NCBI RefSeq assembly: GCF_963921235.1
Contig: NC_086097.1
Location: 30,692,001 to 30,756,000, forward strand
Direction: 5' to 3'
Length of the DNA: 64,000 nucleotides
DNA from: Mobula hypostoma
Lineage: Eukaryota
Of the stretch, positions 1 through 64,000 are shown piece after piece. The notes below the pieces were generated by a model that was not told where the DNA came from, did no database searches, and saw nothing but the letters and a program-made list of their open reading frames with translations. Numbering within the stretch: position 1 is the first letter of the stretch; every line of letters starts with the position of its first letter. Made by a program: the position numbers and the translations under genes.

Positions 1-438
1 TTGGGCGCCTTTGCACCAAAGTCTTTTTATATCTTATATTGCAGCTGAATCCTGTGCAACTTTTACATTTTTCCACTTTTTAAGGAAAATAATCAAAGTA
101 CGCAACCTTGCAAAACACAGCCGTTATTAATTTCAGATCATTCACAAGACAGGGAGGGGGAGGATCACGGTGCGTTTAAAATAGATTGCTACTACGTTAA
201 AATGAAAACGGAGCCGTGAAATTTCGGGAGCAAAAATTCAAGTCATTGCGAGCTTACTGGAAAGCAAAATGACAACCGGGCTGCAATTATTCGGAAGGAG
301 TACCATGGGGTGGCAACTGCTGGAAAGGGGCGCATGTAAGGGACAGCATTAAGGTTAGGAGGGACCTGATCTTCGAAATTCTTTGCACCAGGCTGCAGTT
401 TGCAAATGCGCACACAATGAAATTAAAACGCCACTTAC

Positions 439-738
439 CGGCCACGCAAAGTGAAAGGGGATAACTATCTTTCCAAGTGCGCTTTTATCTGGGAGAGAAA
501 AAGTATTTTTCCCCAGTACAGGGCTGAATCCGCTCCCAAAAGTGCAGCCTCCAGAGGCGGCGACGCGTGCCTGGTATTCCTTCAAACAAATTTTGAAATA
601 AGTGTCACATTCGTCCTTGATGCATTTTCGATCCAAAGAACCTCTGGAGCCATCGCAGCAATCCCCGTTCTCCAATTCGCCGTTAACGTTCTGCACCGAG
701 TTAACCCGGACCTCGAAATAGCCCTTTGCAAACGAGAC
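439..738 (-). CDS. JAG2: Jagged-2 coding exon 2 (end of signal peptide plus MNNL/C2 N-terminal domain of a Notch ligand); the gene continues beyond the left window edge
   Basis: 300-bp phase-0 exon bounded by ttccacAG and GTaagt. It reads [30 protein letters not shown]...[18 protein letters not shown]...[16 protein letters not shown]...[10 protein letters not shown]. The GYFE motif and adjacency to NUDT14 favour JAG2 over JAG1. Confidence 0.92.
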
Positions 739-867
739 CTGTGGAACAAAAATAAGATTATTTCAAAAAAAGCCGCTGCACTCACCGGCGGTAATTGTGC
801 ACGGAAAGGAGGAAAAATATATTAAATCAGTGCAATGCAACCTAGTGTGGATTATTTCATTGCGTAC

Positions 868-924
868 CTGAACCAAGAAAGTTGACAGCACGATAAGATG
901 ATAGATCCCTTTAAAATCCAGCAT
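868..924 (-). CDS. JAG2: Jagged-2 coding exon 1 (signal peptide MLDFKGIYHLIVLSTFLVQ)
   Basis: ATG at 924-922 with an in-frame stop upstream; 19 mostly hydrophobic codons ending CAG|GTacgc. A 129-bp intron (739-867) splices in frame to exon 2. Confidence 0.82.
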
Positions 925-1409
925 GCCTTCGCTCTTCGCTTGCAAACGTTTATAATAAATCTTCTAAAGACCCAGGCTCGTTGACGGTCCCGGTAAGGAG
1001 TTGTATTCAACGTGACCTTTTTTTTCGCAGCAATGAAACGAATCCAAGGACTGTTTTTTTTTCGCTTCCCCCCCTCCTTTTCTCCCAAGCCCTACCTACA
1101 TATATGTGTTTGCATGTGTTAGAAAGGCAGTGTGTCTGGACCGGCTCCGCTCTAGTGCTGGCTCTGGACTGGAAGGGGTGGGATCTCGGCTCAGATCTCT
1201 AAGCTAGTGAGAGCGTGTGGGGAGGGTACAAACAGCAGCCCGCCTCAGGATAGGAGGAAGAGGGAGAAAACGGATTTAGCACGGCTCAGCACAGGGGCAG
1301 GGTCTGGCACGTTTTTAGCGCAAGACCCAAGTGTTAAACTGCCGCACCCCCGACCGGTGTTAAACTGGCAAGGTTTAAACATGGATCTGGGAAAGATAAG
1401 AGATAAGGC

Positions 1410-1447
1410 TAGCACGGTTCGGCACGGCACGGCACGGCACGGCACGG
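1410..1447. repeat. (GGCAC)n pentanucleotide repeat
   Basis: ggcacggcacggcacggcacggcacgg. Confidence 0.85.
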
Positions 1448-1710
1448 GTGGTGGGGGGGGGCGTGCTGAGTGAGGTAGGGGTGGGTTGACACAGCTCTGG
1501 AGCCGGGCTACACACCAGCATGGGTTGCCACACAACTCTGATCCAGGGATGAACGGGACCAACCAGGTTCTGATGGAAGGGTCAGAGGAGTTCGGCTCGG
1601 CACGGATACGCGCAGACGGCCACAGCTCAAGTCCGCGCACGGGCAATCATTGCTTAGCACGGCACGCCTTATCACGGGTCCCCGCACGGGGAGTGCACTG
1701 CGCCGCTTGG

Positions 1711-2046
1711 GACGTGTCGGGCTAACATAACTCAGTGGGGTTTTGGTCAAGCTAATACGGACGAGGTAAGGTGGGTACTGCTTACAGCGGGTCAGGCTAA
1801 CGTAATTTAGTGGGGTTCTAGTTAGGCTAACAAGGGCGGGCGAGCATAAGTGCGTGCACGGCGCGACTGAGGACGGGTCAGGTTAACGTAACCGTGAGGT
1901 TCTTGTCAGATTAACAAGGACGGGATGGGACGGGCGCCGGGCACGGCTCAGCACGGGTGCGCGCACTAGCGTGCACGGTTTAGCTCGGAACGGGTCAGGA
2001 TAACGTAACTCAGAGAGGTTTTGCCTAGACGTAGACTAACACGGAC
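1711..2046. repeat. Four degenerate copies of a ~50-bp unit in the JAG2 upstream region
   Basis: A unit approximating cgggtcaggctaacgtaactcagtggggttytkgtcargctaacamggac starts near 1712, 1788, 1874 and 1991. Confidence 0.75.
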
Positions 2047-2583
2047 ATGCTCGGCTGTGAGCAAGTGTGAAGCAGCGGGTCCCGGACGCTCTGCACCAGC
2101 CCGGTTATCGCACGCTCTTCGCCGCCGTTCCCGGACCCACCAGCGCGCGGGAGGGAAGGAGATAGGGGTGGGGCCTAGTAACGCGACAACACCACCTCTG
2201 TCCCGCCCCATGCCGCCTCCCACCAATCGCAGAATCGCCAGCCTTCCTGCCAGCACAGGCCAATCAGCAGCGGGGCCACCTCCCTCTCACCCTCTTCGCC
2301 AATCAGCGCTCAGCAATCGGTCCGATCTGAGCCAATCGCCTCGCTTCTGTATTATTAATGAAATTTTGCCTTGTCGGTGCAGGCGTTGAATAACCCCACA
2401 CAAAATTGGTCGGATAATTAATTTACGTTACATGGTCGGCACAACATTGTGGGCCGAAGGGCCTGTAATGTGCTGTAAATTTCTATGTTCGTTTCTCCGT
2501 TATACTCACATAATGTGTTTCTATTCTCGCTCCTACATGTGTGTGATTATTATGTTCCTGCTTATAGATAACCAAGATGGAGC

Positions 2584-3844
2584 GAAACAACAGAGTGCCA
2601 CGTGGGTGGCTAAAAGTGTGGAAATGTATTGACCGTAATGGAAACATCTGTAAAGGATTGAGAGTCATTGAATGGTTTATTGTACATAATTTTATTTTGA
2701 ATAAAGTATATTTTGAAATAAAAAAACCAAAGGTGGAGCAGGTCAGACAGGCCATCATGCACAAGTACCTGGACAATGGGGGCAAGAACGTCCCCAATGT
2801 TGCCCTGATGGCCAGCTTCGTGTTTGGCGGCATCGGGTTGTGTGTAGAACCCGGATATGTGGGCACCAAGGACCACTATGTGCCCAGGTTCCACCTGTTG
2901 TCCTGGCTACGAAGGATGGGTCTGGCCCCACTCCTGCGCAATGCCCCAGTCAGCTGGTCGTTGCCGCCATACCCGTCCTTCGTAGAAAAGTTCTTCCAGG
3001 ACAACGCCTTTGACCACAGGGCTATCAAGCAGTGGTCAGCACGTAATGTCCTGCAGGCACTGCAGGAGAAGGATGTGATGGACACAGTGGGGTGGTTCCC
3101 TGTGCAGACCGTCCAGTTCATCTGGCAAAATGCCTCATCGCCAGACCCCACCAACAGGCACCAAGGCCTCGCCTGGCTGACGGTGAGAGGGGCCCTCCCA
3201 GTCAGATCCCTCCTGTACGCCCGGGATGTCGTCTCCACACCCCGCTGCCCACTGGAGGACTGCAGTGAGAAGGAGCCTGTGACCCACCTCTTTGCACACT
3301 GTGAGTTCACAGAGAAGGTGTGGAGGAGGATGGACAGGCTAGTGTCACGTTTCATCCCCAGCAGCTGCGTAACAGAGGACTCTGATCCACGGGCTGTTCC
3401 CGGGGATGCACATGGAGACCAACATCCGGTGCTGCTGGCAGATCATCAACTCAGTGAAAGACGCTCTTTGGTCGGCCCGAAACTTGATGATCTACCAGCA
3501 CATGGAGATGTCCGTGGGAGAATGCTGCCAACTGGCACATTCTTGGCTGCAGGAGTACGTGCTGAGGGACACACTGAAACTTGGTGCAGCCACCGCAAGG
3601 GCCCGCTGGGGAAGGACCACGGTTTAGGGTTCTTCTTCCCGCAGGAGTGGGAGGGGACGGGTGGCGGGGAGTATACCCCTCAACAATGGTGTGGAAAGAT
3701 GAAACAACAGAGTGCCACGTGGGTGACTAAAAGTGTGGAAATGTATAGACCATAATAGAAGCATCTGTAAAGGATTGACAGACATTGAATGGTTTATTGT
3801 ACATAATTTTATTTTTGAATAAAGTATATTTTGGTAAAAAAAAA
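2584..3844 (+). mobile_element. L1/Tx1-type non-LTR retrotransposon 3' fragment (ORF2 C-terminus with zf-RVT, 3'UTR, polyA), preceded by a second copy of its 3'UTR
   Basis: Reads WQNASSP..AWLTVRGALPVR..RCPLEDCSEKEPVTHLFAHC, then frameshifts into VKDALWSARN...ARARWG. The 3'UTR with aataaa and an A-tail occurs at both 2584-2727 and 3701-3844. Confidence 0.8.
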
Positions 3845-3974
3845 CCATAGGGCAGGCACTTCCCTGAAAAGTATGATTATTTTTCTGTCTTTCAAGGCAG
3901 AGAAATTGTTAACTGGAAGCACAGGAGACTGCAAATGCTGTAAAGGAGAGCAAAAAGAAACAAACTACCATAGG

Positions 3975-4255
3975 AAACAAGAAAATCTGCAGATGCTGTT
4001 AATCCAAGCTACACACAAAATGCAGGGGGAACTCAGCCACACAGTATCTACGGAAAAGAGTATAGCAGACGTTTTGGGTCGAAACCCTTCATCAGGACTG
4101 GGCGGGACTGAGTATCAGAGGAACTCAGCTGGTCAGCCAGCATCAGTGGAGGAAAATTGTCATTCGGTGTTTTGGATCAAGACCCTTCATCTGGACTGTG
4201 CTGAAGGACCTCAAGCTGAAATATCAACTGTTCCATTCCCTCCACAGATATTAAA
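3975..4255. mobile_element. Degenerate Penelope-type terminal repeats, partly inverted
   Basis: ctgcagatgctg...gaactcagc...acccttcatcaggactg motifs shared with 10551-10763 and 17095-18010. Confidence 0.6.
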
Positions 4256-5384
4256 TTGATAAATTAGTTTACTATTGTCACATGTACATTGAAAAATGCT
4301 GTTTCGCACATTGCCCGTGCAGATTATTTCATTACAAAAGTTCACTAAGGTGGTACAAGGTGAAATCAGACTGCAGAATAAAGTGCTACAGTTTGTCTAT
4401 TGCTCAAAATTATTTACTACACGTCACTTATTATTCAAAGTCTTCCCATATAAAAAGCACACATGTGGTGTTATGTTCTACATAAATAGACGTACGATTC
4501 TTAAAGCTTATTTTGCTTTGTTTTATTTCTCTGTAGGCCACTGGTGTGGAAATCAACAGTTTCGCCCTGTCACAGATGTTTCTTTTGTCTTAACCACTCC
4601 TGTAGGCAACCCTCACTGCAAAGTTCAATGATCTTATTTTAATCTATCTTTTCTGGTTCTGGTGAAGAACTTGTGACCCAAAACATTAATCTTGCTTCTC
4701 AGACACTGCCAGATCTGCTGAGTGTCTCCAGCATATTCTGTTTTTAATTTGGGTTTCCATTATCTGCAGAGTTTTTGTTATTTTGGGTTTTCATTCCGTG
4801 GGCCTCACTGGCACTGCATTGAGAGAGGTATTCTGGAGAAGGGGTTGAACTGAGAAAGAGAAACTGAGAAGGTGGGAATGGAGAGGAGACTCACAGGGGA
4901 AAGGGATTATTGCAGCAGTGCTAAAGGAGGGAAGAGGACCAGTCCATGTTGACCACAGTGCCCATGCAGCTCGTCCCATACCCTCTCCTCTACGTACCTT
5001 TCTTAAATGAGACTATTGTACCTACCTCAACCGCTTCCTCTGAGAGTACGATTTTATACTCACCACCCTCTCCCCTTGGTCCCTTTTAAACATTTTCCCT
5101 CTCAGCTCAAATCCACGCCCCTTAGTTTTGGACTCCCCTACTCTGGAGAAAAGACCTACCATCCACTTTATCTATGCCTTGCACAATATTAAACACTTCT
5201 ATAACATTGCTACTCATTCTACTGCATTCCAAGAAAAAATGATCAACTTCTCTCTATAACACAGGCACTCTAGTCCTGGCAATGCTGTCTTTTCACTCTT
5301 CCTTGCACTCTTTCCAGTTTAACGACATCTTTCTTTTAGCATGGTGAATAGAACTTCTCATAACATTGCAGAGATACTCTACAC

Positions 5385-5443
5385 CAGTGGTTCCCAACCT
5401 TTTTTATGCCAAGGAACCCTACCATTAACCGAAGGGTCCCCTG
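5385..5443. mobile_element. Internally deleted hAT (Charlie/Buster-like) MITE
   Basis: Starts cagtggttcccaacc and ends cccctg; 8-bp TSD ctctacac/ctccacac. Confidence 0.7.
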
Positions 5444-6019
5444 CTCCACACAATACATAGATTGTGACTCTCTCATTGGAAGGGAAATTGAAATTGGTTT
5501 ATTACTGGTTCAGAGGAGTGTTGTTTTATTTGGCAGTGTAAATGTGTAAGGTTGAGTGACAATAAACAGATTGAACTTGGACTTTATTGTCACATGTTCA
5601 GTGAAAAGTTTGTCTTTCACACTGTTCATACAGATCAATTAACTACACAGTGCATTGAGGTAGTACAAAGTAAAACAATAACAGAGTGCAGAATAAAATC
5701 TTAGCAGCTATAGAGAGAGTGCAGTGCAGGAAGACAATAAGGTGTAACAAGGAAAGTTGTGTGGTCTAGTGTCTATGGTCAAAGTGAGTATGCATGCAAG
5801 TTGAGTATGCCCCTTCTGTGTGTCTATATCAAGTACCTATGTGTGTTAAATCTCTGCAACAGGGTCTGGTCTTCAATCAAACAGGAAAGTTAATTCTAAC
5901 TGAGTCCTCCTCCTGAAGAAATATATAGGAAACAGAGCTGGTGTAACAACAGACAAGTACAAGGTCTCAGATTCAGAATGTTTTATTATTCTCTGCACCA
6001 GGTGCAAGAAAATTCATTA

Positions 6020-6560
6020 ACACGAGGGATCTGCAGATGCTGGAGGAACTCAGGAGATCAGGCAGTGAATAAACTGCTGGAGAGGAATAAACTATTGGCA
6101 TTTCAGGCAAAACCCTTCATCAGGACTGGAAAGGAAAGGGACTGAAGCCAGAATAAATATGTGGGGAGAGGGAGGAGTACAAGCTAGCAGGTGTAGGTGA
6201 CATGGGAGGTGGGTGGGGAAGGGAGGATGAATTAAGAGGCTGGGAGGTGATAGGTAGAAGAGGTAAAGGCAGAAGAAGAATGAATCTGATAGGAGAGGAC
6301 AGTAGGCCAAAGGAGGAAGAGATCCAGAAGGAGCTTATCTCACTCCTTCCCCTCGCCAGCTTATGAGTAGATTACCGAAGACCTTCTGGTAACTCAAGAC
6401 GACCAATCACTTCTGCACCGTCTCCAATTTAATTAAATCACATCTTTCTTGTATGGGATCTCAGACCAAAACGTTGACTGGTAATTCCCCTCCATAAAGT
6501 TCCTCCAGCATTTTGTGCATGTTGCTCAAGATTCCCAGCACCTGCAAGATCTCTCATGTT
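6020..6560. mobile_element. Penelope-type terminal fragments in both orientations
   Basis: acccttcatcaggactggaaagg plus a purine-rich body; ccaaaacgttgactg...ttcctccagcattttgtg at the right end. Confidence 0.55.
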
Positions 6561-9500
6561 CAACACAGAACACAATGCAAGAGAAATCATTGTTGAAGGA
6601 CATTCAAACCCTGCAGACAGATGGCTGTGCTCCACAAACAGTCATAAGGCTGCTGACCAGCAGGAGGCACTAGTGGGGTACAGAACCTAGACCATCCTAC
6701 AGCCTGCAACACTTGACATCTGTGCAGAGACTTCTGGCTTCCTGCCAGCTCTGGGGTGATAAGAAAGACCAGAGATGCAGGTACTAACTCTCCCAAACCA
6801 GAAACAGTCACAACTCTGGCCGAGTGAACTAGGGCTTTTCTCTTTTGGACCGATGAAGGATGAGAAGCAATGAGATGTATAAGATTATAAGAGGCATAAA
6901 TCGAGTAGATAGCCAGTGCCTTTTCCCAGGGTGGCAATGGCTAATACTCAAAGACGTACTTTTACTGTAAGTTTAGGGAAGTGGTGGATTCCTGCAACAC
7001 ACTGCTAGGGATGATGGTAGAAGCAGTAACATACCAAACAAGAATCAAGTTTATTATTATTTACATATGATAATAAATTTGTTGTTTTGCAGCAGCAGAA
7101 CAATGCAATGCATAAAAATTACTATAAGTTGCAATAAGAAATATAAAAAATAAATCTGCAGTCCACAAAAATAGGGCAACATAATGAGGATGTGATAATG
7201 GACCATTCAAAACCCTAATGGCGTTGGAGAAGAAGCTGTACCTAAAACATTAAGTGTGTGTCTTCAGGCTCCTGTCCCTCCTCCCCGACAGTAGCAATGA
7301 AAAGAGGGCATGTCCTGGATAGTGAGGGTCCTTAATGATGGATGCCACCTTACTGAAACATTTTTTAAAGATATCTTCAAAGGTGGAGAGTGTTGTGCCT
7401 CTGATGGAGCTGGCTGAGTTTACAACCCTCTGCAGCTATTCCTGATCCTACGCATTGCCCCCCACCCACCCCCATACCAGACGGTGATGCAGTCAAAATG
7501 CTCTCCATGGTACATCTGTAGAAACTTGCTAGGGTCTTTGGTGACATGCCAAATACCAATATAAGAGAGTTTTAGATAAGCACATACGTGAAAGAAAAAC
7601 AGAGGGCTGTGGGCTCTGTAGGAGGGAAGGGTGAGATTGATCTTGGAATAGATTGAAAGTTTAGCACAACATTGTGGACAGGTGGCCTGTTCTGTGCTGT
7701 GCTGTTCTATGTTTCATGGTCTAACTCACAAGATGAAGGAGGAGGTAGGCAAGCTGTTAGACATTAAGGTCCAAGAAGAACTTGTGACTGAAGGAACAGA
7801 TGGTGGGTGGAAAGTGTTCATGGGCCCAGCACCTAGTGGACAACTCTACATGGATTCTTCAATCAATTGTATTTATTTACTTATCACACCTGTGTGGAAA
7901 CATACAGTGAAATGTGTAATTTACATGAACAACCAACACAACTCATTAAAGACGTGCCGTGGCAGCCCACAAGGGTCGCCACATATTTTGGTGTCAATAT
8001 AGCAGGCCCGCAATGACAGGCCACAAGTATTGTCACACATTCAGCGCCAACATACATGCCCACCATGTTCAGCAGAACATTAACCACAGGAATCGCTAGT
8101 CTTCATCCACATCACTTGACAACCTGACATCCATCCACAGGGATCGCTGGCCTTTGACGATGAAGCTCTCCTACCTGGACTCCAGCCTGACCTCTACATC
8201 CCCCTCATCCCTGTTCCCAAACCCTAAGCTGTCTTCTAAATCCCCACACCAATCCCTAAACCACCTCGATGAACTTTTCGTTACCACCCTCAGAAGTGCA
8301 GGCAGCATTGGATTGGTGCAGAGGGACGCAGAATTAACATTTCAGGTTCAAAAGTTCAAAGTAACTTCATAATCAAAGTACATATATGGATTGAGATCCA
8401 TTTTCTTGCAGGAATTTACAGGAAAAATACAAACCAGTTAAGATACTCCCCACTGTGCATCTGTAGGAGTTTGTCAAAGCTCCTGTCACCAGATCTGCCC
8501 AAATATCTATCAGAGTAGGCACTCCACCTAAAAACAGGACAGCTTGCACCAATCAGAGTAGCCGCTGCCGATCTTTAACCTGTGAGCCACACTAAATTTG
8601 ATTGCTCACTCAAGAAACTGAAAGGATGAACAGAGTGGCTTCTTTCTGTACAGCAATGCATACAAACTGCTGGATAGACTCTGACATCAGGCGGCATCTA
8701 TGATAAGGAATGAACAGCTGGCGATTCGGGCTAAGACCCTTTATCAGGACTCTTGATGAAGGTTCTCCGCCCAAAACATCAACATTCCTCTCCATTGAGG
8801 CTGATTCCCTCCAGCATTCTGTGTGTATTACTCCGGATTTCCAGCATCTGCAGAATCTCTTGCGTTCCTTCTGTACAGTTCCGATTCCATTCTGTAACTG
8901 AGCCACCGTCTGCAGTTGAACAGGGAGACCTGTCCTGTGTCGGTGCCATATGGAGCCCTGTCATTGTGTGAGCAGGTAAACTGAGTATCAGTGTGGGCAG
9001 GGTGCATCTGAATTATTTATCAAAGCACATGTTTCGATTGCATAAACGTAAACATGATGAGCCCGACCCGTCACATCTGTTACGAAGCTCAACCTCTGGC
9101 CTTTCAGTCTTATCTGCTTTCCAGGTGAATAATGTTTTATTTCTACAGCCTGCACAAAGGATGGAGGGTGTGACCACAATTGGCTGCGCTGCCTCAGCGC
9201 ATATCGCAATATACTCCAGCTGTTCGGTGTGAGCGCTGAGCCAGAGACTGCGATTCCCTCCCCATGGTCAATTAATAACCACGGGAACCATAAGATAATT
9301 CAGCCTGTCAAGTCTGCTCCAGCGTGTGATCATGAACCTAGAACATAACACAGTACAGGCCCTTTTGCCCATGATGTTGTGCTGCCCTTTTCACATACCC
9401 TAATCCAACTCTTCCCTCCTTTTCTATCACCTACAATATGTGTCTAATACATGCCCCTAATATATATGTCACCAGCCCTGGCAGTGTGTTCCAGGCACCC

Positions 9501-10071
9501 ACCTCACTCAGTGTAAAAAAAATCTTTCCTCCGAGATCCTCTTGAACTTACTTTCATTGGCTGATTTATTATCCCTCTCAACCCCATTCTCCTGTCTTTT
9601 CCCTGTAAACCTTTGACTTCTTACTAATCTAAGCTATCAACGTCTGCTTTAAATATCCCCAATGACTTGGTCTCTACAGCCGTCAGTGGTGAAGAATTCC
9701 ACAGATTCATCACCCTTTAGCTAAAGAAATTCCTTATCACCTCTGTTCTAAAGGGACGTCTTCCTATTCTGAGGCTGTGCCCTCTGGTCCTAGACTCTAT
9801 AAAGTGTTGTAAAGCATTACGCTGCCATGCCACCCACGTGTACCAATTCCTATTGCCCCAAGTACCAAGATACAGTGTAAGACTTGCCTGCTTATACTGA
9901 TCATTTCATTACACAGCGCATCAAAGTAGTACAAGATAAAACAATAACAGAATGCAGAATAAATTGTAATAGTTACAGAGAAAGTGCAGTGCAGGCAGAT
10001 GGTAAGGTACAAGATCATAATGAGGTAGATTGTGCAGTCAGGAGTCCATCTCATCATACTCGGGAACCACT

Positions 10072-10990
10072 CAATGGTCTTATCTTGGGACCAGCACATA
10101 AGTGCCATAATAAATAAGACACAACAGTGCCTTTACTTTCTTAGAAGTTTGTGTACATCTGGCATGCCAGCTAAAACTTTGACAAACTTCGACAGATGCA
10201 CAGTGGAGAGTATCCTGACTGGTTGCATCATGACCTGGTATGGAAACACCAATGCCCAGGAATGGAAATGTGGTCGATACAGCCCAGTCCATCACAGGAC
10301 TGTAAAGCCTTGCCCACCATTGAGCAGATTTGCATGGAGCACTGCCACAAGAATGCAGTATCCATCATCAAAGGCCCCTACCATTCAGGCTATGCTCTCT
10401 TCTCACTCCTACCATCATGCAAGAGGTACTGGAGCTTTTGGTCCCACACCACCAGGTCCAGGAACAGTTATTGTCCATCAACCATCAGGCTCCCGAACCA
10501 GCGTGGATAACTTCACTCACCTCAACTCTAAACTGACTCCAGAACCTACAGCAACACACATCAAAGTTGCTGGTGAACGCAGCAGGCCAAGCAGCATCTA
10601 TAGGAAGAGGCGCAGTCGACGTTTCAGGCCGAGACCGACGAAGGGTCTCGGCCTGAAATGTCGACTGCGCCTCTTCCTATAGATGCTGCTTGGCCTGCTG
10701 CGTTCACCAGCAACTTTGATGTGTGTTGCTTGAATTTCCAGCATCTGCAGAATTCCTGTTGTTTCCACAACCTACAGGCTCACTTTCAAGAACTCGACAA
10801 CTCATGCTCTCAGCATTTTTAAAATTTGCACATCTTCTTTTGCACACTGGTTGTTTGTCAGTCTTTGTTTGTGTAAAGTTTTTCATTAATTCTGTTGAAT
10901 TTCTTTATTTTACTGTAATTGTCTGCAAGAAAATGAAACTCAGGGTAGTATATGGTGACACATATGTACTTTTATAATAAGTTTACTTTC
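10072..10990 (+). mobile_element. Rex1/Babar-like LINE 3' fragment interrupted by a Penelope hairpin
   Basis: Reads LSWDQHISAIINKTQQCLYFLRSL...ESILTGCIMTWYGN; the host resumes after the duplicated site at 10764-10776. Confidence 0.7.
10551..10763. mobile_element. Penelope-derived inverted terminal-repeat (hairpin) insertion
   Basis: Near-perfect inverted arms of about 86 bp (10551-10636 and 10644-10729); flanking direct repeat tccagaacctaca/tccacaacctaca. Confidence 0.8.
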
Positions 10991-13382
10991 ACTTTGTCTT
11001 TGCTTTTGATTGATAACAGTGGAGTAGAAGTTTTCATTGAGCCTGGTGGTATGTGCTTTAGGCTTTTGTATCTTCTGTCCAATGGAAGTTTTCACTTCTA
11101 TGGATGGGCAATGAATGCACACCTCACCAGTCCTACTACCTTCCCAGTGTAGAATGAATCAGAGAAGGAAACAGAGTTTGGAGATCATTGGTGGTACGAT
11201 AACCAGTCAATACTCCCAAAGATCTTCACACATGAGGACTGAGGGAGTGGCAAGAAAGACTACTAAAGAAGCCTTGAGGAGGCTGGGCTAATTTGGTTCA
11301 CACATGATAACTTTGTCTAGCACCTTGAGGGTCTCTGACCAAAGGTGAAGGAGATTGAGGAAAACAACAAGATGTGGAAAGACATGGTGATGCAGCCACG
11401 TGTTCTAATATGTTCATTCATTCATTCATTAATCAGAACAAACACATCCAACCAAGCAAGAAGATTGTAGTCGGGAGATTAATACTGCAGAGACACATTC
11501 ACCCAGGTAAAAAGGTAACCAAATGATGCCTCGAGAGACCTCACTATCTTCTCGGCAAACAGTCCCCTGGCATTTGACACTGGGATTAATTTTCTTTCTA
11601 TGGTTAAGAACCTTGGCTCCATCAACCTTCCATTAGTGGTTGTCAAGGAAACTCCAAGGGATTTGTTGCAAATCTGAGGGGCTGCTGCCGTGGTAACAAG
11701 AACAACCAATTTGTTATCACCTGTTTTACATCATACAGTCAAAATTCCGCCCTGTGAATTCCCCCCACCCCCACACCCCCGCCCCAAGTCTGACCCAAAG
11801 CAATTTACATGGCCTCAATGGGTTCCATTTCCAAATTCTGGGATGAGAACTTCTCATTGTCCTCCACCATCCTATTGTTTGCCTCCTCTTCCCCGTACCT
11901 CGTCCAGATGTGGCCAAGTGCCAGACTCGGATTCTGGTTCAGATTCAAGCTCAAGTAAACTTACTATCAAAGTACATCTGCAGTATGTCACCGTATACTA
12001 GCCTGAGATTCATTTTCCTGTGGATATTCACAGAAGATATGAAGAAATACAATAGAATCAATGAAAATAGAATGATTCAGGTTCAGATTCAGTTCAGATT
12101 CCAATTTATTTATCAGATGTACATCAAAACACAGTGAAATCTACAGTTTGCATTGAAAACCAGCACAACCTAAGGATGTGCTGGCGACAGCCCGCAAATG
12201 TCACCATGCATTCCGTCGCCAACATATTGGGCTTACAATGTTCAGCAGAACAACACAAGCAGCAACGACAATATAAACATGAGAAACTCTGCAGATGCTG
12301 GAAATCGAAAGCAACACGCACAAAACGACAGCAACAAAACAAGCCCCTTTCCTCCCTCCCACTCAAACACACAGGCAAGCCTCCAACTCCAGTGAGAGAG
12401 AAGGCGTAGATTGTTATTTGTCAGTGAACAACATTTAACGTGAAGCCAGGTTACTGAACAAAACAAAGCTGAGGATCAAAGCCTGAAGGTCAACCGGAGG
12501 TCTAAAAGTCGAAGCCCAATGGCCAAAGGTTGGAGACATGAAACTAAAGGCTTGCCTGGGCTTGGAAGACTACCTCTGTGGCTGGGTGTGAGGGAGGGAG
12601 GAAAGGGCCTTATTTTGCTGTTGTTATTTTGTTGCTTCTTGTGTCCTGTGTTGTCCTGCCACGCTGGGTTGGTGTCGGAATGCATGATATAACTGTGTGG
12701 GCTGCCCCCAGCATGTCCTTGAGTATGTTGGTCGTTAATGCAAAGGATGCATTTCACTGTATGTTTCATAGAATCCAGAACGTAGAACATTACAGCACAG
12801 TACAGGCCCTTTAGCCCATGACATTGTACTGTCCCTTTAACCTATTCTAAGGTCAATCTAAACATCCCTCTGACATAGCCCTCCGTCCATCTGCCTATCT
12901 AAGACTTTCTTAAACGTTTCATCTGCATGTGATAAATAAATGAATCTGAATCAGAATCTGAACACGGAAAGTTTTCACACATAATGAGGCTGTATCCATG
13001 GTCTGGGTTATCTAGCAGGCTTGACTGTTGTACATGGAGGAGCTTAATGTGGATGAGATAAGATAGAAAAGCCAACATTTTCATTTTGAAAAATAAGAAG
13101 CTGTTGTGGGCCAAAGGGCCTGTTCTGTGCAATGTTGTAAGAAGTTACAGATGCTCAAGAGTTCAGGTAACATCCACAGAGGGTCAAAGGGAATGGGAGG
13201 GAGAGAAGGGAAGGAGGGGGAGGGGGCAAGGGAGTGGAGCGAGTGGGAGAAGAAGGGGAGGGGGAGAGAAGGGGAGAGAGAGAGGAAAAGGGAGGAGCAA
13301 AAGGATGGAGCGACGGACAGAGAGAGATAGAGAGAGAGAGAGAAATATATATAAAATATATATTTAAACCCTCAGGTCATGT

Positions 13383-13600
13383 GTTGGGCACATGGCCAAA
13401 TGGTTGAGGCGTTCGTCTAGTTACCTCAAGGTCAGTAGTTCGAGCCTCAGCTGTGGCAGTGTGTTTGTGTCCTTGAGCAAGGCACTTAACCACACATTGC
13501 TCTAGTCTGTGCAAGGAGTGGCGCCCCACACAGACTTCCAATCTGCGCCTTGTAAGGCACGAAAATGCCCGACGCAGGCCTCTGATGGTCTGAGTCAACG
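13383..13600 (+). mobile_element. tRNA-derived SINE
   Basis: A box tggccaaatgg and B box gttcgagcc, followed by a tccttgagcaaggcacttaacc body. Not a complete tRNA. Confidence 0.7.
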
Positions 13601-13694
13601 TCTACCCCCCCCCCCCAGGTCAAGGACTTTTCAGAGATCATTCCCCTTAAACCCTGTGCCCTCTGGTGTTGTGTTTCCCTTCCATTGTTGTATG

Positions 13695-14472
13695 TAGATG
13701 ACACAAAGGTTGGTGGTGGGGTAGTGTAAAAGGCTGTCGTAGGTTATAACGGGACATTGATAGGATGCGGAGCTGGGCTGATGCAGTGGCAGATGGAGTT
13801 CAGTCCAGAAAGTCAGTTCAAAACACTCTTGGAATATAGGAAGGAAGTGGAAGCTTTAGAGAGGGTGCAGAGGAGATTTACCAGGATGCTGCCTGGATCA
13901 GAGAGCATGGCTTATGAGGATAGGCTGGGCAAGCTAGGGCCATTCTCTTTGGAGTGAAAAGAGAAGAGGGGTGAGTTGATAGAGGTGTACAAGATAATCA
14001 GAGGTATAGATTGGGTGGACAGTCAGAGATTTTTTTCCCAGGGCGTAAATGACTAATATGAAGGAGTATAATTTTAAGGTGATTGGAGGAAAGTATTGGA
14101 GTGGTGGGTTGGGGGAGTATCAGAGGCTACTGAATTTGTACATTTTCCCCGTGACTGTTTGGGTTTCCTCCGGGTACTCTGGTTTTCTCCCACATTCCAA
14201 AGATGTGTAGGTTTGGGGTTTATTGGTCACATGGGTGAGCGGGCTCGTTGGTCCGGGAGGGTCTGTTAAAAAAATTAAAAATACGCAGAGTGGTGGGTAC
14301 ATTGAATAGTGGTAGAGGCAGATACATTATGGGCATTTAAGATACTCTTAGATAGTCACATGGATGTAAAATGGAGGGCTACGTAGGAGGGAAGGTTTAG
14401 ATTGATCTTGGAGAAGGTTAAAAGGTTGGCACAGCACTGTGGGCCGAAGGGCCTGTACAGTTCTATGTTCTA
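13695..14472 (+). mobile_element. CR1 LINE 3' fragment with a V-SINE-like insert (about 14118-14285)
   Basis: Reads EALERVQRRFTRMLPG...LGPFSLE and ends gggccgaagggcctgt...ttctatgttct. Confidence 0.7.
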
Positions 14473-16544
14473 AGATTGCATCAGCAGTACAATCAAAACA
14501 GCGCTAATTTTCACACAGTAAGCTCCCCAAGCAACAATGTGATAATGATCAGATAATTGGGTTCATAAAATGTTGATTATGGGATAAACAGAAGAGTAAA
14601 CACAGGGGAAGAATCAAGCTTGACTCCAAAATAACCCCTTAGCATTATTGGCACTCTCTTACAGAAGGTTTTCAATTAATGTCTTACCGAAAAGACAAAA
14701 TCACTGAGAGTTCAGCACTCAGAGTTGAGTTTATCTTCATCTGCACAGGAGCAAAGAAAAACTTACTCACAGCAGCATCACAGGCACAGAGCATCAGATA
14801 AACAGCATTCACAGGAACAACGTAAGTTAAAGATACACAAGTATTTTTTTTACATGAAAACAGAATTGGACAAAGAAAACGAAGTCCGTTGTAGTGCAAT
14901 GTGATCAAAGCAATCAAAGGATTGTGCCAATTGGTTCAAGAACTGAATGGTTGAGTGGAAGTAACTGTTCTTGAGCCTGGAGATGAGGGACTTCAGGCTT
15001 CTGCCTGATGATAGGTACGAGAAGGTGACATGGCCCGGATAGAGGGGATCCTTGATGGTAGATGTTGCCTTCTTGAGGTAGCAGCTCCTGTAGATACAAG
15101 TTATGGTGGAGAGGGATTGTCTGCAGAGTGATTGACTCTAGATTGGGTAGAGTCCACTACTCTCTGCACCTTTTTACATTCCTGTACATTTGAATTGCCA
15201 TATCAGACCATTATTCAACCAGTCGGGATATTTCCCACACTCCATCTGTAAAAAGTTGGAAGTATCCTAACTGGTTACACCATCTACTTCGAGAATACTG
15301 CTCTGGATCAGTTAAGGTTTCAATTCTGCACATTTTTGGGATGGGAATACAGAGTCTTCAGATGAGGGACTGGAAGAATCACTTCTCATAGGGCAGTATA
15401 ACAGATACCTGGATGGATCTCTTGATTGTCATGAATGAGTTGGGCTGAAGGATCCTTTTTTGTGCTGTATAACTTGAAGTAGATTAGATTAGCCTTATTT
15501 GTCAACTGTACATTGAAACATCGCAAAATGATTGTTTGTGTCAATGGCCAACACAGTAAGAGGGTGTGCTTCCAGCAGCAACATAACATGTCCACAATTT
15601 ACTAACCCTGTACTATGCTTACAATGTCCCAATTCTTGTACTCAGTGCGTTGACTCATGAAGCCCAGTGTGCTAAACACCTTTTCACCACCCTGTCTACC
15701 TGTGACTCCACTTTCAAAAACTGTACGCTTGTACTCCTAAGTCCCTCTGTTCTAATGTACTCCCTAATGCCCTACCATTCATAGTACATCACCTCTGCTG
15801 GCCAGACATTCCAAAATGCATCACCTCACACTTAGAACGTACAGGTTAAGATGGCGCTACCAAATGCATGCAATAGCTTACTGATAGTTCGAAAGAAAAG
15901 AAACTTGACTAAAAACATTTATTAAATACACATTTTTCTGAAGTCAATTGTGGTAAACCATCACCGCAAACAATGAAGGGGTAAGCAAAGGCGAAGTTGA
16001 TTGGAAGGATGAGCTGTGCTGATTCGTTGCAAAGCCGAACCGTGATGTGTTCAAGACGGGGCAGCAGATGGAGTTGGAATGAGTGATTCGGAGAGAAGGA
16101 GTCGAGGCAGAGGATTTTCGATGCCCGTTCAATAACCCGGGTGCAAGGTTCGATTACTCCAAGTACTGAGCCCATTTGGAGAGGTCGAGAAAGGCTTTGG
16201 GTTAGGTGGCAAGGTCTAGGCCCAGAGTGTATTGCTGTGGTGGGGCCCTGGTCCTAATGCAAAGCACAGTCCACTGTTTGGACAATTTAAATGGCGGCCC
16301 AGATAGACTGGAAGGGCAGGGTGTTGGGACCAGAGGCAAGGATCAGGCTGATTCCATATTGAGGCTGTGAGACTGCCTCAGCTGCTGTGCTGCTGTGCTT
16401 CATGTCTGCGAGCTTTGCAGCGATTTGTCCCATTAATATGATGAACTGATACCGAGGCTTTGGGCCTACTTCCGGCTGCTCTGGGGACTCGGATCTAAGG
16501 ACTCAATTTAGTTCGGAATACTGTCGCTCGCTTCTATTGTTTGC

Positions 16545-16993
16545 ATGATTTGTTGCTCGGCGGCTGGGGCGGGATCAAAGTGCTCGGTGCTCTGTGTCGG
16601 AGGGCTGGTCGGAGGCTCAAAGTTTTCGAACAGACTCAGAGTCGGACTGTGGTTGGGTGCTTCCAGGATGCTGCAATGGCAAGTTTGCAGCGCTGGAAGC
16701 TCATGGCAGGGAGAGTTTCTTCCTTCTACCGTCTGCTTGAGATGATGGGACTTTCGAGAGACTTTGAGACTTTTTACCGTGCCCATGATCTGCTCTTATC
16801 AAATTACGGTAATGCTTTGCACTGTTGTAACTATATCTTATAATTGTGGTTTTTGTCAGTTTTAGTCTTGGTCTGTCCTGTGTTTCTGTGATATCTTACT
16901 GGAGGAACATTGTATCATTTTTTAATGCATGCATTTCTAAATGATAATAAACGAGGACTGAGTGTCCTCATAATCTAATCTAATCTAATCTAA
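16545..16993 (+). mobile_element. 5'-truncated copy of an ORF-less retroposon ending in (TAATC)n
   Basis: Highly similar to 19170-19563 and 56525-57225; 3' end aataaacgaggactgagtgtcctcataatctaatc. Confidence 0.7.
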
Positions 16994-17094
16994 TGATTTG
17001 GTTTTTTTTAACCTTGTGTCTGTCTTTTTTTTATTGGGTTCTTTAGGGTTTCTTGCTTTGTAAGTAGACAGATTTCAAGGTTGTATAATTTATA

Positions 17095-18010
17095 GCAACA
17101 CACATCAAAGTTGCTGGTGAACGCAGCAGGCCAGGCAGTGTCTCTAGGAAGAGGTACAGTCGACGTTTCGGGCCGGGACCCTTCGTCAGGACTAACTGAA
17201 GGAAGAGCTAGTAAGAGATTTGAAAGCGGGAGGGGGAGGGGGAGATCCAAAATGATAGGAGAAGACAGGAGTAGGAGGGATGGAGCCAAGAGCTGGACAG
17301 GAGATTGGCAAAAGGGATATGAGAGGATCATGGGACAGGAGGCCCAGGGAGAAGGAAAAGGGGGGGGGGGAAGCCCAGAGGATGGGCAAGGGGTATAGTC
17401 AGAGGGAGAAAAAGGAGAGTGAGAGAAAGAATGTGTGTGTATATAAAGGGGTATGAGGGGGAGGTGGGGCATTAGCAGAAATTAGAGAAGTCAATGTTCA
17501 TGCCATCAGGTTGGAGGCTACCCAGACGGAATATAATGTGTGGTTCCTCCAACCTGAGTGTGGTTTCATCTCTACAGTAGAGGAGGCCGTGGATAGACAT
17601 ATCAGAATGGGAATGGGATGTGGAATTAAAATGTGTGGCCACTAGGAGATCCTGCTTTCTCTGGCGGACAGAGCGTTCAGCGAAGCGATCTCCCAGTCCG
17701 CGTCGGGTCTCGCCTATATATTTATTTATTTATTTGTTTGTTTGTCCTCTCATATCCCTTTTGCCAATCACCTGTCCAGCTCTTGGCTCCATCCCTCCCC
17801 CTCCTGTCTTCTCCTATCATTTTGGATCTCCCCTTCCCCCTCCCACTTTCAAATCTCTTACTAGCTCTTCCTTCAGTTAGTCCTGACGAAGGGTCTCAGC
17901 CCAAAACGTCGACTGTACCTCTTCCTAGAGATGCTGCCTGGCCTGCTGCGTTCACCAGCAACTTTGATGTGCGTTGCTTGAATTTCCAGCATCTGCAGAA
18001 TTCCTCGTGT
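17095..18010. mobile_element. Penelope-like element remnant with ~235-bp inverted terminal repeats, a GIY-YIG C-terminal fragment and TSD
   Basis: Arms at 17095-17328 and 17745-17978. The minus strand around 17475-17570 reads DETTLRLEEPHIIFRLGSLQPDGMNIDFSNF. ttgtataatttata is duplicated at 17081-17094 and 18011-18024. Confidence 0.82.
17157..17194 (-). ncRNA. Minimal type-I hammerhead ribozyme motif (Penelope-associated)
   Basis: The minus strand reads UAGUC-CUGACGA-A-GGG UCCCGG CCC-GAAA-CG-UC^GACUG: both core boxes, stems I and II, a GUC site and a palindromic ACGU stem III. Confidence 0.72.
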
Positions 18011-19169
18011 TTGTATAATTTATACATATTTGGATAATAAATAAACGTACTTTGAACAGAACAGCACAGTACATGATGTCGCACCAAACATTTAACCTGA
18101 TCCAAAATCAATCTACCAGTTCAGCATGGACTAGATGGGCTGAAGGACCTGTTTCGATGCTGTAGGGGGAGAAAACTTTTGTGTTTCTCATAACCTTCCA
18201 TTTTTTCTTTCATCCATGTGCTTATCTAAGAGTCTGTTAGATGTCCCTAATGCATCAGCCTCTACCACCACCCTGCCAGGGCATTCCACCTACCTACCAC
18301 TCTGTGTAAAAAACTTACCTCTGAAATCCTCCCCATACTTTCCTCCAATAAGCTTGGAATAATGCCTCCAGGGAAACATTCTCTGGCTTTCCAATCTTTC
18401 TATGCCCCTTAGTAGTGGTAGTGCAATCATTTGAGTCAACTGTGATGTTTTCCGAAGTGGTTGTCTATTGGTGGGTCCTCAGATAGCTGTAGAGACCAAT
18501 TTGGGATCCACATATTCTGGTACAGTGTGGGCAAGAGTAATGATGTCTGTGGTTAATGGTTGGGTCATTTGGTCGTTCAATCTCTCCTTTCACAGCTGCC
18601 ACTTGTTCTCTGCAGCACAGCGGAGGTCACTCTCATGTAATGCAACTCCCTCTTGAACAGATTTCCTCCAGGCCTATCTATTGAGTGCAATGTCTTCCCA
18701 GTTTTAGATAGGATATTGAATTTCTTCAGGCTCATTTTGATGATATCTTAGAAGCGTTTCGCTTGCTCATCAGTAGCTTGCTGACCTTCCTTTAATTGGG
18801 AGTAAACGGTCTGTGTGGGGAGACGTGAACTGCGCATTCGGATATCACGACTTATCCAATGGATCTGGTGTTGCTCTATCATGATGGAGATGCTACTCAT
18901 CTTGGCCTCCTCCAGTGTGTTGGTGTTAGTGCATCTGTGTTTCCAGGTGATCCTCAAAATCTTTCATAAGTCTCTTTGGTGGTAATGTCCCATGGCTTTC
19001 AGGTGCCTACTGTAGGTGGTCCATGATTCAGCTCCCCACAGTAATGTAAGATGGACCACTGCTCTGTAGACCTGAAGTTTTGTTTAGACCTGTAGGTCAC
19101 AGTTTTCAAAGACTCTTTTCTTTAATCTTGCAGAGGCTCAACTAGAACTACTGAGGTGGTGGTTGATCT

Positions 19170-19563
19170 CTGAGTCGATGCCTGGTTTTGAAGAGAGAAT
19201 GTTGCCACGGTAGGGATCATTGTCGGCTGTGGTCGGCTGCTTCTAATGCATTTGCGGTTGTTGGTGCCTGAAGGTTTATGGCAGGGAGTTTCTCCCTTTT
19301 GCCGCCTGCTATCGGGGACTCGGGAGTCGATCGGGACTTTGAGACTTTTTTTTACGGTGCCCATGGTCCGCTCTTTATCAAATTATGGTATTGCTTTGCA
19401 CTGCTGTAACTATATGTTATAATTATGTGGTTCTGTCAGTGTTAGTCTTTGGTTTGCCCTGTTTTTCTGTGATATCACTCTGGAGGAACATTGTATCATT
19501 TCTTAATGCATGCATGCATTTCTAAATGACAATAAACGAGGACTGAGTGTTCTCATAATCTAA
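19170..19563 (+). mobile_element. Truncated copy of the (TAATC)-tailed retroposon nested in the RTE
   Basis: Matches 16640-16975 and 56870-57220. Confidence 0.7.
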
Positions 19564-20013
19564 GTGGTTTACATTTTCAAGGGTGGTATCGTCAACTTTT
19601 GTGGAGGGCTATAAAAATGGTTGGTTAGGTGGTGGCTAATATAGGATCTGTGTCTTTTTTATGTTCAAAACAAGATGCATGGCCCTTTATGCCTTGGCAA
19701 AGGCACTCAGGGTTGAAAAGCATGTTGTCCATTCTGTACGTGGTTTGGATTCCCTGTGGCAAGTCTTGGCCGATGAGGTGAAGGATGGCAGCAATAAAGA
19801 CGACAAATAGGGTGGGTGCAGTGATACAGCCCTGCTTCACTCCTGTCTGGACAGTGAACGGTTCTGATACTGCACCACTTTTGCTGAGTACTGTGGCATC
19901 ATGAAGTAGCGTAAGGACGAGTCAAGACAGCCATGTCTTGATAGTATACACCACAGAGCTTGGTAGTCTACCATATCAAATACCTTTGACAAACCTGTGA
20001 AAGGGTTGCCTTT

Positions 20014-20243
20014 ACTTACTTACGTACTCCAACTGGGACATAGGTTACCGACAGCAGCTCGCCAGAGTCCTTTCTTCTGGGCCGATCTTTCAGGTGAAGA
20101 TCCTGCCTCTCCCAGGGATGAGGTCTCTGGAGCTTCTGTTGGTGTTTCTGTAGCTCTGGGTTTTTACAGAATGGGGTTGTTAGCACCATGCCCAACCCTC
20201 CTCCTTTCGCAGCCGGGCTTCTGACCATCCATGGTGGAGGTAC
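20014..20243 (-). mobile_element. 230-bp bipartite RTE-derived SINE with a twister-like 5' head and (TAAG)n tail
   Basis: Perfect 13-bp TSD aagggttgccttt (20001-20013 and 20244-20256). The 3' part reads AQKKGLWRAAVGNLCP followed by gtaagtaagtaa. Confidence 0.8.
20191..20243 (-). ncRNA. Degenerate twister (P1-type) ribozyme 3' cleavage product
   Basis: The minus strand reads GU^AC-CUCC-ACCAUGGAUGG-UCAGAAGC-CCGG-CUGCGAAA-GGAG-GAGGG-UUGGG, compared with the twister pattern U^AA-P2-GC..GG-UCCCAAGC-CCGG..P2'-GAGGG-P1'. Confidence 0.62.
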
Positions 20244-20384
20244 AAGGGTTGCCTTTGCTCACGACATTTTTCCTGCAATTGGCATGCTGTTTTTCTCCTG
20301 TCAACAACAGGCAAAGTGCTTGCACGTATCCTTGACAACCAAGCCCTACTGATATCTGAAAGAGTGCTTCCTGAATCAGAATCA

Positions 20385-21525
20385 GGTTTAATATCTCCGG
20401 CATGGGTCATGAAATTTGTTAACTTAGCGGCAGCCATACAACGTAATACATAATATAGAGAAAAATACATTAAAAATGAGTTACTGTAAGTGTATATGTA
20501 TATATACATTAAATAGTTACATTAAAAATAGTACTGCAAAAACAGGATTTTTTAAAAAGTGAGGTACTATTCATGGGTTCAATGGCCATTTAAAAATCAG
20601 ATGGCAGAGGCGAAGAAGCTGTTCCTGAATCATTGAGGGTGTGCCTTTAGGCTTCTGTACCTCCCCCCCCCCAATGGTAACAGTGAGAAAAGGCCTGTCC
20701 TGGATGATGGGCACCGCTCCTTGAAGATGTCTTGGATACTATAGAGGCTAGTACCCATGATGGAGCTGACTAATGTTATAACTTTCTGTAGCTTCTTTCC
20801 ATCCTGTGCAGTCGCACCTCCCCCACCTCCCCCATACCAGACAGTGATGCAGTCTGTCAGGAAGCTCTCCATGGCACATCTGTAGAAATTTTCAAGTGTT
20901 TTAGGTGACAAACCAAATCTCCTCAAACTCCTCATGAAATATAGCCACTGTCTTGCCTTCCTTATAGCTGCATTGATATGTTGGGACCAGGTTAGATCCT
21001 CAGAGATATTGTCACCCAGGAACTTGAAATTCCTCACTCTCTCCACTTCTGATTCCCTCGATAAGGATCGGTTCGTGTTCCCTCGTCTTATCCTTTCTGA
21101 AGTCCACAATCAGTTCTTTGGTCTTACTGACATTGAGTGCAAGGTAGTTGCTGCGACACCACTCAACTAGCTAGTATATCTCGCTCCTGAGTCCCTAGTC
21201 TCCATCTGAGATTCTGCCAACAATGGTTGTATCATCTGCAGATCTGTAGATGGCATTCGAGCTATGCTTAGCCACACAGTCACGGGTATAGATAGAGTAG
21301 AGCACTGGGCTAAGCACATGTCCCTGAGGTGTGCCAGTGTTCGTCATCAACAAGGAGGAGATGTTACTACCAATCCACACAGATTGTGGTCTTCCAATTA
21401 GGAAATCGAGGATCCAGTTGCAGAGGGAAATACAGAGGCCCAGGTTCTGTAGCTTTTCAATCAGTTCCATTGGAATGATGGTGTTAAACACTGAGCTATG
21501 GTAAACGAACAGCATTCTGACATAG
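20385..21525 (-). mobile_element. Rex1/Babar-like LINE RT 3' half
   Basis: Reads [15 protein letters not shown]...CNWILDFL...[25 protein letters not shown] and FKFLGDNISEDLTWSQH. Confidence 0.78.
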
Positions 21526-22339
21526 GTGTTTGTACTGCAGTATGGTTTTCTCTATCTAGAGATACTGCAGACATGACCTATGCCTCTTATCATCTTCTAT
21601 ACCTCTACCAAGTCACCTCCCATCCTCATTCTCTCCAAAGAGAAAACCATTATTTGCTCAACCTTTCCTCAAAAAAACATGCTCTCTAATCTAGACAACA
21701 TCCTGGTAAATCTCCTCTGCAACCTCTTTAAAGCTTTCACATCCTTCCTCTAATGAGGCATCCAGAAATTAATACAATACTCGGAGTATGAATCATAATC
21801 AGATTTATTATCTCTGAGTGATTCTATATATGTTGTTTGATTTGCTGACTTCCTCCAGCATTTTGTGTGTGCTGGAGGTTTGTTATCTCTGATATACAGT
21901 ATGCCATTATTTTGTGACAACAGTATATGGTGCAAGACATTAAAATTTCTAAAAGTTACAAAAATAAATAAATCGTGTTAAAGAGGAACAGTGAGGTAGT
22001 GTTCATGGGTTCATGGACTGTTCATAAACATGATGGCAGAGGGGAAGAAGCTGTTCCTAACATGTTGAGTGTGGGCCTTCAGGCTTTTGTACCTCGTCCC
22101 TGATCGTAATAATGAGAAGAGGGCATGTCCCGGATGGTGAGAGACCTCAGTGATGGATATCCGCTTCTTGGAGCTCCACCTCCTGAAGATGTTTTCGATG
22201 TGTAAGCTTTAAAGGGGACCTGAGGGTGGTGAGTATATGGAATGACATATACATGTCATATAACATGGCAAGCAGTTGAGGCAAGTACATTTACAAAGTT
22301 TAAAAGATACTTGACAGGAAGGATAGAAATTGTTTAGAG

Positions 22340-22413
22340 CAGGGGTTCCCAACCTTTTTTATGGAGCCTTACCGTTAACTGAGGGGTCCATGGACCCCAA
22401 GTTGGAAACCCTG
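22340..22413. mobile_element. hAT MITE inside a CR1 3' tail
   Basis: TIRs caggggttcccaac/gttggaaaccctg; 8-bp TSD gtttagag/atttagag. Confidence 0.8.
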
Positions 22414-25397
22414 ATTTAGAGGAATATGGGCCAAGCACAGCAAATGGGACTATCTCAGGTTGGGGAGCTGGTCGGCATAGAGAAGTTGGGCTGAAGGACA
22501 TGTTTCCTTGTTGGGTGAACCTCCAAAATCACCACAGCCTCCTTTAGAAAACTCCCTGGTTAATTAAAGCAATGGACTGGCTTCTGACACTTATCTTTTT
22601 TCTCCCATTGTCTGGTTTGGAAAGGAGCAATGATCCAGGATCAGTTTTATTTGCCATATACATTTATATGTACTAGGAATTTGCTGTGACCACTGGATGA
22701 AGGACGCAAGTCAGCAATCACTCCCCACGGAATGACTGAGTTCGAGCTGTCGCTCTCCTCAATTCTGAGAAAGGATGCTTTTGAAATTCCAAGCCATATG
22801 TGATTATTGGTGTGGATTGTACTTTACGTTGATCTCCTTCAGTTTCTCTGTGCTTGTTGCCAATTGGTGGGTGGGTGATATGTTACTTATTTTGGATGAG
22901 GGAGGGGTATGGAATTTGGGGTCTGATGTTCTTTCTTGATGTATTCCATCTGAGCAAACTGTTAGATTTTTGTGTGTGAGAAAGGTTGGGGGTTGATGTT
23001 ATTGTCACTTTTTTGCATGGGAGGGGCTTGGGGTTTAGGGGTTTGATGTTTTAGCTGCCGTGTCTGTGTGGGCAGTCTTTAGTTTTGTATGAGGGAGAGG
23101 TTGGGGGGGGGCTTGGAGTTTGTGAGTTTTGTTTCTTTTTCTTTTTCGTGCAAGGGGTGGGGGTTGATATCGTTTCTTTTCAATGACTTTCATGGATTTT
23201 CTGTATTCCCTGACTATCTGGAGAAGACAAATCTCAGAGTTAGATTCTGCGTACATACTTTGATAATAAAATGAACCTTTGAACCTTAGGTCTGTTGGTC
23301 AGGGGCAATATGCAACAAAAAACAACAACATTCAACAGTTATAAAGAATAAAGAATTAATATATAAATTTAAAAACTAATGAAATCAGAGGTTAAAGGAT
23401 GGATATGGAATAAAATGTACATAAATAAATATCAGCATGTATATACAATGTAAATTAGGCTCAAAGTTCGAAGTAAATTTATATCAAAGTACATATATGT
23501 CACCATATACACCCCTGAGATTCATTTTCTTGCAGGCATTCACAGTAGAACAAAGAAATACAACAGAATTAATGCAAACAATGTACAATCAAAGGTTAAC
23601 AATCAATGTGCAAAAGAAGACAAACTGTGCAAATTGAACATAAATAAATAAATGCACAGAACATGAGTTGTAGAGTCTTTGAAAGTGAGTTCATAGGTTG
23701 TGGAATCAGTTCAGTCGAGTGAGTGAAGTTATCCATTCTGGTTCATTATGAACAAGTTGTTTAAAGTGTCTAAAGTGCAGTGACGGGGGTAATTGCACTG
23801 CACTTTAATCCCATGCTAAAGGAAAGATCCCACTCTGAATGGTTTCCCTGTAGTGGCTGCCACCTGTAGTATTAGGGAAGCCAGCCCTTGGGAGGGTATC
23901 AAACTGCAGTTTCGGGATAACCAGAGAGCAGCAGGTGTGAAAGTGTTCAGGTTCGGTGATAACATCGGGAGATAGTGTGCAGGCAAATGCTTACTGTTAA
24001 TGACAGCCCAGCCTTATCTCCGCGTACCAACTGTATGCAAATGTTGTCGTCCTTCTGTTGTTTGAACAGTATTAGGAGTCTCCACGATGCTCTTGGGGTT
24101 TGGGTGTATGTGTGAGATTGCAAAGGTGTGTGTGTGTGTGTGTCCAGCACCAACATAGTAACATAGTGTTCCTACAACTTACTAACTATACATCTTTGAT
24201 AAGTGATAAGTGATAGGTCTCACCTATCACCTGCCGGCTTGTACTACTTCTCCTCCCCCCACGACCTTATTCTGGCTCTGCCCCCTTCCTTTCCAGTCCT
24301 GAGGAAGGGTCTTGGCTCAAATCATCGACTATTTATTTTCCTCCATAGATGCTACCTGACTTGTTGAGTTCCTCCAGCATTTTGTGTTTGATACTCTGGA
24401 TTTCCAGTATCTGCAGAATCTCAGTCAAAGTAAATTTATTATCTAAATGCGTATATGTCAGCATACACTATGTTGAGATTCATTTTCTTGGAGGCATTTA
24501 CAGGAAAATTAGCAAATACAATAGAATTTATGAAAAGCTCTACATAAACAAAGACTGACAAACAACCAATGTTCAAAATAAAGCATTGCGCACAAATAAA
24601 ATAAATTTAAAAAAATAAAGAACATGAATTGAAAGGAGTCCTTGAAAGGCAGTCTTCTAGGTTGTGGGATCTGTTCAGGGTTGTGGTGAGTGAAGTTAAT
24701 CCACACTGGTTCAGGAGTCTGATGGTTTAGTGTAATGACTGCTCTTGAGCCTGCTGGTGTGGGACCCAGTGCTTTTGTACCCATGCCCAACGGCCATACT
24801 GAGAAGAGAGCATGGCATGGTGGGGTTCTTTGATGATGGATGCTGCTTTCTTTTGGCAGTACTCCATGTAAGTGTGCTCAATGGTGCGGAGAGCTTTGCA
24901 TGCAATGGATCTCATCACTAATCTCATTTGCCTGCATGAGGTCCATATCCTTCCAGCTCCTCCCTATTCAAAGGTCTGTCTAAACGTCTCTTCAATCAAG
25001 AGATAGTACTTATTCCACCATGTGGCAGCACATAACTTGCAAGTTGAGTCAGTAGTAAGGAAGGCAAATGCGATGTAGCAGTAAATTGAGGACCAGAATA
25101 TAAAAGCTTGGTGGTCAACTCACCTGAACACTGAACTAACTCCACAACCTACAGACTCACTTTCAAGCAGGACACTTCAATTCATGTTCTCAATATTATT
25201 TATCAATCTATTTTTCTCTCTATTTACACTGTTTGTCTTCTTTTACACATTGGTTGTTCATCATTCTTTCTGTCTGTATAGTTTTTATAAAATCTATTGT
25301 ATTTCTTTACTTTCCTGTAAATGCCTCCAAAAATGAATCTCAAGGTAGTCTATGGTGACATATATATACTTTGATAATAAATGTATTTTAAACTTTG

Positions 25398-26412
25398 AAA
25401 AGCAAGGATGTAATGCTGAGGCTTTATAAGGCATTGGTCAGACCACACTTGGAGTATTGTGAGCAGTTTTTGACCCCTTATCTAACAATGGATGTGCTGG
25501 CATTGGAGAGGGTCCAGACGAGGGTCACAAGAATGACCCCAGGAAGGAAAGGGTTAACATATAAGAGTGTTTGATGCCTATAGAAACATAGAAATATAGA
25601 AAATAGGTGCAGGAATAGGCCATTCGGCCCTTCGAGCCTGCACCGCCATTCAGTATGATCATGGCTGATCATCCAACTCAAAACCCTGTACCTACCTTCC
25701 CTCCATACCCCCGATTCCTTTAGCCACAAGGGCCATATCTAACTCCCTCTTAAATATAGCCAATGAACTGGCCTCAACTGTTTCCTGTGGCAGAGAATTC
25801 CACAGATTCACCACTCTCTGTGTGAAGAAGTTTTTCCTAATCTCGGTCCTAAAAGGCTTCCCCTTTATCCTTAAACTGTGACCCCTCGTTCCGGACTTCC
25901 CCAACATCAGGAACAATCTCCCTGCATCTAGCCTGTCCAATCCCTTTAGAATTTCATACGTTTCAATAAGATCCCCCCTCAATGGGCCTGCAGTTAGTGG
26001 AGTTTAGAAGAATGAGGGGGGATCTCATTGAAATTTATTGAATATTGAAAGGCCTAGACAGAGTGGACCTGGAGAAGATGTTTCCACAAGTGGGAGAGTC
26101 AGGTTCAGAGGGCACATTCTCAGAATACAAGGATGTCCATTTAGAACAGAGATGAGGAGGAACTTCTTTAGATGGAGGGTAGTGAATCTGTGGAATTCAT
26201 TGCCAGAGACTGCTGTGGAGGCCAAGTCATTGGGTATATTTAAAATGGAGGTTCTTGATTTTTAGTTTCTTGATTAGTAGGGAGCCAAAGCTTACAAGGG
26301 AAAGGCAAGAGAATGAGGTTGAGAGGAGTAATAAATCAGCTATGATGAAATGGCAGAGCAGACTCAGTGAGCTGAATGGCTTAATTCTGCTCCTAGGTCT
26401 TAATGGTTTTAT
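25398..26412. mobile_element. CR1 3' fragment (+) with a younger CR1 3' fragment (-, about 25578-25982) nested inside
   Basis: The inner copy reads RGDLIETYEILKGLDRLDAGRLF...RKNFFTQRVVNLWNSLP; the outer copy reads RRNFFRWRVVNLWNSLP. Confidence 0.8.
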
Positions 26413-27649
26413 AGTTTTATTACAGATATTGACCACTCTCTGCGTGAGGAACCTCTCCCCTCAGATTCCCTTTAACCCTCCTGCATCTCTCTTTACACCA
26501 GAGTCCTCTTCACTTGGATTACATGTCTGCAGATAGGGTGTGAACGACATCAATTGGAAGCAGTAATTATTTTCCTTAAGTGATTGCCAGGTAATTCCGT
26601 AAACAATCTGAAACAGCCGGAGCATTTCCGATCCCCACCCTGTGCTAATTAAGCTTTGATACAGATAGACATTAAAACTCTTTGTTTACATTTTTGGGGG
26701 GGGCGCGAACATTTCCTCGCTTCAAAGCTACCGATGGATGCCATCCTGTTCATTCCACTAGCTTCCATATCATTAGCTTCCTGCCCCGGGCTCCTCTACA
26801 TGTGTTTGTCGCATGTAAATTTTTCCCACTGCTCCATTACAACCCAACCTGTAATTGACTCCTGTACATCTGTGTCTTCTAATCAGTAAATCTCTGCAGA
26901 TACCATGATATTAGGAGATGCCGTTGACGGTGAAGAACTTGCACGTTGATTACAGGGGGGATCTTGATCAGTTAAGAGAAGTGGGCTGAGAAGTGGCAAA
27001 TAGATTTCAATACAGATACATTTTTACAAGCATCTGGAAATCATAGTCTGATTAGGGATAGTCAACGTGGCTTTGCGAGGGGCCTCACAAGCCTGATTGA
27101 ATTCTTTGAGGAAGCACGTTGATGAAGGTAGCGCAGTGGATGCAGTGCATATAGATTCTATAAAGCACTTAACAAAGTTCCCATGGTAGGCTCATTTAGA
27201 AAGACAGGAGGCATGGGATTCAGGAAAACTCACCTGTGTGCATACAGAACTGGCTTCCCCATAGAAGGCAGATAGAGTGTATTCTTCCTGGAGGGTCAGT
27301 GACTGGAGGTGTTCCACATAGATCTGTTCTGGGACCCCTGTTTTTTGTGATGCTTATGAATGACTTGGATCAGGAAGTGGAAGGGTGGGTTAGTAAATTT
27401 GGTAGATGACATGAAGGTTGGTGTTGCCTGGATTGGAGACTCTTAGATAGGCACATAGATGAAAGAATAATGGAAAGCTATGTGGGAGGGAAGTTTTAGA
27501 TTGCTCTTGGAGTAGGTTAAAGAGTTGATCCCCTCTGTAATCAACATGGGCTGTATTGTTCTAAGTTCTATATTCCATAATTCTGAAGTTGAACCAATGT
27601 CCTCTAGTTTTGGATTCCCCTACCCTGGGAAAAAAGACCTTATCTATGC

Positions 27650-30600
27650 AACTCCCAAGATTATCTTCCAAGATGGCACCATGTATGACGGCCATGTTGT
27701 GTGCTCCGTTCCAAATCTACAGTATACTACTAATTTCTACGATTTTCTTAGCATTTTCTGTTCAAGTAGCTGACAGTCACATCAGATATGATAGACTGAC
27801 CCTTCTGAACATCAGAAAGATGGCATTTATCCATTATGTGCTGCCTTTCCTACACTGGGATCCCCTGCTTGCGTAATCCATAGGAGGCTCACCTCTTACA
27901 CCCTCATTACCTTGGAAGAAGCGATGGAGGTGAGGGAGAAGGGCCGGCGTCCTGGTGAGGCTGAGATAGTGTGCAAATGGGCCACTACTCACTTGCATAC
28001 TCCTGGCTAATGTTCAGTCCCTGGATAACAAGCTTTGTGAACTGAGAGCCAGAATCTTCTATCAGCAGGAAATGCAACGTTTTGTGCTTTGTGGAGACCT
28101 GGCTGATGGATGAGATACCGAATCATGCCATCAAGCCCTCTGGGTTCTCCCTGTTCCGGGCAGGCAGGTCAGAAAGAAAGCCTCACTGGGAAGAGTAAAG
28201 GAGGAGGAGTACGCTTCATGGTCAACAATGCTTGGTGAGACCCTCAGAATGTGCATGCTCTCAAATCTTCTTGTTCCCCAGACCTGAAATACCTGGTGCT
28301 GCTGTGCAGACCTTACTGGCTGCCTAGGGAGTTCACAGCTGTTATCATCGCAGCGGTGTATATTCTGCTGCAGGCTGGTACTGACCTGGCTCTCAAGGAA
28401 CTGTACGAGACCATCAACACGCTGGAGACTGCACACCCAGAGGCTGCCTTCATCGTCACCGGTGACTTTAATCGAGCGCTGCTGACAAAAGTCTCTCCGA
28501 AGTTTTGTCAGCACATCCAGGTGAACACTCATGGAGATGACACACTTGACCACTGTTACACTCCCTTCTGCAACACTTACAAAGCTCTCCTTCGCCCAGT
28601 TTTTGGAAAATCAAATCATTCTTCGAACCTGCTTTTGCTGAGGTACAGGCAGGAGCTGAAACAAGAGGCGGGCATAGTTAAAACCATCCACTGTTGGTCT
28701 GACCAATCGGCCTCCATGCTGCAGGACTGCTTCGATAAAGTCGACTGGAATGTCTTCCATGATGAGAATGTCTCCGAGTTCACTGATGGAGTCACGTGCT
28801 TCGTCCAGAAGTGCATCGACGATGTTGTCCCCCAGAAGTTGGTCAGGGTCTTCCCGAACCAGAAACCCTGGATCAATAGTTCTGTGCGACCCAGCACTTA
28901 CAGCACGACATCGAACTTACATCGCTGGAGCTCAACAAGAGCTCAAGAAAAGTAGCTATGATCTGCACAAAGCTATCAAGGCTGCAAAACAACAATACAG
29001 GGACAAGACTGAGTCAAGATTCACAACGAATAGCACACGTGACTTGTGGCGAGGGCTGCATACCATCGCAGACTTCAAAGCCAAACGTTGTGGTGCTGCC
29101 AACATCATGGCCTCTCTCCCAGATGAGCTCAATTGCTTTTACGCTCGGTTCGATGTCGCTAACTCTCAGCCTCCGAGGAAAGCCATCACTACAACCTGCA
29201 ACCTGGTCATCTCTGAGGCTGAGGTACGCAGATGTTTCCAACGAGTGGACAGTCACAAGACTGTGGGACTGGACGGCATCCCAGGGCGAGTACTCAGGAT
29301 GTGCGCAGCACAACCGGCAAGTGTGTTTACTCACATTTTTAATCTCTCCCTCTCCCAGTGTAAAGTGCCCTCCTGCTTCAAATTATCCACCATCTTCCCA
29401 ATACCAAAAAAGACCAAGGTAACATGCCTGAACAACCGCCATCCTGTCACACTCACCTCAATAATAAGCAAATGCTTTGAGAGGCTGGTCAAGGATTACA
29501 CCTGCAGCTTGTTACCACCCACACTGGACCCCCTACAATTCGCCTACCAACACAACTGATCGACAGACGACGTGATAGCCACTGCTTTACCTACCATCCT
29601 TACACATCTGGAGAAGAAGGATGCTTATGTGAGAATGCTGTTCGTGGACTACAGTTCAGCATTCAACACAACAGTTCCATCCAGGCTTAACAAGATGCTC
29701 AGAGACCTTGGCCTTGACCCTGCCTTGTGCAACTGGATCCTGGACTTCCTGTCAGATCGCCAGCAAGTGGTAAGAGTGGGCTCCCTCACCTCGACGCCCT
29801 CTGACTCTCAATACAAGAGCCCCTCAGGGCTATGTACTGAGTCCCCTCCTTTACTCCCTTCATACCCATGACTGTATCACCACCCACAGCTCCAATCTAC
29901 TAATAAATTTGCCAACAACACTATATTGATTAGCCTAATCTCAAACAATAACGAGGTGGCCGACAGGGAAGAAGTCATCTCTCTGACACAGTGGTGTCAA
30001 GGGAACAACCTCTCCCTCAATGTCGCAAAAACAAAGGAGCTGGTTGCGGATTACAGCAGGAATGGAGATGGGCTAACCCCTGTTGACATCAATGGATCTG
30101 GGGTTGAGAGGGTAAACAGCTTTAACTTCTTCGGTATCCACATCAGCGAGGACCTCATATGGTCTGTTCACACCAGCTGTGGGGTGAAAAAAGCACAACA
30201 GTACCTCTTTCACCTCAGACGGTTGAGGAAGTTTGGTATGGGCCCCCAAATCATAAGAACTTTCTACAGGGACACAACTGAGAGTATCCTGACTGGCTGC
30301 ATCACTGCCTGGTATGGGAACTGTACCTCCCTTAATCACCGGACTCTGCAGAGTGGTGCAAACAGCCCAGCGTATCTGTAGTTGTGCACTTCCCATGATT
30401 CAGGACACTTTCGAGAACAGATGTGTAAAAAAGGCCTGTAGGATCATTGAGGACCTGTGTCACCCCATCCACAATCTACTCCAGCTGCTACCATCTGGGA
30501 AATGGTACCACAGCAAAAAGTCAGGACCAACAGGCTCTGGGACAGCTTCTTCCACCAGGCCATCAGACTGATAACTCATGCTGATTTGTGACTGCTCTAT

Positions 30601-30723
30601 TTATTATAAATTACTATAAATTACTATGATTGCACATTGCACGTTTAGACAGAGACGTAACGTAAAGATTTTTACTCCTCATGTATGTGAAGGATGTAAG
30701 AAATAAAGTCAATTCAATTCAAT
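27650..30723 (+). mobile_element. Near full-length but disrupted Rex1/Babar-clade LINE (APE endonuclease plus RT)
   Basis: 5' caagatggc; motifs [52 protein letters not shown] and ESILTGCITAWYG; aataaagtcaattcaattcaat tail; several stops and frameshifts. Confidence 0.88.
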
Positions 30724-33700
30724 CCATGAGTTTATAACCCTTGGTACAGTCTCCTTCGCTCCAGGGAAAACAGTCCCAGTCTCTCCTTATAACTCAAGCC
30801 CTCCAGGACCCATGCATTGGTATAGGAATGAAATGGATTTGTCTGGATTGTGGAAGGTACTGACATTATGAGCCATGGAGGTGGGTAGAGAACTCGTGGC
30901 TGTGACCCCTCCATCACCAAAGTTTCTAGATGACTGCCTGGTCCTGTGTGGACTTTAAGAGAGATGGTTGGCAGGTATCACCTCGCACAACCACCAGACA
31001 GGTGGAAGGCATGCTCTCGTGATTACACACCTTTCCCGTCACTTGGGCAGACCAGGGGTGACCAGCCAGCCTGAGACAACTGGGAGTCAAAATGGGACCC
31101 TTCTCGCTCGCCTTGCTTGTTTCTCTACACCCCAGCCCCAGTGGGAACATCAGCACCCTCATGGCCAACTTCCACATCGCCATCCCTTTCACCATGTCCT
31201 TCCCGCCTTCCTTCCTTTGCCTTCTATTGCATGCAGTTCTGGTTGCCCAATTACAGAAAGGATGTAAAGGTTTTGGAAAGGGTGCAGAAGAGATTCTCCA
31301 GGATGCAGCCTGGATTAGAGGGTGTGAGCTATAGGGAGAGGTTGGGAATACTTGAGTTAGAATCATAGCGCACTACAGAAACAGGCCCATTGGCCCATCT
31401 AGTCCATGCTGAACTATTGTTCTGCCAAGTCTCATGAATCCACGCGAGAAATTTGCCAGAATTTTTTTGTGACATACCAAACCTTCTCAATCTCCTGTTG
31501 AAGTCAAGCTGCCAGAGTGCCTTCTTTGTGATTATATCAATGTACAGGGCCCAGGCAAGATCCCCTCAGACGTTGACAGCCAGGAACTTGAAACTGTTCT
31601 GGGTCCAACCAAGAGTGCAACTGTTCGTCTTTTACGATCACAAGACACTGCTGGCTATTAAGAGCATCGTGTACTGCAATACTTCTAAAAAAAACAGGTC
31701 TACACCATCAGCATGTTGCTCAATATCAATAGATGTGGACTTATTATGTATCGTGTTATGTTGTGTTGTGTTGTACTGTAGCATACCATTGTGCTGAGGC
31801 ATTGCGTGATCCAACAAATGGAGTAAGTGATTGTCTTGGATGTTCTTCTTGTGATCCAAGACCCTGTTGGACATTGGTAATGTAGTATATTGCAAGACCT
31901 GTTCACTGGTTCATTGGTGATACTGGCAGTGGGAGTGGGAGGGGGGACTGCATTTCTTCAGTTGTGGCACAGACTAGACCCTCCTGCTGCAGGGTCGTCT
32001 GTTAGAGCCGCACAGGAGAGGAGATGGCTAGGTGGTTTGAGAGAGAGCAGAGGCCTCTGTGAGTGCATTGAAATTTGTACTGGGTTGAGATCTGGCCCAT
32101 CCCATGTGCTGCCCTCCAGCGTTTACTCAGAGCTGCTCTCCCGTGTCTGCTCAGTGCTGCCCCGTGTTCACTTGGTGGAACAACAAGCTGGACCAGAATA
32201 ACATCCCATGTGCCATCGATCTACAGGCCATGCCACTCAGGGACTTGGGCAATTTTTTTGTGTGTGACTGTATGTTTTTTACTATCGTGACCATATGTGC
32301 TATGCGTTATGCGCTGTGTGCTGTTGGTAACGTGTTTTGCACCTTGGCCCCAGAGGAACGCTGTTTCATTTGGCTATATTCATGTATGTTTGAATGATAA
32401 TTCAATTTGAACTTGAACTTTCCACCGCTGACCCTTTAATGAGAACTGGTGTGTGTTCTCTAGAGCAGAGAAGGCTGAAGGGAGACCTGATAGATAAGAT
32501 TATGAGAAGTATGTAGGGCATAAACAGTCAGAGTCGTTTCCCCAGGGTAGAAATGTCACTAGAGGGTGTAGGTGTAAGGTGAGGGGGAATTTTTTCACAC
32601 AGAGAGTCGTGGGCGCCTGGAATGTGCTGCCGTGGGTGGTGGTGGAAGTAGATACAATAGAGATGGTTAAGAGGCAGTTACATTGCCTCATGAACAGGCA
32701 GGGAATGTCCTGATAGGATGTCAAACTGGGTTGGTGGGGACCAGTAATTAAGGTCCTTGGTCTGTGTAATATGTTGTTAATGGTAAGGCTGTGGGACCCA
32801 GCAGGCTAGGCTATAGATAAAGAAAAGTGAGACAGCAAATATAAAGCAGAAAATGGTGGATTGTGGACTGGGAAGGGGAAGCTGGGAGAACACGTACCAG
32901 TCCTCATCGAGAGGTCAGCAGTGGAAAGGGTGAGCAGCTTCAAGTTCCTGGGCATCAACGTCTCAGAGGATCTGTCCTGGACCCAACACATTGATGCAAT
33001 CACAAAGAATGCACGCCAGCAGCTCTGCTTCACTGAGGAGATTTGGTAAGTCACCAAAGACTCTTGCAAATTTCTACAGATATACACTGGACTGCGTTCT
33101 ATCTTTGAAGACCTGACTCCCAGGATAACATACAACTGAAAAACAGGAAAATGTGAACAAGGCCAATGTATTCAGCCAAGTAAATGAGGTGAATCTATTT
33201 GTACTGATTAGATTTCAGGGTACTGACTTGTTTTCAGTGTCATAATCTACTAGTTTATTTTCCAGTGAAACTTGAAACGAGATGACCAAATACATAGCCT
33301 ATAAATATAATTCATCAGACTGAGAGTGCAGTGGGACAGGAGCCAGCTGACAAGGGATGAGCTGATACAATTGTCATTGGTGGAGGCTGGAAAGGTCAAC
33401 AACCTCCCATATTCCTTGTGCAACCTTTGACACCTTCAGTATCGATTGGTAAATTGGTATATTGTTTTGTTATTTTTGAATGAGCCAAGGAGTGTGAAAA
33501 ACTTGTTTTGCCTACAGTCTGTACAGACCATTTCATTACATAGCACATTGAGGTAGTACAAGGGAAAACAATAGCAGAATGCAGAATGAAGTGTAACAGT
33601 TACAGAGAAAGTGCAGTGGAGGAGACAATAAGGTGCAAGGCCATGATGAGGTAGATTGTAAAGTCACAAGCCCATCTTATTTTACTGAGAACTGTTCAAG

Positions 33701-35214
33701 AGTCTGATTACAGTGGGATAGAAGCAGTCCTTGAGCCTGATGGTACATACTTTCAGGCTTTTGTATCTTCTGCCCAATGGAAGAGGAAAGAAGAGAGAAT
33801 GTCTAGGGTGAGTGGGGTCTCCGATTATGCTGGCTGCTTTACTGAGTCAGTGAGAAGTGTAGACAGAGTCCATGGACGGGAGGCTGCTTTCCACAACTGC
33901 TGAGCTGCGTCCACGACTCTCTGTAGTTTCTTATTGTCAAGGGCAGAGCAGTTGTCCTACCAAGCCATGATGCAACTGCACAGGATGCTTTTTACAGTTC
34001 ATTGAATCCTTTGTTAGTGTACACTCAACATGGAAGCCAGCCTCTCCCTCCATGGACTCTTCCTGTAATTATCGCTGCCTCAGCAAAGCACCCAACATAA
34101 TCATAGACTTCACTCACCCCAGATATTTGCCCTTCTCCCCTCTCCCATTGGGCAGAAAGCATGAGCCACCATGTTCAAGGACAGCTTCTATCTCACTGTT
34201 ATGGGAGTATTGAACGGTCCCCTAGTATGGTAAGATGGATTCTTGACCTCACGATCTACCTCATCATGATCTTGTACCTTATTGTCTGCCTGCTCTGCAC
34301 TTTCTCTGTAGCTCTACCACTTTATTCTGCATTCTTGTTCTATCTCAATATACTGTGTAATGAATTGATCTATGTGAACAGTATGCAAGACAAGCTTTTC
34401 ACTGTATCCCGGTACATGTGACAATAAGTCAATTCCAACTTTGTTTTATTCTGTTTTTACTTTATTGATACCTTGGTCCCCCTTTGCTGAACTCTAAAAC
34501 ACTCCCTATCCTCATTGCTTTATCTGGCAACTTTTGTTTCATATTTACAGGCATACTATCTGTATTTTCTCCTGTATCCCAGCGTAGACATTTCCTGTTT
34601 TGTCTGTGTGCCCAAGAGGAACGTACGTTAGTTGCAAATCATTAATGGCTGCTCTCGTATCCTTTAATGCTTCCCAGATCGCTCCAGCCAACCTGCCCCT
34701 GATATCTTCATGGCTTGCTTTGTGTTATCCCAAGTGTCTTGAGATCATGTCCTTTATTATAGATTTCAGCTTTCGCTCCACTAAAATCTGCAGACTGAGG
34801 ACCTTAGTTTCTGATACCGTAGCACTTCTGAGCTTAATGTAACATCCTGTTGTAATATGGCCACTGCCTCCTTTATAAGACATTATTATTTGAACCTTTC
34901 TTATTGCTCACTACCACTTAGCCACTTCCCCGACATATTGATCCAGAAATCCATCTGGCATACATCCCAGGGGCCCTCCTCAATACTGTGAGCACTATTT
35001 TGACTTGCCTGGGCTCTGTATAGAATAACGTTCACATTTACCCAAGCTACATACTCATCTAATTTTATTATTTATACCAGATCCCACATCGCAACCACTA
35101 CTAGCAGCTGTGCACAGCTCCCGTCAACACATGTCGGTCTAGCTCCTGACATCATCAATGTGTGGATCATGATTATGATCATGTTGATCATAAAAAAAAC
35201 ATCATCTACATAAT

Positions 35215-35605
35215 CATGTTGGTCCATCTGGTGACATCAATGGCTGCTGTTGATCCAGTTGGTAACATCACCACTTCTTGCTGGTACAACTGGAGACTTT
35301 ACAGTCCCCTACTCATTCTGCTGGTGATATCACTGCCCCCTGCTGGACCAGTTGGTGAAATCACCACCCCTGCTGTTCTGCTGGTGACATCACAGCTCCC
35401 TGCTGGTCCTGCTTATAACATCACTATTTCCCACTGGTTCATCTGGTAACATCATTACTTCCTGCTGGTCCAGCTAGTGACTTCAAACTCCCTGCTCATC
35501 CTGCTGGTAGCATCACTGCTTTCTGCTGGCCCAGTTGGTGACTTTACCACTCTCTTAATAGTCCAGCTGGTGACTTCACTATCCCCTGCTGGTCCTGCTG
35601 GTGAG
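35215..35605. repeat. Degenerate ~31-bp minisatellite, about 12 units
   Basis: Consensus approximately cctgctggtccagctggtgacatcaccactc. Confidence 0.8.
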
Positions 35606-36354
35606 CCACAGCACTTTCCCACTCCTGGAGAGCACCCATGGCCGTTTTTGGTAACAAGCCTTGGCTTTGAGGCAGAGAAGAGGGGAGTGGGAAACGGTGA
35701 ACATTATGGAACAGTGTGTGGGGTAAGCAGGGGCACCTATTACCAGTTCCTGGTGTTGCGGTGGAGAGTGGAGTGTCGTGTTCATGATCAGGTAACACAC
35801 CTCCTAACCCATCCCTTAAATCCTCCATCTTCTCACAATCCCAGACTGAAAGAGTTGCCTCTCTCCCTTCCCTCCCTTCCACTCTCTCCCACCCTCCCAC
35901 GTACCCCCTTCCCTCCACTACTTCCTTCTCTCCTCTCCCTCCCTAACTTCTCTCTCTCCCTCCTCCTCCTTCTCTCCCTCCCAACGTCTACACACCCACA
36001 TCTTCCCAGATGGTTTTCAGGAATTGTCTTCATGATTTTAATCTTTGAGTCTTCTGCCAGGATCGTGCTTTTCAGACTCTGTTGAAACAGGTTGTTGTAC
36101 AAGAAACTTTGATGTGTTGCAGAGAGTGGATATGTGCGTCGGATGTGTCAGGCAGCCCCGGGGCAGTGAAGTGACGAGGCACCAGTCAACACTCTCTTTC
36201 CTTCAGCAGCTGGCTGACCAGCCTGGGATGGAGGGGTCGAGGCCTTCTCTGCTGCCTGCCACTGACCTGGCAAATGCCAGTGGTGGGTGGGCAGACAGAA
36301 TGCAGGTTCTGCAGGAGAGGGTGTGGACCAGTGCGCGTTACAGGCAGAATGAAT

Positions 36355-37605
36355 CATAAACTCAAGATTCTGCCAATGCTGTAAATCTACAGAAAGACAC
36401 CAAAATGCTAGAGGATCTCAGCAGGTCAGGCAATGTCTATAAACATCGATGTTTCCGGCTGAAACCCTTCACCAGGACTGGAAAGGAAGGGGGCAGAAGC
36501 CCCAATAAGGAAGTGAAGGGAGGGGAAGGAGTACAAGCTAGCAGGTGATAGGTGAAATCAGGTGAGGGGGAAGGTGGGTGCGTGGGGGAGGGAGAATGAA
36601 GTGAGAGTCTGGGAGGTGATAGGTGGGAGAGATAAAGGGTTGAAGAAGGAATTTGATAGGAGAGGAGAGTGAACTATGGGAGAAAGGGAAGGAGGGGGGA
36701 ACTGGAGAGAGGTGATAGGAAGGTGAGGAGAAGAGAAGAGGTAAGAGAGGGAATCATAATGGGAAATAGAAAGGGGGAGAATAGAAGTATATTTCAAAAT
36801 AGAAGTGGGGGAGAAATTGCTGCAAGTTGGAGAAATCAATGTTCATGCCATCAGGTTGGAGGCTACGCATATGGAATATAAAGCGTTGCTCCTCCAAACT
36901 GAGAGTGGCCTCATTCTGGCAGTAGAGGAGGCCATGGAATGGGAATGGAGAGTGAAATTAAAATGGTTAACTATTAAGAAAACCTGTTTATTGCGATGGA
37001 GTGTAGGACCTCAACTAAACAGTCTCCCACTCTACATCGGGTCTCACAGTAGTTGAGCCTGGCAGTATCACCTGGGAGGACTGTTGGGCCCTGAACGGTA
37101 GTGAGGGAGGAGGTGAATGGGCAGGTGTAATACTTATTCCACTTACAGGGACAAGTGCCAGAAGGTATATTCCATTCGGGTAGCCTCCAACCTGACAGCA
37201 TGAATATTGATTTCTCCAGCATCTGGTAATTTCTCCCCCAACCCCCCACCACTCTTTTTCCATTACCAATTCTGATTCATCTCTTATCTCTCCTCACCTG
37301 CTTATTACCAGTCACTGGTGCCCCTCCTCCTTCCCTATCTTCCATGTTTCATTCTCCTCTCCTATCAGATTCCTTCTTCTTCAGCTCCAACCCGTACATT
37401 TTTGATAGATGTAAAGAAACTGGTGATAGGTCTCACCTATCACCTGCCGGCTTGTACTCCTTCCCCTGCCCCCATAAATTATTCTGGCTTCTGCCCCCTT
37501 CCTTTCCAGTCCTGATGAAGGGTCTCAGCCTAAATTGTTGGCTCTTTATTCATCTCCATAGATGCTGCCTGACATGCTGAGTTTCTCCAGCATTTTGTGT
37601 GTGTT
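36355..37605. mobile_element. Old Penelope remnant with inverted arrangement and GIY-YIG fragments
   Basis: The left arm (36355-36900) is mirrored by 37170-37605; TCPCKWNKYYTCPFTSSLTTVQGP on the minus strand; decayed hammerhead boxes at about 36445-36480 and 37506-37540. Confidence 0.7.
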
Positions 37606-40600
37606 ACTAAGGGTGGAGTGAGGCAAGACCGCCTGACGGACAGAGATTGCCGCGCACTTTTCACAGGAGAGATGTGGCCACTGTCTGAGGAACTGCGGCA
37701 TCAAGTGGGAATCCTGCGCACAGCAAGACCCACAGGCAACACCACGGGGGAGTCACTGCAGTTCAATCCCGGTCTCTTAGGAACCCCAGCCACTGGTTGT
37801 CTCACGCTCTGCATTTGTTTTCTGGTGCTCCTCTTTAAACCCATCAAATGCCCCCTTTTCTGTATTTTATTTGTAGCTGCATCATGGTAACAGGCCCCTC
37901 TGGCCCAATGAGCTCACACTGCCTAATTACATCATGTAACCAATTAATCTACTAACCCATGCATCTTTTCCCTTCATACTGACTGGCAGAGCCCCATTTC
38001 TTGTTCCTTCAAACTTCACCAAGGCTCTTTAAGAAAATTCATTATATCACTGTGCAACATGTAGAATGTTAAGTGTACCGGAAGGGGGGGGTGGTTTGTG
38101 GATTAATATGGAGGCATGTAGTGTTATGAGGTTGCCAGATGATTGGAGATATAACGCAGTTCCAATAACCGGTATATGACACTGGGAAGATTTCTCCCCT
38201 CTCTTGCAAATTTCTACAGATGTACGTTGGAGAGTGTTTTGACTGGTCACATCACCACCTGGTACAGAGGCTCCAATGCACAAGATCTCAAGAGGCTACA
38301 AAGGGTTGTTGACTCAGCCAACTCCATTACAGGCACAACCCTCCCTACCATCGAGGACAACTTCAAGAGGCGATACCTCAAAAAGGCGGCAACCATCACA
38401 AAGGACCCTCGCCATCCGGGACATGCCCTCTTCTTGTTAGTACCATCAGGGAGGAGGTACAGGAGTCTGAATCAGGTTTATTGTCACTGATATATGTCAT
38501 GACATTTGTTGTTTTGCAGCAGCAATACATACAAAAATACTATGTTACAATAAGAAATATTTATAAAAATAAGTAGTGCAAAAAGAAACAAGAAGATAGT
38601 GCTCATGGGCTCATGGTTCATTCCCACTCAACAATTCAGGAACAGCATCTTCCCTTCCATCATCATTTTTGTGAAAGTCCCATAAACCCACAAACACCAT
38701 CTCACTATCCTTTGTTCTGCACTAGTTATTTACATTTGTAATCTATTGATTTTTTATATCTTTGCGCTGTAGTGTTGCTGTAAGACAAATATCACATCAT
38801 ATGAGACAACGATAATAAACGCGGTTGTGGAGTTGTTCATTGTGACCAGGGACAGGGAGTCGAGGCTGAGGAATATTTCATCTGGGTGGTCCTGCTCAAA
38901 CACAACTGCTCTCCCTACGTGCTATTGGCTTGGATCATGTCCTTGCTGTCTGAAGTGGGATCTGTGCCCACAATTTCCATGGCAGGTCAGCAGTAGCAGA
39001 CAAGGAGTGGGTGAAGGAGGTGAAGGAGCTGTTGTTGCCTGTCTGGGGTCCAATGAAGATAAGGTCTGTCAGAGAGGGGAAGGCTGACGGATGAAATCTC
39101 CAGTCTGGCCAGCTCCCTCAGCAAGGTAGATCTGCACATAAGCATGGATCTTTCGGGAACATATAATATTATTAAAGGGAAAGATAATAGATAGGCTGTA
39201 ACGTTGTTTCCATTGATGGGTGAGACTAGAACTTGGTGATATACCCTCAAGATTCATAGAACATAGAAAGTTAATCGCAGTAAAGGCTCTTCAGCCCATG
39301 ATGTGCTGATCTTTTAACCTACTCCAAGATCAATTTAACCCTTCCCCCACATAGCCCTTCATTTTTTCTTTCATCCATGTGTCTATCCAAGAGTCTCTTA
39401 AATGTTCCTAATGCATCTACCTTTACCACCACTGCTGGTAGCATCTACCACTTTCCGTGTGAAAAAACCTACCTTTGGCATCCCTCCTCCAATCACATTA
39501 AAATTATGCCACCTTGTGTTAGCCATTTCTGCCCTGGGAAAAAAGTCCGTCCACTCCATCTATGCATCTTATCATCTTGTACACTATTATCAAGTCACTT
39601 TTCATCCTCCTTCACTCCAAAGAGAAAAGCCCTAGCTCATTTAACCTATCCGCATAAGATACCCTCTCTAATCCAAACAGCATCCTTGGAATCTCCTCTT
39701 TGGGGGAGTAGATCTAGGCTGGTGGTGAGAAGGAACTCCTTTTCCCAGACAGCAGTGAATCTGTGGAATTCTCTGCTCAGGGAAGCAGTAGAGGCTCTCT
39801 TACTAAAGGTAATTAAGATGCAGTTAGATAGGTTTTTACATAGCAGAGGAATTAAGAGTTCTGGAGAAAAGGCAGGTAGGTGGAGCTGAGTCCACATCCA
39901 GATCAGTTACAAGAGCATAAAATATAGGAGCAGAATTAGACCATTTAGCCCATCAAGTCTGCTCTGTCAGTCACAGGTGAGTTGTTTTTTTAACCCCATT
40001 CTCCTGCTTTCTTGCTGCAGTCCTTAATCCCTTTGCCAATCAAAAATCTATCAATCTCTGCCCAAGTACACCTAATGTCAAAGATCATGGAGAAAAGGCA
40101 GGGGAATGTGGTTGAGAGGGCAAATAAATCAGCCATGATGAAATGGCGGAGCAGACTCGATGGGCCAGATGACCGACTCCTGCCCGTTCTTACATCACAC
40201 CATCTCCATAGTGACACGCTAAACATGAGCTGTCATAGGAGGCAAGTGCAATTCTCTGAGACAAGGCAGGGGAGTTGACACAATAGCCAGCTGCCACGGA
40301 GGTGACTTCACCCCAGTGGTTATCAAGTATTATCAGTGAGGCATCAGAGCTTGGTATAGGAAGCATAATTACCGGCAGCATCTGGTGACTCAACAGGGCC
40401 GGACATGCCTGAGCCAGGAGAGATTTCACCTCTCACTTTCACTTAACCCTTTCAGCAGTCCCAGGCCAATGGGGAGAGATCTTGCTGTGTCTTCCTGCGC
40501 CCACCCCCCACCCAACCAGGCACCGCTAGCTGATTGAGGTGCTCCCTCCACGCCCACACCTCAAATTGGTGCTGTGCCCAGCCTGCCTCAGAGCTCAAAG

Positions 40601-40664
40601 TGAACAGAAAGCATCCTGGCAGAATCAGAGTCATTATCACTGACTTAACAGTATATAATGTGAA

Positions 40665-40885
40665 CACAAAATATTCTGCAGATGCTGAGGTCAAAGCAAC
40701 ACGCACAACATGCTAGAGGAACTCAGCGGGTCAGGCAGCATCCATGGAAACAAACAGTCAACGTTTCGGGCTGAGACCCTTTGTCAGGACTCACGTCAGT
40801 TCTGACGGAGGGTCTTGGCCCAAAATATTGACTGTTCGTTTCCACAGATGCTGCCCGACCTGCTGAGTTCCTCCAGCGTGTTGTG
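40665..40885. mobile_element. Penelope-derived inverted terminal hairpin
   Basis: cagtcaacgtttcgggctgagaccctttgtcaggact followed by its inverse agttctgacggagggtcttggcccaaaatattgactg; tataatgtgaa is repeated on both flanks. Confidence 0.7.
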
Positions 40886-42997
40886 AGTATATAATGTGAA
40901 ATTGTTCTGCCAAGCAATGTGGACATGTTGGCGTGGAAGAGTGTGGTGACACTTCCCTTGGAACAAAGATAAGGGTGAATTTCTTCAGGTAGGTGGTGGG
41001 AAATTTGTAGAATTCATGGCCACAGATGGCTGTGGAGGCCAAGACATTGGGGATATTTAAAGTAAAGCTTGATAGGTTCTTGATGAGTGTCAAAGATTAT
41101 GGGGAGAAGGCAGGAGAATGGGGTTGAGGGGAAAAATAAATCAGCCATGATAGGATGGCAGAGCAGACTCAAAAAATGGACTGAATAGCTTAATTCTGCT
41201 CCTAAGCTCCTATGCTCCTTGAAAGTTGCCCACAGCACACTTTCGGGTGTGTTGGTTGTTAACAAAAATAACACATGTCACTGTATGCTTCCATATACAC
41301 CATAAATAAAGTTGAATCTTGAATTTGTTGCTTTGTGGCAACAGGACAGTACAAAGGAACATAAATCCATAAATCATAAAAATAAATAATGCAATTAATG
41401 GACAGTTCAAAAATCTGATGGCGGAGGGCAAGACACTGTTCCGGAATTGTTGAATGTGTTTCTTCAGGAACATGCCGAGAACGGTAAACACTGCCTAGTC
41501 CATTACAGGCTCATCACTTCCTTTCACACTGTCTATTTTTAGGAAGGCTGGCAATATCAGCCGGGATGCCTGCCACCTGGCCATTCCCTTTTCTCTCTCT
41601 GCCTTCTGGGAGAAGATGCAGGAAAGCCTGGATGACCAGACTCAGGGACAGCTTCTTCCCCACTGCAGTCAGACTCCTGAACTATCACCTCTCACACCTC
41701 TCCTTCCCAGTGGCGCTGCTACGTTCTCAAACACTTCATTCTACCCCTTCTGTTATTGTTACTTCAGCACTAGGTTTTGCGTTATTCAGAATATATTATA
41801 ATCCCTGCACCATTCTGCTGTTTTGTGCTTGGTAAATTGGTTTACTATTGTCAAATGTACTGAGGTACAGTGTGAAAAATTAGTTTTGTACAATGTTCAT
41901 ACAAATCATTCCATCACATCAGTATATTGAGGTAGTACAAGGTAATAAAGAATAAAGTGCAGCAGTAATAGACAAAGAGCAGTGGAGGCAGGCAATAAGG
42001 TGCAAGGTCATAACAAGGTAGATTGTGTGGTCAACAGTCCACCCACAACCTGTAGACTCACTTTCAAGGACTCTACATCTCATCTTCTCTGTATTATTTA
42101 TTTACTTTTCTATTTTGCATTTTACTATGTGCTTTTCTTTGTATTTGCACAGTTTGTCTTCTCTTGCACATTGATTGTTTATCTCTCTTTGTGTATAGTT
42201 TTTCATTGATTCTATCCTATTTCTTTGTTCTACAGTGGATTCCTGCAAGAAAATGGTGATATATGCGTACTTTGAACTTGAGCTTTTGAATCCTGTTCAA
42301 GGTAACCACAATGCATTTCACTGTATATCTGATGTACATGATAAATAAATCTGACTCTGAATTTACTTATTTTCTAATTTATTGTAATTTTAGATCTTTG
42401 CACTGTGCTGCTGTCGCAAAACATCAAATTTCACCGCATATAAAACAGTGATAATAAACCTGATTCTGTTCAATTCAGCTCTGATCCTCGTGCCAATGAA
42501 GTGCAACATGAGTCACTTATTCCACCATTGCAGGGGCACCTCCTTCTCCTTCCTTCTGTCTACGTACCACCATGTCCTGCTCCTTAATTACACCCTCCAA
42601 CGTTGTCCAAAAACAACAGTAGTCTAGACAAACATTCCTCGCACCACAGGTTGCCCAGCCCAGCAACATCCTGCTGTATGCCCCATCTGACCACCTGCAC
42701 CGGGAAAATACTCATCGTCAGGCCAGCTGAGAGGACACAAGGACGAGAGGTGGATGATAACAGGAGGTCAGATCAAACGGCAGGGTGTGTTTGTCACTAC
42801 AGACCCATCAGTGCCGGCCTTGGGGTCACTGGGCCAGTATTATTATGTGCACCCGACAGCAGTTGAGATAAACACCTCGCCTGTCATCGAAAGATGGAGC
42901 AGAGATAACAACAGATCACAGTGCAGTATCAGTAGTGGCTCTATTTAGACTGTGTGAGATATCGCTCGCTTTTGACAGCTGAGTACACATTGGAGTA

Positions 42998-43310
42998 TGG
43001 GCGGCATGGTAGTGTAGTGGCTAGCAGAACACTCTCCGGAGTCAGCAATCACTGATTGCAGTTCAATTCCCACCGCTCTTCGTAAGGAGTTTGTACGTTC
43101 TCCCTGTGGCTACACGGGATTCCTCCGGCTGCTCTAGTTTTCTCCCACATTCTAGAGAAGCACAGGTTAGTGGTAGTAATTGTGGCATGCTGTGTTGGCT
43201 CCGGAAGCATGGTGACACTTGTTGGCTGCCCCCCACCCCCAGCACATCTCAGTGCTGGTCATTGACGCATTTCACTGTATGTACCTGACAAATAAAGTTA
43301 ATCTTCATCT
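42998..43310 (+). mobile_element. V-SINE/HE1-like tRNA-derived SINE
   Basis: Head ggcggcatggtagtgtagtgg...gttcaattccc and central ggagtttgtacgttctccc...tcctccggctgctctagttttctcccaca. Related copies lie at about 62318-62575 (+), 58975-59290 (-) and 61570-61870 (-). Confidence 0.68.
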
Positions 43311-43357
43311 TTAGATGCAGGCCACAGGGCAATGACTGTACCATTCAGGGTACTGTT

Positions 43358-43585
43358 TGGTCACACTATCATGGGGTCAGTCAGTGAAGGGTCTCACCAT
43401 TGAGGGGTGACTCTCACAGTGACAGGGTCACACCATCGAGTGGTCAGTCTCACAAAGACAAGGCATACCATTGAGGGGTCAGTCAAAGTGACAACCACAC
43501 CATCGAGGAGTCAGTTTCAGAGTGACAGGTCACACCAAGGGGTCACTCTAACAGTGATGGGTCACGCCATCAAGGGGTCAGTCAT
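43358..43585. repeat. Degenerate ~32-36-bp minisatellite, about 7 units
   Basis: Consensus approximately ggtcacaccatcgaggggtcagtctcacagtgaca. Confidence 0.78.
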
Positions 43586-44282
43586 GGGGAGGCATACAGA
43601 GATGAGATAGAATGGTTGACTGAGTAGTGTTGTGACAACAACCTCACACTCAACATCAGCAAGACCAAGGAACCAACTGTGGACTTCAGGAAGGGGAAGT
43701 TGGGTGAACACACATGAGACCTCATTGAGAGGTGAGCAGTGGAAAGAGTGAGCAGATTCAAGTTCCTGGGTGTCAACATCTCTGAAGATCTATCTTGGAC
43801 ACAACACATTAATGCAATCATGAAGAAGGCATACCAGCGGATACACTTCATTAGGAGTTTAATAAGTTTTGAAAGGTCACCAAAGACGCTCACAAATTTT
43901 AACAGATGGACAGATGCATTCTGACTGGTTGCATCGCCTCCTGGTATGAAAGTTCCAGTGAACAGATCGCAAGAGACTGCAGAGGGTCATAGATTCAGTC
44001 AGCCCCATCACAAGCACAACACAACAGGTAGTGCCCTCTTCTCATTACTACCATCAGGGAGGAGGTACAGGAGCCTGAAGACTCACACTCAATAACTCAG
44101 GAACAGCTTCTTCCCCTCTGCAATCAGATTTATGAATGGCTCATGAGCCCATGAATTGTACCTTGTTATTTGATTTATTTTGTAATTCATAGAAATTATA
44201 TGCCTTTGCACTGCACTGCTGCTGCAAAACAACAAATTACATGTCATATTAGTCAGTGATAATAAATCTAATTTTGATTCTC
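43586..44282 (+). mobile_element. Rex1/Babar-like LINE 3' fragment
   Basis: Reads ERVSRFKFLGVNISEDLSWTQHINAIMKKAYQR. Confidence 0.7.
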
Positions 44283-45120
44283 TCCCTGTCCCAGAAAGTG
44301 GTGCAGGGATGAAGAATAGTGATTCTATAGGATTCCACCCAGTCAAAGATTCAAAGGTTCATTTTATTATCAAAGTATGTATGCAGAATACAACTCTGAG
44401 ATTCGTCTTCTCCAAATAGCCATGAAATACAGAAAAACCATGGAAGTCATTAAAAGAAAAAAAAAATCAGACTCCTCCCCCCCGCATGAAAATGAAAAAG
44501 AAACAAAATCTCACAGGCCCTAACCCTAATCACCTCCCTCACAAAAAAAACTAACAAATCGTCTACAAGGAAAAGAAAAATAAACAGCAACGATAACATC
44601 AAACCCCCAAACCCCTAACTTGCCAATCGGCAGCAAGGAAGAAAACACAGGAAAATGAAGGAGATCAATATAAACTACAATCCATACCTATAATCACATA
44701 AATCTTAGAATTTCAAAAACATCCTCGGTCAGCATTGAAGAGAGCAACCGCTCGAACTCAGTCCTTCCATGGAGAGTGACCGTCGACAAGGCCTCTTCCA
44801 CATTCATCTTGTTGTTTCAATCTTCTTCAAGTTGGGAGAATACCTATGCCCAGATAATGGGGTTTGAGATGAAGGCAAAGATTCTATAAGAGACATAAAA
44901 TACTGCAGACGCTAGAATCTGCGGCAACAAACTGCTGAAGGAACTCAGCAGGTCAGGCAGCATCTGTGGTGGGAAATTGTCAATCAATGCTTTGGGGCGA
45001 GACCCTCCACATGAACTTTTCTTCAGTCCAGGTGAAGGGTCTCAACCCAAAGCATAAACTGTTCATTTCCATCCACAGATGCTTCCTGACCCGTTGAGTT
45101 CCTACTGCAGTTGTTCATTA

Positions 45121-45996
45121 GTGGTGTTGTGGATAGTATAGAAGGTTGTCATAGGTTACAATCGGACATTGACAGGATGCAGAGCTGGGCTGAGACATGG
45201 CAGAAGGACCTCAAACCAGAAAAGTGTGAAATGCTACACTTCTGAAGGTTGAACTTGAATGCAAGGTTAACAGCAAGATTCCTGGCAGTGTGGAGGAACA
45301 GGGGGATCTTGGGATCTATGTCCACAGATCCCTCAGAGTTGCCATGCAATATGACTGTGTGGTTAAGAAGGTGCCTGGTGCATTAGCCTTCATTAATAAG
45401 GGGATTGAGTTCAAGAGCCACGAAGTAACATTGCAGCTCTATAAAACCCTGGTTAGACCGCACTTGGAATGTTGTATTCAGTTCTAGTCACCTCATTATA
45501 GGAAAAATGTGGAAAATTTAGGAAGAGTGCAGTGGAGCTTTACCAGGATGTTGCCTGGATTAGAGAGTACATCTTATGAGAATAGGGTGAGTAAGCTGGG
45601 GCTTTTCTCTTTGAAGCAGAGGAGGATGAGAGGTGACTTGATAGAGGTATAGAAGATGATAAGAAGCATAGATAAAGTGGAAATCCAGAGATTCTTTTCT
45701 GCTGTGGAAATGGCTAATTCAAGAGGCATCATTTTAAGGTAATTGGAGGGAAGTATAGGGGCAATGTTAGAGATAGGCTTTTTACACAGGGAGTGGTAGG
45801 TGCGTGAAACACCCTGCCAGAGGCGGTCGTAGGGGCAGATACATTAGAGACATTTCAGATACTCTTAGATAGACACATGGATGAAAGTAAACTTGAGAGC
45901 TATATGGGAGGGAGGGGTTAGATTAATCTTAGAGTAGGTTAAAAAGTCAGCACAACATTGTGGGATGAAGGGTCTGTAATGTGCTGACTGTTCTAT
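45121..45996 (+). mobile_element. CR1 LINE 3' fragment
   Basis: Reads EEQGDLGIYVHRSL...LQLYKTLVRPHLECCIQF and ends in a CR1-type tail. Confidence 0.78.
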
Positions 45997-46660
45997 GCGG
46001 GACATAGATAAGAGGAATGTGCACGGACTTTTCCCCAGAACTTGGGATTCAAGAACTAGAAGGCATAGGTAGAAGGTCAGAGGGGAATATTTAATAGGAA
46101 CTTGAAGGGCAACCTTTTCACCCAAAAGGTGGCCTGAATATGGAACAGGCTGCAAGAACACATGGCTACACTTCTGAGTTGCCGTCACCACATCCTTAGA
46201 TTGTACTGGTCGTTAATGCAAACAACACATCTCACTGTGTTTCAATGTACAGACAGTATATAAATGAACATGTATCTGAATCTGCCACAGCAAGTTGTTG
46301 AGGCAGGTAAAGTAACAATGTTTACATGTCAGTTGGTCAGGTACCTGAAGAGGAAAGTTATAGAGGTATATGGGCCAAATGCAGACAAATTGGACTCATT
46401 AGATAGGGCATCTTAGTCAGCATGGACCAATTGTGCCGAAGGGCTGTATAAACCCATGACCACCTCCAATCAACTTCACCCAGTGAAGATCTCTCACTAA
46501 CAATATTACTTTCCTGCCCATCAACAGAGAGGAATAACTTCAAGTGAACTTCGTTTAATTTTTTTACTAGACCCTAAAGCTGAGAGATGGTGTTACAAAT
46601 GGAAGCCAACTTTTGCTGGTTCAGCCACAATCCAGAGACAGATGCTCAACTGTTGTCCCG

Positions 46661-46922
46661 TCACGAGGAAGACAAGAGGTATTTGGAAGCCTGTAGGCGG
46701 GAGGCGATCCTTTCCTGAAACCACATAAAAGCAAAATTCACGCCTGCTGTTTTTGGGATGCACTCGTCGAGGACAAAGGTCTGCCAGTCTTTCCGGGGGA
46801 GGTGAACCACTTCAATCAGCTCTCCCTCCTCGGGCTTCCCACCGTCCGTTCCCATATGCATGTCATCCGAAACCTCCACGTAAAACATGGTGTGCTTGGC
46901 TCCTGTCAGCCCAACACCCGAC
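46661..46922 (-). CDS. NUDT14: NUDT14 (UDP-glucose pyrophosphatase, Nudix hydrolase) last coding exon
   Basis: ccctttAG acceptor; reads SGVGLTGAKHTMFYVEVSDD...GGKPEEGELIEVVHLP...IPKTAGVNFAFMWF to TGA at 46663-46661; phase matches the upstream exon (AG|G = Arg). Possible ATTAAA polyA signal at 46554-46559 (-). Confidence 0.93.
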
Positions 46923-46964
46923 CTAAAGGGCAGAGGCACACGTTAGCCTGTGTTTTCAGATAGT

Positions 46965-47520
46965 GTGGGGGAGGAAAGGGGTTCAAAGAAAACAGATACA
47001 GGGAGAGGGGCAAACAGAGGAAGTGAGAGAGAGAGTGTCAGAGAAAGTGAGAGGCTAGAAGAGCGGGAAAGGGGAGAAGAGAAAAGAGCAGATGGAGAGA
47101 GAAAGAGATAGAAAAAAAATTGAAAGGACACACACACTAAATGCTAGAGTACCTCAGCAGGGCAAGGGACATCTATGGAGGGAAATGAATAGTCAATGTT
47201 TTGGGCAAAGGGAAGGGGATAAAGTGATTGTATGATACACTAAGGAGAGGGGGAGAAGGGGAAAGGGGGAGAAGGGGAGAAGGGGGAGGGGGAGAGGGGG
47301 AAAAGGAGAGAGAGAGACTGAGAGACAAAGATGTGGGCAGAAAAAGATGGAGAAAGGGTGGTGAAGAGATTGAAAGATAGACAGAAAGTAGGCAGTGAGA
47401 AACACAGTGACAGTGAAAATGAAGAGAGTAGAAAACAGACGGCAAAAGGAGAGAGACACACATGAAGGGATTCAGTAAAGGACATGAAGAAAGACAGCAG
47501 GAACAGAAAGCAGATAGTAA
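46965..47520. repeat. Purine-rich low-complexity tract (pyrimidine-rich on the NUDT14 sense strand)
   Basis: GA-rich sequence next to the last-exon acceptor. Confidence 0.7.
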
Positions 47521-49389
47521 AACAAACAAATGAGATTCTGCATGATGCCAAAAATCTCAAGCAACACACGAAAAATGCTGGAGGAACTCAGCAGGTCAGG
47601 CAATCTCTATGAAGAGGAATAATCAGTCGACATCAGGCTGAGACCCTTCATCAGGACTGGAAAGCAGGGGGTGAAAAGCCAGAATAAGAGGTTGGGGGGA
47701 GAGGATGGAGTACAGGCTGGCAGGTGATAGATGAGGGGGAAAGTAGGTAGTGGGAGAGGGGAGGGAGTGATGTTAAAAACTGGGAGGTGGTAAGTGGAAG
47801 AGGTAAAGGGCTGAAGAACAAATCTGACATTCAAACCTAGTCGACTGTTTATTCCCCTTCAGGGAGTAACCCTGCAGGCTGCCTGCGGCATATCTTTGGA
47901 CTGTGTTGGTCATCGTCACAAAGGATGCATTTCACTGTATGTTTCCATAAATCTGAATCTGAATCTGCCATTCTTCCTACTGTCTTCTGGCACCAGAGCA
48001 GGATCGCCAAGAGTACTAATCGTTAAACTGGGAACTGCTCTTTCACCGAATACCAGATCGGGTCTGAAGAAGGATTCAGGGCCACCTACTGAATGAGGTC
48101 TGTAGGACTGCAAAGAATAACTGTAAGAAATGCTTCCTTTTAACTAGAGCAACAACCTGCTGGAGCAACTCAGTGGATCAAGCAGCACCTGTGGGAAAAA
48201 CAGAACTGTCAACTTCTCAGATCGAAACCTTGCTCAACCTGCTGAGTTCCTCCAGCAGATGGTCTGTTCCTCTGGATTTCAGCATCTGCAAGTTGTATCT
48301 CTATGTATTTAATTAATTGCATTAAATTCACTATTTTCAATAACGCAAGCTTATTTATTTTTATTGATTTTTTAAAATTTTAGCATATTAATACCATTTA
48401 TTTTTAATTGAATAATGTATAGTATTTCAGAGAGTTTTTAAATCATTCTGAATATCAGAGAGATTGAGAAACCTTAACATGTTTAACAGACAGCAGAGCA
48501 GAGGAATCATAGTGTCATAAATTCATATAACACAGAAACAGGCCCTTCGGCCCAACTGGTTCATACCAACCACAGCATCCCCCCTGAATGTCCCAGTTAT
48601 TTATTTATTTAGTGATACAGCATTGAATAGGCCCTTCCGGCCCTCTGAGTTGTACAGCTCCAGCATTCCCCAACAACCCGAGTTAATTCTAACCTAATCA
48701 GAGGACAATTTCCAATGACTAATTGCCCACATTCAGTCCATAACCTTCAAAGCCTCTCCCGTCCATGTACCTATCCAGATGTTGTAATAGTACCTGTCTC
48801 AACCACTTCCTTTGGCAGCTCTTTCCAGGTATTCACTACCTTCTGAGTAAAGAAGTTACCTCTCTAGTCTCTTTTAAACCTTGGGGTGGGGGGGGCAGAA
48901 GGGGAAGTACAAACTGGCAGGTGATAGGTGAGATAGGTGATAGGAGAACGTGGGTGGGTGGGTGAGGAGAAAACTCAGAGGGATAGTGGAAAATTTAAGG
49001 GGCTTAAGAAGAAGGAACCCACGTTCTTACTAGCCTCTATGACCCTCTTTTCCAGTCCTAATGAAGGGTCTCAGTCTAAAAAAGCGACTGTTTATTTCTC
49101 TCCAATAGGTGCTGCCTGACCTGTTGAGTTCCTCCAGGACTTTAGACCATAAGATATAGAAGCAGAATTAGGCCATTTGGCCATTGAATCTGCTCCACCA
49201 TTCACCATGGCTGATTCATTATTCCTCTTAGCCCCAATCACCAGCCTTCTCTCCATATCCTTTCATGCCTTGACCAATCAAGAATCTATCAACCTCTGCC
49301 TTAAATATTTGTAAAGACTTGGCCTCCACAGCTGCCTGTGGCAACAAAGTCCACAGATTCACCATTCTCTGGCTAAAGATAATTCCTTC

Positions 49390-50030
49390 TTGCAGTTATA
49401 AAGAAAGCAAGACAGTGGCTATACTTCAGTAGGAGTTTGAAGAGATTTGGTTTGTCAACAAATACACTCAAAAACTGTACAATGGAGAGCATTCTGGCAA
49501 GCTGCATCACTGTCTGGTGTGAGGGTGGGGGGGTTACTGCACAGGACCAAAAGAAGTTGCAGAGGGTTGTAAATTTAGTCGGCTCCATCTTGGGTACCAG
49601 CCTACAAAGCACCCAGGACATCTTCACAGAGCCGTACCTCAGAAAGGCAGCATCCATTATTAAGGACCTCCAGCACCCAGGGCATGCCCTTTTCTCACTG
49701 TTACCATCAGGTAGGAGGTACAGAAGCCTGAAGGCACACACTCAGCGATTCAGGAACAGCTTCTTCCCCTCTGTCTAAATGGGCATTGAACCCTTGGGCA
49801 CTACCTCACTTTCTTAATATATATTATTTCTGTTTTTTGCACTATTTTTAATCTATTCAATATACATATACTGTAATTCATTTACTTATTTATTATTATT
49901 ATTTTATTTTCTTGTTTTTTTCTTCTATATTATGTATTGCATTGAACTGCTGTTAACAAATTTCACGTCACATGCTGGTGGTAACAAACCTGATTCTGAT
50001 TCTGAATTCTGACTCTGAATTCTGATTTCC
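49390..50030 (+). mobile_element. Rex1/Babar-like LINE 3' fragment with an (ATTCTG)n tail
   Basis: Reads ESILASCITVWC...LQRVVNL...HPGHALFSLLPSGRRYRSL; same subfamily as 20385-21525. Confidence 0.75.
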
Positions 50031-50036
50031 GAATTC

Positions 50037-50560
50037 TGAATTCCTCATCTCCATTCTAAAAGGATGCTCCTCTATTCTGTGTCCTCTGGTCCTAGACTCT
50101 CCAGCCATAGGAAAAATCCTCTTCACATCCACCCTATCATGCCCTTTCACCATTTGATAGATTTCAATTAGGTCACCCCTCATTCTTCTGAGTTCTAGTG
50201 AATTCAGGTCCAGAGTCATCAAACGCTCTTCATCTGACAAACCGTTCAATCCTGGATTCATTTTCGTGAGCCTCCTTTGAGCCCTCTCTAGTGTCAGCAC
50301 ATATTTTCTAAGATAAGGGGCCCAGAACTGTTCAGAATACTCTAGGTGAGGCCTCTCTGGTGCTTTATAAAGTCTCAAAATTACATTTTTGCTTTTATAT
50401 TCTAGTGAAGACTATTGCAAAATACTTATTCAATTTGTCCCCATTACTACCTCTATTAGACCTCGCCAGCATCATTTTCCAGTGGTCCAATATCCATTCT
50501 TGCCTCTCTTTTACACTTTATGTATCTGAAGAAACGTTTGGTATTCTCTTTAATATTATT
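50037..50560 (-). mobile_element. CR1 fragment (host of the 50561 insertion; resumes at about 51267)
   Basis: Reads RLYKAPERPHLEYSEQFWAPYLRK...RRMRGDLIEIY; the host sequence ...taatattatt|ggctagcttac... is split by the insertion. Confidence 0.72.
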
Positions 50561-50757
50561 GGGGTGTATGGGATGTCAGGGAGGGACAGCACCTCTCTGG
50601 TGGGGAAACATGTTGTGTCCTTTTCAAGGCAGTTAGTCCACCTTTGGCCCCCACCTGGTACTCAGCTCTCACCTGTGACTCCTTGTAGCTGTTTGCACGC
50701 AACAGCGGCCACACCCCGGGCAACGGCTTCGACAAGCCGGCTAAACCAGGTGAGGGT
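50561..50757 (+). ncRNA. HDV-like self-cleaving ribozyme
   Basis: P1 GGGGUGU (50561-67)/ACACCCC (50711-17); P2 GCUCUCACCUG (50665-75)/CAGGUGAGGGU (50747-57); P3 GAC/GCC with one mismatch; L3 UCC pairing with GG (50718-19); P4 CGGCUU/AAGCCG; J4/2 GCUAA with the candidate catalytic C at 50741. Confidence 0.72.
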
Positions 50758-51084
50758 AGCCGACGGGTCTCAAACCCTCGGTGAGAAGGGAGTTGTCTAT
50801 CCCAGCATGTGAAGACAGACTCTGGCGGATTGAGCGGACGAGACCAATGGAAGGTCCAGTGGTCAAGAAGGTGGTCCCTGCAAGCGTCATGGAACATGTA
50901 GAGCACAACAAGACACAGAAGACGTCCTGGTCATCCACTGTGCCTAGTCTCACCTCCAGCCATCTCGACTCTTGTCTTGTCACTGGATCCAGATGGGAAT
51001 TAGGAAGGGAGGGTGAGGCTGACGCTGCACAACTCTCCCTCACTTAAATCCAAATCACGTGCTTGTCTCAACACTATCAAGCTG

Positions 51085-51222
51085 ACTGGTGGCGCAGTGA
51101 CATCAGCACTGGACTCCGGAGCGAAGGTTCCCGAGTTGAATCCAGTCGGGACGCTCCCAGGCACGCTTTCCATCTGTGCTGTGTTGAGTGTCGAGCTAGC
51201 AACTCGACCTCATAAAAAGTAC
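51085..51222 (+). mobile_element. Short tRNA-derived SINE
   Basis: ggtggcgcagtg A-box-like and gagttgaatcc B-box-like motifs; ends aactcgacctcataaaaa. Confidence 0.6.
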
Positions 51223-51715
51223 TAATGGTGTCGAGGTCTTCATCGATGACAATGGACGAACCTTAAGTTGGCTAGCTTACTTTCATATTCCATTCTTTTC
51301 TCCTTAATGAGTTTTTTGTTGCCTTCTGTTGGTTTGGATTTTGCGGGTGTTGCTCTGGATCTCTGCAGAACCTCTTGTGTAACTGTTGCTGGGAGTCAAG
51401 GTCAGAACTAGAGAGTGAGGCCGGGCAGGCTAGGACTTTGTTGCTTGGAGTGTACGAAACTAGGAGTGATCTTACAGAGGTATAAAATTGAGGGGTACAG
51501 CTAGGGTGAATTCACTCAGTTTTTTCTGCAGAGTTCAGAATTTAGAAATTAAGAACTGGAGAAGCAAAGGGAAAGATTTAATAGGGGCCTGAGGGTCAAC
51601 TTCTTCACACAGATGGTGGTCAGTATATGGAATGAGCTGCTAGAGGAAGTGGTTGAGGTAGGTATATTGACAAAAATTATTTGATATTTAGGTATGTAGA
51701 TATAAAGGTTTCGAT

Positions 51716-51794
51716 CAGGGGTTCCCAACCTGGAGTCCACGGACCTCTTGGTTAATGGTAAAGGTCCATGGCATAAAAAGGTTGGGAACCTCTG
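51716..51794. mobile_element. hAT MITE inside a CR1 3' tail
   Basis: TIRs caggggttcccaacc/ggttgggaacctctg; reverse orientation relative to 22340-22413; decayed 8-bp TSD gtttcgat/gcttagag. Confidence 0.75.
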
Positions 51795-52568
51795 GCTTAG
51801 AGAGATATGGGCCTAAGCAGTTAAATGGAACTTGCTCAAGCGGGCATCTTGGTCAGCAAGGGCCTGTTTCTGTGCCATGTAATTATGACTCTAACTTCCT
51901 GCCATATGACAACTTATTCCTTTTGAATGATAAATCACTGTGGTATTCAGTTTTAATCACACTGTTTACCACATTTTTGACACATGGGCCCATCAGAGGT
52001 TACTAAGAATACAAGTTGCAGAAATCATAAAGGTTTAATAAACTAAATAGAATATATAATATCACTCATACATTACTACAACAAGCGAGTTCACCAACAC
52101 CTCTACTTCCTCAGGAGGCTAAAGGAATTTGGGATGTCCACTATGCAGCAGAGAAAGCATCCTATCTGGATGCACCACAGCTTGGTACGGCAACTGCTCT
52201 GCCCATGACCGTAAGGAAACGCTGAGAGTTGTGGACACAGCTCAGCCCATCAGGGAAACCAGCCTCACTTCCATGGATTCTGTCTACACTTCTCGCTGCC
52301 TTAATTAAAGACGCCATACATCCCAGACATTCTGCCTTCTCCCCCTCATCCATTAGGCAGAAGATGCAAAAGCTTGAAAGCACAGGGCACCAGGCTCAAG
52401 GACAGACTCTACCCCACTGTGATGACAACTGAACAGTCCCCTAGTATGATAAAATGGACTCTCAATCTCACAATCTACCTTATCATCTGCCTGAACTGTG
52501 GTTTCTCTGTAATTGGAACAGTTTAGAACAGTGCAGCACAGTATGGGCCCTTCAACCCAAGATATACT

Positions 52569-52632
52569 GACTAAACCAGTATGCTAAACCAACCAGTATA
52601 CTATACTAAACCAGTATACTATACTAAACCAA
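52569..52632. repeat. Short ~19-bp tandem duplication
   Basis: actaaaccagtatactat repeated about three times. Confidence 0.7.
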
Positions 52633-54024
52633 CTCCACAATCAGTCTAACCCTTCTTCCCACACAGCGCATCACCTTCCATTTTCCTTACATCCATGTGT
52701 CTATCTAAGAGTCTCTTAAAAGTCCCTATTGTATCTGCTTCTACCACCACCCCCAACAATGCATTCTAGGCACCCAGCACTTATTGTGTACAAAAACCCG
52801 CCTCTAACATCTCCCATAAGCTTTCTTCCACTCACCTTAAACAAATGACATCTGGTATTCGCCATTGCCACCTTAGATAAAAGGTGCTGACTGTCCATTC
52901 TCTCTGCGCTTCTCAATGTTATACGCCTCGACTAAGTCACCTCTCATCCTCCTTCAATCCAAAGAGAAAAGCCCTAGCTCACTCAGTCTTTCCTTGTAAG
53001 ACATGCTCTGCACCCTCTCTAAATAATTATTCAGCATTCTGTTATTACTCTCTGCACTGCTGTAATGATTTGATTTGTAAGCTTTTCACTGTACCTTGGT
53101 AGGTGTGATAATAGTAAACCAATTTACCAGTTTAAAACATTTACAAAATTCTTGCTTTCTTCTGAATGACATACATAGAACACAGAATAGAACAGCACGG
53201 GACAGGCGATTCAGCTCATGGTGTTGTACTAATCCACACCAAATATCCTCCTCCGGTGTACCATCCATTCCCAACACATTCATGTGTCTACTTAACGGCT
53301 ACCAAACTCCAAAATACAAAATTCAGAGTATATTTATAGAAGCACCATATACTACCCGGAGGTTCATTTTCTTGCAGGCATTTAGAGGTAAACAAGGAAT
53401 ACAATATAATTTTACAAAAAGCTATACATAAGCAAAGACTGACAAACAACCAATGCACAAAATAAGGCACACTTCAGATAAAAATAATACTGAGAACAGG
53501 AGCTGTAAAGAGACCTTGAATGTGAGTCTGCAGGCTGTGGAATCAGTTCAGAGAAGCGGTGACTGAAGTTATCTAAGCCAGTTCAGGAGCCTGATGGTTG
53601 TTAAGTAATAACTGTTCCTGAACCTGATGGTGTGGGACCTAAGGCTTCTGTATCTCCTGCCTGATGATAGTAGCAAGAAGAGAGTATGGCTTGGATGGTG
53701 GGGCGTCCTAGATGATGGATGCTGCCTTCTTACGGCAGTGTTCCATGTAGATGTGCTTTGTCTGTGATGGACTGGGCTGTATCCACCACTTTCTGTAGAC
53801 TATGCTGTTCCTGGCGTTAGAGTCTCCATACTAGGCCATGATGCAACCAGTTAGGATACTTTGCACTGTGCATCAATAGAGTTTGTTAAATGCTTTGTTG
53901 ACATGCTGAATCTACACAAACTTTTAAGAAAGTAGAGGCACTGTAATGTCTCCTTTGTGATGGCATGAGGTTTCACAACCTATCTCTGGACATGGGACAA
54001 TCCTTCTGACTGAGACTAAGCCTT

Positions 54025-54345
54025 TCTGGGAAGAGTAAAGGAGGAGGGGTATGCTTCATCCGAGTCACCTCAACCACAATCTATTCCAGCTGCTACCATC
54101 TGGGAAATGGTACCATATCATAAAAGCCAGGACCAACAGGTTCCAGGACAGCTTCTTCCACCAGGCCTCAGACTGATTAACTCACACTGATTTGAGTGTA
54201 TTTCTATGTTACATTGACTGTTTTATTTATTATAAATTATTATAAATTACTATGATTGCATATTGCACACTTAGACGGAGGCATAATGTAAAGATTTTTA
54301 CTCCTCATGTATGTGAATGATGTAAGAAATAAAGTCAATTCAATA
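54025..54345 (+). mobile_element. Internally deleted Rex1-like copy
   Basis: An endonuclease-region 33-mer (compare 28186-28218) is joined to the 3' end (compare 30455-30720). Confidence 0.65.
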
Positions 54346-54773
54346 ACGGCCGGGACTGGTCACTGGCTCCACTAATATTGTGAAAGCAGAAGAACAAGTG
54401 CCTTTTCACTTCTTCACTGCCATCTCCCATTGCCCTCATAAGAGTTGGGGGCGGGGGGGACTCCAGGCTTGCAAAGTGGAGGAAAGAAGTAAAGATGATT
54501 CTGCTGGTAGTGCTCAGGTCTGGGCAGGCTAGGCTGTAAAGTTCCGAGAACGGAGGAGGAAGAGATCTTGTATGCTCAGGAATGAATGGGTTAGATTACA
54601 TCTTGACCATCTGCTGGGGGAACAGAGTGTACCAAAGCACAGGAGCAAGGTGGGAGGACGATTCCAAAGGAAAGAAGTCATAAATCAAAAATAAATAAAC
54701 AGTGTGAGAGGGAGCCAAAGACACCCAGATGGAGAGAGGAGAGAGAGAATTAGGGCACAAAACTGAGAGAGAT

Positions 54774-54776
<3 letters not shown>

Positions 54777-54818
<42 letters not shown>
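54777..54818. repeat. (GT)n microsatellite within a GA-rich tract
   Basis: About 21 GT units. Confidence 0.95.
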
Positions 54819-54822
<4 letters not shown>

Positions 54823-55394
54823 GGGGGAGCGGCGGGTTTGATACACAGAAAGAGAGACAGAGAAAAAGGGAAAGAGAAAGACGGAAGGATAGAGAGAAGG
54901 AGAGAAAGACAGGAAGTGAGAGGGAGAAGAAACAGAAAGACAGTGAGTGTAATGGAGAGAGATGGCATGGGGAAGGACTGATACACAGAAAAATGGAGAA
55001 ATAGAAAAATAAAATGAATTTTCATCTTGTACACCTCTATCAAGTCACCTTGAAAGAGTGAAAGATGGATAGAGAGAAAAAGAGGGAAAGATAGAGAGAG
55101 AGAGAGAAAGAGGAGGGTTAGAGAGAGGAAATGAAATACAGTTAGAAAGACAGGAAAAGAGGGAGGGACAGAGAGAGAAACGTGAGGAATCAGGGACAGG
55201 CAGGGAGAGGGGCAGAGGGACAAAGACAAAAGATGAAGGGACAGACAGAAATGATGAAGGAACTGCAAGAAGAGGATGGGGAGACAGAGAGATAATACAG
55301 TCAGAGAGACAAACTGCATGAATAACAGGGCCTTTGATGAAACTCATCCATGCCAACTGTGCTACCCAGCAGCCTCTGTTATCTGCCCACATTT

Positions 55395-56248
55395 GGACCA
55401 CAGACTTGATGCTTGTTAAACAAGAAAAAGCTTGCTCACACATGTAAGTTGAAAACTGCAGCAAAATGTTGATTGCTTTCCTATGAATGACAGGATACTC
55501 TTCTTTCACATGTCCAGAACTTGTCCAGAAACCAATCAACCTGGATAGAGAAGCTGTTGTTTTTCAATTTATCACACAAAATTTCTTCAGTATCATGTGA
55601 CATGTCAACAATACGTCAACTTATCATACTGTTTTACAGTGAAACCTTTCCAATCCCTCGTACTGTATCTCGTCCTAGCATTTTATCCACTATAACTTTG
55701 CATGCTAGCATTATTCGGTTCTCACCAACTGAGTGCCTTTTCCTTTTCTGGGTAATAAGTTCTGCTGCTAAATAACTTGCTTCCTGAACCTTTTCACTGA
55801 CGGTGAATTTTCTACCACATTGATAGTTTGTTTGCTCCCTTAAGTCAGTCAGCAGCACATATGGGGAAGTTGGTGGAGATAATTCAGGATATCACAGTCC
55901 AAGTTGGGCGAGTCCATTCAATGCTCGGAAAATGCACTTCATGCTCCTCATCAGCCTACTGTCTTCCCTTCAGTGCAATACAGCGCTCACCAATTATCAA
56001 TGCCCTCCCTCATCTCGCATCAAAATCTGAGAATGGACTCAACCAAATAAACACGGTTCTACAGCGCACTGCCATACTGGGCTGAGATTGCTAACGGGGC
56101 CACTTGGTCACTGGCCACTGGCCACCACTGTGAGCATTAGCATTGCACATTGCATGAAGTTCAAAAAACGATATTTATTTTTTTAGATCACAATCTCTCA
56201 CAGAACCCCCTAGGGACCTCTCATGCGGCCCCAGTTGAGAAACCCTGC
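55395..56248 (-). mobile_element. hAT (Buster/Charlie, ZBED5/SCAND3-like) transposase remnant with one terminal inverted repeat
   Basis: Reads QEASYLAAELITQKRKRHSVGENRIMLACKVIVDKMLG and VKEEYPVIHRKAINILLQFSTYMCEQAFSCL; terminus ccccagttgagaaaccctg at 56230-56248. Confidence 0.78.
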
Positions 56249-56249
56249 T

Positions 56250-57640
56250 CTGGCTGAAGAAATTCCTCCTCATCTAAAGGAGCGTCCTTCTATTCTGACG
56301 CTGTGCCCTCTGGTCCTACACCCCAACATTATAGGAAACATTCTGTCCACATCCTCTCTGCTTAGGCTTTTCAATATTCAGAAGGTTTCAATGAGATTCT
56401 CCCTCATTCTTCTAAATTCCAGTGAACATAGGCTCAGAGCCATCAAATGCTCCTCATACATTAACCCTTTCATTCCTGCAATCATTCTCGGGAATCTTCC
56501 CTGAACCCTCTCCAATGCCAGTACAGAACAAAGATGGAGGAGGAGAAGATGGCGGCGCGACGGCAGCGCACGTGGCCACTTTGGTGATGATGTCTGCTAT
56601 CTGTCAAGTAGGAGACCGTGCACAATCCTGATTTGATGGAGACAGACGTGAGAGCACGGAGGAACATCTGGAAAACTTCTGAAATGCCCGCTTCGCTGCT
56701 GCTGCTACTGTGTGGTAACCGGACCCTCTGGAGCAGAAGGCCTCGAAATCCTCGGCTTTGCGTGTTTCAGCAGCCGGGGCAAGGTCGAAGGCGCTCAGCA
56801 GAAGATGGTGCTCGGGAGGCTGTATCGGAGAGGCTGGTTGGAAACTCGAAGTTTTCGGACGGATGGACTCAGTGTCGGCTGTGGTCGGCTGCTTCCAAGG
56901 CATCGGCAAGTTGACGGTGCCTGGAGTTTTATGGCAGGGAGTTTCTCCCTTTTGCCGGTGCTATCGAGGACTCGAGAGTCGATCGACTCAGGGACTTTTG
57001 AGACTTTATTTACCGGGCCCATGGTTTGTTCTTCATCAAATTATGGTACTGCTTTGCACTGCTGTAACTATATGTTATAATTACGTGGTTCTGTCAGTGT
57101 TAGTCTTTGGTTTGTCCTGTTTTCTGTGATATCACTCCAGAGAAACATTGTATTATTTCTTAATGCATGTATGCATTTCTAAATGATAATAAAAGAGGAC
57201 TGAGTGTTCTCATAATCTAATCTAATCCTTCCTTAGATAAGGGTCATAAAACTGCTCACAATATTCCAAGTGCTGTCTGACCAATGCTTTATAAAGCCTC
57301 AGCATTACATCCTTGCTTTTATATTCTAGTTCTCTTGAAATGAATGAATCATTGCATTTGTCTTCCTCACCATCAATCCAACTTGCAAATTAACTTTTAG
57401 GGAATCCTGCACGAGGACTCCCAAATCTCACCTCTAATTTCTGAATTTTCTCCCCATTTAGAAAATAGTCTATGCTTTTATTCCTTCTACCAAAGTGCAT
57501 GACCATACACTTCTCTACACTATTCCTTCTGCCACTTCTTTGCCCATTTTCCTAGTCTAGGTCCTTCCGCAGACTCCATGCTTCCTCAACACTACCTGCC
57601 CCTCTACCTATCTTCATATCATTCGCAATCTTGGTTACAA
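56250..57640 (-). mobile_element. CR1 fragment split by a ~700-bp insertion
   Basis: Host ...ccaatgccagtaca|tccttccttagataaggg... with typical CR1 RT C-terminal sequence. Confidence 0.7.
56525..57225 (+). mobile_element. Apparently full-length ~700-bp ORF-less retroposon with a (TAATC)n tail
   Basis: CpG-rich 5' end with aagatggcggc; 3' aataaaagaggactgagtgttctcataatctaatctaat; two truncated relatives in the window. Confidence 0.75.
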
Positions 57641-60600
57641 AGTCTCAAAGCCTGAATTTAGAGTAACTTAAAAGATCAGTACAACATCATGGGCCAAAAG
57701 GCCAGTACTGTGCTGTAATGTTCAATGTTAAATCTCTCATCTCTGATCTTAAAAGTGTGGCCCCTTGTTATTAGCACCCCTCTCTGGGGAAAAAAACTCT
57801 GAGAAAGACTCCCATAACAGAAAAGTGGTGAAACTGAAAGAGAAAGATTGATGGGGGAAGACAGACAGAAGAGGCTGTTTGAATATTGAACACAGAACAC
57901 TACAGCATAGTACGGGCCCTTTGGCCCATTATGTTGTGCTGAACTTTTAACCTAAGATCAATCTAACACTTCTCTCCTACGTAACCCTCTATTTTCTATC
58001 ATCTGTGTGCCTGTCTATAAGTTTCTTCACTACCTCAAAGAATTCAATCAGACACTTCATGATTTATTATTCCTGACAGTAAATGTTGCAATCTGCAATT
58101 ACGAAGTCTGGACAGCTGCTCCAGTGAAGTTTAATTAACACGAAACAAAATGAGCTGTTGAAATCCATAGAAAGGAAATTGGTCAGTAACAGCACAATAT
58201 AAAGAATGTGGGGTGGAGGCAGTTTATAGTGTCGATTCCTCGATGCCTCTCGATAGAAGCAGTCTGACCCCTGAACTCCAGCTTGTCCACGTAACCTGGC
58301 ACAAGATTAGATTTCCTCACATCAAATCCCCACCAGTCCCACACCTGTGCTGGCCACATCCACGCATCCCCTGCCCTGCCGACTGATCAGATCCACTTTC
58401 CCTCCAGAAAATACTTCTGCAAAGTCTCTGCAGTTGAGTTTAGGTGTGACTGCGGTTGGAAAAGAGCTGGAAACGGGAGAGCTTCTCTGCGAGAAACTTG
58501 GCCACGGTTCCCCTCAATTACTCACAACGTTTTCACTGAAGCCTGACAGCTTGTGATGGTTAACTGTGTCGGCATGTTCATGCTTGTAGACAGAGAGCGG
58601 TGACTGGAACCAATGCACTCTGTGAGCAGGGCGGCACTGGCCGCGAAAGATCAGGAGGCCCGCTTACTTCAGAGAATTCTATGCAGCTGGATACAAGGGT
58701 AGGGATGGAGGGGTGGGGGGAACGGGGTTAAAACAGGGGCAGGGAGGGAAGAGTGTGTAACAGGGAGGACTGAAACCCACTGCTGGTGTTAAATGGCACT
58801 CTGGGGATGTGAGGGGATGATTGGTTCGGGAGTCTGATCACAGCGGGGAAAAAGCTGTTCTTGAGTCAAGTCGTCCAGAACTTCAAGCTCCTGTATCTTT
58901 TCCCAAAAGTAAAAGAGAGACAAGGTTGCAGAGTTGCAGGCATCTTCAAAGTTCAAAAGTTCAAAGTAAATTTAAAGATTAGAGATTAGCTTTATTTGTC
59001 ACATGTACATCAAAACGTACAGTGAAATATGTCATTTGCATCAAATCAAATCAGTGAAGATATGTTGGGAGCAGCCCACAAGTGTCGCCATGCTTCTGGC
59101 GCTAACATAGCATGCTTACAACTTTCTAACCTCAACCGTATGGTTCTGGAAGAAACTGGAGCACCTGAAAGAATACCACTCAGTCACAGGGAGAACGTAC
59201 AAACTCTTTCAGCCAGCAAAGGGAAATGACCCCTGATCGCTAATCTCGGGCGCTTGTAATAGCATAATGCCAACTGCTATGCTACCCTGCTTTGATAATA
59301 AATTTATTATCAAAGTATGTATATGTTACCACATACTACCTTAAGATTCATTTTCTTGCAGGTATTTACAGGAAAAATAAAGAAATACAATAGAATCTAC
59401 AAAAAACATACATAAACAAAGATTGTGGTGCCTACAGAGCAAAATAGAGAGGCAGTGTTCATGGGTTCATGGACTATTCAGAAATCTGATGGCAAAGGGA
59501 AAGAAGTTCAACCCAAAACGTCGACTGTACTCTTTTCCATAGATGCTGCCTGGCCTGCTGAGTTCCTCCAGCATTTTGTGTGTGTTTCTTGGATTTCCAG
59601 TATCTGCAGATTTTCTCTTGTTCCTAACATGTTGTCTGTTTATCTCCTCCCTGACATTAGTAATGAGAAGAGGTCAAGTCCAAGTCAGTGAGGGTCCATG
59701 GGGATGGATGTCGCCTTTGTGAGGCATTGCCTTTTGAAAATGGTGGGGAACCTCATGCCCACGATGGAGTGGCACTGAGGAAACAGTGCCATCCTGTCAA
59801 TCATGTCAACCAAAGGATATTGCTATACCCCCAGGGATGTGAAGAACATTCCCCAATCTCGTGCCCCCCCCCACTGTGTCCTGATTTACAGTATTTCTCA
59901 CTCAAAACTATCAGTTTTAGATTTATTTATCACATGTACATTGAAGCATACAATCAAATGTGCCATCTGCGTTAATAGCTAACACACCCAAGAACGTGTT
60001 GGGAGCAGCTCGCAACATATTCCAGTACCAACACAGTATGCCCACAGAATTCAGCAGAACAACACAAACAGTAACAGCAATAGCAACAAGTCAATGGCAA
60101 AACTAGCCCCTTTCCAACCCTGCCACCCATCCACTCAGACAGGCCTCCAACCCTAGGACAAGCCACCTCCAGGCCTCCAGTCCTTGGCCCCGGACTCTCA
60201 GACTCGCAGACATCGGGCCCGAACCTTCAGTCTCTGGTTAGAAGCCATTTCTAAAGTATTTCAATGCCTACAAAAAGTTTTGTGGTGCCCTAGAGGGGAT
60301 GCAAGAACACAGCACATAAATTGAAGTTTTTACTGATGTTGAAGGCAACGGGAGGCAGTGTATTACTGAGAACACTGGAATCAGGTGTAGACACCTTACA
60401 GCACAAAGCACTGCCATTTGTTCCCTGCATAAGGATGAATGCTGCTGGTGCCTTAGACAGTAGCAGCTGTCTGCTCGCCCTTCACCTACACACTAACAAA
60501 ACCCTAGGCAAAACAATAAACAGTCCCCTAGCAACCAAGTCTCTACCAATGGGCAGCCAACCCTGCACTGACCAATTTAAACATACTCTACGGTAACCAC

Positions 60601-61283
60601 CATGACAACAGGGGCAGAGCCAATCAGCTGCCTTTACTCCATTCACACATGTCACCTCAGTACAACTGACTTCAATCTTAGCTTAACACAGTCTTAACCT
60701 ACTTAACATTCCGACAGAAGACACTTCAGAGAGAGATATCATACACCTAAGTACAACACACACAGTGTGCTGTATGACAGGGAGAACATACCGTATAAAT
60801 AATGTGTCTGTGGGGGGAAATATTTCTCAGTGGTCTCTAATGACAGAATAATGGAGTCATAGAGCACTACAGCACAGAAACAAGTCCTTCAGCCCATCTA
60901 GTCCATGCCAAACTGTTATTCTGCCTAGTCCCATTGACCCGCACCTAGACCATAGCTCCCCATACCCCTCCCATCCATGTGTTGACGTAGTTCTCCAAAC
61001 TTCTCTTAAATGTTCCAATCAATCTTGCGTTCACTCTTCCGCTGGCAGCTCATTCTAAACTTGCACCACCCTCTGAGTGAAGAAGTGTCTCCTCAGGCTC
61101 CCCTTAAATATTTCACCATTCACCATCAACGTATGACCTCTAGGGAAAGCCCCACACCATTGACCAATCGCCATCAATTCAATTGCCCCACTAGCAGCAC
61201 TTCCTTTCACGTTCTCTCAGGAAGCAAAGAAGGAAACTGAAGCCAATCACTGGATATCACCACTACCGACAAAAAGTGCTCAC

Positions 61284-61533
61284 CTGTACGAGGTAATCTT
61301 CTGTAGGCTTTCTAATGGCACCCTGTAGCCACATTCCTCCTGGATCTCTTCCTTGACTGTTTCCTCCAGTGAAAGTCCCGGCTTGTCAACAATTCCGGCA
61401 CAAAGCTCGTATGTGATTCCAGCAGAGGCAGGTAAAGGCTGCACTGGCACACGGGCCTGGGGATCTGCATCCATGGACACTGCATCGACCATGGGCAGTA
61501 TACCTTGCCTTGCACACTCGCACGCATAGACAG
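61284..61533 (-). CDS. NUDT14: NUDT14 penultimate coding exon containing the Nudix box; upstream exons are not seen in the window
   Basis: 250 bp between tttccAG and GTgagc; reads AVYACEC...SAGITYELCAGIVDKPGLSLEETVKEEIQEECGYRVPLESLQKITSYR. Confidence 0.93.
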
Positions 61534-62574
61534 CTGGAAACAAAGATGCACAAAGATTAAATATATTTTACAGATTAGCTTTATTTGTCATGAGCACATC
61601 GAAATATACAATGCAATACATCATTTGTGTCAATGACCAACACATTCTAAGGATGTGCTGGGGATAGCCCGCAAGTGTCAACATGCATCTGGCACCAACA
61701 TAGAACGTCCACAACTTACTAAACTTAACCCATACATCTTTGGAATGTGGAAGGAAGCCCATCAAACACGGGTAGAACATACAAACTCCTCGCAGGCAGC
61801 AGCAGGAATTGAACTCTGATCTTCGGATTGCTGGTGCTCCAAAGTGTTATGCTCACTGCTATGCTACCTGCAACCCAAAGCTGAGCATCTTACAGCACTG
61901 AAGGAAGCAATGAGTTTTTGATAGATAATTGGACAGGTTCACAGATACACAAAGTTTAGAGGGATGTGGGCAAATGGGGATAGCTCTTGGTTGGCATGGA
62001 CAAATTGAATATAATTTAATAGTACTTTCTAGGAGCCAGAACAGGTACAATGAATTGAATTCGAGTCACGTAGTGTGAAAAAAGGCCCTTTGGCCCATCC
62101 AGCCCTTCCTGACCAAGTTGCTTACCCTAGCCCTTCCCAGTTGTCTGCATTTGATCCCCTATCCTTCGAAACCTTACCTGAGACATAAGTGCAGAATTGG
62201 GCCATATGGCCCAGTAAGTTTGGTGTGTCATTCAATCATGGCTGATTTATTTTCCTTCTCAACCCCATTCTCCTGCCTTCTCCCAGTAACTTTTGATTCC
62301 CCTACTAATTAGCATACAGCATAGTAGTGTAGTGGTTCACATAATGCTTTACAGCACCAGTGATCAGCGATCGGGGTTCAATTCCCACCTCTGTCTGTAA
62401 ACAGTTTGCACGTACCGCATTTCCAGTTTCCTCCCACATTCTTAAAGACATATGGGTCAGAGTTAGTAAGTTGTAGACATGCTACATTGGTGCCAGAAGC
62501 ATGGCAACACTTGTGGCCTGCACCCAGCACATCCTTGGACTGTGTTGAACATTGATACAAACGAAGCATTTCAC

Positions 62575-63415
62575 GAGCATGACAAAATCTGCAGATGCTG
62601 CATATCCAAAGCAACACACACAAAGTGCTGGAGGAACTCAGCAGGTCAGGCTGTATCAATGGAAAAGGGTAGACAGGCAATATTTCAGGCAAAGGCTTCA
62701 TAACTGAGAAGGAAGGGGAAAGATGCCAGAATAAAAAGGTGGGAGGAGGGGAAAGAAGTTAGCTGGAGATGATGGGTGAAGCCAGCTGGGCGGGAAAAGT
62801 CAAAAGCTAGAGACAGAGGAATCTGATAGGAGAAGCGAGTGGACAATAGGAGAAGAAGAAATGGAAGAGGGAAGGCACCCAGGGTTAAGTGATAGGCAGG
62901 TGAGAAGAAGTGGAAGGTCAAAGTGGTGAATAGAGGGGGGGGGGGTAGGGGAATTTGTTCACCAGAAGGAGAAATCAATATTCATGCCATCAAGTTGGAG
63001 GGTACCCAGAGGGAATATAAGGTATTGCTCCTCCACCCCGAGGATGGCCTCATCTTGGCACAAGAGGATGCCATGGATCAACATGTTGGAATGAAAATGG
63101 GAATTAAAATGTTTGGCTACCGGGTAGTCCCACTAGTGGCAAATGGTGCAGAGGTGCTTGATGAAGCAGTCCTCCAATTTACGATGGGTCCCACCAATGT
63201 AGAGGAGGCTGCTTTGGGAGCACCAGACACAATAGACAACCCCAGCAGATTCACAGGTGAAGTGTAGCCTCACATGGAAGGTCTGCTTGGGGCCCTGAAC
63301 GGAGAAGAGGGAGGAGGTGAATGGGCAGGTGTAGCCCTTAAGCCGCTTGTAGAGATAAATGTCTGGAGGGAGATGAGGGAGGAGCAATGAACGGACAAGG
63401 GAATTGCGGAGGGAG
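62575..63415 (-). mobile_element. Penelope-like element 3' part: GIY-YIG endonuclease remnant plus terminal repeat
   Basis: Reads TCPFTSSLFSVQGPKQTFHVRLHFTCESAGVVYCVWCSQSSLLYIGGT. Confidence 0.8.
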
Positions 63416-63589
63416 CATTTCACTGTATGTTTTTATGTACATGTGACAATTAAAACTTTGATAAACGTGATAATAAGTACTTTTCAACCTCAGCTTTAAA
63501 TATAAAGATTAGCGTTATTTGTTACATGAACATCAAAACATACAATGAAATGCATTCTGTGTCAAATCAAATCAGCGAGAATTGATATG

Positions 63590-64000
63590 CAGTCTCTATC
63601 CCCCATCAAGAAGACCTTATTACAGCTTTCTGTTTCTTTCTCGACAACATACCCAAAGTCCCCCTCACCCACAACAATTTCTCTTTTGGCTCCTCCCAAT
63701 TTCTCCAAATCTAAGGTGCAGCCATGGGCACATGCATGGGCCCCAGCTTTTCTTTCCAGGGACATCAGAGATGTCCTTCTTCAAAAAAAAACAGGGGTTT
63801 CCTTCCTCCACCATTAACACTGGCCTCACCCTCATCCCCTCCAGTTCCCAAATATCCACATTCACTCCAACTTCTTCCACCTTAACAGGGATAGAATTCC
63901 TCTTGTCCTCACCTACCACCCCAAGAACCTCTGCATCCGCACATCTTTTCTTCCCACACCGTGCCCCCCCCCACTCTCCACTTTTCGCAGGGATCGCTCC
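63590..64000 (+). mobile_element. Penelope-like RT fragments
   Basis: Reads GAAMGTCMGPS (about 63715-63748) and DRIPLVLTYHP (about 63890-63922). Confidence 0.7.

Follow-up and report, generated by a model that had tools for sequence, protein, structure and literature searches.

The window, meaning the whole 64-kb stretch of DNA that was analysed, contains on its minus strand a decayed, likely dead, non-coding insertion. It is very likely composed of the 5' UTR of an RTE-type LINE and the last 23 codons of its ORF, with ancestors that would have been cut by a twister ribozyme and copied by the LINE. The surrounding sequence is animal DNA rich in repeats, to judge by which it probably comes from a vertebrate. 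The insertion has the anatomy of a bipartite RTE, i.e. a 5' UTR followed by an RTE 3' end, no ORF, a microsatellite tail and a target site duplication (TSD). The features are as follows.

18501..20390, minus strand: host element, an older, broken RTE from a different group (RT match, relatives, protein alignment)
20001..20013, minus strand: target duplication, copy on the 3' side, of which 13 bp survive
20014..20022, minus strand: 3' tail, with a TAA stop and about two TAAG units that lead into the target's AA (sequence)
20023..20091, minus strand: remnant of an RTE ORF C-terminus (ERSAQKKGLWRAAVGNLCPSWST-stop) of the Perere-3-like group (profile, C-termini of P0002-P0029)
20085..20095, minus strand: fusion zone between 5' UTR and ORF end (depth trough at 20084, alignments to L002, L006 and L012)
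20092..20239, minus strand: RTE 5' UTR head, nearly the whole UTR (nhmmer 20099-20239, E 9.4e-24)
20192..20239, minus strand: decayed twister without P3 (Rfam match, alignment of relatives)
20240..20256, minus strand: 5'-side target, the 13-bp repeat at 20244-20256 plus GTAC at 20240-20243

The insertion, its boundaries and its host element

Sequence comparison within the window finds an exact 13-bp direct repeat, AAGGGTTGCCTTT, at 20001-20013 and 20244-20256. When 230-bp intervals were placed at random in the window about 3000 times, none had a flanking repeat of at least 13 bp, and the perfect 13-bp TSD described in the earlier note is borne out. That note had also given the element 230 bp, with the equivalent of the U^A scissile site at 20242/20241. 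However, these bases continue the reading frame of the host RTE, and contigs that skip the element rejoin at 20240-20243. The GTAC at 20243-20240 (minus strand) is the G of a Leu codon followed by a Tyr codon, and the host frame EQRQPLY runs through 20240. The minus strand from 20290 to 20240 gives TACQLQEKCREQRQPLY, with 78% identity to residues 606-623 of P0127, and the Tyr is found at the place of GTAC in seven of the eight host-family proteins long enough to show it. Among the six organism-E contigs listed as skipping the element, beyond which there are at least 38 further rows, three rejoin at 20240, one at 20241 and two at 20243.

Judged by these sequences, host DNA is the most likely source of the U^A at 20242/20241, and the element most likely starts at 20239 and is 226 bp long, not 230. 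With GTAC as host sequence, this copy would therefore be without both As of the cut site, and its 5' junction, earlier presented as that of a reinserted cleavage product, no longer serves as evidence of cleavage. On the other side, the minus strand from 20001 on reads FTGLSKVFDMV where the host family has EKCREHKQPLYMAFIDLTKAFDTV, and the 3'-side target copy is 11 nt shorter than the host RTE family. The original duplication was probably longer than 13 bp, and the last one or two matching T of the repeat may be coincidental. Given a start at 20239, the 13 bp would thus be the remainder of a longer duplication. The simplest history, which we regard as highly likely, would consist of a duplication of at least 17 bp, an element beginning at CTCC (20239) without A1 and A2, and a later loss of 11 nt.

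If the first boundary was right instead, GT-A-C would belong to the element as two extra bases, A1 and an A2 changed to C, the TSD would always have been 13 bp, and the target would already have been 11 nt short. The 13 bp do match exactly, and AC aligns with the AA of the family without a gap, but four bases must then coincide with the next bases of the host family, which for unrelated sequences has a chance of about 1 in 256, and the host frame PLY runs straight through them. We find this reading improbable, and the start at 20239 is used below.

Organism B has the orthologous insertion (19890-20120, with 3 differences in 231 nt and no gap), and by this comparison the insertion is older than the split between organisms A and B. 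Organism E has zero depth at 19890-19906, from which the absence of the insertion does not follow.

The host RTE shares about 30% protein identity with the Perere-3-like group, while its own relatives are 65-76% identical to it. Its sense runs on the minus strand from 20290 downward, and both flanks of the element lie inside it. An inverted upstream piece (20277-20390, plus strand, residues 557-594 of P0127) meets the minus-strand body near 20280-20290, an arrangement that looks like a 5' inversion of the twin-priming type. The window also holds two broken LINE ORFs, probably of other clades, one with an endonuclease/RT region (28131-30381) and one with a C-terminal zinc-finger-like region (2568-3755), and a 234-bp inverted pair at 17094-17327 and 17745-17978 (95% identity, about 420 bp apart).

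No second copy of the element was found in the 64-kb window by blastn, and the next nhmmer match in the window after the element has only E=0.004 over 40 nt. A covariance model of 11 relatives has its sole match in the window at 20189-20241, with 55.2 bits, compared with 57-86 bits for ten loci searched. Neither the tail profile described below nor nhmmer finds an autonomous partner RTE in the 64-kb window, and pattern scans of genome contigs and viral contigs gave 0 matches.

The twister-like head and its relatives

The head is 72-82% identical, over 58-152 nt, to RTE heads from marine metagenomes, several of which continue into an APE ORF. The Rfam model twister-P1 (RF03160) matches the minus strand at 20192-20246 with 22.4 bits (E=0.025 on 501 nt), and its gathering score of 67.2 is reached nowhere in the whole 64-kb window. 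The twister signature earlier noticed on the minus-strand head is present, with P2 CUCC/GGAG, a remnant of L4, GAGGG and UUGG. All four P2 pairs (CUCC/GGAG) are kept in this copy, P4 has two Watson-Crick pairs, one GU pair and one mismatch out of four, and the 3' strand of P1 lies at 20192-20195. Under the pairing scheme of the pseudoknots, CCC/GGG for T1 and GC/GC for T2, one of three pairs remains in T1 and one of two in T2, leaving neither intact. The G at 20200, the counterpart of the catalytic G, is kept, and the AA at the predicted cleavage site is missing.

The decay from CCC to CAG (20222, 20221) and from GC to AC (20235), as previously described, is real when set against 11 related heads and the loose-end consensuses of three organisms. 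The minimum-energy fold of this copy differs from a twister, and P2 and P4 are not formed, a kind of folding that is uninformative for a pseudoknotted motif (z -0.5 to +2.1). Variants with 0-1A are inactive according to the part of Liu 2021 (PMC8501958) used here. Because of this inactivity, the remaining T1 (1/3) and T2 (1/2) pairs and the fold without P2 and P4, we predict that this copy is likely dead. It does not qualify as a twister, whereas the family does so on sequence and falls short on the Rfam score.

Seven bases of the TSD (20245-20251, CAACCCU on the minus strand) are complementary to AGGGUUG of the ribozyme at 20193-20199. This complementarity, probably due to chance, could compete with the T1 pseudoknot in a read-through RNA; the CAACCCU/AGGGUUG pairing is missing from the minimum-energy fold.

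Scanning metagenome contigs for the motif's 3' half yielded 17 loci, for which conservation in that half is circular, as they were chosen on it. All 17 match the head, with 72-90% identity over 54-152 nt. The same head stands before the start of an APE-type ORF (..WNVRTM-like) in seven of the 17 (L002, L003, L006, L009, L011, L012, L017), and the L006 protein retrieves full-length RTE proteins of about 1000 residues with endonuclease and RT, schistosome ones included. For L002, L003, L009 and L012, one family whose members are 90-97% alike, the shared sequence begins at most 3 nt from the AA; the twister is located at the extreme 5' end of the RTE, with the shared sequence ending at the AA.

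The majority head of the relatives, AACTCCGCCATGGCCGGTCCCAAGCCCGG, is a twister that lacks both P3 and the 5' strand of P1. With P3 missing, the relatives obtain 24.8-44.3 bits on Rfam twister-P1 (16 of the 17 loci matched), all under the cut-off. All five pseudoknot pairs are kept in seven of 11 marine heads, and the cleavage-site AA is present in eight of 11 relatives. On the twister structure, 90% of 130 cells pair, compared with 31-61% in slid controls; for P2 and P4 the paired cells amount to 95% and 90% over 10 distinct rows. In the alignment of the relatives, compensatory base changes were seen in 0 pairs, and the fold therefore rests on likeness to known twisters.

Large internal deletions or truncations are found in twister-headed RTE copies at L012 (1-652, minus strand) and L003. 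In L012 an APE start is joined to sequence of the RT region, and internal deletion is frequent in this RTE group. One RTE protein of the group, P0002, comes from a 3.5-kb contig labelled as a bacterial MAG and is likely animal DNA binned with a bacterium.

Contigs from four runs, out of the 24 listed, were aligned on 19890-20370 at 80% likeness. This gave 5594 contigs for X1 (organism A), 5929 for X5 (organism B) and 6593 for X12 (organism E), mostly on the head. X1 is possibly the source of the window itself and gives no independent support. The head is conserved across RTE families, and the aligned contigs mix autonomous and several non-autonomous forms. Since the contigs are mostly less than 95% alike and several CpG sites vary by 25-40%, their sequences point to a family that is old and abundant.

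Loose ends behind 20220 (148, 153 and 178 contigs) read AACTCTGCCATGGACAGTCCC on the minus strand. Those behind 20239 (173, 177 and 172 contigs) read TT on the plus strand, i.e. AA, after which the agreement is 0.4. These rows are among the best 24 of 1196, a selection in which scattered 5' ends are under-reported and from which no fraction can be derived. The loose-end consensuses, from 148-178 contigs per DNA run, keep UCCC and GC, UCCCAAGC is kept in the family, and many ends gather at the predicted cut site's AA in three organisms. The two features on which the earlier note had staked its reading, pseudoknot pairing in the consensus and 5' ends clustered at the predicted cleavage site, are thus both present at the level of the family. 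In the family head, P2, P4, the two pseudoknots and the AA are all retained, P3 is missing, and the shared sequence stops at the AA. The family differs from the marine relatives at the first P4 pair, with A in place of their C.

Tail, junction and class of the element

We built a profile of the last 60 residues of RTE proteins from 59 full-length proteins (960-1070 residues) among the 120 listed. It matches the tail with 24.8 bits (E=5.8e-9, element in six frames), and there is no other match in the window under E 0.5. This score confirms the RTE ORF end that had been proposed, together with (TAAG)n, for the 3' half; the TAAG tract is short, about two units.

In alignments to L002, L006 and L012 the window head spans almost the whole 5' UTR, to about 20085-20095, and we infer a short sequence common to both sides of the fusion zone. 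The summed depth in X1 is about 300 at 20084; the head reaches about 50,000 and the tail about 1,500. Only one other continuous piece of head and tail, X1 record 2 (20040-20220), is among the 32 pieces listed of 18774, and there are many other head-tail joints, each represented by 1-3 contigs. The loose ends that precede 20100 and 20106 comprise 105-138 contigs per listed row and have the translation TKKMGYTWE, which matches RTE C-termini, e.g. P0014. Because these ends translate as an RTE C-terminus, the commoner derivative has a slightly shorter head and a longer tail, with an estimated length of 255-260 bp. The 226-bp junction of the window is a rare, minority form with more UTR and less ORF than the commoner one. 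A 230-bp family as such, which the earlier note had assumed, could not be upheld, given this rare junction and the commoner longer-tailed form.

A short bipartite element of about 175 bp was found in a marine metagenome (L015, 480-652, minus strand), with intact pseudoknots, an ORF end and a TAAG tail. Its TSD candidate of 8-10 bp overlaps its first bases. By its sequence, L015 is independent of the window element, which indicates that such derivatives arise repeatedly.

In run X9, a contig with a depth of 759 joins 20071 to 20092, with unidentified letters between them. The RNA status of X9 is only guessed; no run is recorded as RNA, and this contig is not taken as evidence of expression. Another loose end in X9 shows a related tail that ends in AAG repeats, not TAAG.

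A SINE transcribed by Pol III was considered and rejected, with no tRNA, no B box and a head that is an RTE UTR. The tRNA search covered 19500-21000. A search with the A- and B-box patterns finds no A box within the first 129 nt and no B box even when 1 mismatch is allowed. RTE UTRs align to the head from its very first base, and 'non-autonomous internally deleted RTE' fits better than 'SINE'. From the proposal of a bipartite SINE family with a ribozyme-made 5' end, we keep the bipartite RTE anatomy, the twister-type core, the AA-clustered ends and the lack of a Pol III box, and drop the term SINE and the use of this copy's junction.

By analogy with Perere-3, a read-through transcript of the host Pol II would enter the element, the flanking sequence would supply the 5' strand of P1, and twister cleavage would leave an RNA with 5'-AA. 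An RTE protein acting in trans would bind the ORF end and the TAAG tail, nick the DNA, reverse-transcribe the RNA and leave a duplication. This copy would have landed inside the older RTE, probably ending 2 nt short of the cut site, with a duplication of at least 17 bp. Later, 11 nt would have been lost from the 3'-side copy, and CpG decay and two transversions would have broken both pseudoknots.

Alternatively, this copy could be a one-off, in which the RNA of a full-length RTE or of a longer derivative lost its interior during or after this one insertion, the 226-bp form was never a unit that replicates, and the ribozyme belongs to the autonomous LINE only. The single other continuous piece among the 32 listed of 18774, the X1 depth of about 300 at 20084 and the joints in 1-3 contigs are what would be expected of such an event. 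However, X1 record 2 does exist, the from_end counts at 20084/20085 (45-46 in X1, 38-39 in X12, 35-36 in X9) suggest further pieces across the junction, and the commoner bipartite junction at 20100/20106 (105-138 contigs in each row listed) demonstrates that derivatives of this kind replicate. A one-off origin is less likely but of some weight, and as it touches the junction only, it is compatible with ribozyme-made 5' ends.

Those ends could also stem from a fixed transcription start. If they come from an internal promoter, or from a stop of reverse transcription on structured RNA, the twister fold would be a non-catalytic relic. This would agree with the missing P3 and P1 5' strand, the Rfam scores under the cut-off, the A of the family in place of the C of the marine relatives at the first P4 pair, and the inefficient cleavage without P1 reported in the accessible part of Liu 2021 (PMC8501958). 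On the other hand, the ends coincide with the exact AA left by twister cleavage, the bases of T1 and T2 are conserved between schistosome and these animals, and de la Pena 2020 (PMC7761336, citing unpublished data) describes the truncated twisters at the 5' ends of RTEs as catalytically competent. We consider a relic unlikely and prefer 5' ends made by a twister in the ancestors of the family. On the widest reading we are evenly divided: a large animal genome, probably that of a vertebrate, would contain thousands of promoter-less mini-RTEs with a minimal twister (no P3, half of P1) as their sole 5' device, which arose repeatedly with differing junctions both here and in a marine metagenome (L015), whose renewed jumping is set by the bases of the landing site, in which the twister is a general substitute for a Pol III head, and of which some copies may still be transcribed and cleave.

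Comparison with known systems

The earlier note gave twisters at the 5' ends of RTE elements, schistosome Perere-3 included, as established, and they are indeed published (Liu 2021, PMC8501958). The part of that paper covered here describes Perere-3 T-variants, 5'-AA cleavage products, a P1 supplied by the TSD and GTAA tails. As far as it is described there, the T-variant of Schistosoma mansoni resembles our element in P2 CUCC/GGAG, GUCCCAAGC, GAGGG and UUGG, in the AA 5' end, in leaving the P1 5' strand to the target, in the GTAA/TAAG tail and in the group of its RTE protein. Unlike it, the element has a 5-nt linker in place of P3, is non-coding and internally deleted and belongs to another animal, and this copy is decayed and without the As. 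The exact AACTCCGCCATGG is not present in the examined portion of the Liu 2021 supplement (PMC8501958), which contains catfish T-variants whose 3' half is the same.

Should the family consensus prove to cleave, the schistosome result would reach to RTE derivatives that are non-coding and reside in a large animal genome, and Kojima's idea that ribozyme-headed LINEs spawn bipartite non-autonomous elements would gain support. Thousands of copies with differing flanks would be a natural test of how a target-supplied P1 affects survival. This copy adds little, being decayed, without the cut-site As and with a junction that is no evidence of cleavage.

Ruminski 2011 reportedly deals with HDV-like ribozymes, to go by its title. 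It is the work cited for ribozymes in Kojima 2018 (PMC5786205), the consulted part of which connects the intact 5' ends seen in bipartite RTEs with self-cleaving ribozymes and names no twister. The bipartite non-autonomous RTEs given there are RTE-N1_Lch (262 bp), RTE-N2_Lch (286 bp) and RTE-N1_ATr (195 bp), and further RTESINE1/2, WALLSI3 and Bov-A. Compared by description only, the RTE-N elements have, like ours, an RTE 5' end and 3' end, no ORF and a similar size; RTE-N2_Lch consists of 214 + 70 bp.

De la Pena 2020 (PMC7761336), in the part used here, describes truncated, active twisters conserved at the 5' ends of the RTE superfamily, as work in preparation. The element follows this general rule. 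Among the titles and abstract openings retrieved from the literature, none reports a twister-headed non-autonomous RTE in a vertebrate; Repbase, Dfam, most subscription papers or the bulk of the Liu 2021 supplement may contain one. As far as these parts go, the ribozyme-headed bipartite RTE set-up is already published (PMC5786205, PMC8501958, PMC7761336), and the element is a further example with no new principle.

The R2 SIDEs of Drosophila (Eickbush and Eickbush 2012, PMC3414825) likewise combine a 5' ribozyme with a LINE 3' end, are promoter-less and use target-primed reverse transcription. Their ribozyme is HDV-like (according to the part of Liu 2021 used), and they are site-specific in rDNA and rare, whereas here we find a twister, non-specific targets and thousands of contigs.

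What the first reader, a model, noticed from the sequence alone, without database searches (positions are those of the whole stretch)
50561..50757. HDV-like ribozyme whose G1 is the first base of an ORF-less insertion in the NUDT14 intron
Seen in the sequence: every element of the HDV double pseudoknot pairs in the right order (P1 7 bp, P2 11 bp, P3, P1.1 CC/GG, the GCAA joiner, P4 CGGCUU-CGAC-AAGCCG, J4/2 GCUAA). The P1 5' strand starts exactly where the CR1 host is broken. Two unusual features are a ~97-nt J1/2 and an extra hairpin (GCUGUU/AACAGC, 50688-50706) inside L3. One P3 mismatch (A50678 opposite C) may weaken this copy. Established: HDV-like ribozymes define the 5' ends of R2 and RTE retrotransposons. 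Inference: this is a non-autonomous family that cuts itself out of read-through transcripts. It is antisense to NUDT14, so it should not cut that pre-mRNA.
Basis: partly seen in the sequence, partly recalled or inferred. Interest (0 to 1): 0.78.

Follow-up and report, generated by a model that had tools for sequence, protein, structure and literature searches.

The report
HDV-like ribozyme heading a ray/shark retroposon
The first ~197 bases of an old, gene-less 705-base mobile element, sitting backwards in an intron of NUDT14, can fold like the hepatitis-delta self-cutting RNA that some retrotransposons use to trim their own 5' end, but cutting has not been tested.

Summary
Window 50561-50757 (+) contains every element of the HDV double pseudoknot in the right order. 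It heads a ~705-bp repeat with target-site duplications and no poly(A), which I call family A. An older ~510-540-bp relative, family B, has the same 5' end.

For the ribozyme:
- In 27 of 29 A copies P3 is intact, so A50678 is a private mutation of this decayed copy.
- P1, P2, P3, P1.1, the L3 U..G and the J4/2 GCUAAAC are identical in the A and B majorities. P4 differs by a G-C to C-G swap.
- None of 296,558 shuffles of an intact copy gave a fold of this quality starting at base 1.

Against it:
- Rfam models give only a 13-bit sub-threshold hit.
- Loose descriptors match by chance, and folding energies are unremarkable.
- Only one or two independent covariation events exist.
- G1 pairs with C rather than U.
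- L3 carries a 19-nt hairpin.
- I obtained no evidence about RNA ends.

The NUDT14 context is confirmed: exons lie on the minus strand at 61283-61666 and 46664-46987, so the element is intronic and antisense.

Corrections: the insertion is 709 bp with a TTGG duplication, and 51080-51222 is a nested tRNA-SINE-like module. No LINE partner was found.

Verdict: probably (~0.7) a real HDV-like ribozyme of a non-autonomous retroposon. It is a known kind with a variant architecture.

The parts
50559..50562 (.). Upstream copy of the 4-bp target-site duplication TTGG. It overlaps the first two G of the element.
   Evidence: contigs of other copies of the host repeat join 50558 to 51268 (skip 709), with 4 letters fitting both sides; sequence.
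50561..51267 (+). Family-A non-autonomous retroposon copy, about 705 bp. It is 7.1% diverged from the family majority, the most decayed of the 29 copies compared.
   Evidence: 40 scored copies at 89-91% identity, nearly all full length, with flanking duplications. (divergence).
50561..50567 (+). P1 5' strand GGGGUGU. The proposed cleavage site is immediately 5' of G50561.
   Evidence: P1 90.7% of cells paired over 50 copies.
50568..50664 (+). J1/2, 97 nt. Its ends can pair (GUGUCAGG with CCUGGCAC in A; GUGUCC with GGACAC in B) to give a closed peripheral domain. It is 80% identical between the A and B majorities.
   Evidence: Folding energy is no better than shuffles in A copies (z +0.36 and -0.40) and z -2.3 in one B copy.
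50665..50675 (+). P2 5' strand GCUCUCACCUG.
   Evidence: 94.5% of cells paired.
50677..50679 (+). P3 5' strand GAC. The family majority is GGC, so A50678 is a private G>A change.
   Evidence: 27 of 29 copies have G. (A>G in 2241 of 2330, 1060 of 1068 and 151200 of 153534 depth units in X1, X2 and X13).
50680..50687 (+). L3 5' part UCCUUGUA (family A majority UCCCCGUA, family B UCCAAGUA). It has U at position 1, CC for P1.1 at 50681-82 and G at position 6 (50685).
   Evidence: U in 29/29 A and 20/21 B; G in 28/29 A and 21/21 B. Equating these with HDV U20/G25 is inference from passages of PMC13635239.
50688..50706 (+). Extra hairpin between the L3 core and the P3 3' strand (GCUGUU / AACAGC, 7-nt loop).
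   Evidence: helix 5 has 96.4% of cells paired. Its closing pair is GC in 36, GU in 7 and AU in 3 copies. It is present in both families.
50708..50710 (+). P3 3' strand GCC.
50711..50717 (+). P1 3' strand ACACCCC.
50718..50723 (+). P1.1 3' strand GG (50718-19) and the joiner GCAA. Family B has UACA as joiner.
   Evidence: The first G is CpG-decayed to A in 17 of 50 copies.
50724..50739 (+). P4 hairpin CGGCUU-CGAC-AAGCCG. Family B has CCGCUU-CGAC-AGG(C/U)GG.
   Evidence: pair 178-191 is GC in 21, CG in 11 and UG in 5 copies. This is the one clear compensatory change between the families.
50740..50746 (+). J4/2 GCUAAAC, with the candidate catalytic C at 50741.
   Evidence: C in 28/29 A and 17/21 B. 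The catalytic role is inferred by analogy with C75 (passages of PMC13635239).
50747..50757 (+). P2 3' strand CAGGUGAGGGU, the end of the ribozyme.
50758..51079 (+). Body of the element with no recognisable coding capacity. A/B majority identity falls from 72% to 52% along it.
   Evidence: six stop-free stretches of 61-124 aa gave 0 Pfam families.
51080..51222 (+). Nested tRNA-SINE-like module with A-box-like and B-box-like motifs and an A-rich end. It is absent from family B and from an 'A0' form of family A.
   Evidence: joints 51074/51079 to 51223-51226 in X1, X2 and X13. L062 copy without it.. The tRNA likeness is my own reading; ARAGORN and Rfam call nothing here.
51223..51267 (+). 3' tail ...GGUGUCGAGGUCUUCAUCGAUGACAAUGGACGAACCUUA(AG), with no poly(A). 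The motif UCAUCG...ACGAUGGAC.AACC is shared with family B.
   Evidence: 102 exact genome matches of the majority 23-mer.
51268..51271 (.). Downstream copy of the TTGG duplication.
61283..61666 (-). NUDT14 coding exon(s), matching residues ~25-147 of annotated cartilaginous-fish NUDT14.
   Evidence: E 1.9e-15 to human NUDT14 chains 3q91, 9gem and 8otv..
46664..46987 (-). Last NUDT14 coding exon (to residue 233 of 233). This places the element in the intron between this exon and the one at 61.3 kb, on the opposite strand.
   Evidence: tblastn of P0001, P0003, P0004 and P0006, E 1e-48 to 1e-56.

Best explanation
Window 50561-51267 (+) is a decayed copy of a dispersed, non-autonomous non-LTR retroposon, family A.

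The first ~197 nt of its RNA fold into an HDV-type double-pseudoknot self-cleaving ribozyme. In the active source copies, a transcript that started somewhere upstream would be cut just 5' of G1. That gives the uniform 5' end that is then copied into new insertions by a LINE reverse transcriptase recognising the 3' tail.

Shown:
- The fold is present.
- It starts at the element's 5' terminus.
- It is intact in the family majority.
- Its core is the best-conserved part between two families.
- The element transposed with duplications and has no recognisable protein domain.

Inferred:
- Catalysis.
- Read-through transcription.
- The identity of the reverse transcriptase.

The window copy itself is probably inactive, because it has an A.C mismatch in the middle of the 3-bp P3 and is 7.1% diverged. 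Being antisense to NUDT14, it cannot cut that pre-mRNA.
For: 1. Complete topology with the expected unpaired nucleotides. L3 reads U-C-C-N-N-G-U. This matches 6 of the 7 L3 letters in the R2 motif CCUCCUCGUGG quoted in PMC5035012 (passage). J1.1/4-P4-J4/2 aligns to the consensus GGCAACGG..CCGGCUAA of Rfam RF02682 (13.2 bits, E 1.8, below threshold).

2. The 5' end is independent evidence.
- 39 of 40 scored copies start within 4 nt of base 1.
- 19 of 29 copies have script-detected duplications. 10 of these abut base 1 (0 to +3). 7 have 2-11 unrelated extra bases before G1. None shares an upstream extension.
- Family B starts with the same GGGGTGTATGGGG.

3. Anchored at base 1, 0 of 296,558 shuffles of an intact copy matched the candidate's quality. 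8 of 29 A copies still pass the strict descriptor at that quality, and 6 of 29 keep all 34 pairs.

4. The family majority restores P3.

5. A versus B majority identity by region is P1 100%, core 88%, J1/2 80%, then 72%, 68% and 52% downstream. P1, P2, P3 and P1.1 are identical. P4 pair 2 swaps G-C to C-G, and P4 pair 5 changes U-A to U.G.

6. Over 50 copies, 92.4% of cells pair, against 33-49% with slid partners. 30 cells change on both sides, against a shuffled mean of 14.8 (0 of 500 shuffles reach it).

7. Precedent:
- HDV-like ribozymes define the 5' ends of R2, R4, Dong, baggins and L1Tc (PMC3774820, section 15).
- J1/2 loops of 216-498 nt occur in silkmoth R2 (PMC3774820, passage).
- Non-autonomous derivatives exist: R2 SIDEs (PMC3414825, abstract) and NARTc (PMC3383444, abstract).
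Against: - No Rfam HDV-like model reaches its gathering score. There was nothing on the whole window, nothing HDV-like at E<=10 in 50400-51400, and 13.2 bits against a threshold of 44 on the core alone.
- The loose descriptor is at chance level: 11 real sites against 13.2 in shuffles. The descriptor is post hoc.
- Thermodynamics are unremarkable. The core has z -1.7, and J1/2 has z +0.36 and -0.40 in A copies. The nested MFE recovers on average 65% (A) and 43% (B) of the proposed nested pairs.
- Covariation amounts to one clear event (P4 pair 2) plus an A-U variant of the hairpin's closing pair in 3 copies. Copies decay neutrally, and CpG decay on both strands can mimic compensation (pair 179-190).
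- G1 pairs with C (GC in 35, GU in 7 of 50) rather than forming the G.U wobble typical of HDV. That G.U is typical is my recollection.
- L3 is 28 nt with a hairpin. I recall no validated HDV-like ribozyme with this feature. In fruit-fly and silkmoth R2 the ~15 nt of P1.1/P3/L3 show high sequence identity (PMC3774820, passage).
- 7 of 29 A copies have A at position 3 without a compensating change and without linked diagnostic sites.
- There is no information on RNA ends. No RNA run is on record, and only contigs were available.
- No LINE partner was found.
Confidence: 0.7

Rival explanations
1. The conserved 5' ~200 nt is something other than a ribozyme, and the HDV-like pairing scheme is a coincidence in a G/C-rich sequence. 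Candidates are an internal promoter that fixes the start at +1 (as in many LINEs, and as Pr77 does in L1Tc), or a 5' structure bound by the reverse transcriptase.
For: - Uniform 5' ends and a conserved 5' region are equally expected of an internal promoter.
- J1/2, which is not part of the catalytic core, is also 80% conserved.
- The loose HDV descriptor matches at chance level, and folding z-scores are weak.
- Rfam models fail.
- One copy has extra G's between the duplication and G1 (L003). I recall that extra G's are sometimes read as cap-derived.
- The 5' end has four G-runs (GGGG-N5-GGGG-N5-GGG-N-GGGG). A G-quadruplex formed from them would compete with P1.
Against: - 0 of 296,558 composition-matched shuffles give an HDV fold of this quality starting at base 1.
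- The nucleotides that matter in HDV (L3 U and G, P1.1 CC/GG, J4/2 C-U-A-A) are all present and identical in both families.
- The P4 difference between the families is compensatory.
- A promoter and a ribozyme can coexist, as in L1Tc (PMC3383444, abstract). Evidence for a promoter would therefore not exclude the ribozyme.
Confidence: 0.2
2. The fold is a true descendant of an HDV-like ribozyme inherited from an autonomous ancestor, but it no longer cleaves in these families. The cause could be the L3 hairpin or the G1-C pair. The retained structure would then serve only as a protein-binding or stabilising 5' domain.
For: - In R2 the protein binds a pseudoknot within the ribozyme region, independently of cleavage (PMC6765202, section 11 passage).
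- The 28-nt L3 and the G1-C pair depart from the usual HDV-like pattern.
- A position-3 A.C mismatch in P1 recurs in 7 of 29 copies.
Against: - The catalytic-site nucleotides have stayed identical across two families that are otherwise 12-48% diverged by region. That is most simply explained by selection for catalysis.
- The hairpin sits after the conserved UCCNNGU, on the 3' side of L3. I infer that an outward-pointing insertion could be tolerated there.
- The precise 5' ends still need a cause.
Confidence: 0.1

Closest known systems
HDV-like ribozymes at the 5' ends of non-LTR retrotransposons (R2, R4, Dong, baggins, RTE, L1Tc)
   Same: - Double-pseudoknot order of helices.
- Cleavage site proposed at the element's first base.
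- A large structured J1/2 is tolerated; silkmoth R2 has 216-498 nt.
- An L3 core of the UCCNNGU type, a C-N-A-A J4/2 and a two-pair G-C P1.1.
- The presumed role is to release the element's RNA from a longer co-transcript.
(PMC3774820 passages and section 15; PMC6765202 section 11 passages; PMC5035012 passage.)
   Different: - No ORF.
- Dispersed insertions with variable duplications, rather than rDNA-specific insertion.
- A 19-nt hairpin between the L3 core and the P3 3' strand.
- G1-C instead of G.U.
- No Rfam model matches at threshold.
- Activity is untested.
Non-autonomous ribozyme-bearing derivatives: R2 SIDEs (Drosophila) and NARTc (Trypanosoma cruzi)
   Same: Short, ORF-less elements that keep the 5' HDV-like ribozyme and a 3' end used by the partner's reverse transcriptase (PMC3414825 abstract; PMC3383444 abstract; PMC6765202 passage).
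   Different: - SIDEs insert in 28S rDNA and have an identified R2 parent, and NARTc has L1Tc as parent.
- Here the copies are dispersed in a ~3.5-Gb cartilaginous-fish genome. The exact tail 23-mer occurs 102 times, and the first-look searches gave 7,000-9,000 candidates.
- No parent LINE was found.
- Family A also carries a nested tRNA-SINE-like module.
Rfam RF02682 (HDV ribozyme from F. prausnitzii) and the other HDV-like Rfam families
   Same: The stretch GGCAACGG...CCGGCUAA (J1.1/4, P4 and J4/2) aligns to the model consensus.
   Different: The score is 13.2 bits against a gathering score of 44 (E 1.8). The 97-nt J1/2 and 28-nt L3 cannot be accommodated, so this is not a member by that test.
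Canonical tRNA-derived SINEs
   Same: Non-autonomous, with duplications and a LINE-type 3' tail without poly(A).
   Different: The tRNA-like part is internal (51080-51222) and is a later nested insertion that is absent from families B and A0. A pol III promoter there could not produce the full-length RNA starting at G1.

Membership tests
HDV-like (delta-type) self-cleaving ribozymes | Nested double pseudoknot in the order P1-J1/2-P2-P3-L3-P3'-P1'-P1.1-J1.1/4-P4-J4/2-P2' | tested here: met
   for the window copy (one P3 mismatch); 8 of 29 A copies pass the strict descriptor at full quality, 3 more pass with a shorter P2 or P4, and 0 of 21 B copies pass because they are older and decayed; 92.4% of cells paired.
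HDV-like (delta-type) self-cleaving ribozymes | Catalytic cytosine in J4/2 (C75 equivalent) followed by N-A-A | tested here: met
   C50741 in GCUAAAC. C is present in 28/29 A and 17/21 B copies. The role is inferred from passages of PMC13635239.
HDV-like (delta-type) self-cleaving ribozymes | L3 with 5' U and a G five positions later (U20/G25 reverse wobble) and two nucleotides that form P1.1 | tested here: met
   UCCNNG is found in both family majorities. For P1.1, CG is present in 48/50 copies at one pair and 33/50 at the other, the second having decayed at a CpG.
HDV-like (delta-type) self-cleaving ribozymes | G1.U wobble closing P1 at the cleavage site (typical rather than strictly defining; recalled) | tested here: not met
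   Pair 2-170 is GC in 35, GU in 7, AU in 1 and other in 7 of 50 copies. The majority is G-C.
HDV-like (delta-type) self-cleaving ribozymes | Compact L3 of about 7-8 nt (typical; recalled, and reported as highly similar in sequence among fruit-fly and silkmoth R2 in PMC3774820) | tested here: not met
   L3 is 28 nt and includes a conserved 5-6-bp hairpin.
HDV-like (delta-type) self-cleaving ribozymes | Match to a curated covariance model at its gathering score | tested here: not met
   The best hit is RF02682 at 13.2 bits against 44.
HDV-like (delta-type) self-cleaving ribozymes | Covariation supporting the helices | tested here: inconclusive
   There is one clear compensatory pair in P4 and an A-U variant in the L3 hairpin. 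P1, P2, P3 and P1.1 are identical in the A and B majorities, so they say nothing either way.
HDV-like (delta-type) self-cleaving ribozymes | Site-specific self-cleavage 5' of G1 giving 5'-OH and 2',3'-cyclic phosphate ends | not testable with these tools
   Only indirect evidence is available: the uniform 5' ends of the copies.
Non-autonomous non-LTR retroposon (SINE/SIDE-like) | Many dispersed copies with defined ends and variable target-site duplications | tested here: met
   (duplications of 6-14 nt in 19 of 29 A copies). (TTGG at the window copy).
Non-autonomous non-LTR retroposon (SINE/SIDE-like) | No coding capacity of its own | tested here: met
   0 Pfam families in 6 stop-free stretches of 61-124 aa in the window copy. 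Only this one decayed copy was scanned.
Non-autonomous non-LTR retroposon (SINE/SIDE-like) | 3' tail shared with an autonomous LINE partner | tested here: inconclusive
   A and B share UCAUCG..ACGAUGGAC.AACC. A tail pattern that excludes the family-A upstream sequence gave 0 hits. Five candidate loci were only B copies.
Non-autonomous non-LTR retroposon (SINE/SIDE-like) | 5' pol III promoter (canonical SINE) | tested here: not met
   The tRNA-like module is internal and nested. ARAGORN and Rfam find no tRNA.

The most novel reading that the evidence does not exclude
The element carries a structurally new subclass of HDV-like ribozyme. It has a conserved hairpin inserted between the L3 catalytic core and P3, a closed ~95-nt J1/2 domain and a G1-C closing pair. 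It drives 5' processing of a dispersed, ORF-less retroposon in cartilaginous fishes that amplified to at least hundreds of copies (up to 7,000-9,000 first-look candidates), independently of rDNA and without a recognisable parent LINE.
Probability: 0.45. Interest if true: 0.65.

Novelty: new variant of a known kind. Interest (0 to 1): 0.52.

Why it matters
If the RNA cleaves, it would add a vertebrate, genome-wide dispersed, non-autonomous example to the retrotransposon-borne HDV-like ribozymes. The best-studied examples of these come from insect R2, trypanosome L1Tc and a few other LINE clades. It would also show that the delta fold tolerates a helix inserted in L3, which descriptors and covariance models currently forbid, so similar ribozymes may be systematically missed in vertebrate genomes. 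Copies inserted in the sense orientation in introns would then be potential pre-mRNA cleavage sites, which could be tested as an orientation bias. The window copy itself is a dead, antisense relic with no expected effect on NUDT14.

Tried and rejected
- Rfam on the whole window at gathering found nothing. At E<=10 on 50400-51400 it gave only two unrelated weak hits. On the core alone it gave a sub-threshold RF02682 hit.
- ARAGORN on 50000-52000 found no tRNA.
- RNA evidence: no RNA holder is listed. The four runs I laid were all Logan contigs, which cannot show starts or ends, and the table of molecule ends was empty.
- LINE partner:
  - Five loci where matches to family B stopped near position 400 were fetched with up to 8 kb downstream. 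They proved to be ordinary B copies.
  - A tail pattern excluding the family-A upstream bases gave 0 hits, and none of the 102 exact tail matches passed that exclusion.
  - A BLAST of the A and B majorities against all 65 loci and the window found no third family.
- A search for young copies, using the least diverged copy as query, gave a best non-self identity of 94-95%.
- Thermodynamic support from MFE and z-scores was too weak to use either way.
- The idea that 'xxAGTGT' starts mark a subfamily is rejected, because no linked sites exist.
- The idea that P1 was ancestrally GGGGCGU/ACGCCCC is rejected, because TG greatly outnumbers CG and CA in both families.
- A Pfam NUDIX scan of the whole genome found no match in the window. 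The exon was later found by scanning minus-strand ORFs (E 0.05, below cut-off) and confirmed against solved structures.
- Earlier findings of this scan: none for this genome, sequence or topic.
- Literature: searches listed no report of an HDV-like ribozyme in a cartilaginous-fish retroposon or of an L3 helix insertion. Ruminski et al. 2011 (PMC3308841) is not held, and its figures and supplements may bear on both points.
Full report
**The observation.**
- P1 is GGGGUGU (50561-67) with ACACCCC (50711-17).
- J1/2 is 97 nt.
- P2 is 11 bp (50665-75 with 50747-57, two of them G.U).
- P3 is GAC with GCC, with A50678 opposite C.
- L3 begins UCC, and its CC can pair with GG 50718-19 to form P1.1.
- A hairpin lies at 50688-50706.
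- The joiner is GCAA, and P4 is CGGCUU-CGAC-AAGCCG.
- J4/2 is GCUAAAC with C50741.

A descriptor that I wrote returns exactly this solution.

**Is it more than chance?** By motif alone, only moderately.
- With long J1/2 and L3 allowed, the loose descriptor finds 11 sites in the real window, against a mean of 13.2 in 16 dinucleotide shuffles.
- At the candidate's quality (P2 >=10 bp, P4 >=6 bp) the window has one site, and 16 shuffled windows had one between them.
- Rfam finds nothing at gathering thresholds and nothing HDV-like at E<=10 over 1 kb.
- On the 111-nt core alone, Rfam gives a sub-threshold hit to RF02682 (13.2 bits against 44, E 1.8) that aligns GGCAACGG..CCGGCUAA.
- Folding energies are unremarkable. 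The core has z -1.7, and J1/2 has z +0.36 and -0.40 in A copies and -2.3 in one B copy.

**What it belongs to.**
- The 705-bp stretch is a repeat in the window's own 3.48-Gb genome. There were 9,014 first-look candidates. The 40 that were scored are 89-91% identical to the query, and 39 of them start within 4 nt of base 1.
- The flanks of 30 loci show unrelated sequence on both sides, a 3' end ...GATGGACGAACCTTA without poly(A), and target-site duplications.
- My script found duplications of 6-14 nt in 19 of 29 copies. In 10 the upstream copy abuts base 1 (0 to +3, the plus values being G's shared with the target). In 2 it reaches +5 or +6. In 7 there are 2-11 unrelated bases between the duplication and G1.
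- For the window copy, contigs of uninterrupted copies of the host repeat join 50558 to 51268 with TTGG fitting both sides. The insertion is therefore 709 bp with a 4-bp duplication. Its first two G are ambiguous with the duplication, and its end is CCTTAAG.
- Exact matches of the majority 23-mer tail number 102 genome-wide. About 6 of the 29 aligned copies keep that 23-mer, by my count. Family A therefore probably has hundreds to a few thousand copies rather than 9,000.
- Copies are 2.6-7.1% from the family majority, and the window copy is the most diverged. The best pair found is 94-95% identical, so no young copies were seen.

**A second family.** Diverged copies in the flanks led to family B.
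- It is ~510-540 bp, with 7,027 first-look candidates. Copies are 75-81% identical to the query and 8.6-15.9% from their majority.
- It starts with the same GGGGTGTATGGGG.
- It lacks window 51080-51222.
- It ends ...GTCATCGTCGGACACGATGGACAACCACCAT.
- Joints 51074/51079 to 51223-51226 in three runs, and one copy in locus L062, show an 'A0' form of family A without that segment.
- Window 51080-51222 is therefore a nested insertion. By my reading it is tRNA-SINE-like (A-box and B-box-like motifs, A-rich end), although ARAGORN and Rfam call nothing. A pol III promoter there could not make the full-length RNA.

**Evidence that the fold matters.**
- The family-A majority has GGC/GCC in P3. 27 of 29 copies have G where the window has A, and nearly all contig depth in three runs reads G.
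- Between the A and B majorities, identity is 100% in the P1 strand, 88% in the P2-to-P2 core, 80% in J1/2, and then 72%, 68% and 52% downstream.
- P1, P2, P3, P1.1, the L3 U and position-6 G, and GCUAAAC are the same in both families.
- P4 differs as CGGCUU/AAGCCG against CCGCUU/AGGCGG, the latter CpG-decayed to AGGUGG in most copies. This is a G-C to C-G swap plus a U-A to U.G change.
- The L3 hairpin is kept in both families. Its closing pair is A-U in 3 copies.
- On the 50-copy alignment, 92.4% of cells pair, against 33-49% for slid partners. 30 cells change on both sides, against a shuffled mean of 14.8 (0 of 500 shuffles reach it). Seventeen of those 30 cells belong to the single P4 pair 178-191. 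The four in pair 179-190 could be CpG decay on both strands.
- Independent covariation events therefore number one, perhaps two.
- The strongest statistic uses the independently defined 5' end. In 296,558 dinucleotide shuffles of the first 212 nt of an intact copy, a fold anchored at base 1 reached the loose level 197 times, a perfect P3 17 times, and the candidate's quality never.
- 8 of 29 A copies still pass the strict descriptor at that quality, and 6 of 29 keep all 34 pairs.
- The descriptor was designed after I had seen the candidate.

**Departures from the usual pattern.**
- G1 pairs with C (35 of 50 copies; 7 are G.U through C-to-T decay) rather than forming the G.U wobble that I recall as typical.
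- L3 is 28 nt. Its first seven letters, UCCCCGU in family A, match 6 of 7 of the R2 L3 quoted within CCUCCUCGUGG (PMC5035012, passage). The hairpin follows them. I therefore read it as an insertion on the 3' side of L3, after the G25-equivalent whose importance is described in PMC13635239 (passages).
- A 97-nt J1/2 is not unusual, since silkmoth R2 ribozymes have 216-498 nt (PMC3774820, passage). Its ends can pair in both families in slightly different registers.
- 7 of 29 A copies have A at position 3 with no compensating change and no linked sites. I cannot explain this. It looks like something that happens at the 5' junction rather than a subfamily marker.

**Mechanism.**
- The best-supported reading (~0.7) is the known one for R2, R4, Dong, baggins, RTE and L1Tc. 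An element without a promoter of its own is transcribed from upstream, and the ribozyme cuts 5' of G1. The RNA is then copied at a new site by a LINE enzyme that recognises the tail (PMC3774820 section 15; PMC6765202 section 11 passages).
- Non-autonomous carriers are also known, namely R2 SIDEs (PMC3414825, abstract) and NARTc (PMC3383444, abstract). The review PMC6765202 states that some SINEs use hammerhead or HDV-like ribozymes.
- Catalysis, read-through transcription and the partner are all inferred. I found no partner.
- The main rival (~0.2) is an internal promoter or protein-binding 5' domain with a coincidental fold. A third reading (~0.1) is a ribozyme relic that keeps its shape but no longer cuts.

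**Context.**
- The element's stop-free stretches have no Pfam family.
- The flanks are a repeat. Just upstream, a plus-strand ORF (49383-49775) has a weak, sub-threshold ALKBH8_N hit (E 0.009). The same family scores above its cut-off in three other ORFs of the window (10029-10679 and 29872-30378 on the plus strand, 20633-21109 on the minus strand), the last lying close to RVT_1 hits. I recall this Pfam family as derived from CR1-type LINEs. 'CR1 host' is therefore plausible but not proven.
- NUDT14 is confirmed. The minus-strand ORF 61283-61567 matches human NUDT14 structures at E 1.9e-15. It also matches annotated cartilaginous-fish NUDT14 at up to 95% identity.
- tblastn places residues ~25-147 at 61666-61283 and the C-terminal exon at 46987-46664.
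- The element therefore lies in the intron between them, on the opposite strand, and cannot cut that pre-mRNA.

**Verdict.**
- It is a known kind of system with a variant ribozyme architecture, in a lineage where my literature searches listed no such report.

Noticed in passing
window 50561-50586 (+): The element's first 26 nt carry four G-runs (GGGG-N5-GGGG-N5-GGG-N-GGGG), a canonical G-quadruplex pattern that is kept in family B. If it formed in RNA it would sequester the P1 5' strand and compete with the ribozyme fold.
   Followed up: no
position 3 of family-A copies (loci L004, L012, L021, L022, L025, L027, L029): 7 of 29 copies read A instead of G at element position 3. They have no compensating change in the P1 3' strand and no other shared diagnostic site, so the change recurs independently of descent.
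   Followed up: partly
window 51080-51222 (+); depth peak at 51174-51204: This is a nested tRNA-SINE-like module. Its 3' half (about 51161-51218) is shared with other, much more abundant SINE families that have different tRNA-like heads, as the loose-end consensus sequences and the depth peak show.
   Followed up: partly
window 50650-50659 (+): In family A, J1/2 contains a near-copy of the P2 5' strand (CCCACCUGG against CUCACCUGUGG) that could pair with the P2 3' strand instead. Family B has CCCACCGGA there, so the alternative pairing is not conserved.
   Followed up: partly
window 358-762 (-): This ORF has a strong MNNL domain (N terminus of a Notch ligand; E 1.2e-37, 129 bits). It is probably the first coding exon of a Jagged/Delta-type gene lying downstream of NUDT14 on the same strand. 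I recall JAG2 as the neighbour of NUDT14 in human.
   Followed up: no
window 2568-3752 (+), 10029-10679 (+), 19628-19921 (-), 20633-21109 (-), 21198-21551 (-), 29872-30378 (+): LINE fragments are scattered through the intron and intergenic DNA. The hits are zf-RVT (E 1.3e-9), RVT_1 (E 6.8e-9 and 1.7e-4) and ALKBH8_N (E 1e-8 to 5e-7).
   Followed up: no
loci L002 (2205-2810) and L013 (880-1500): In 2 of 29 loci the family-A copy sits in the same orientation within ~85-160 bp of the 3' end of an older family-B copy. In L002 it lies inside a (TA)n run that follows the B tail. This may be chance or a preference for such sites.
   Followed up: no
window + strand 2413, 30730, 45906-45911; five more sites on the - strand (reverse-complement coordinates): These are other loose-descriptor 'HDV-like' matches in the window. 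They are at the rate seen in shuffles and none has a long P2 together with a solid P4, so I treat them as chance.
   Followed up: partly
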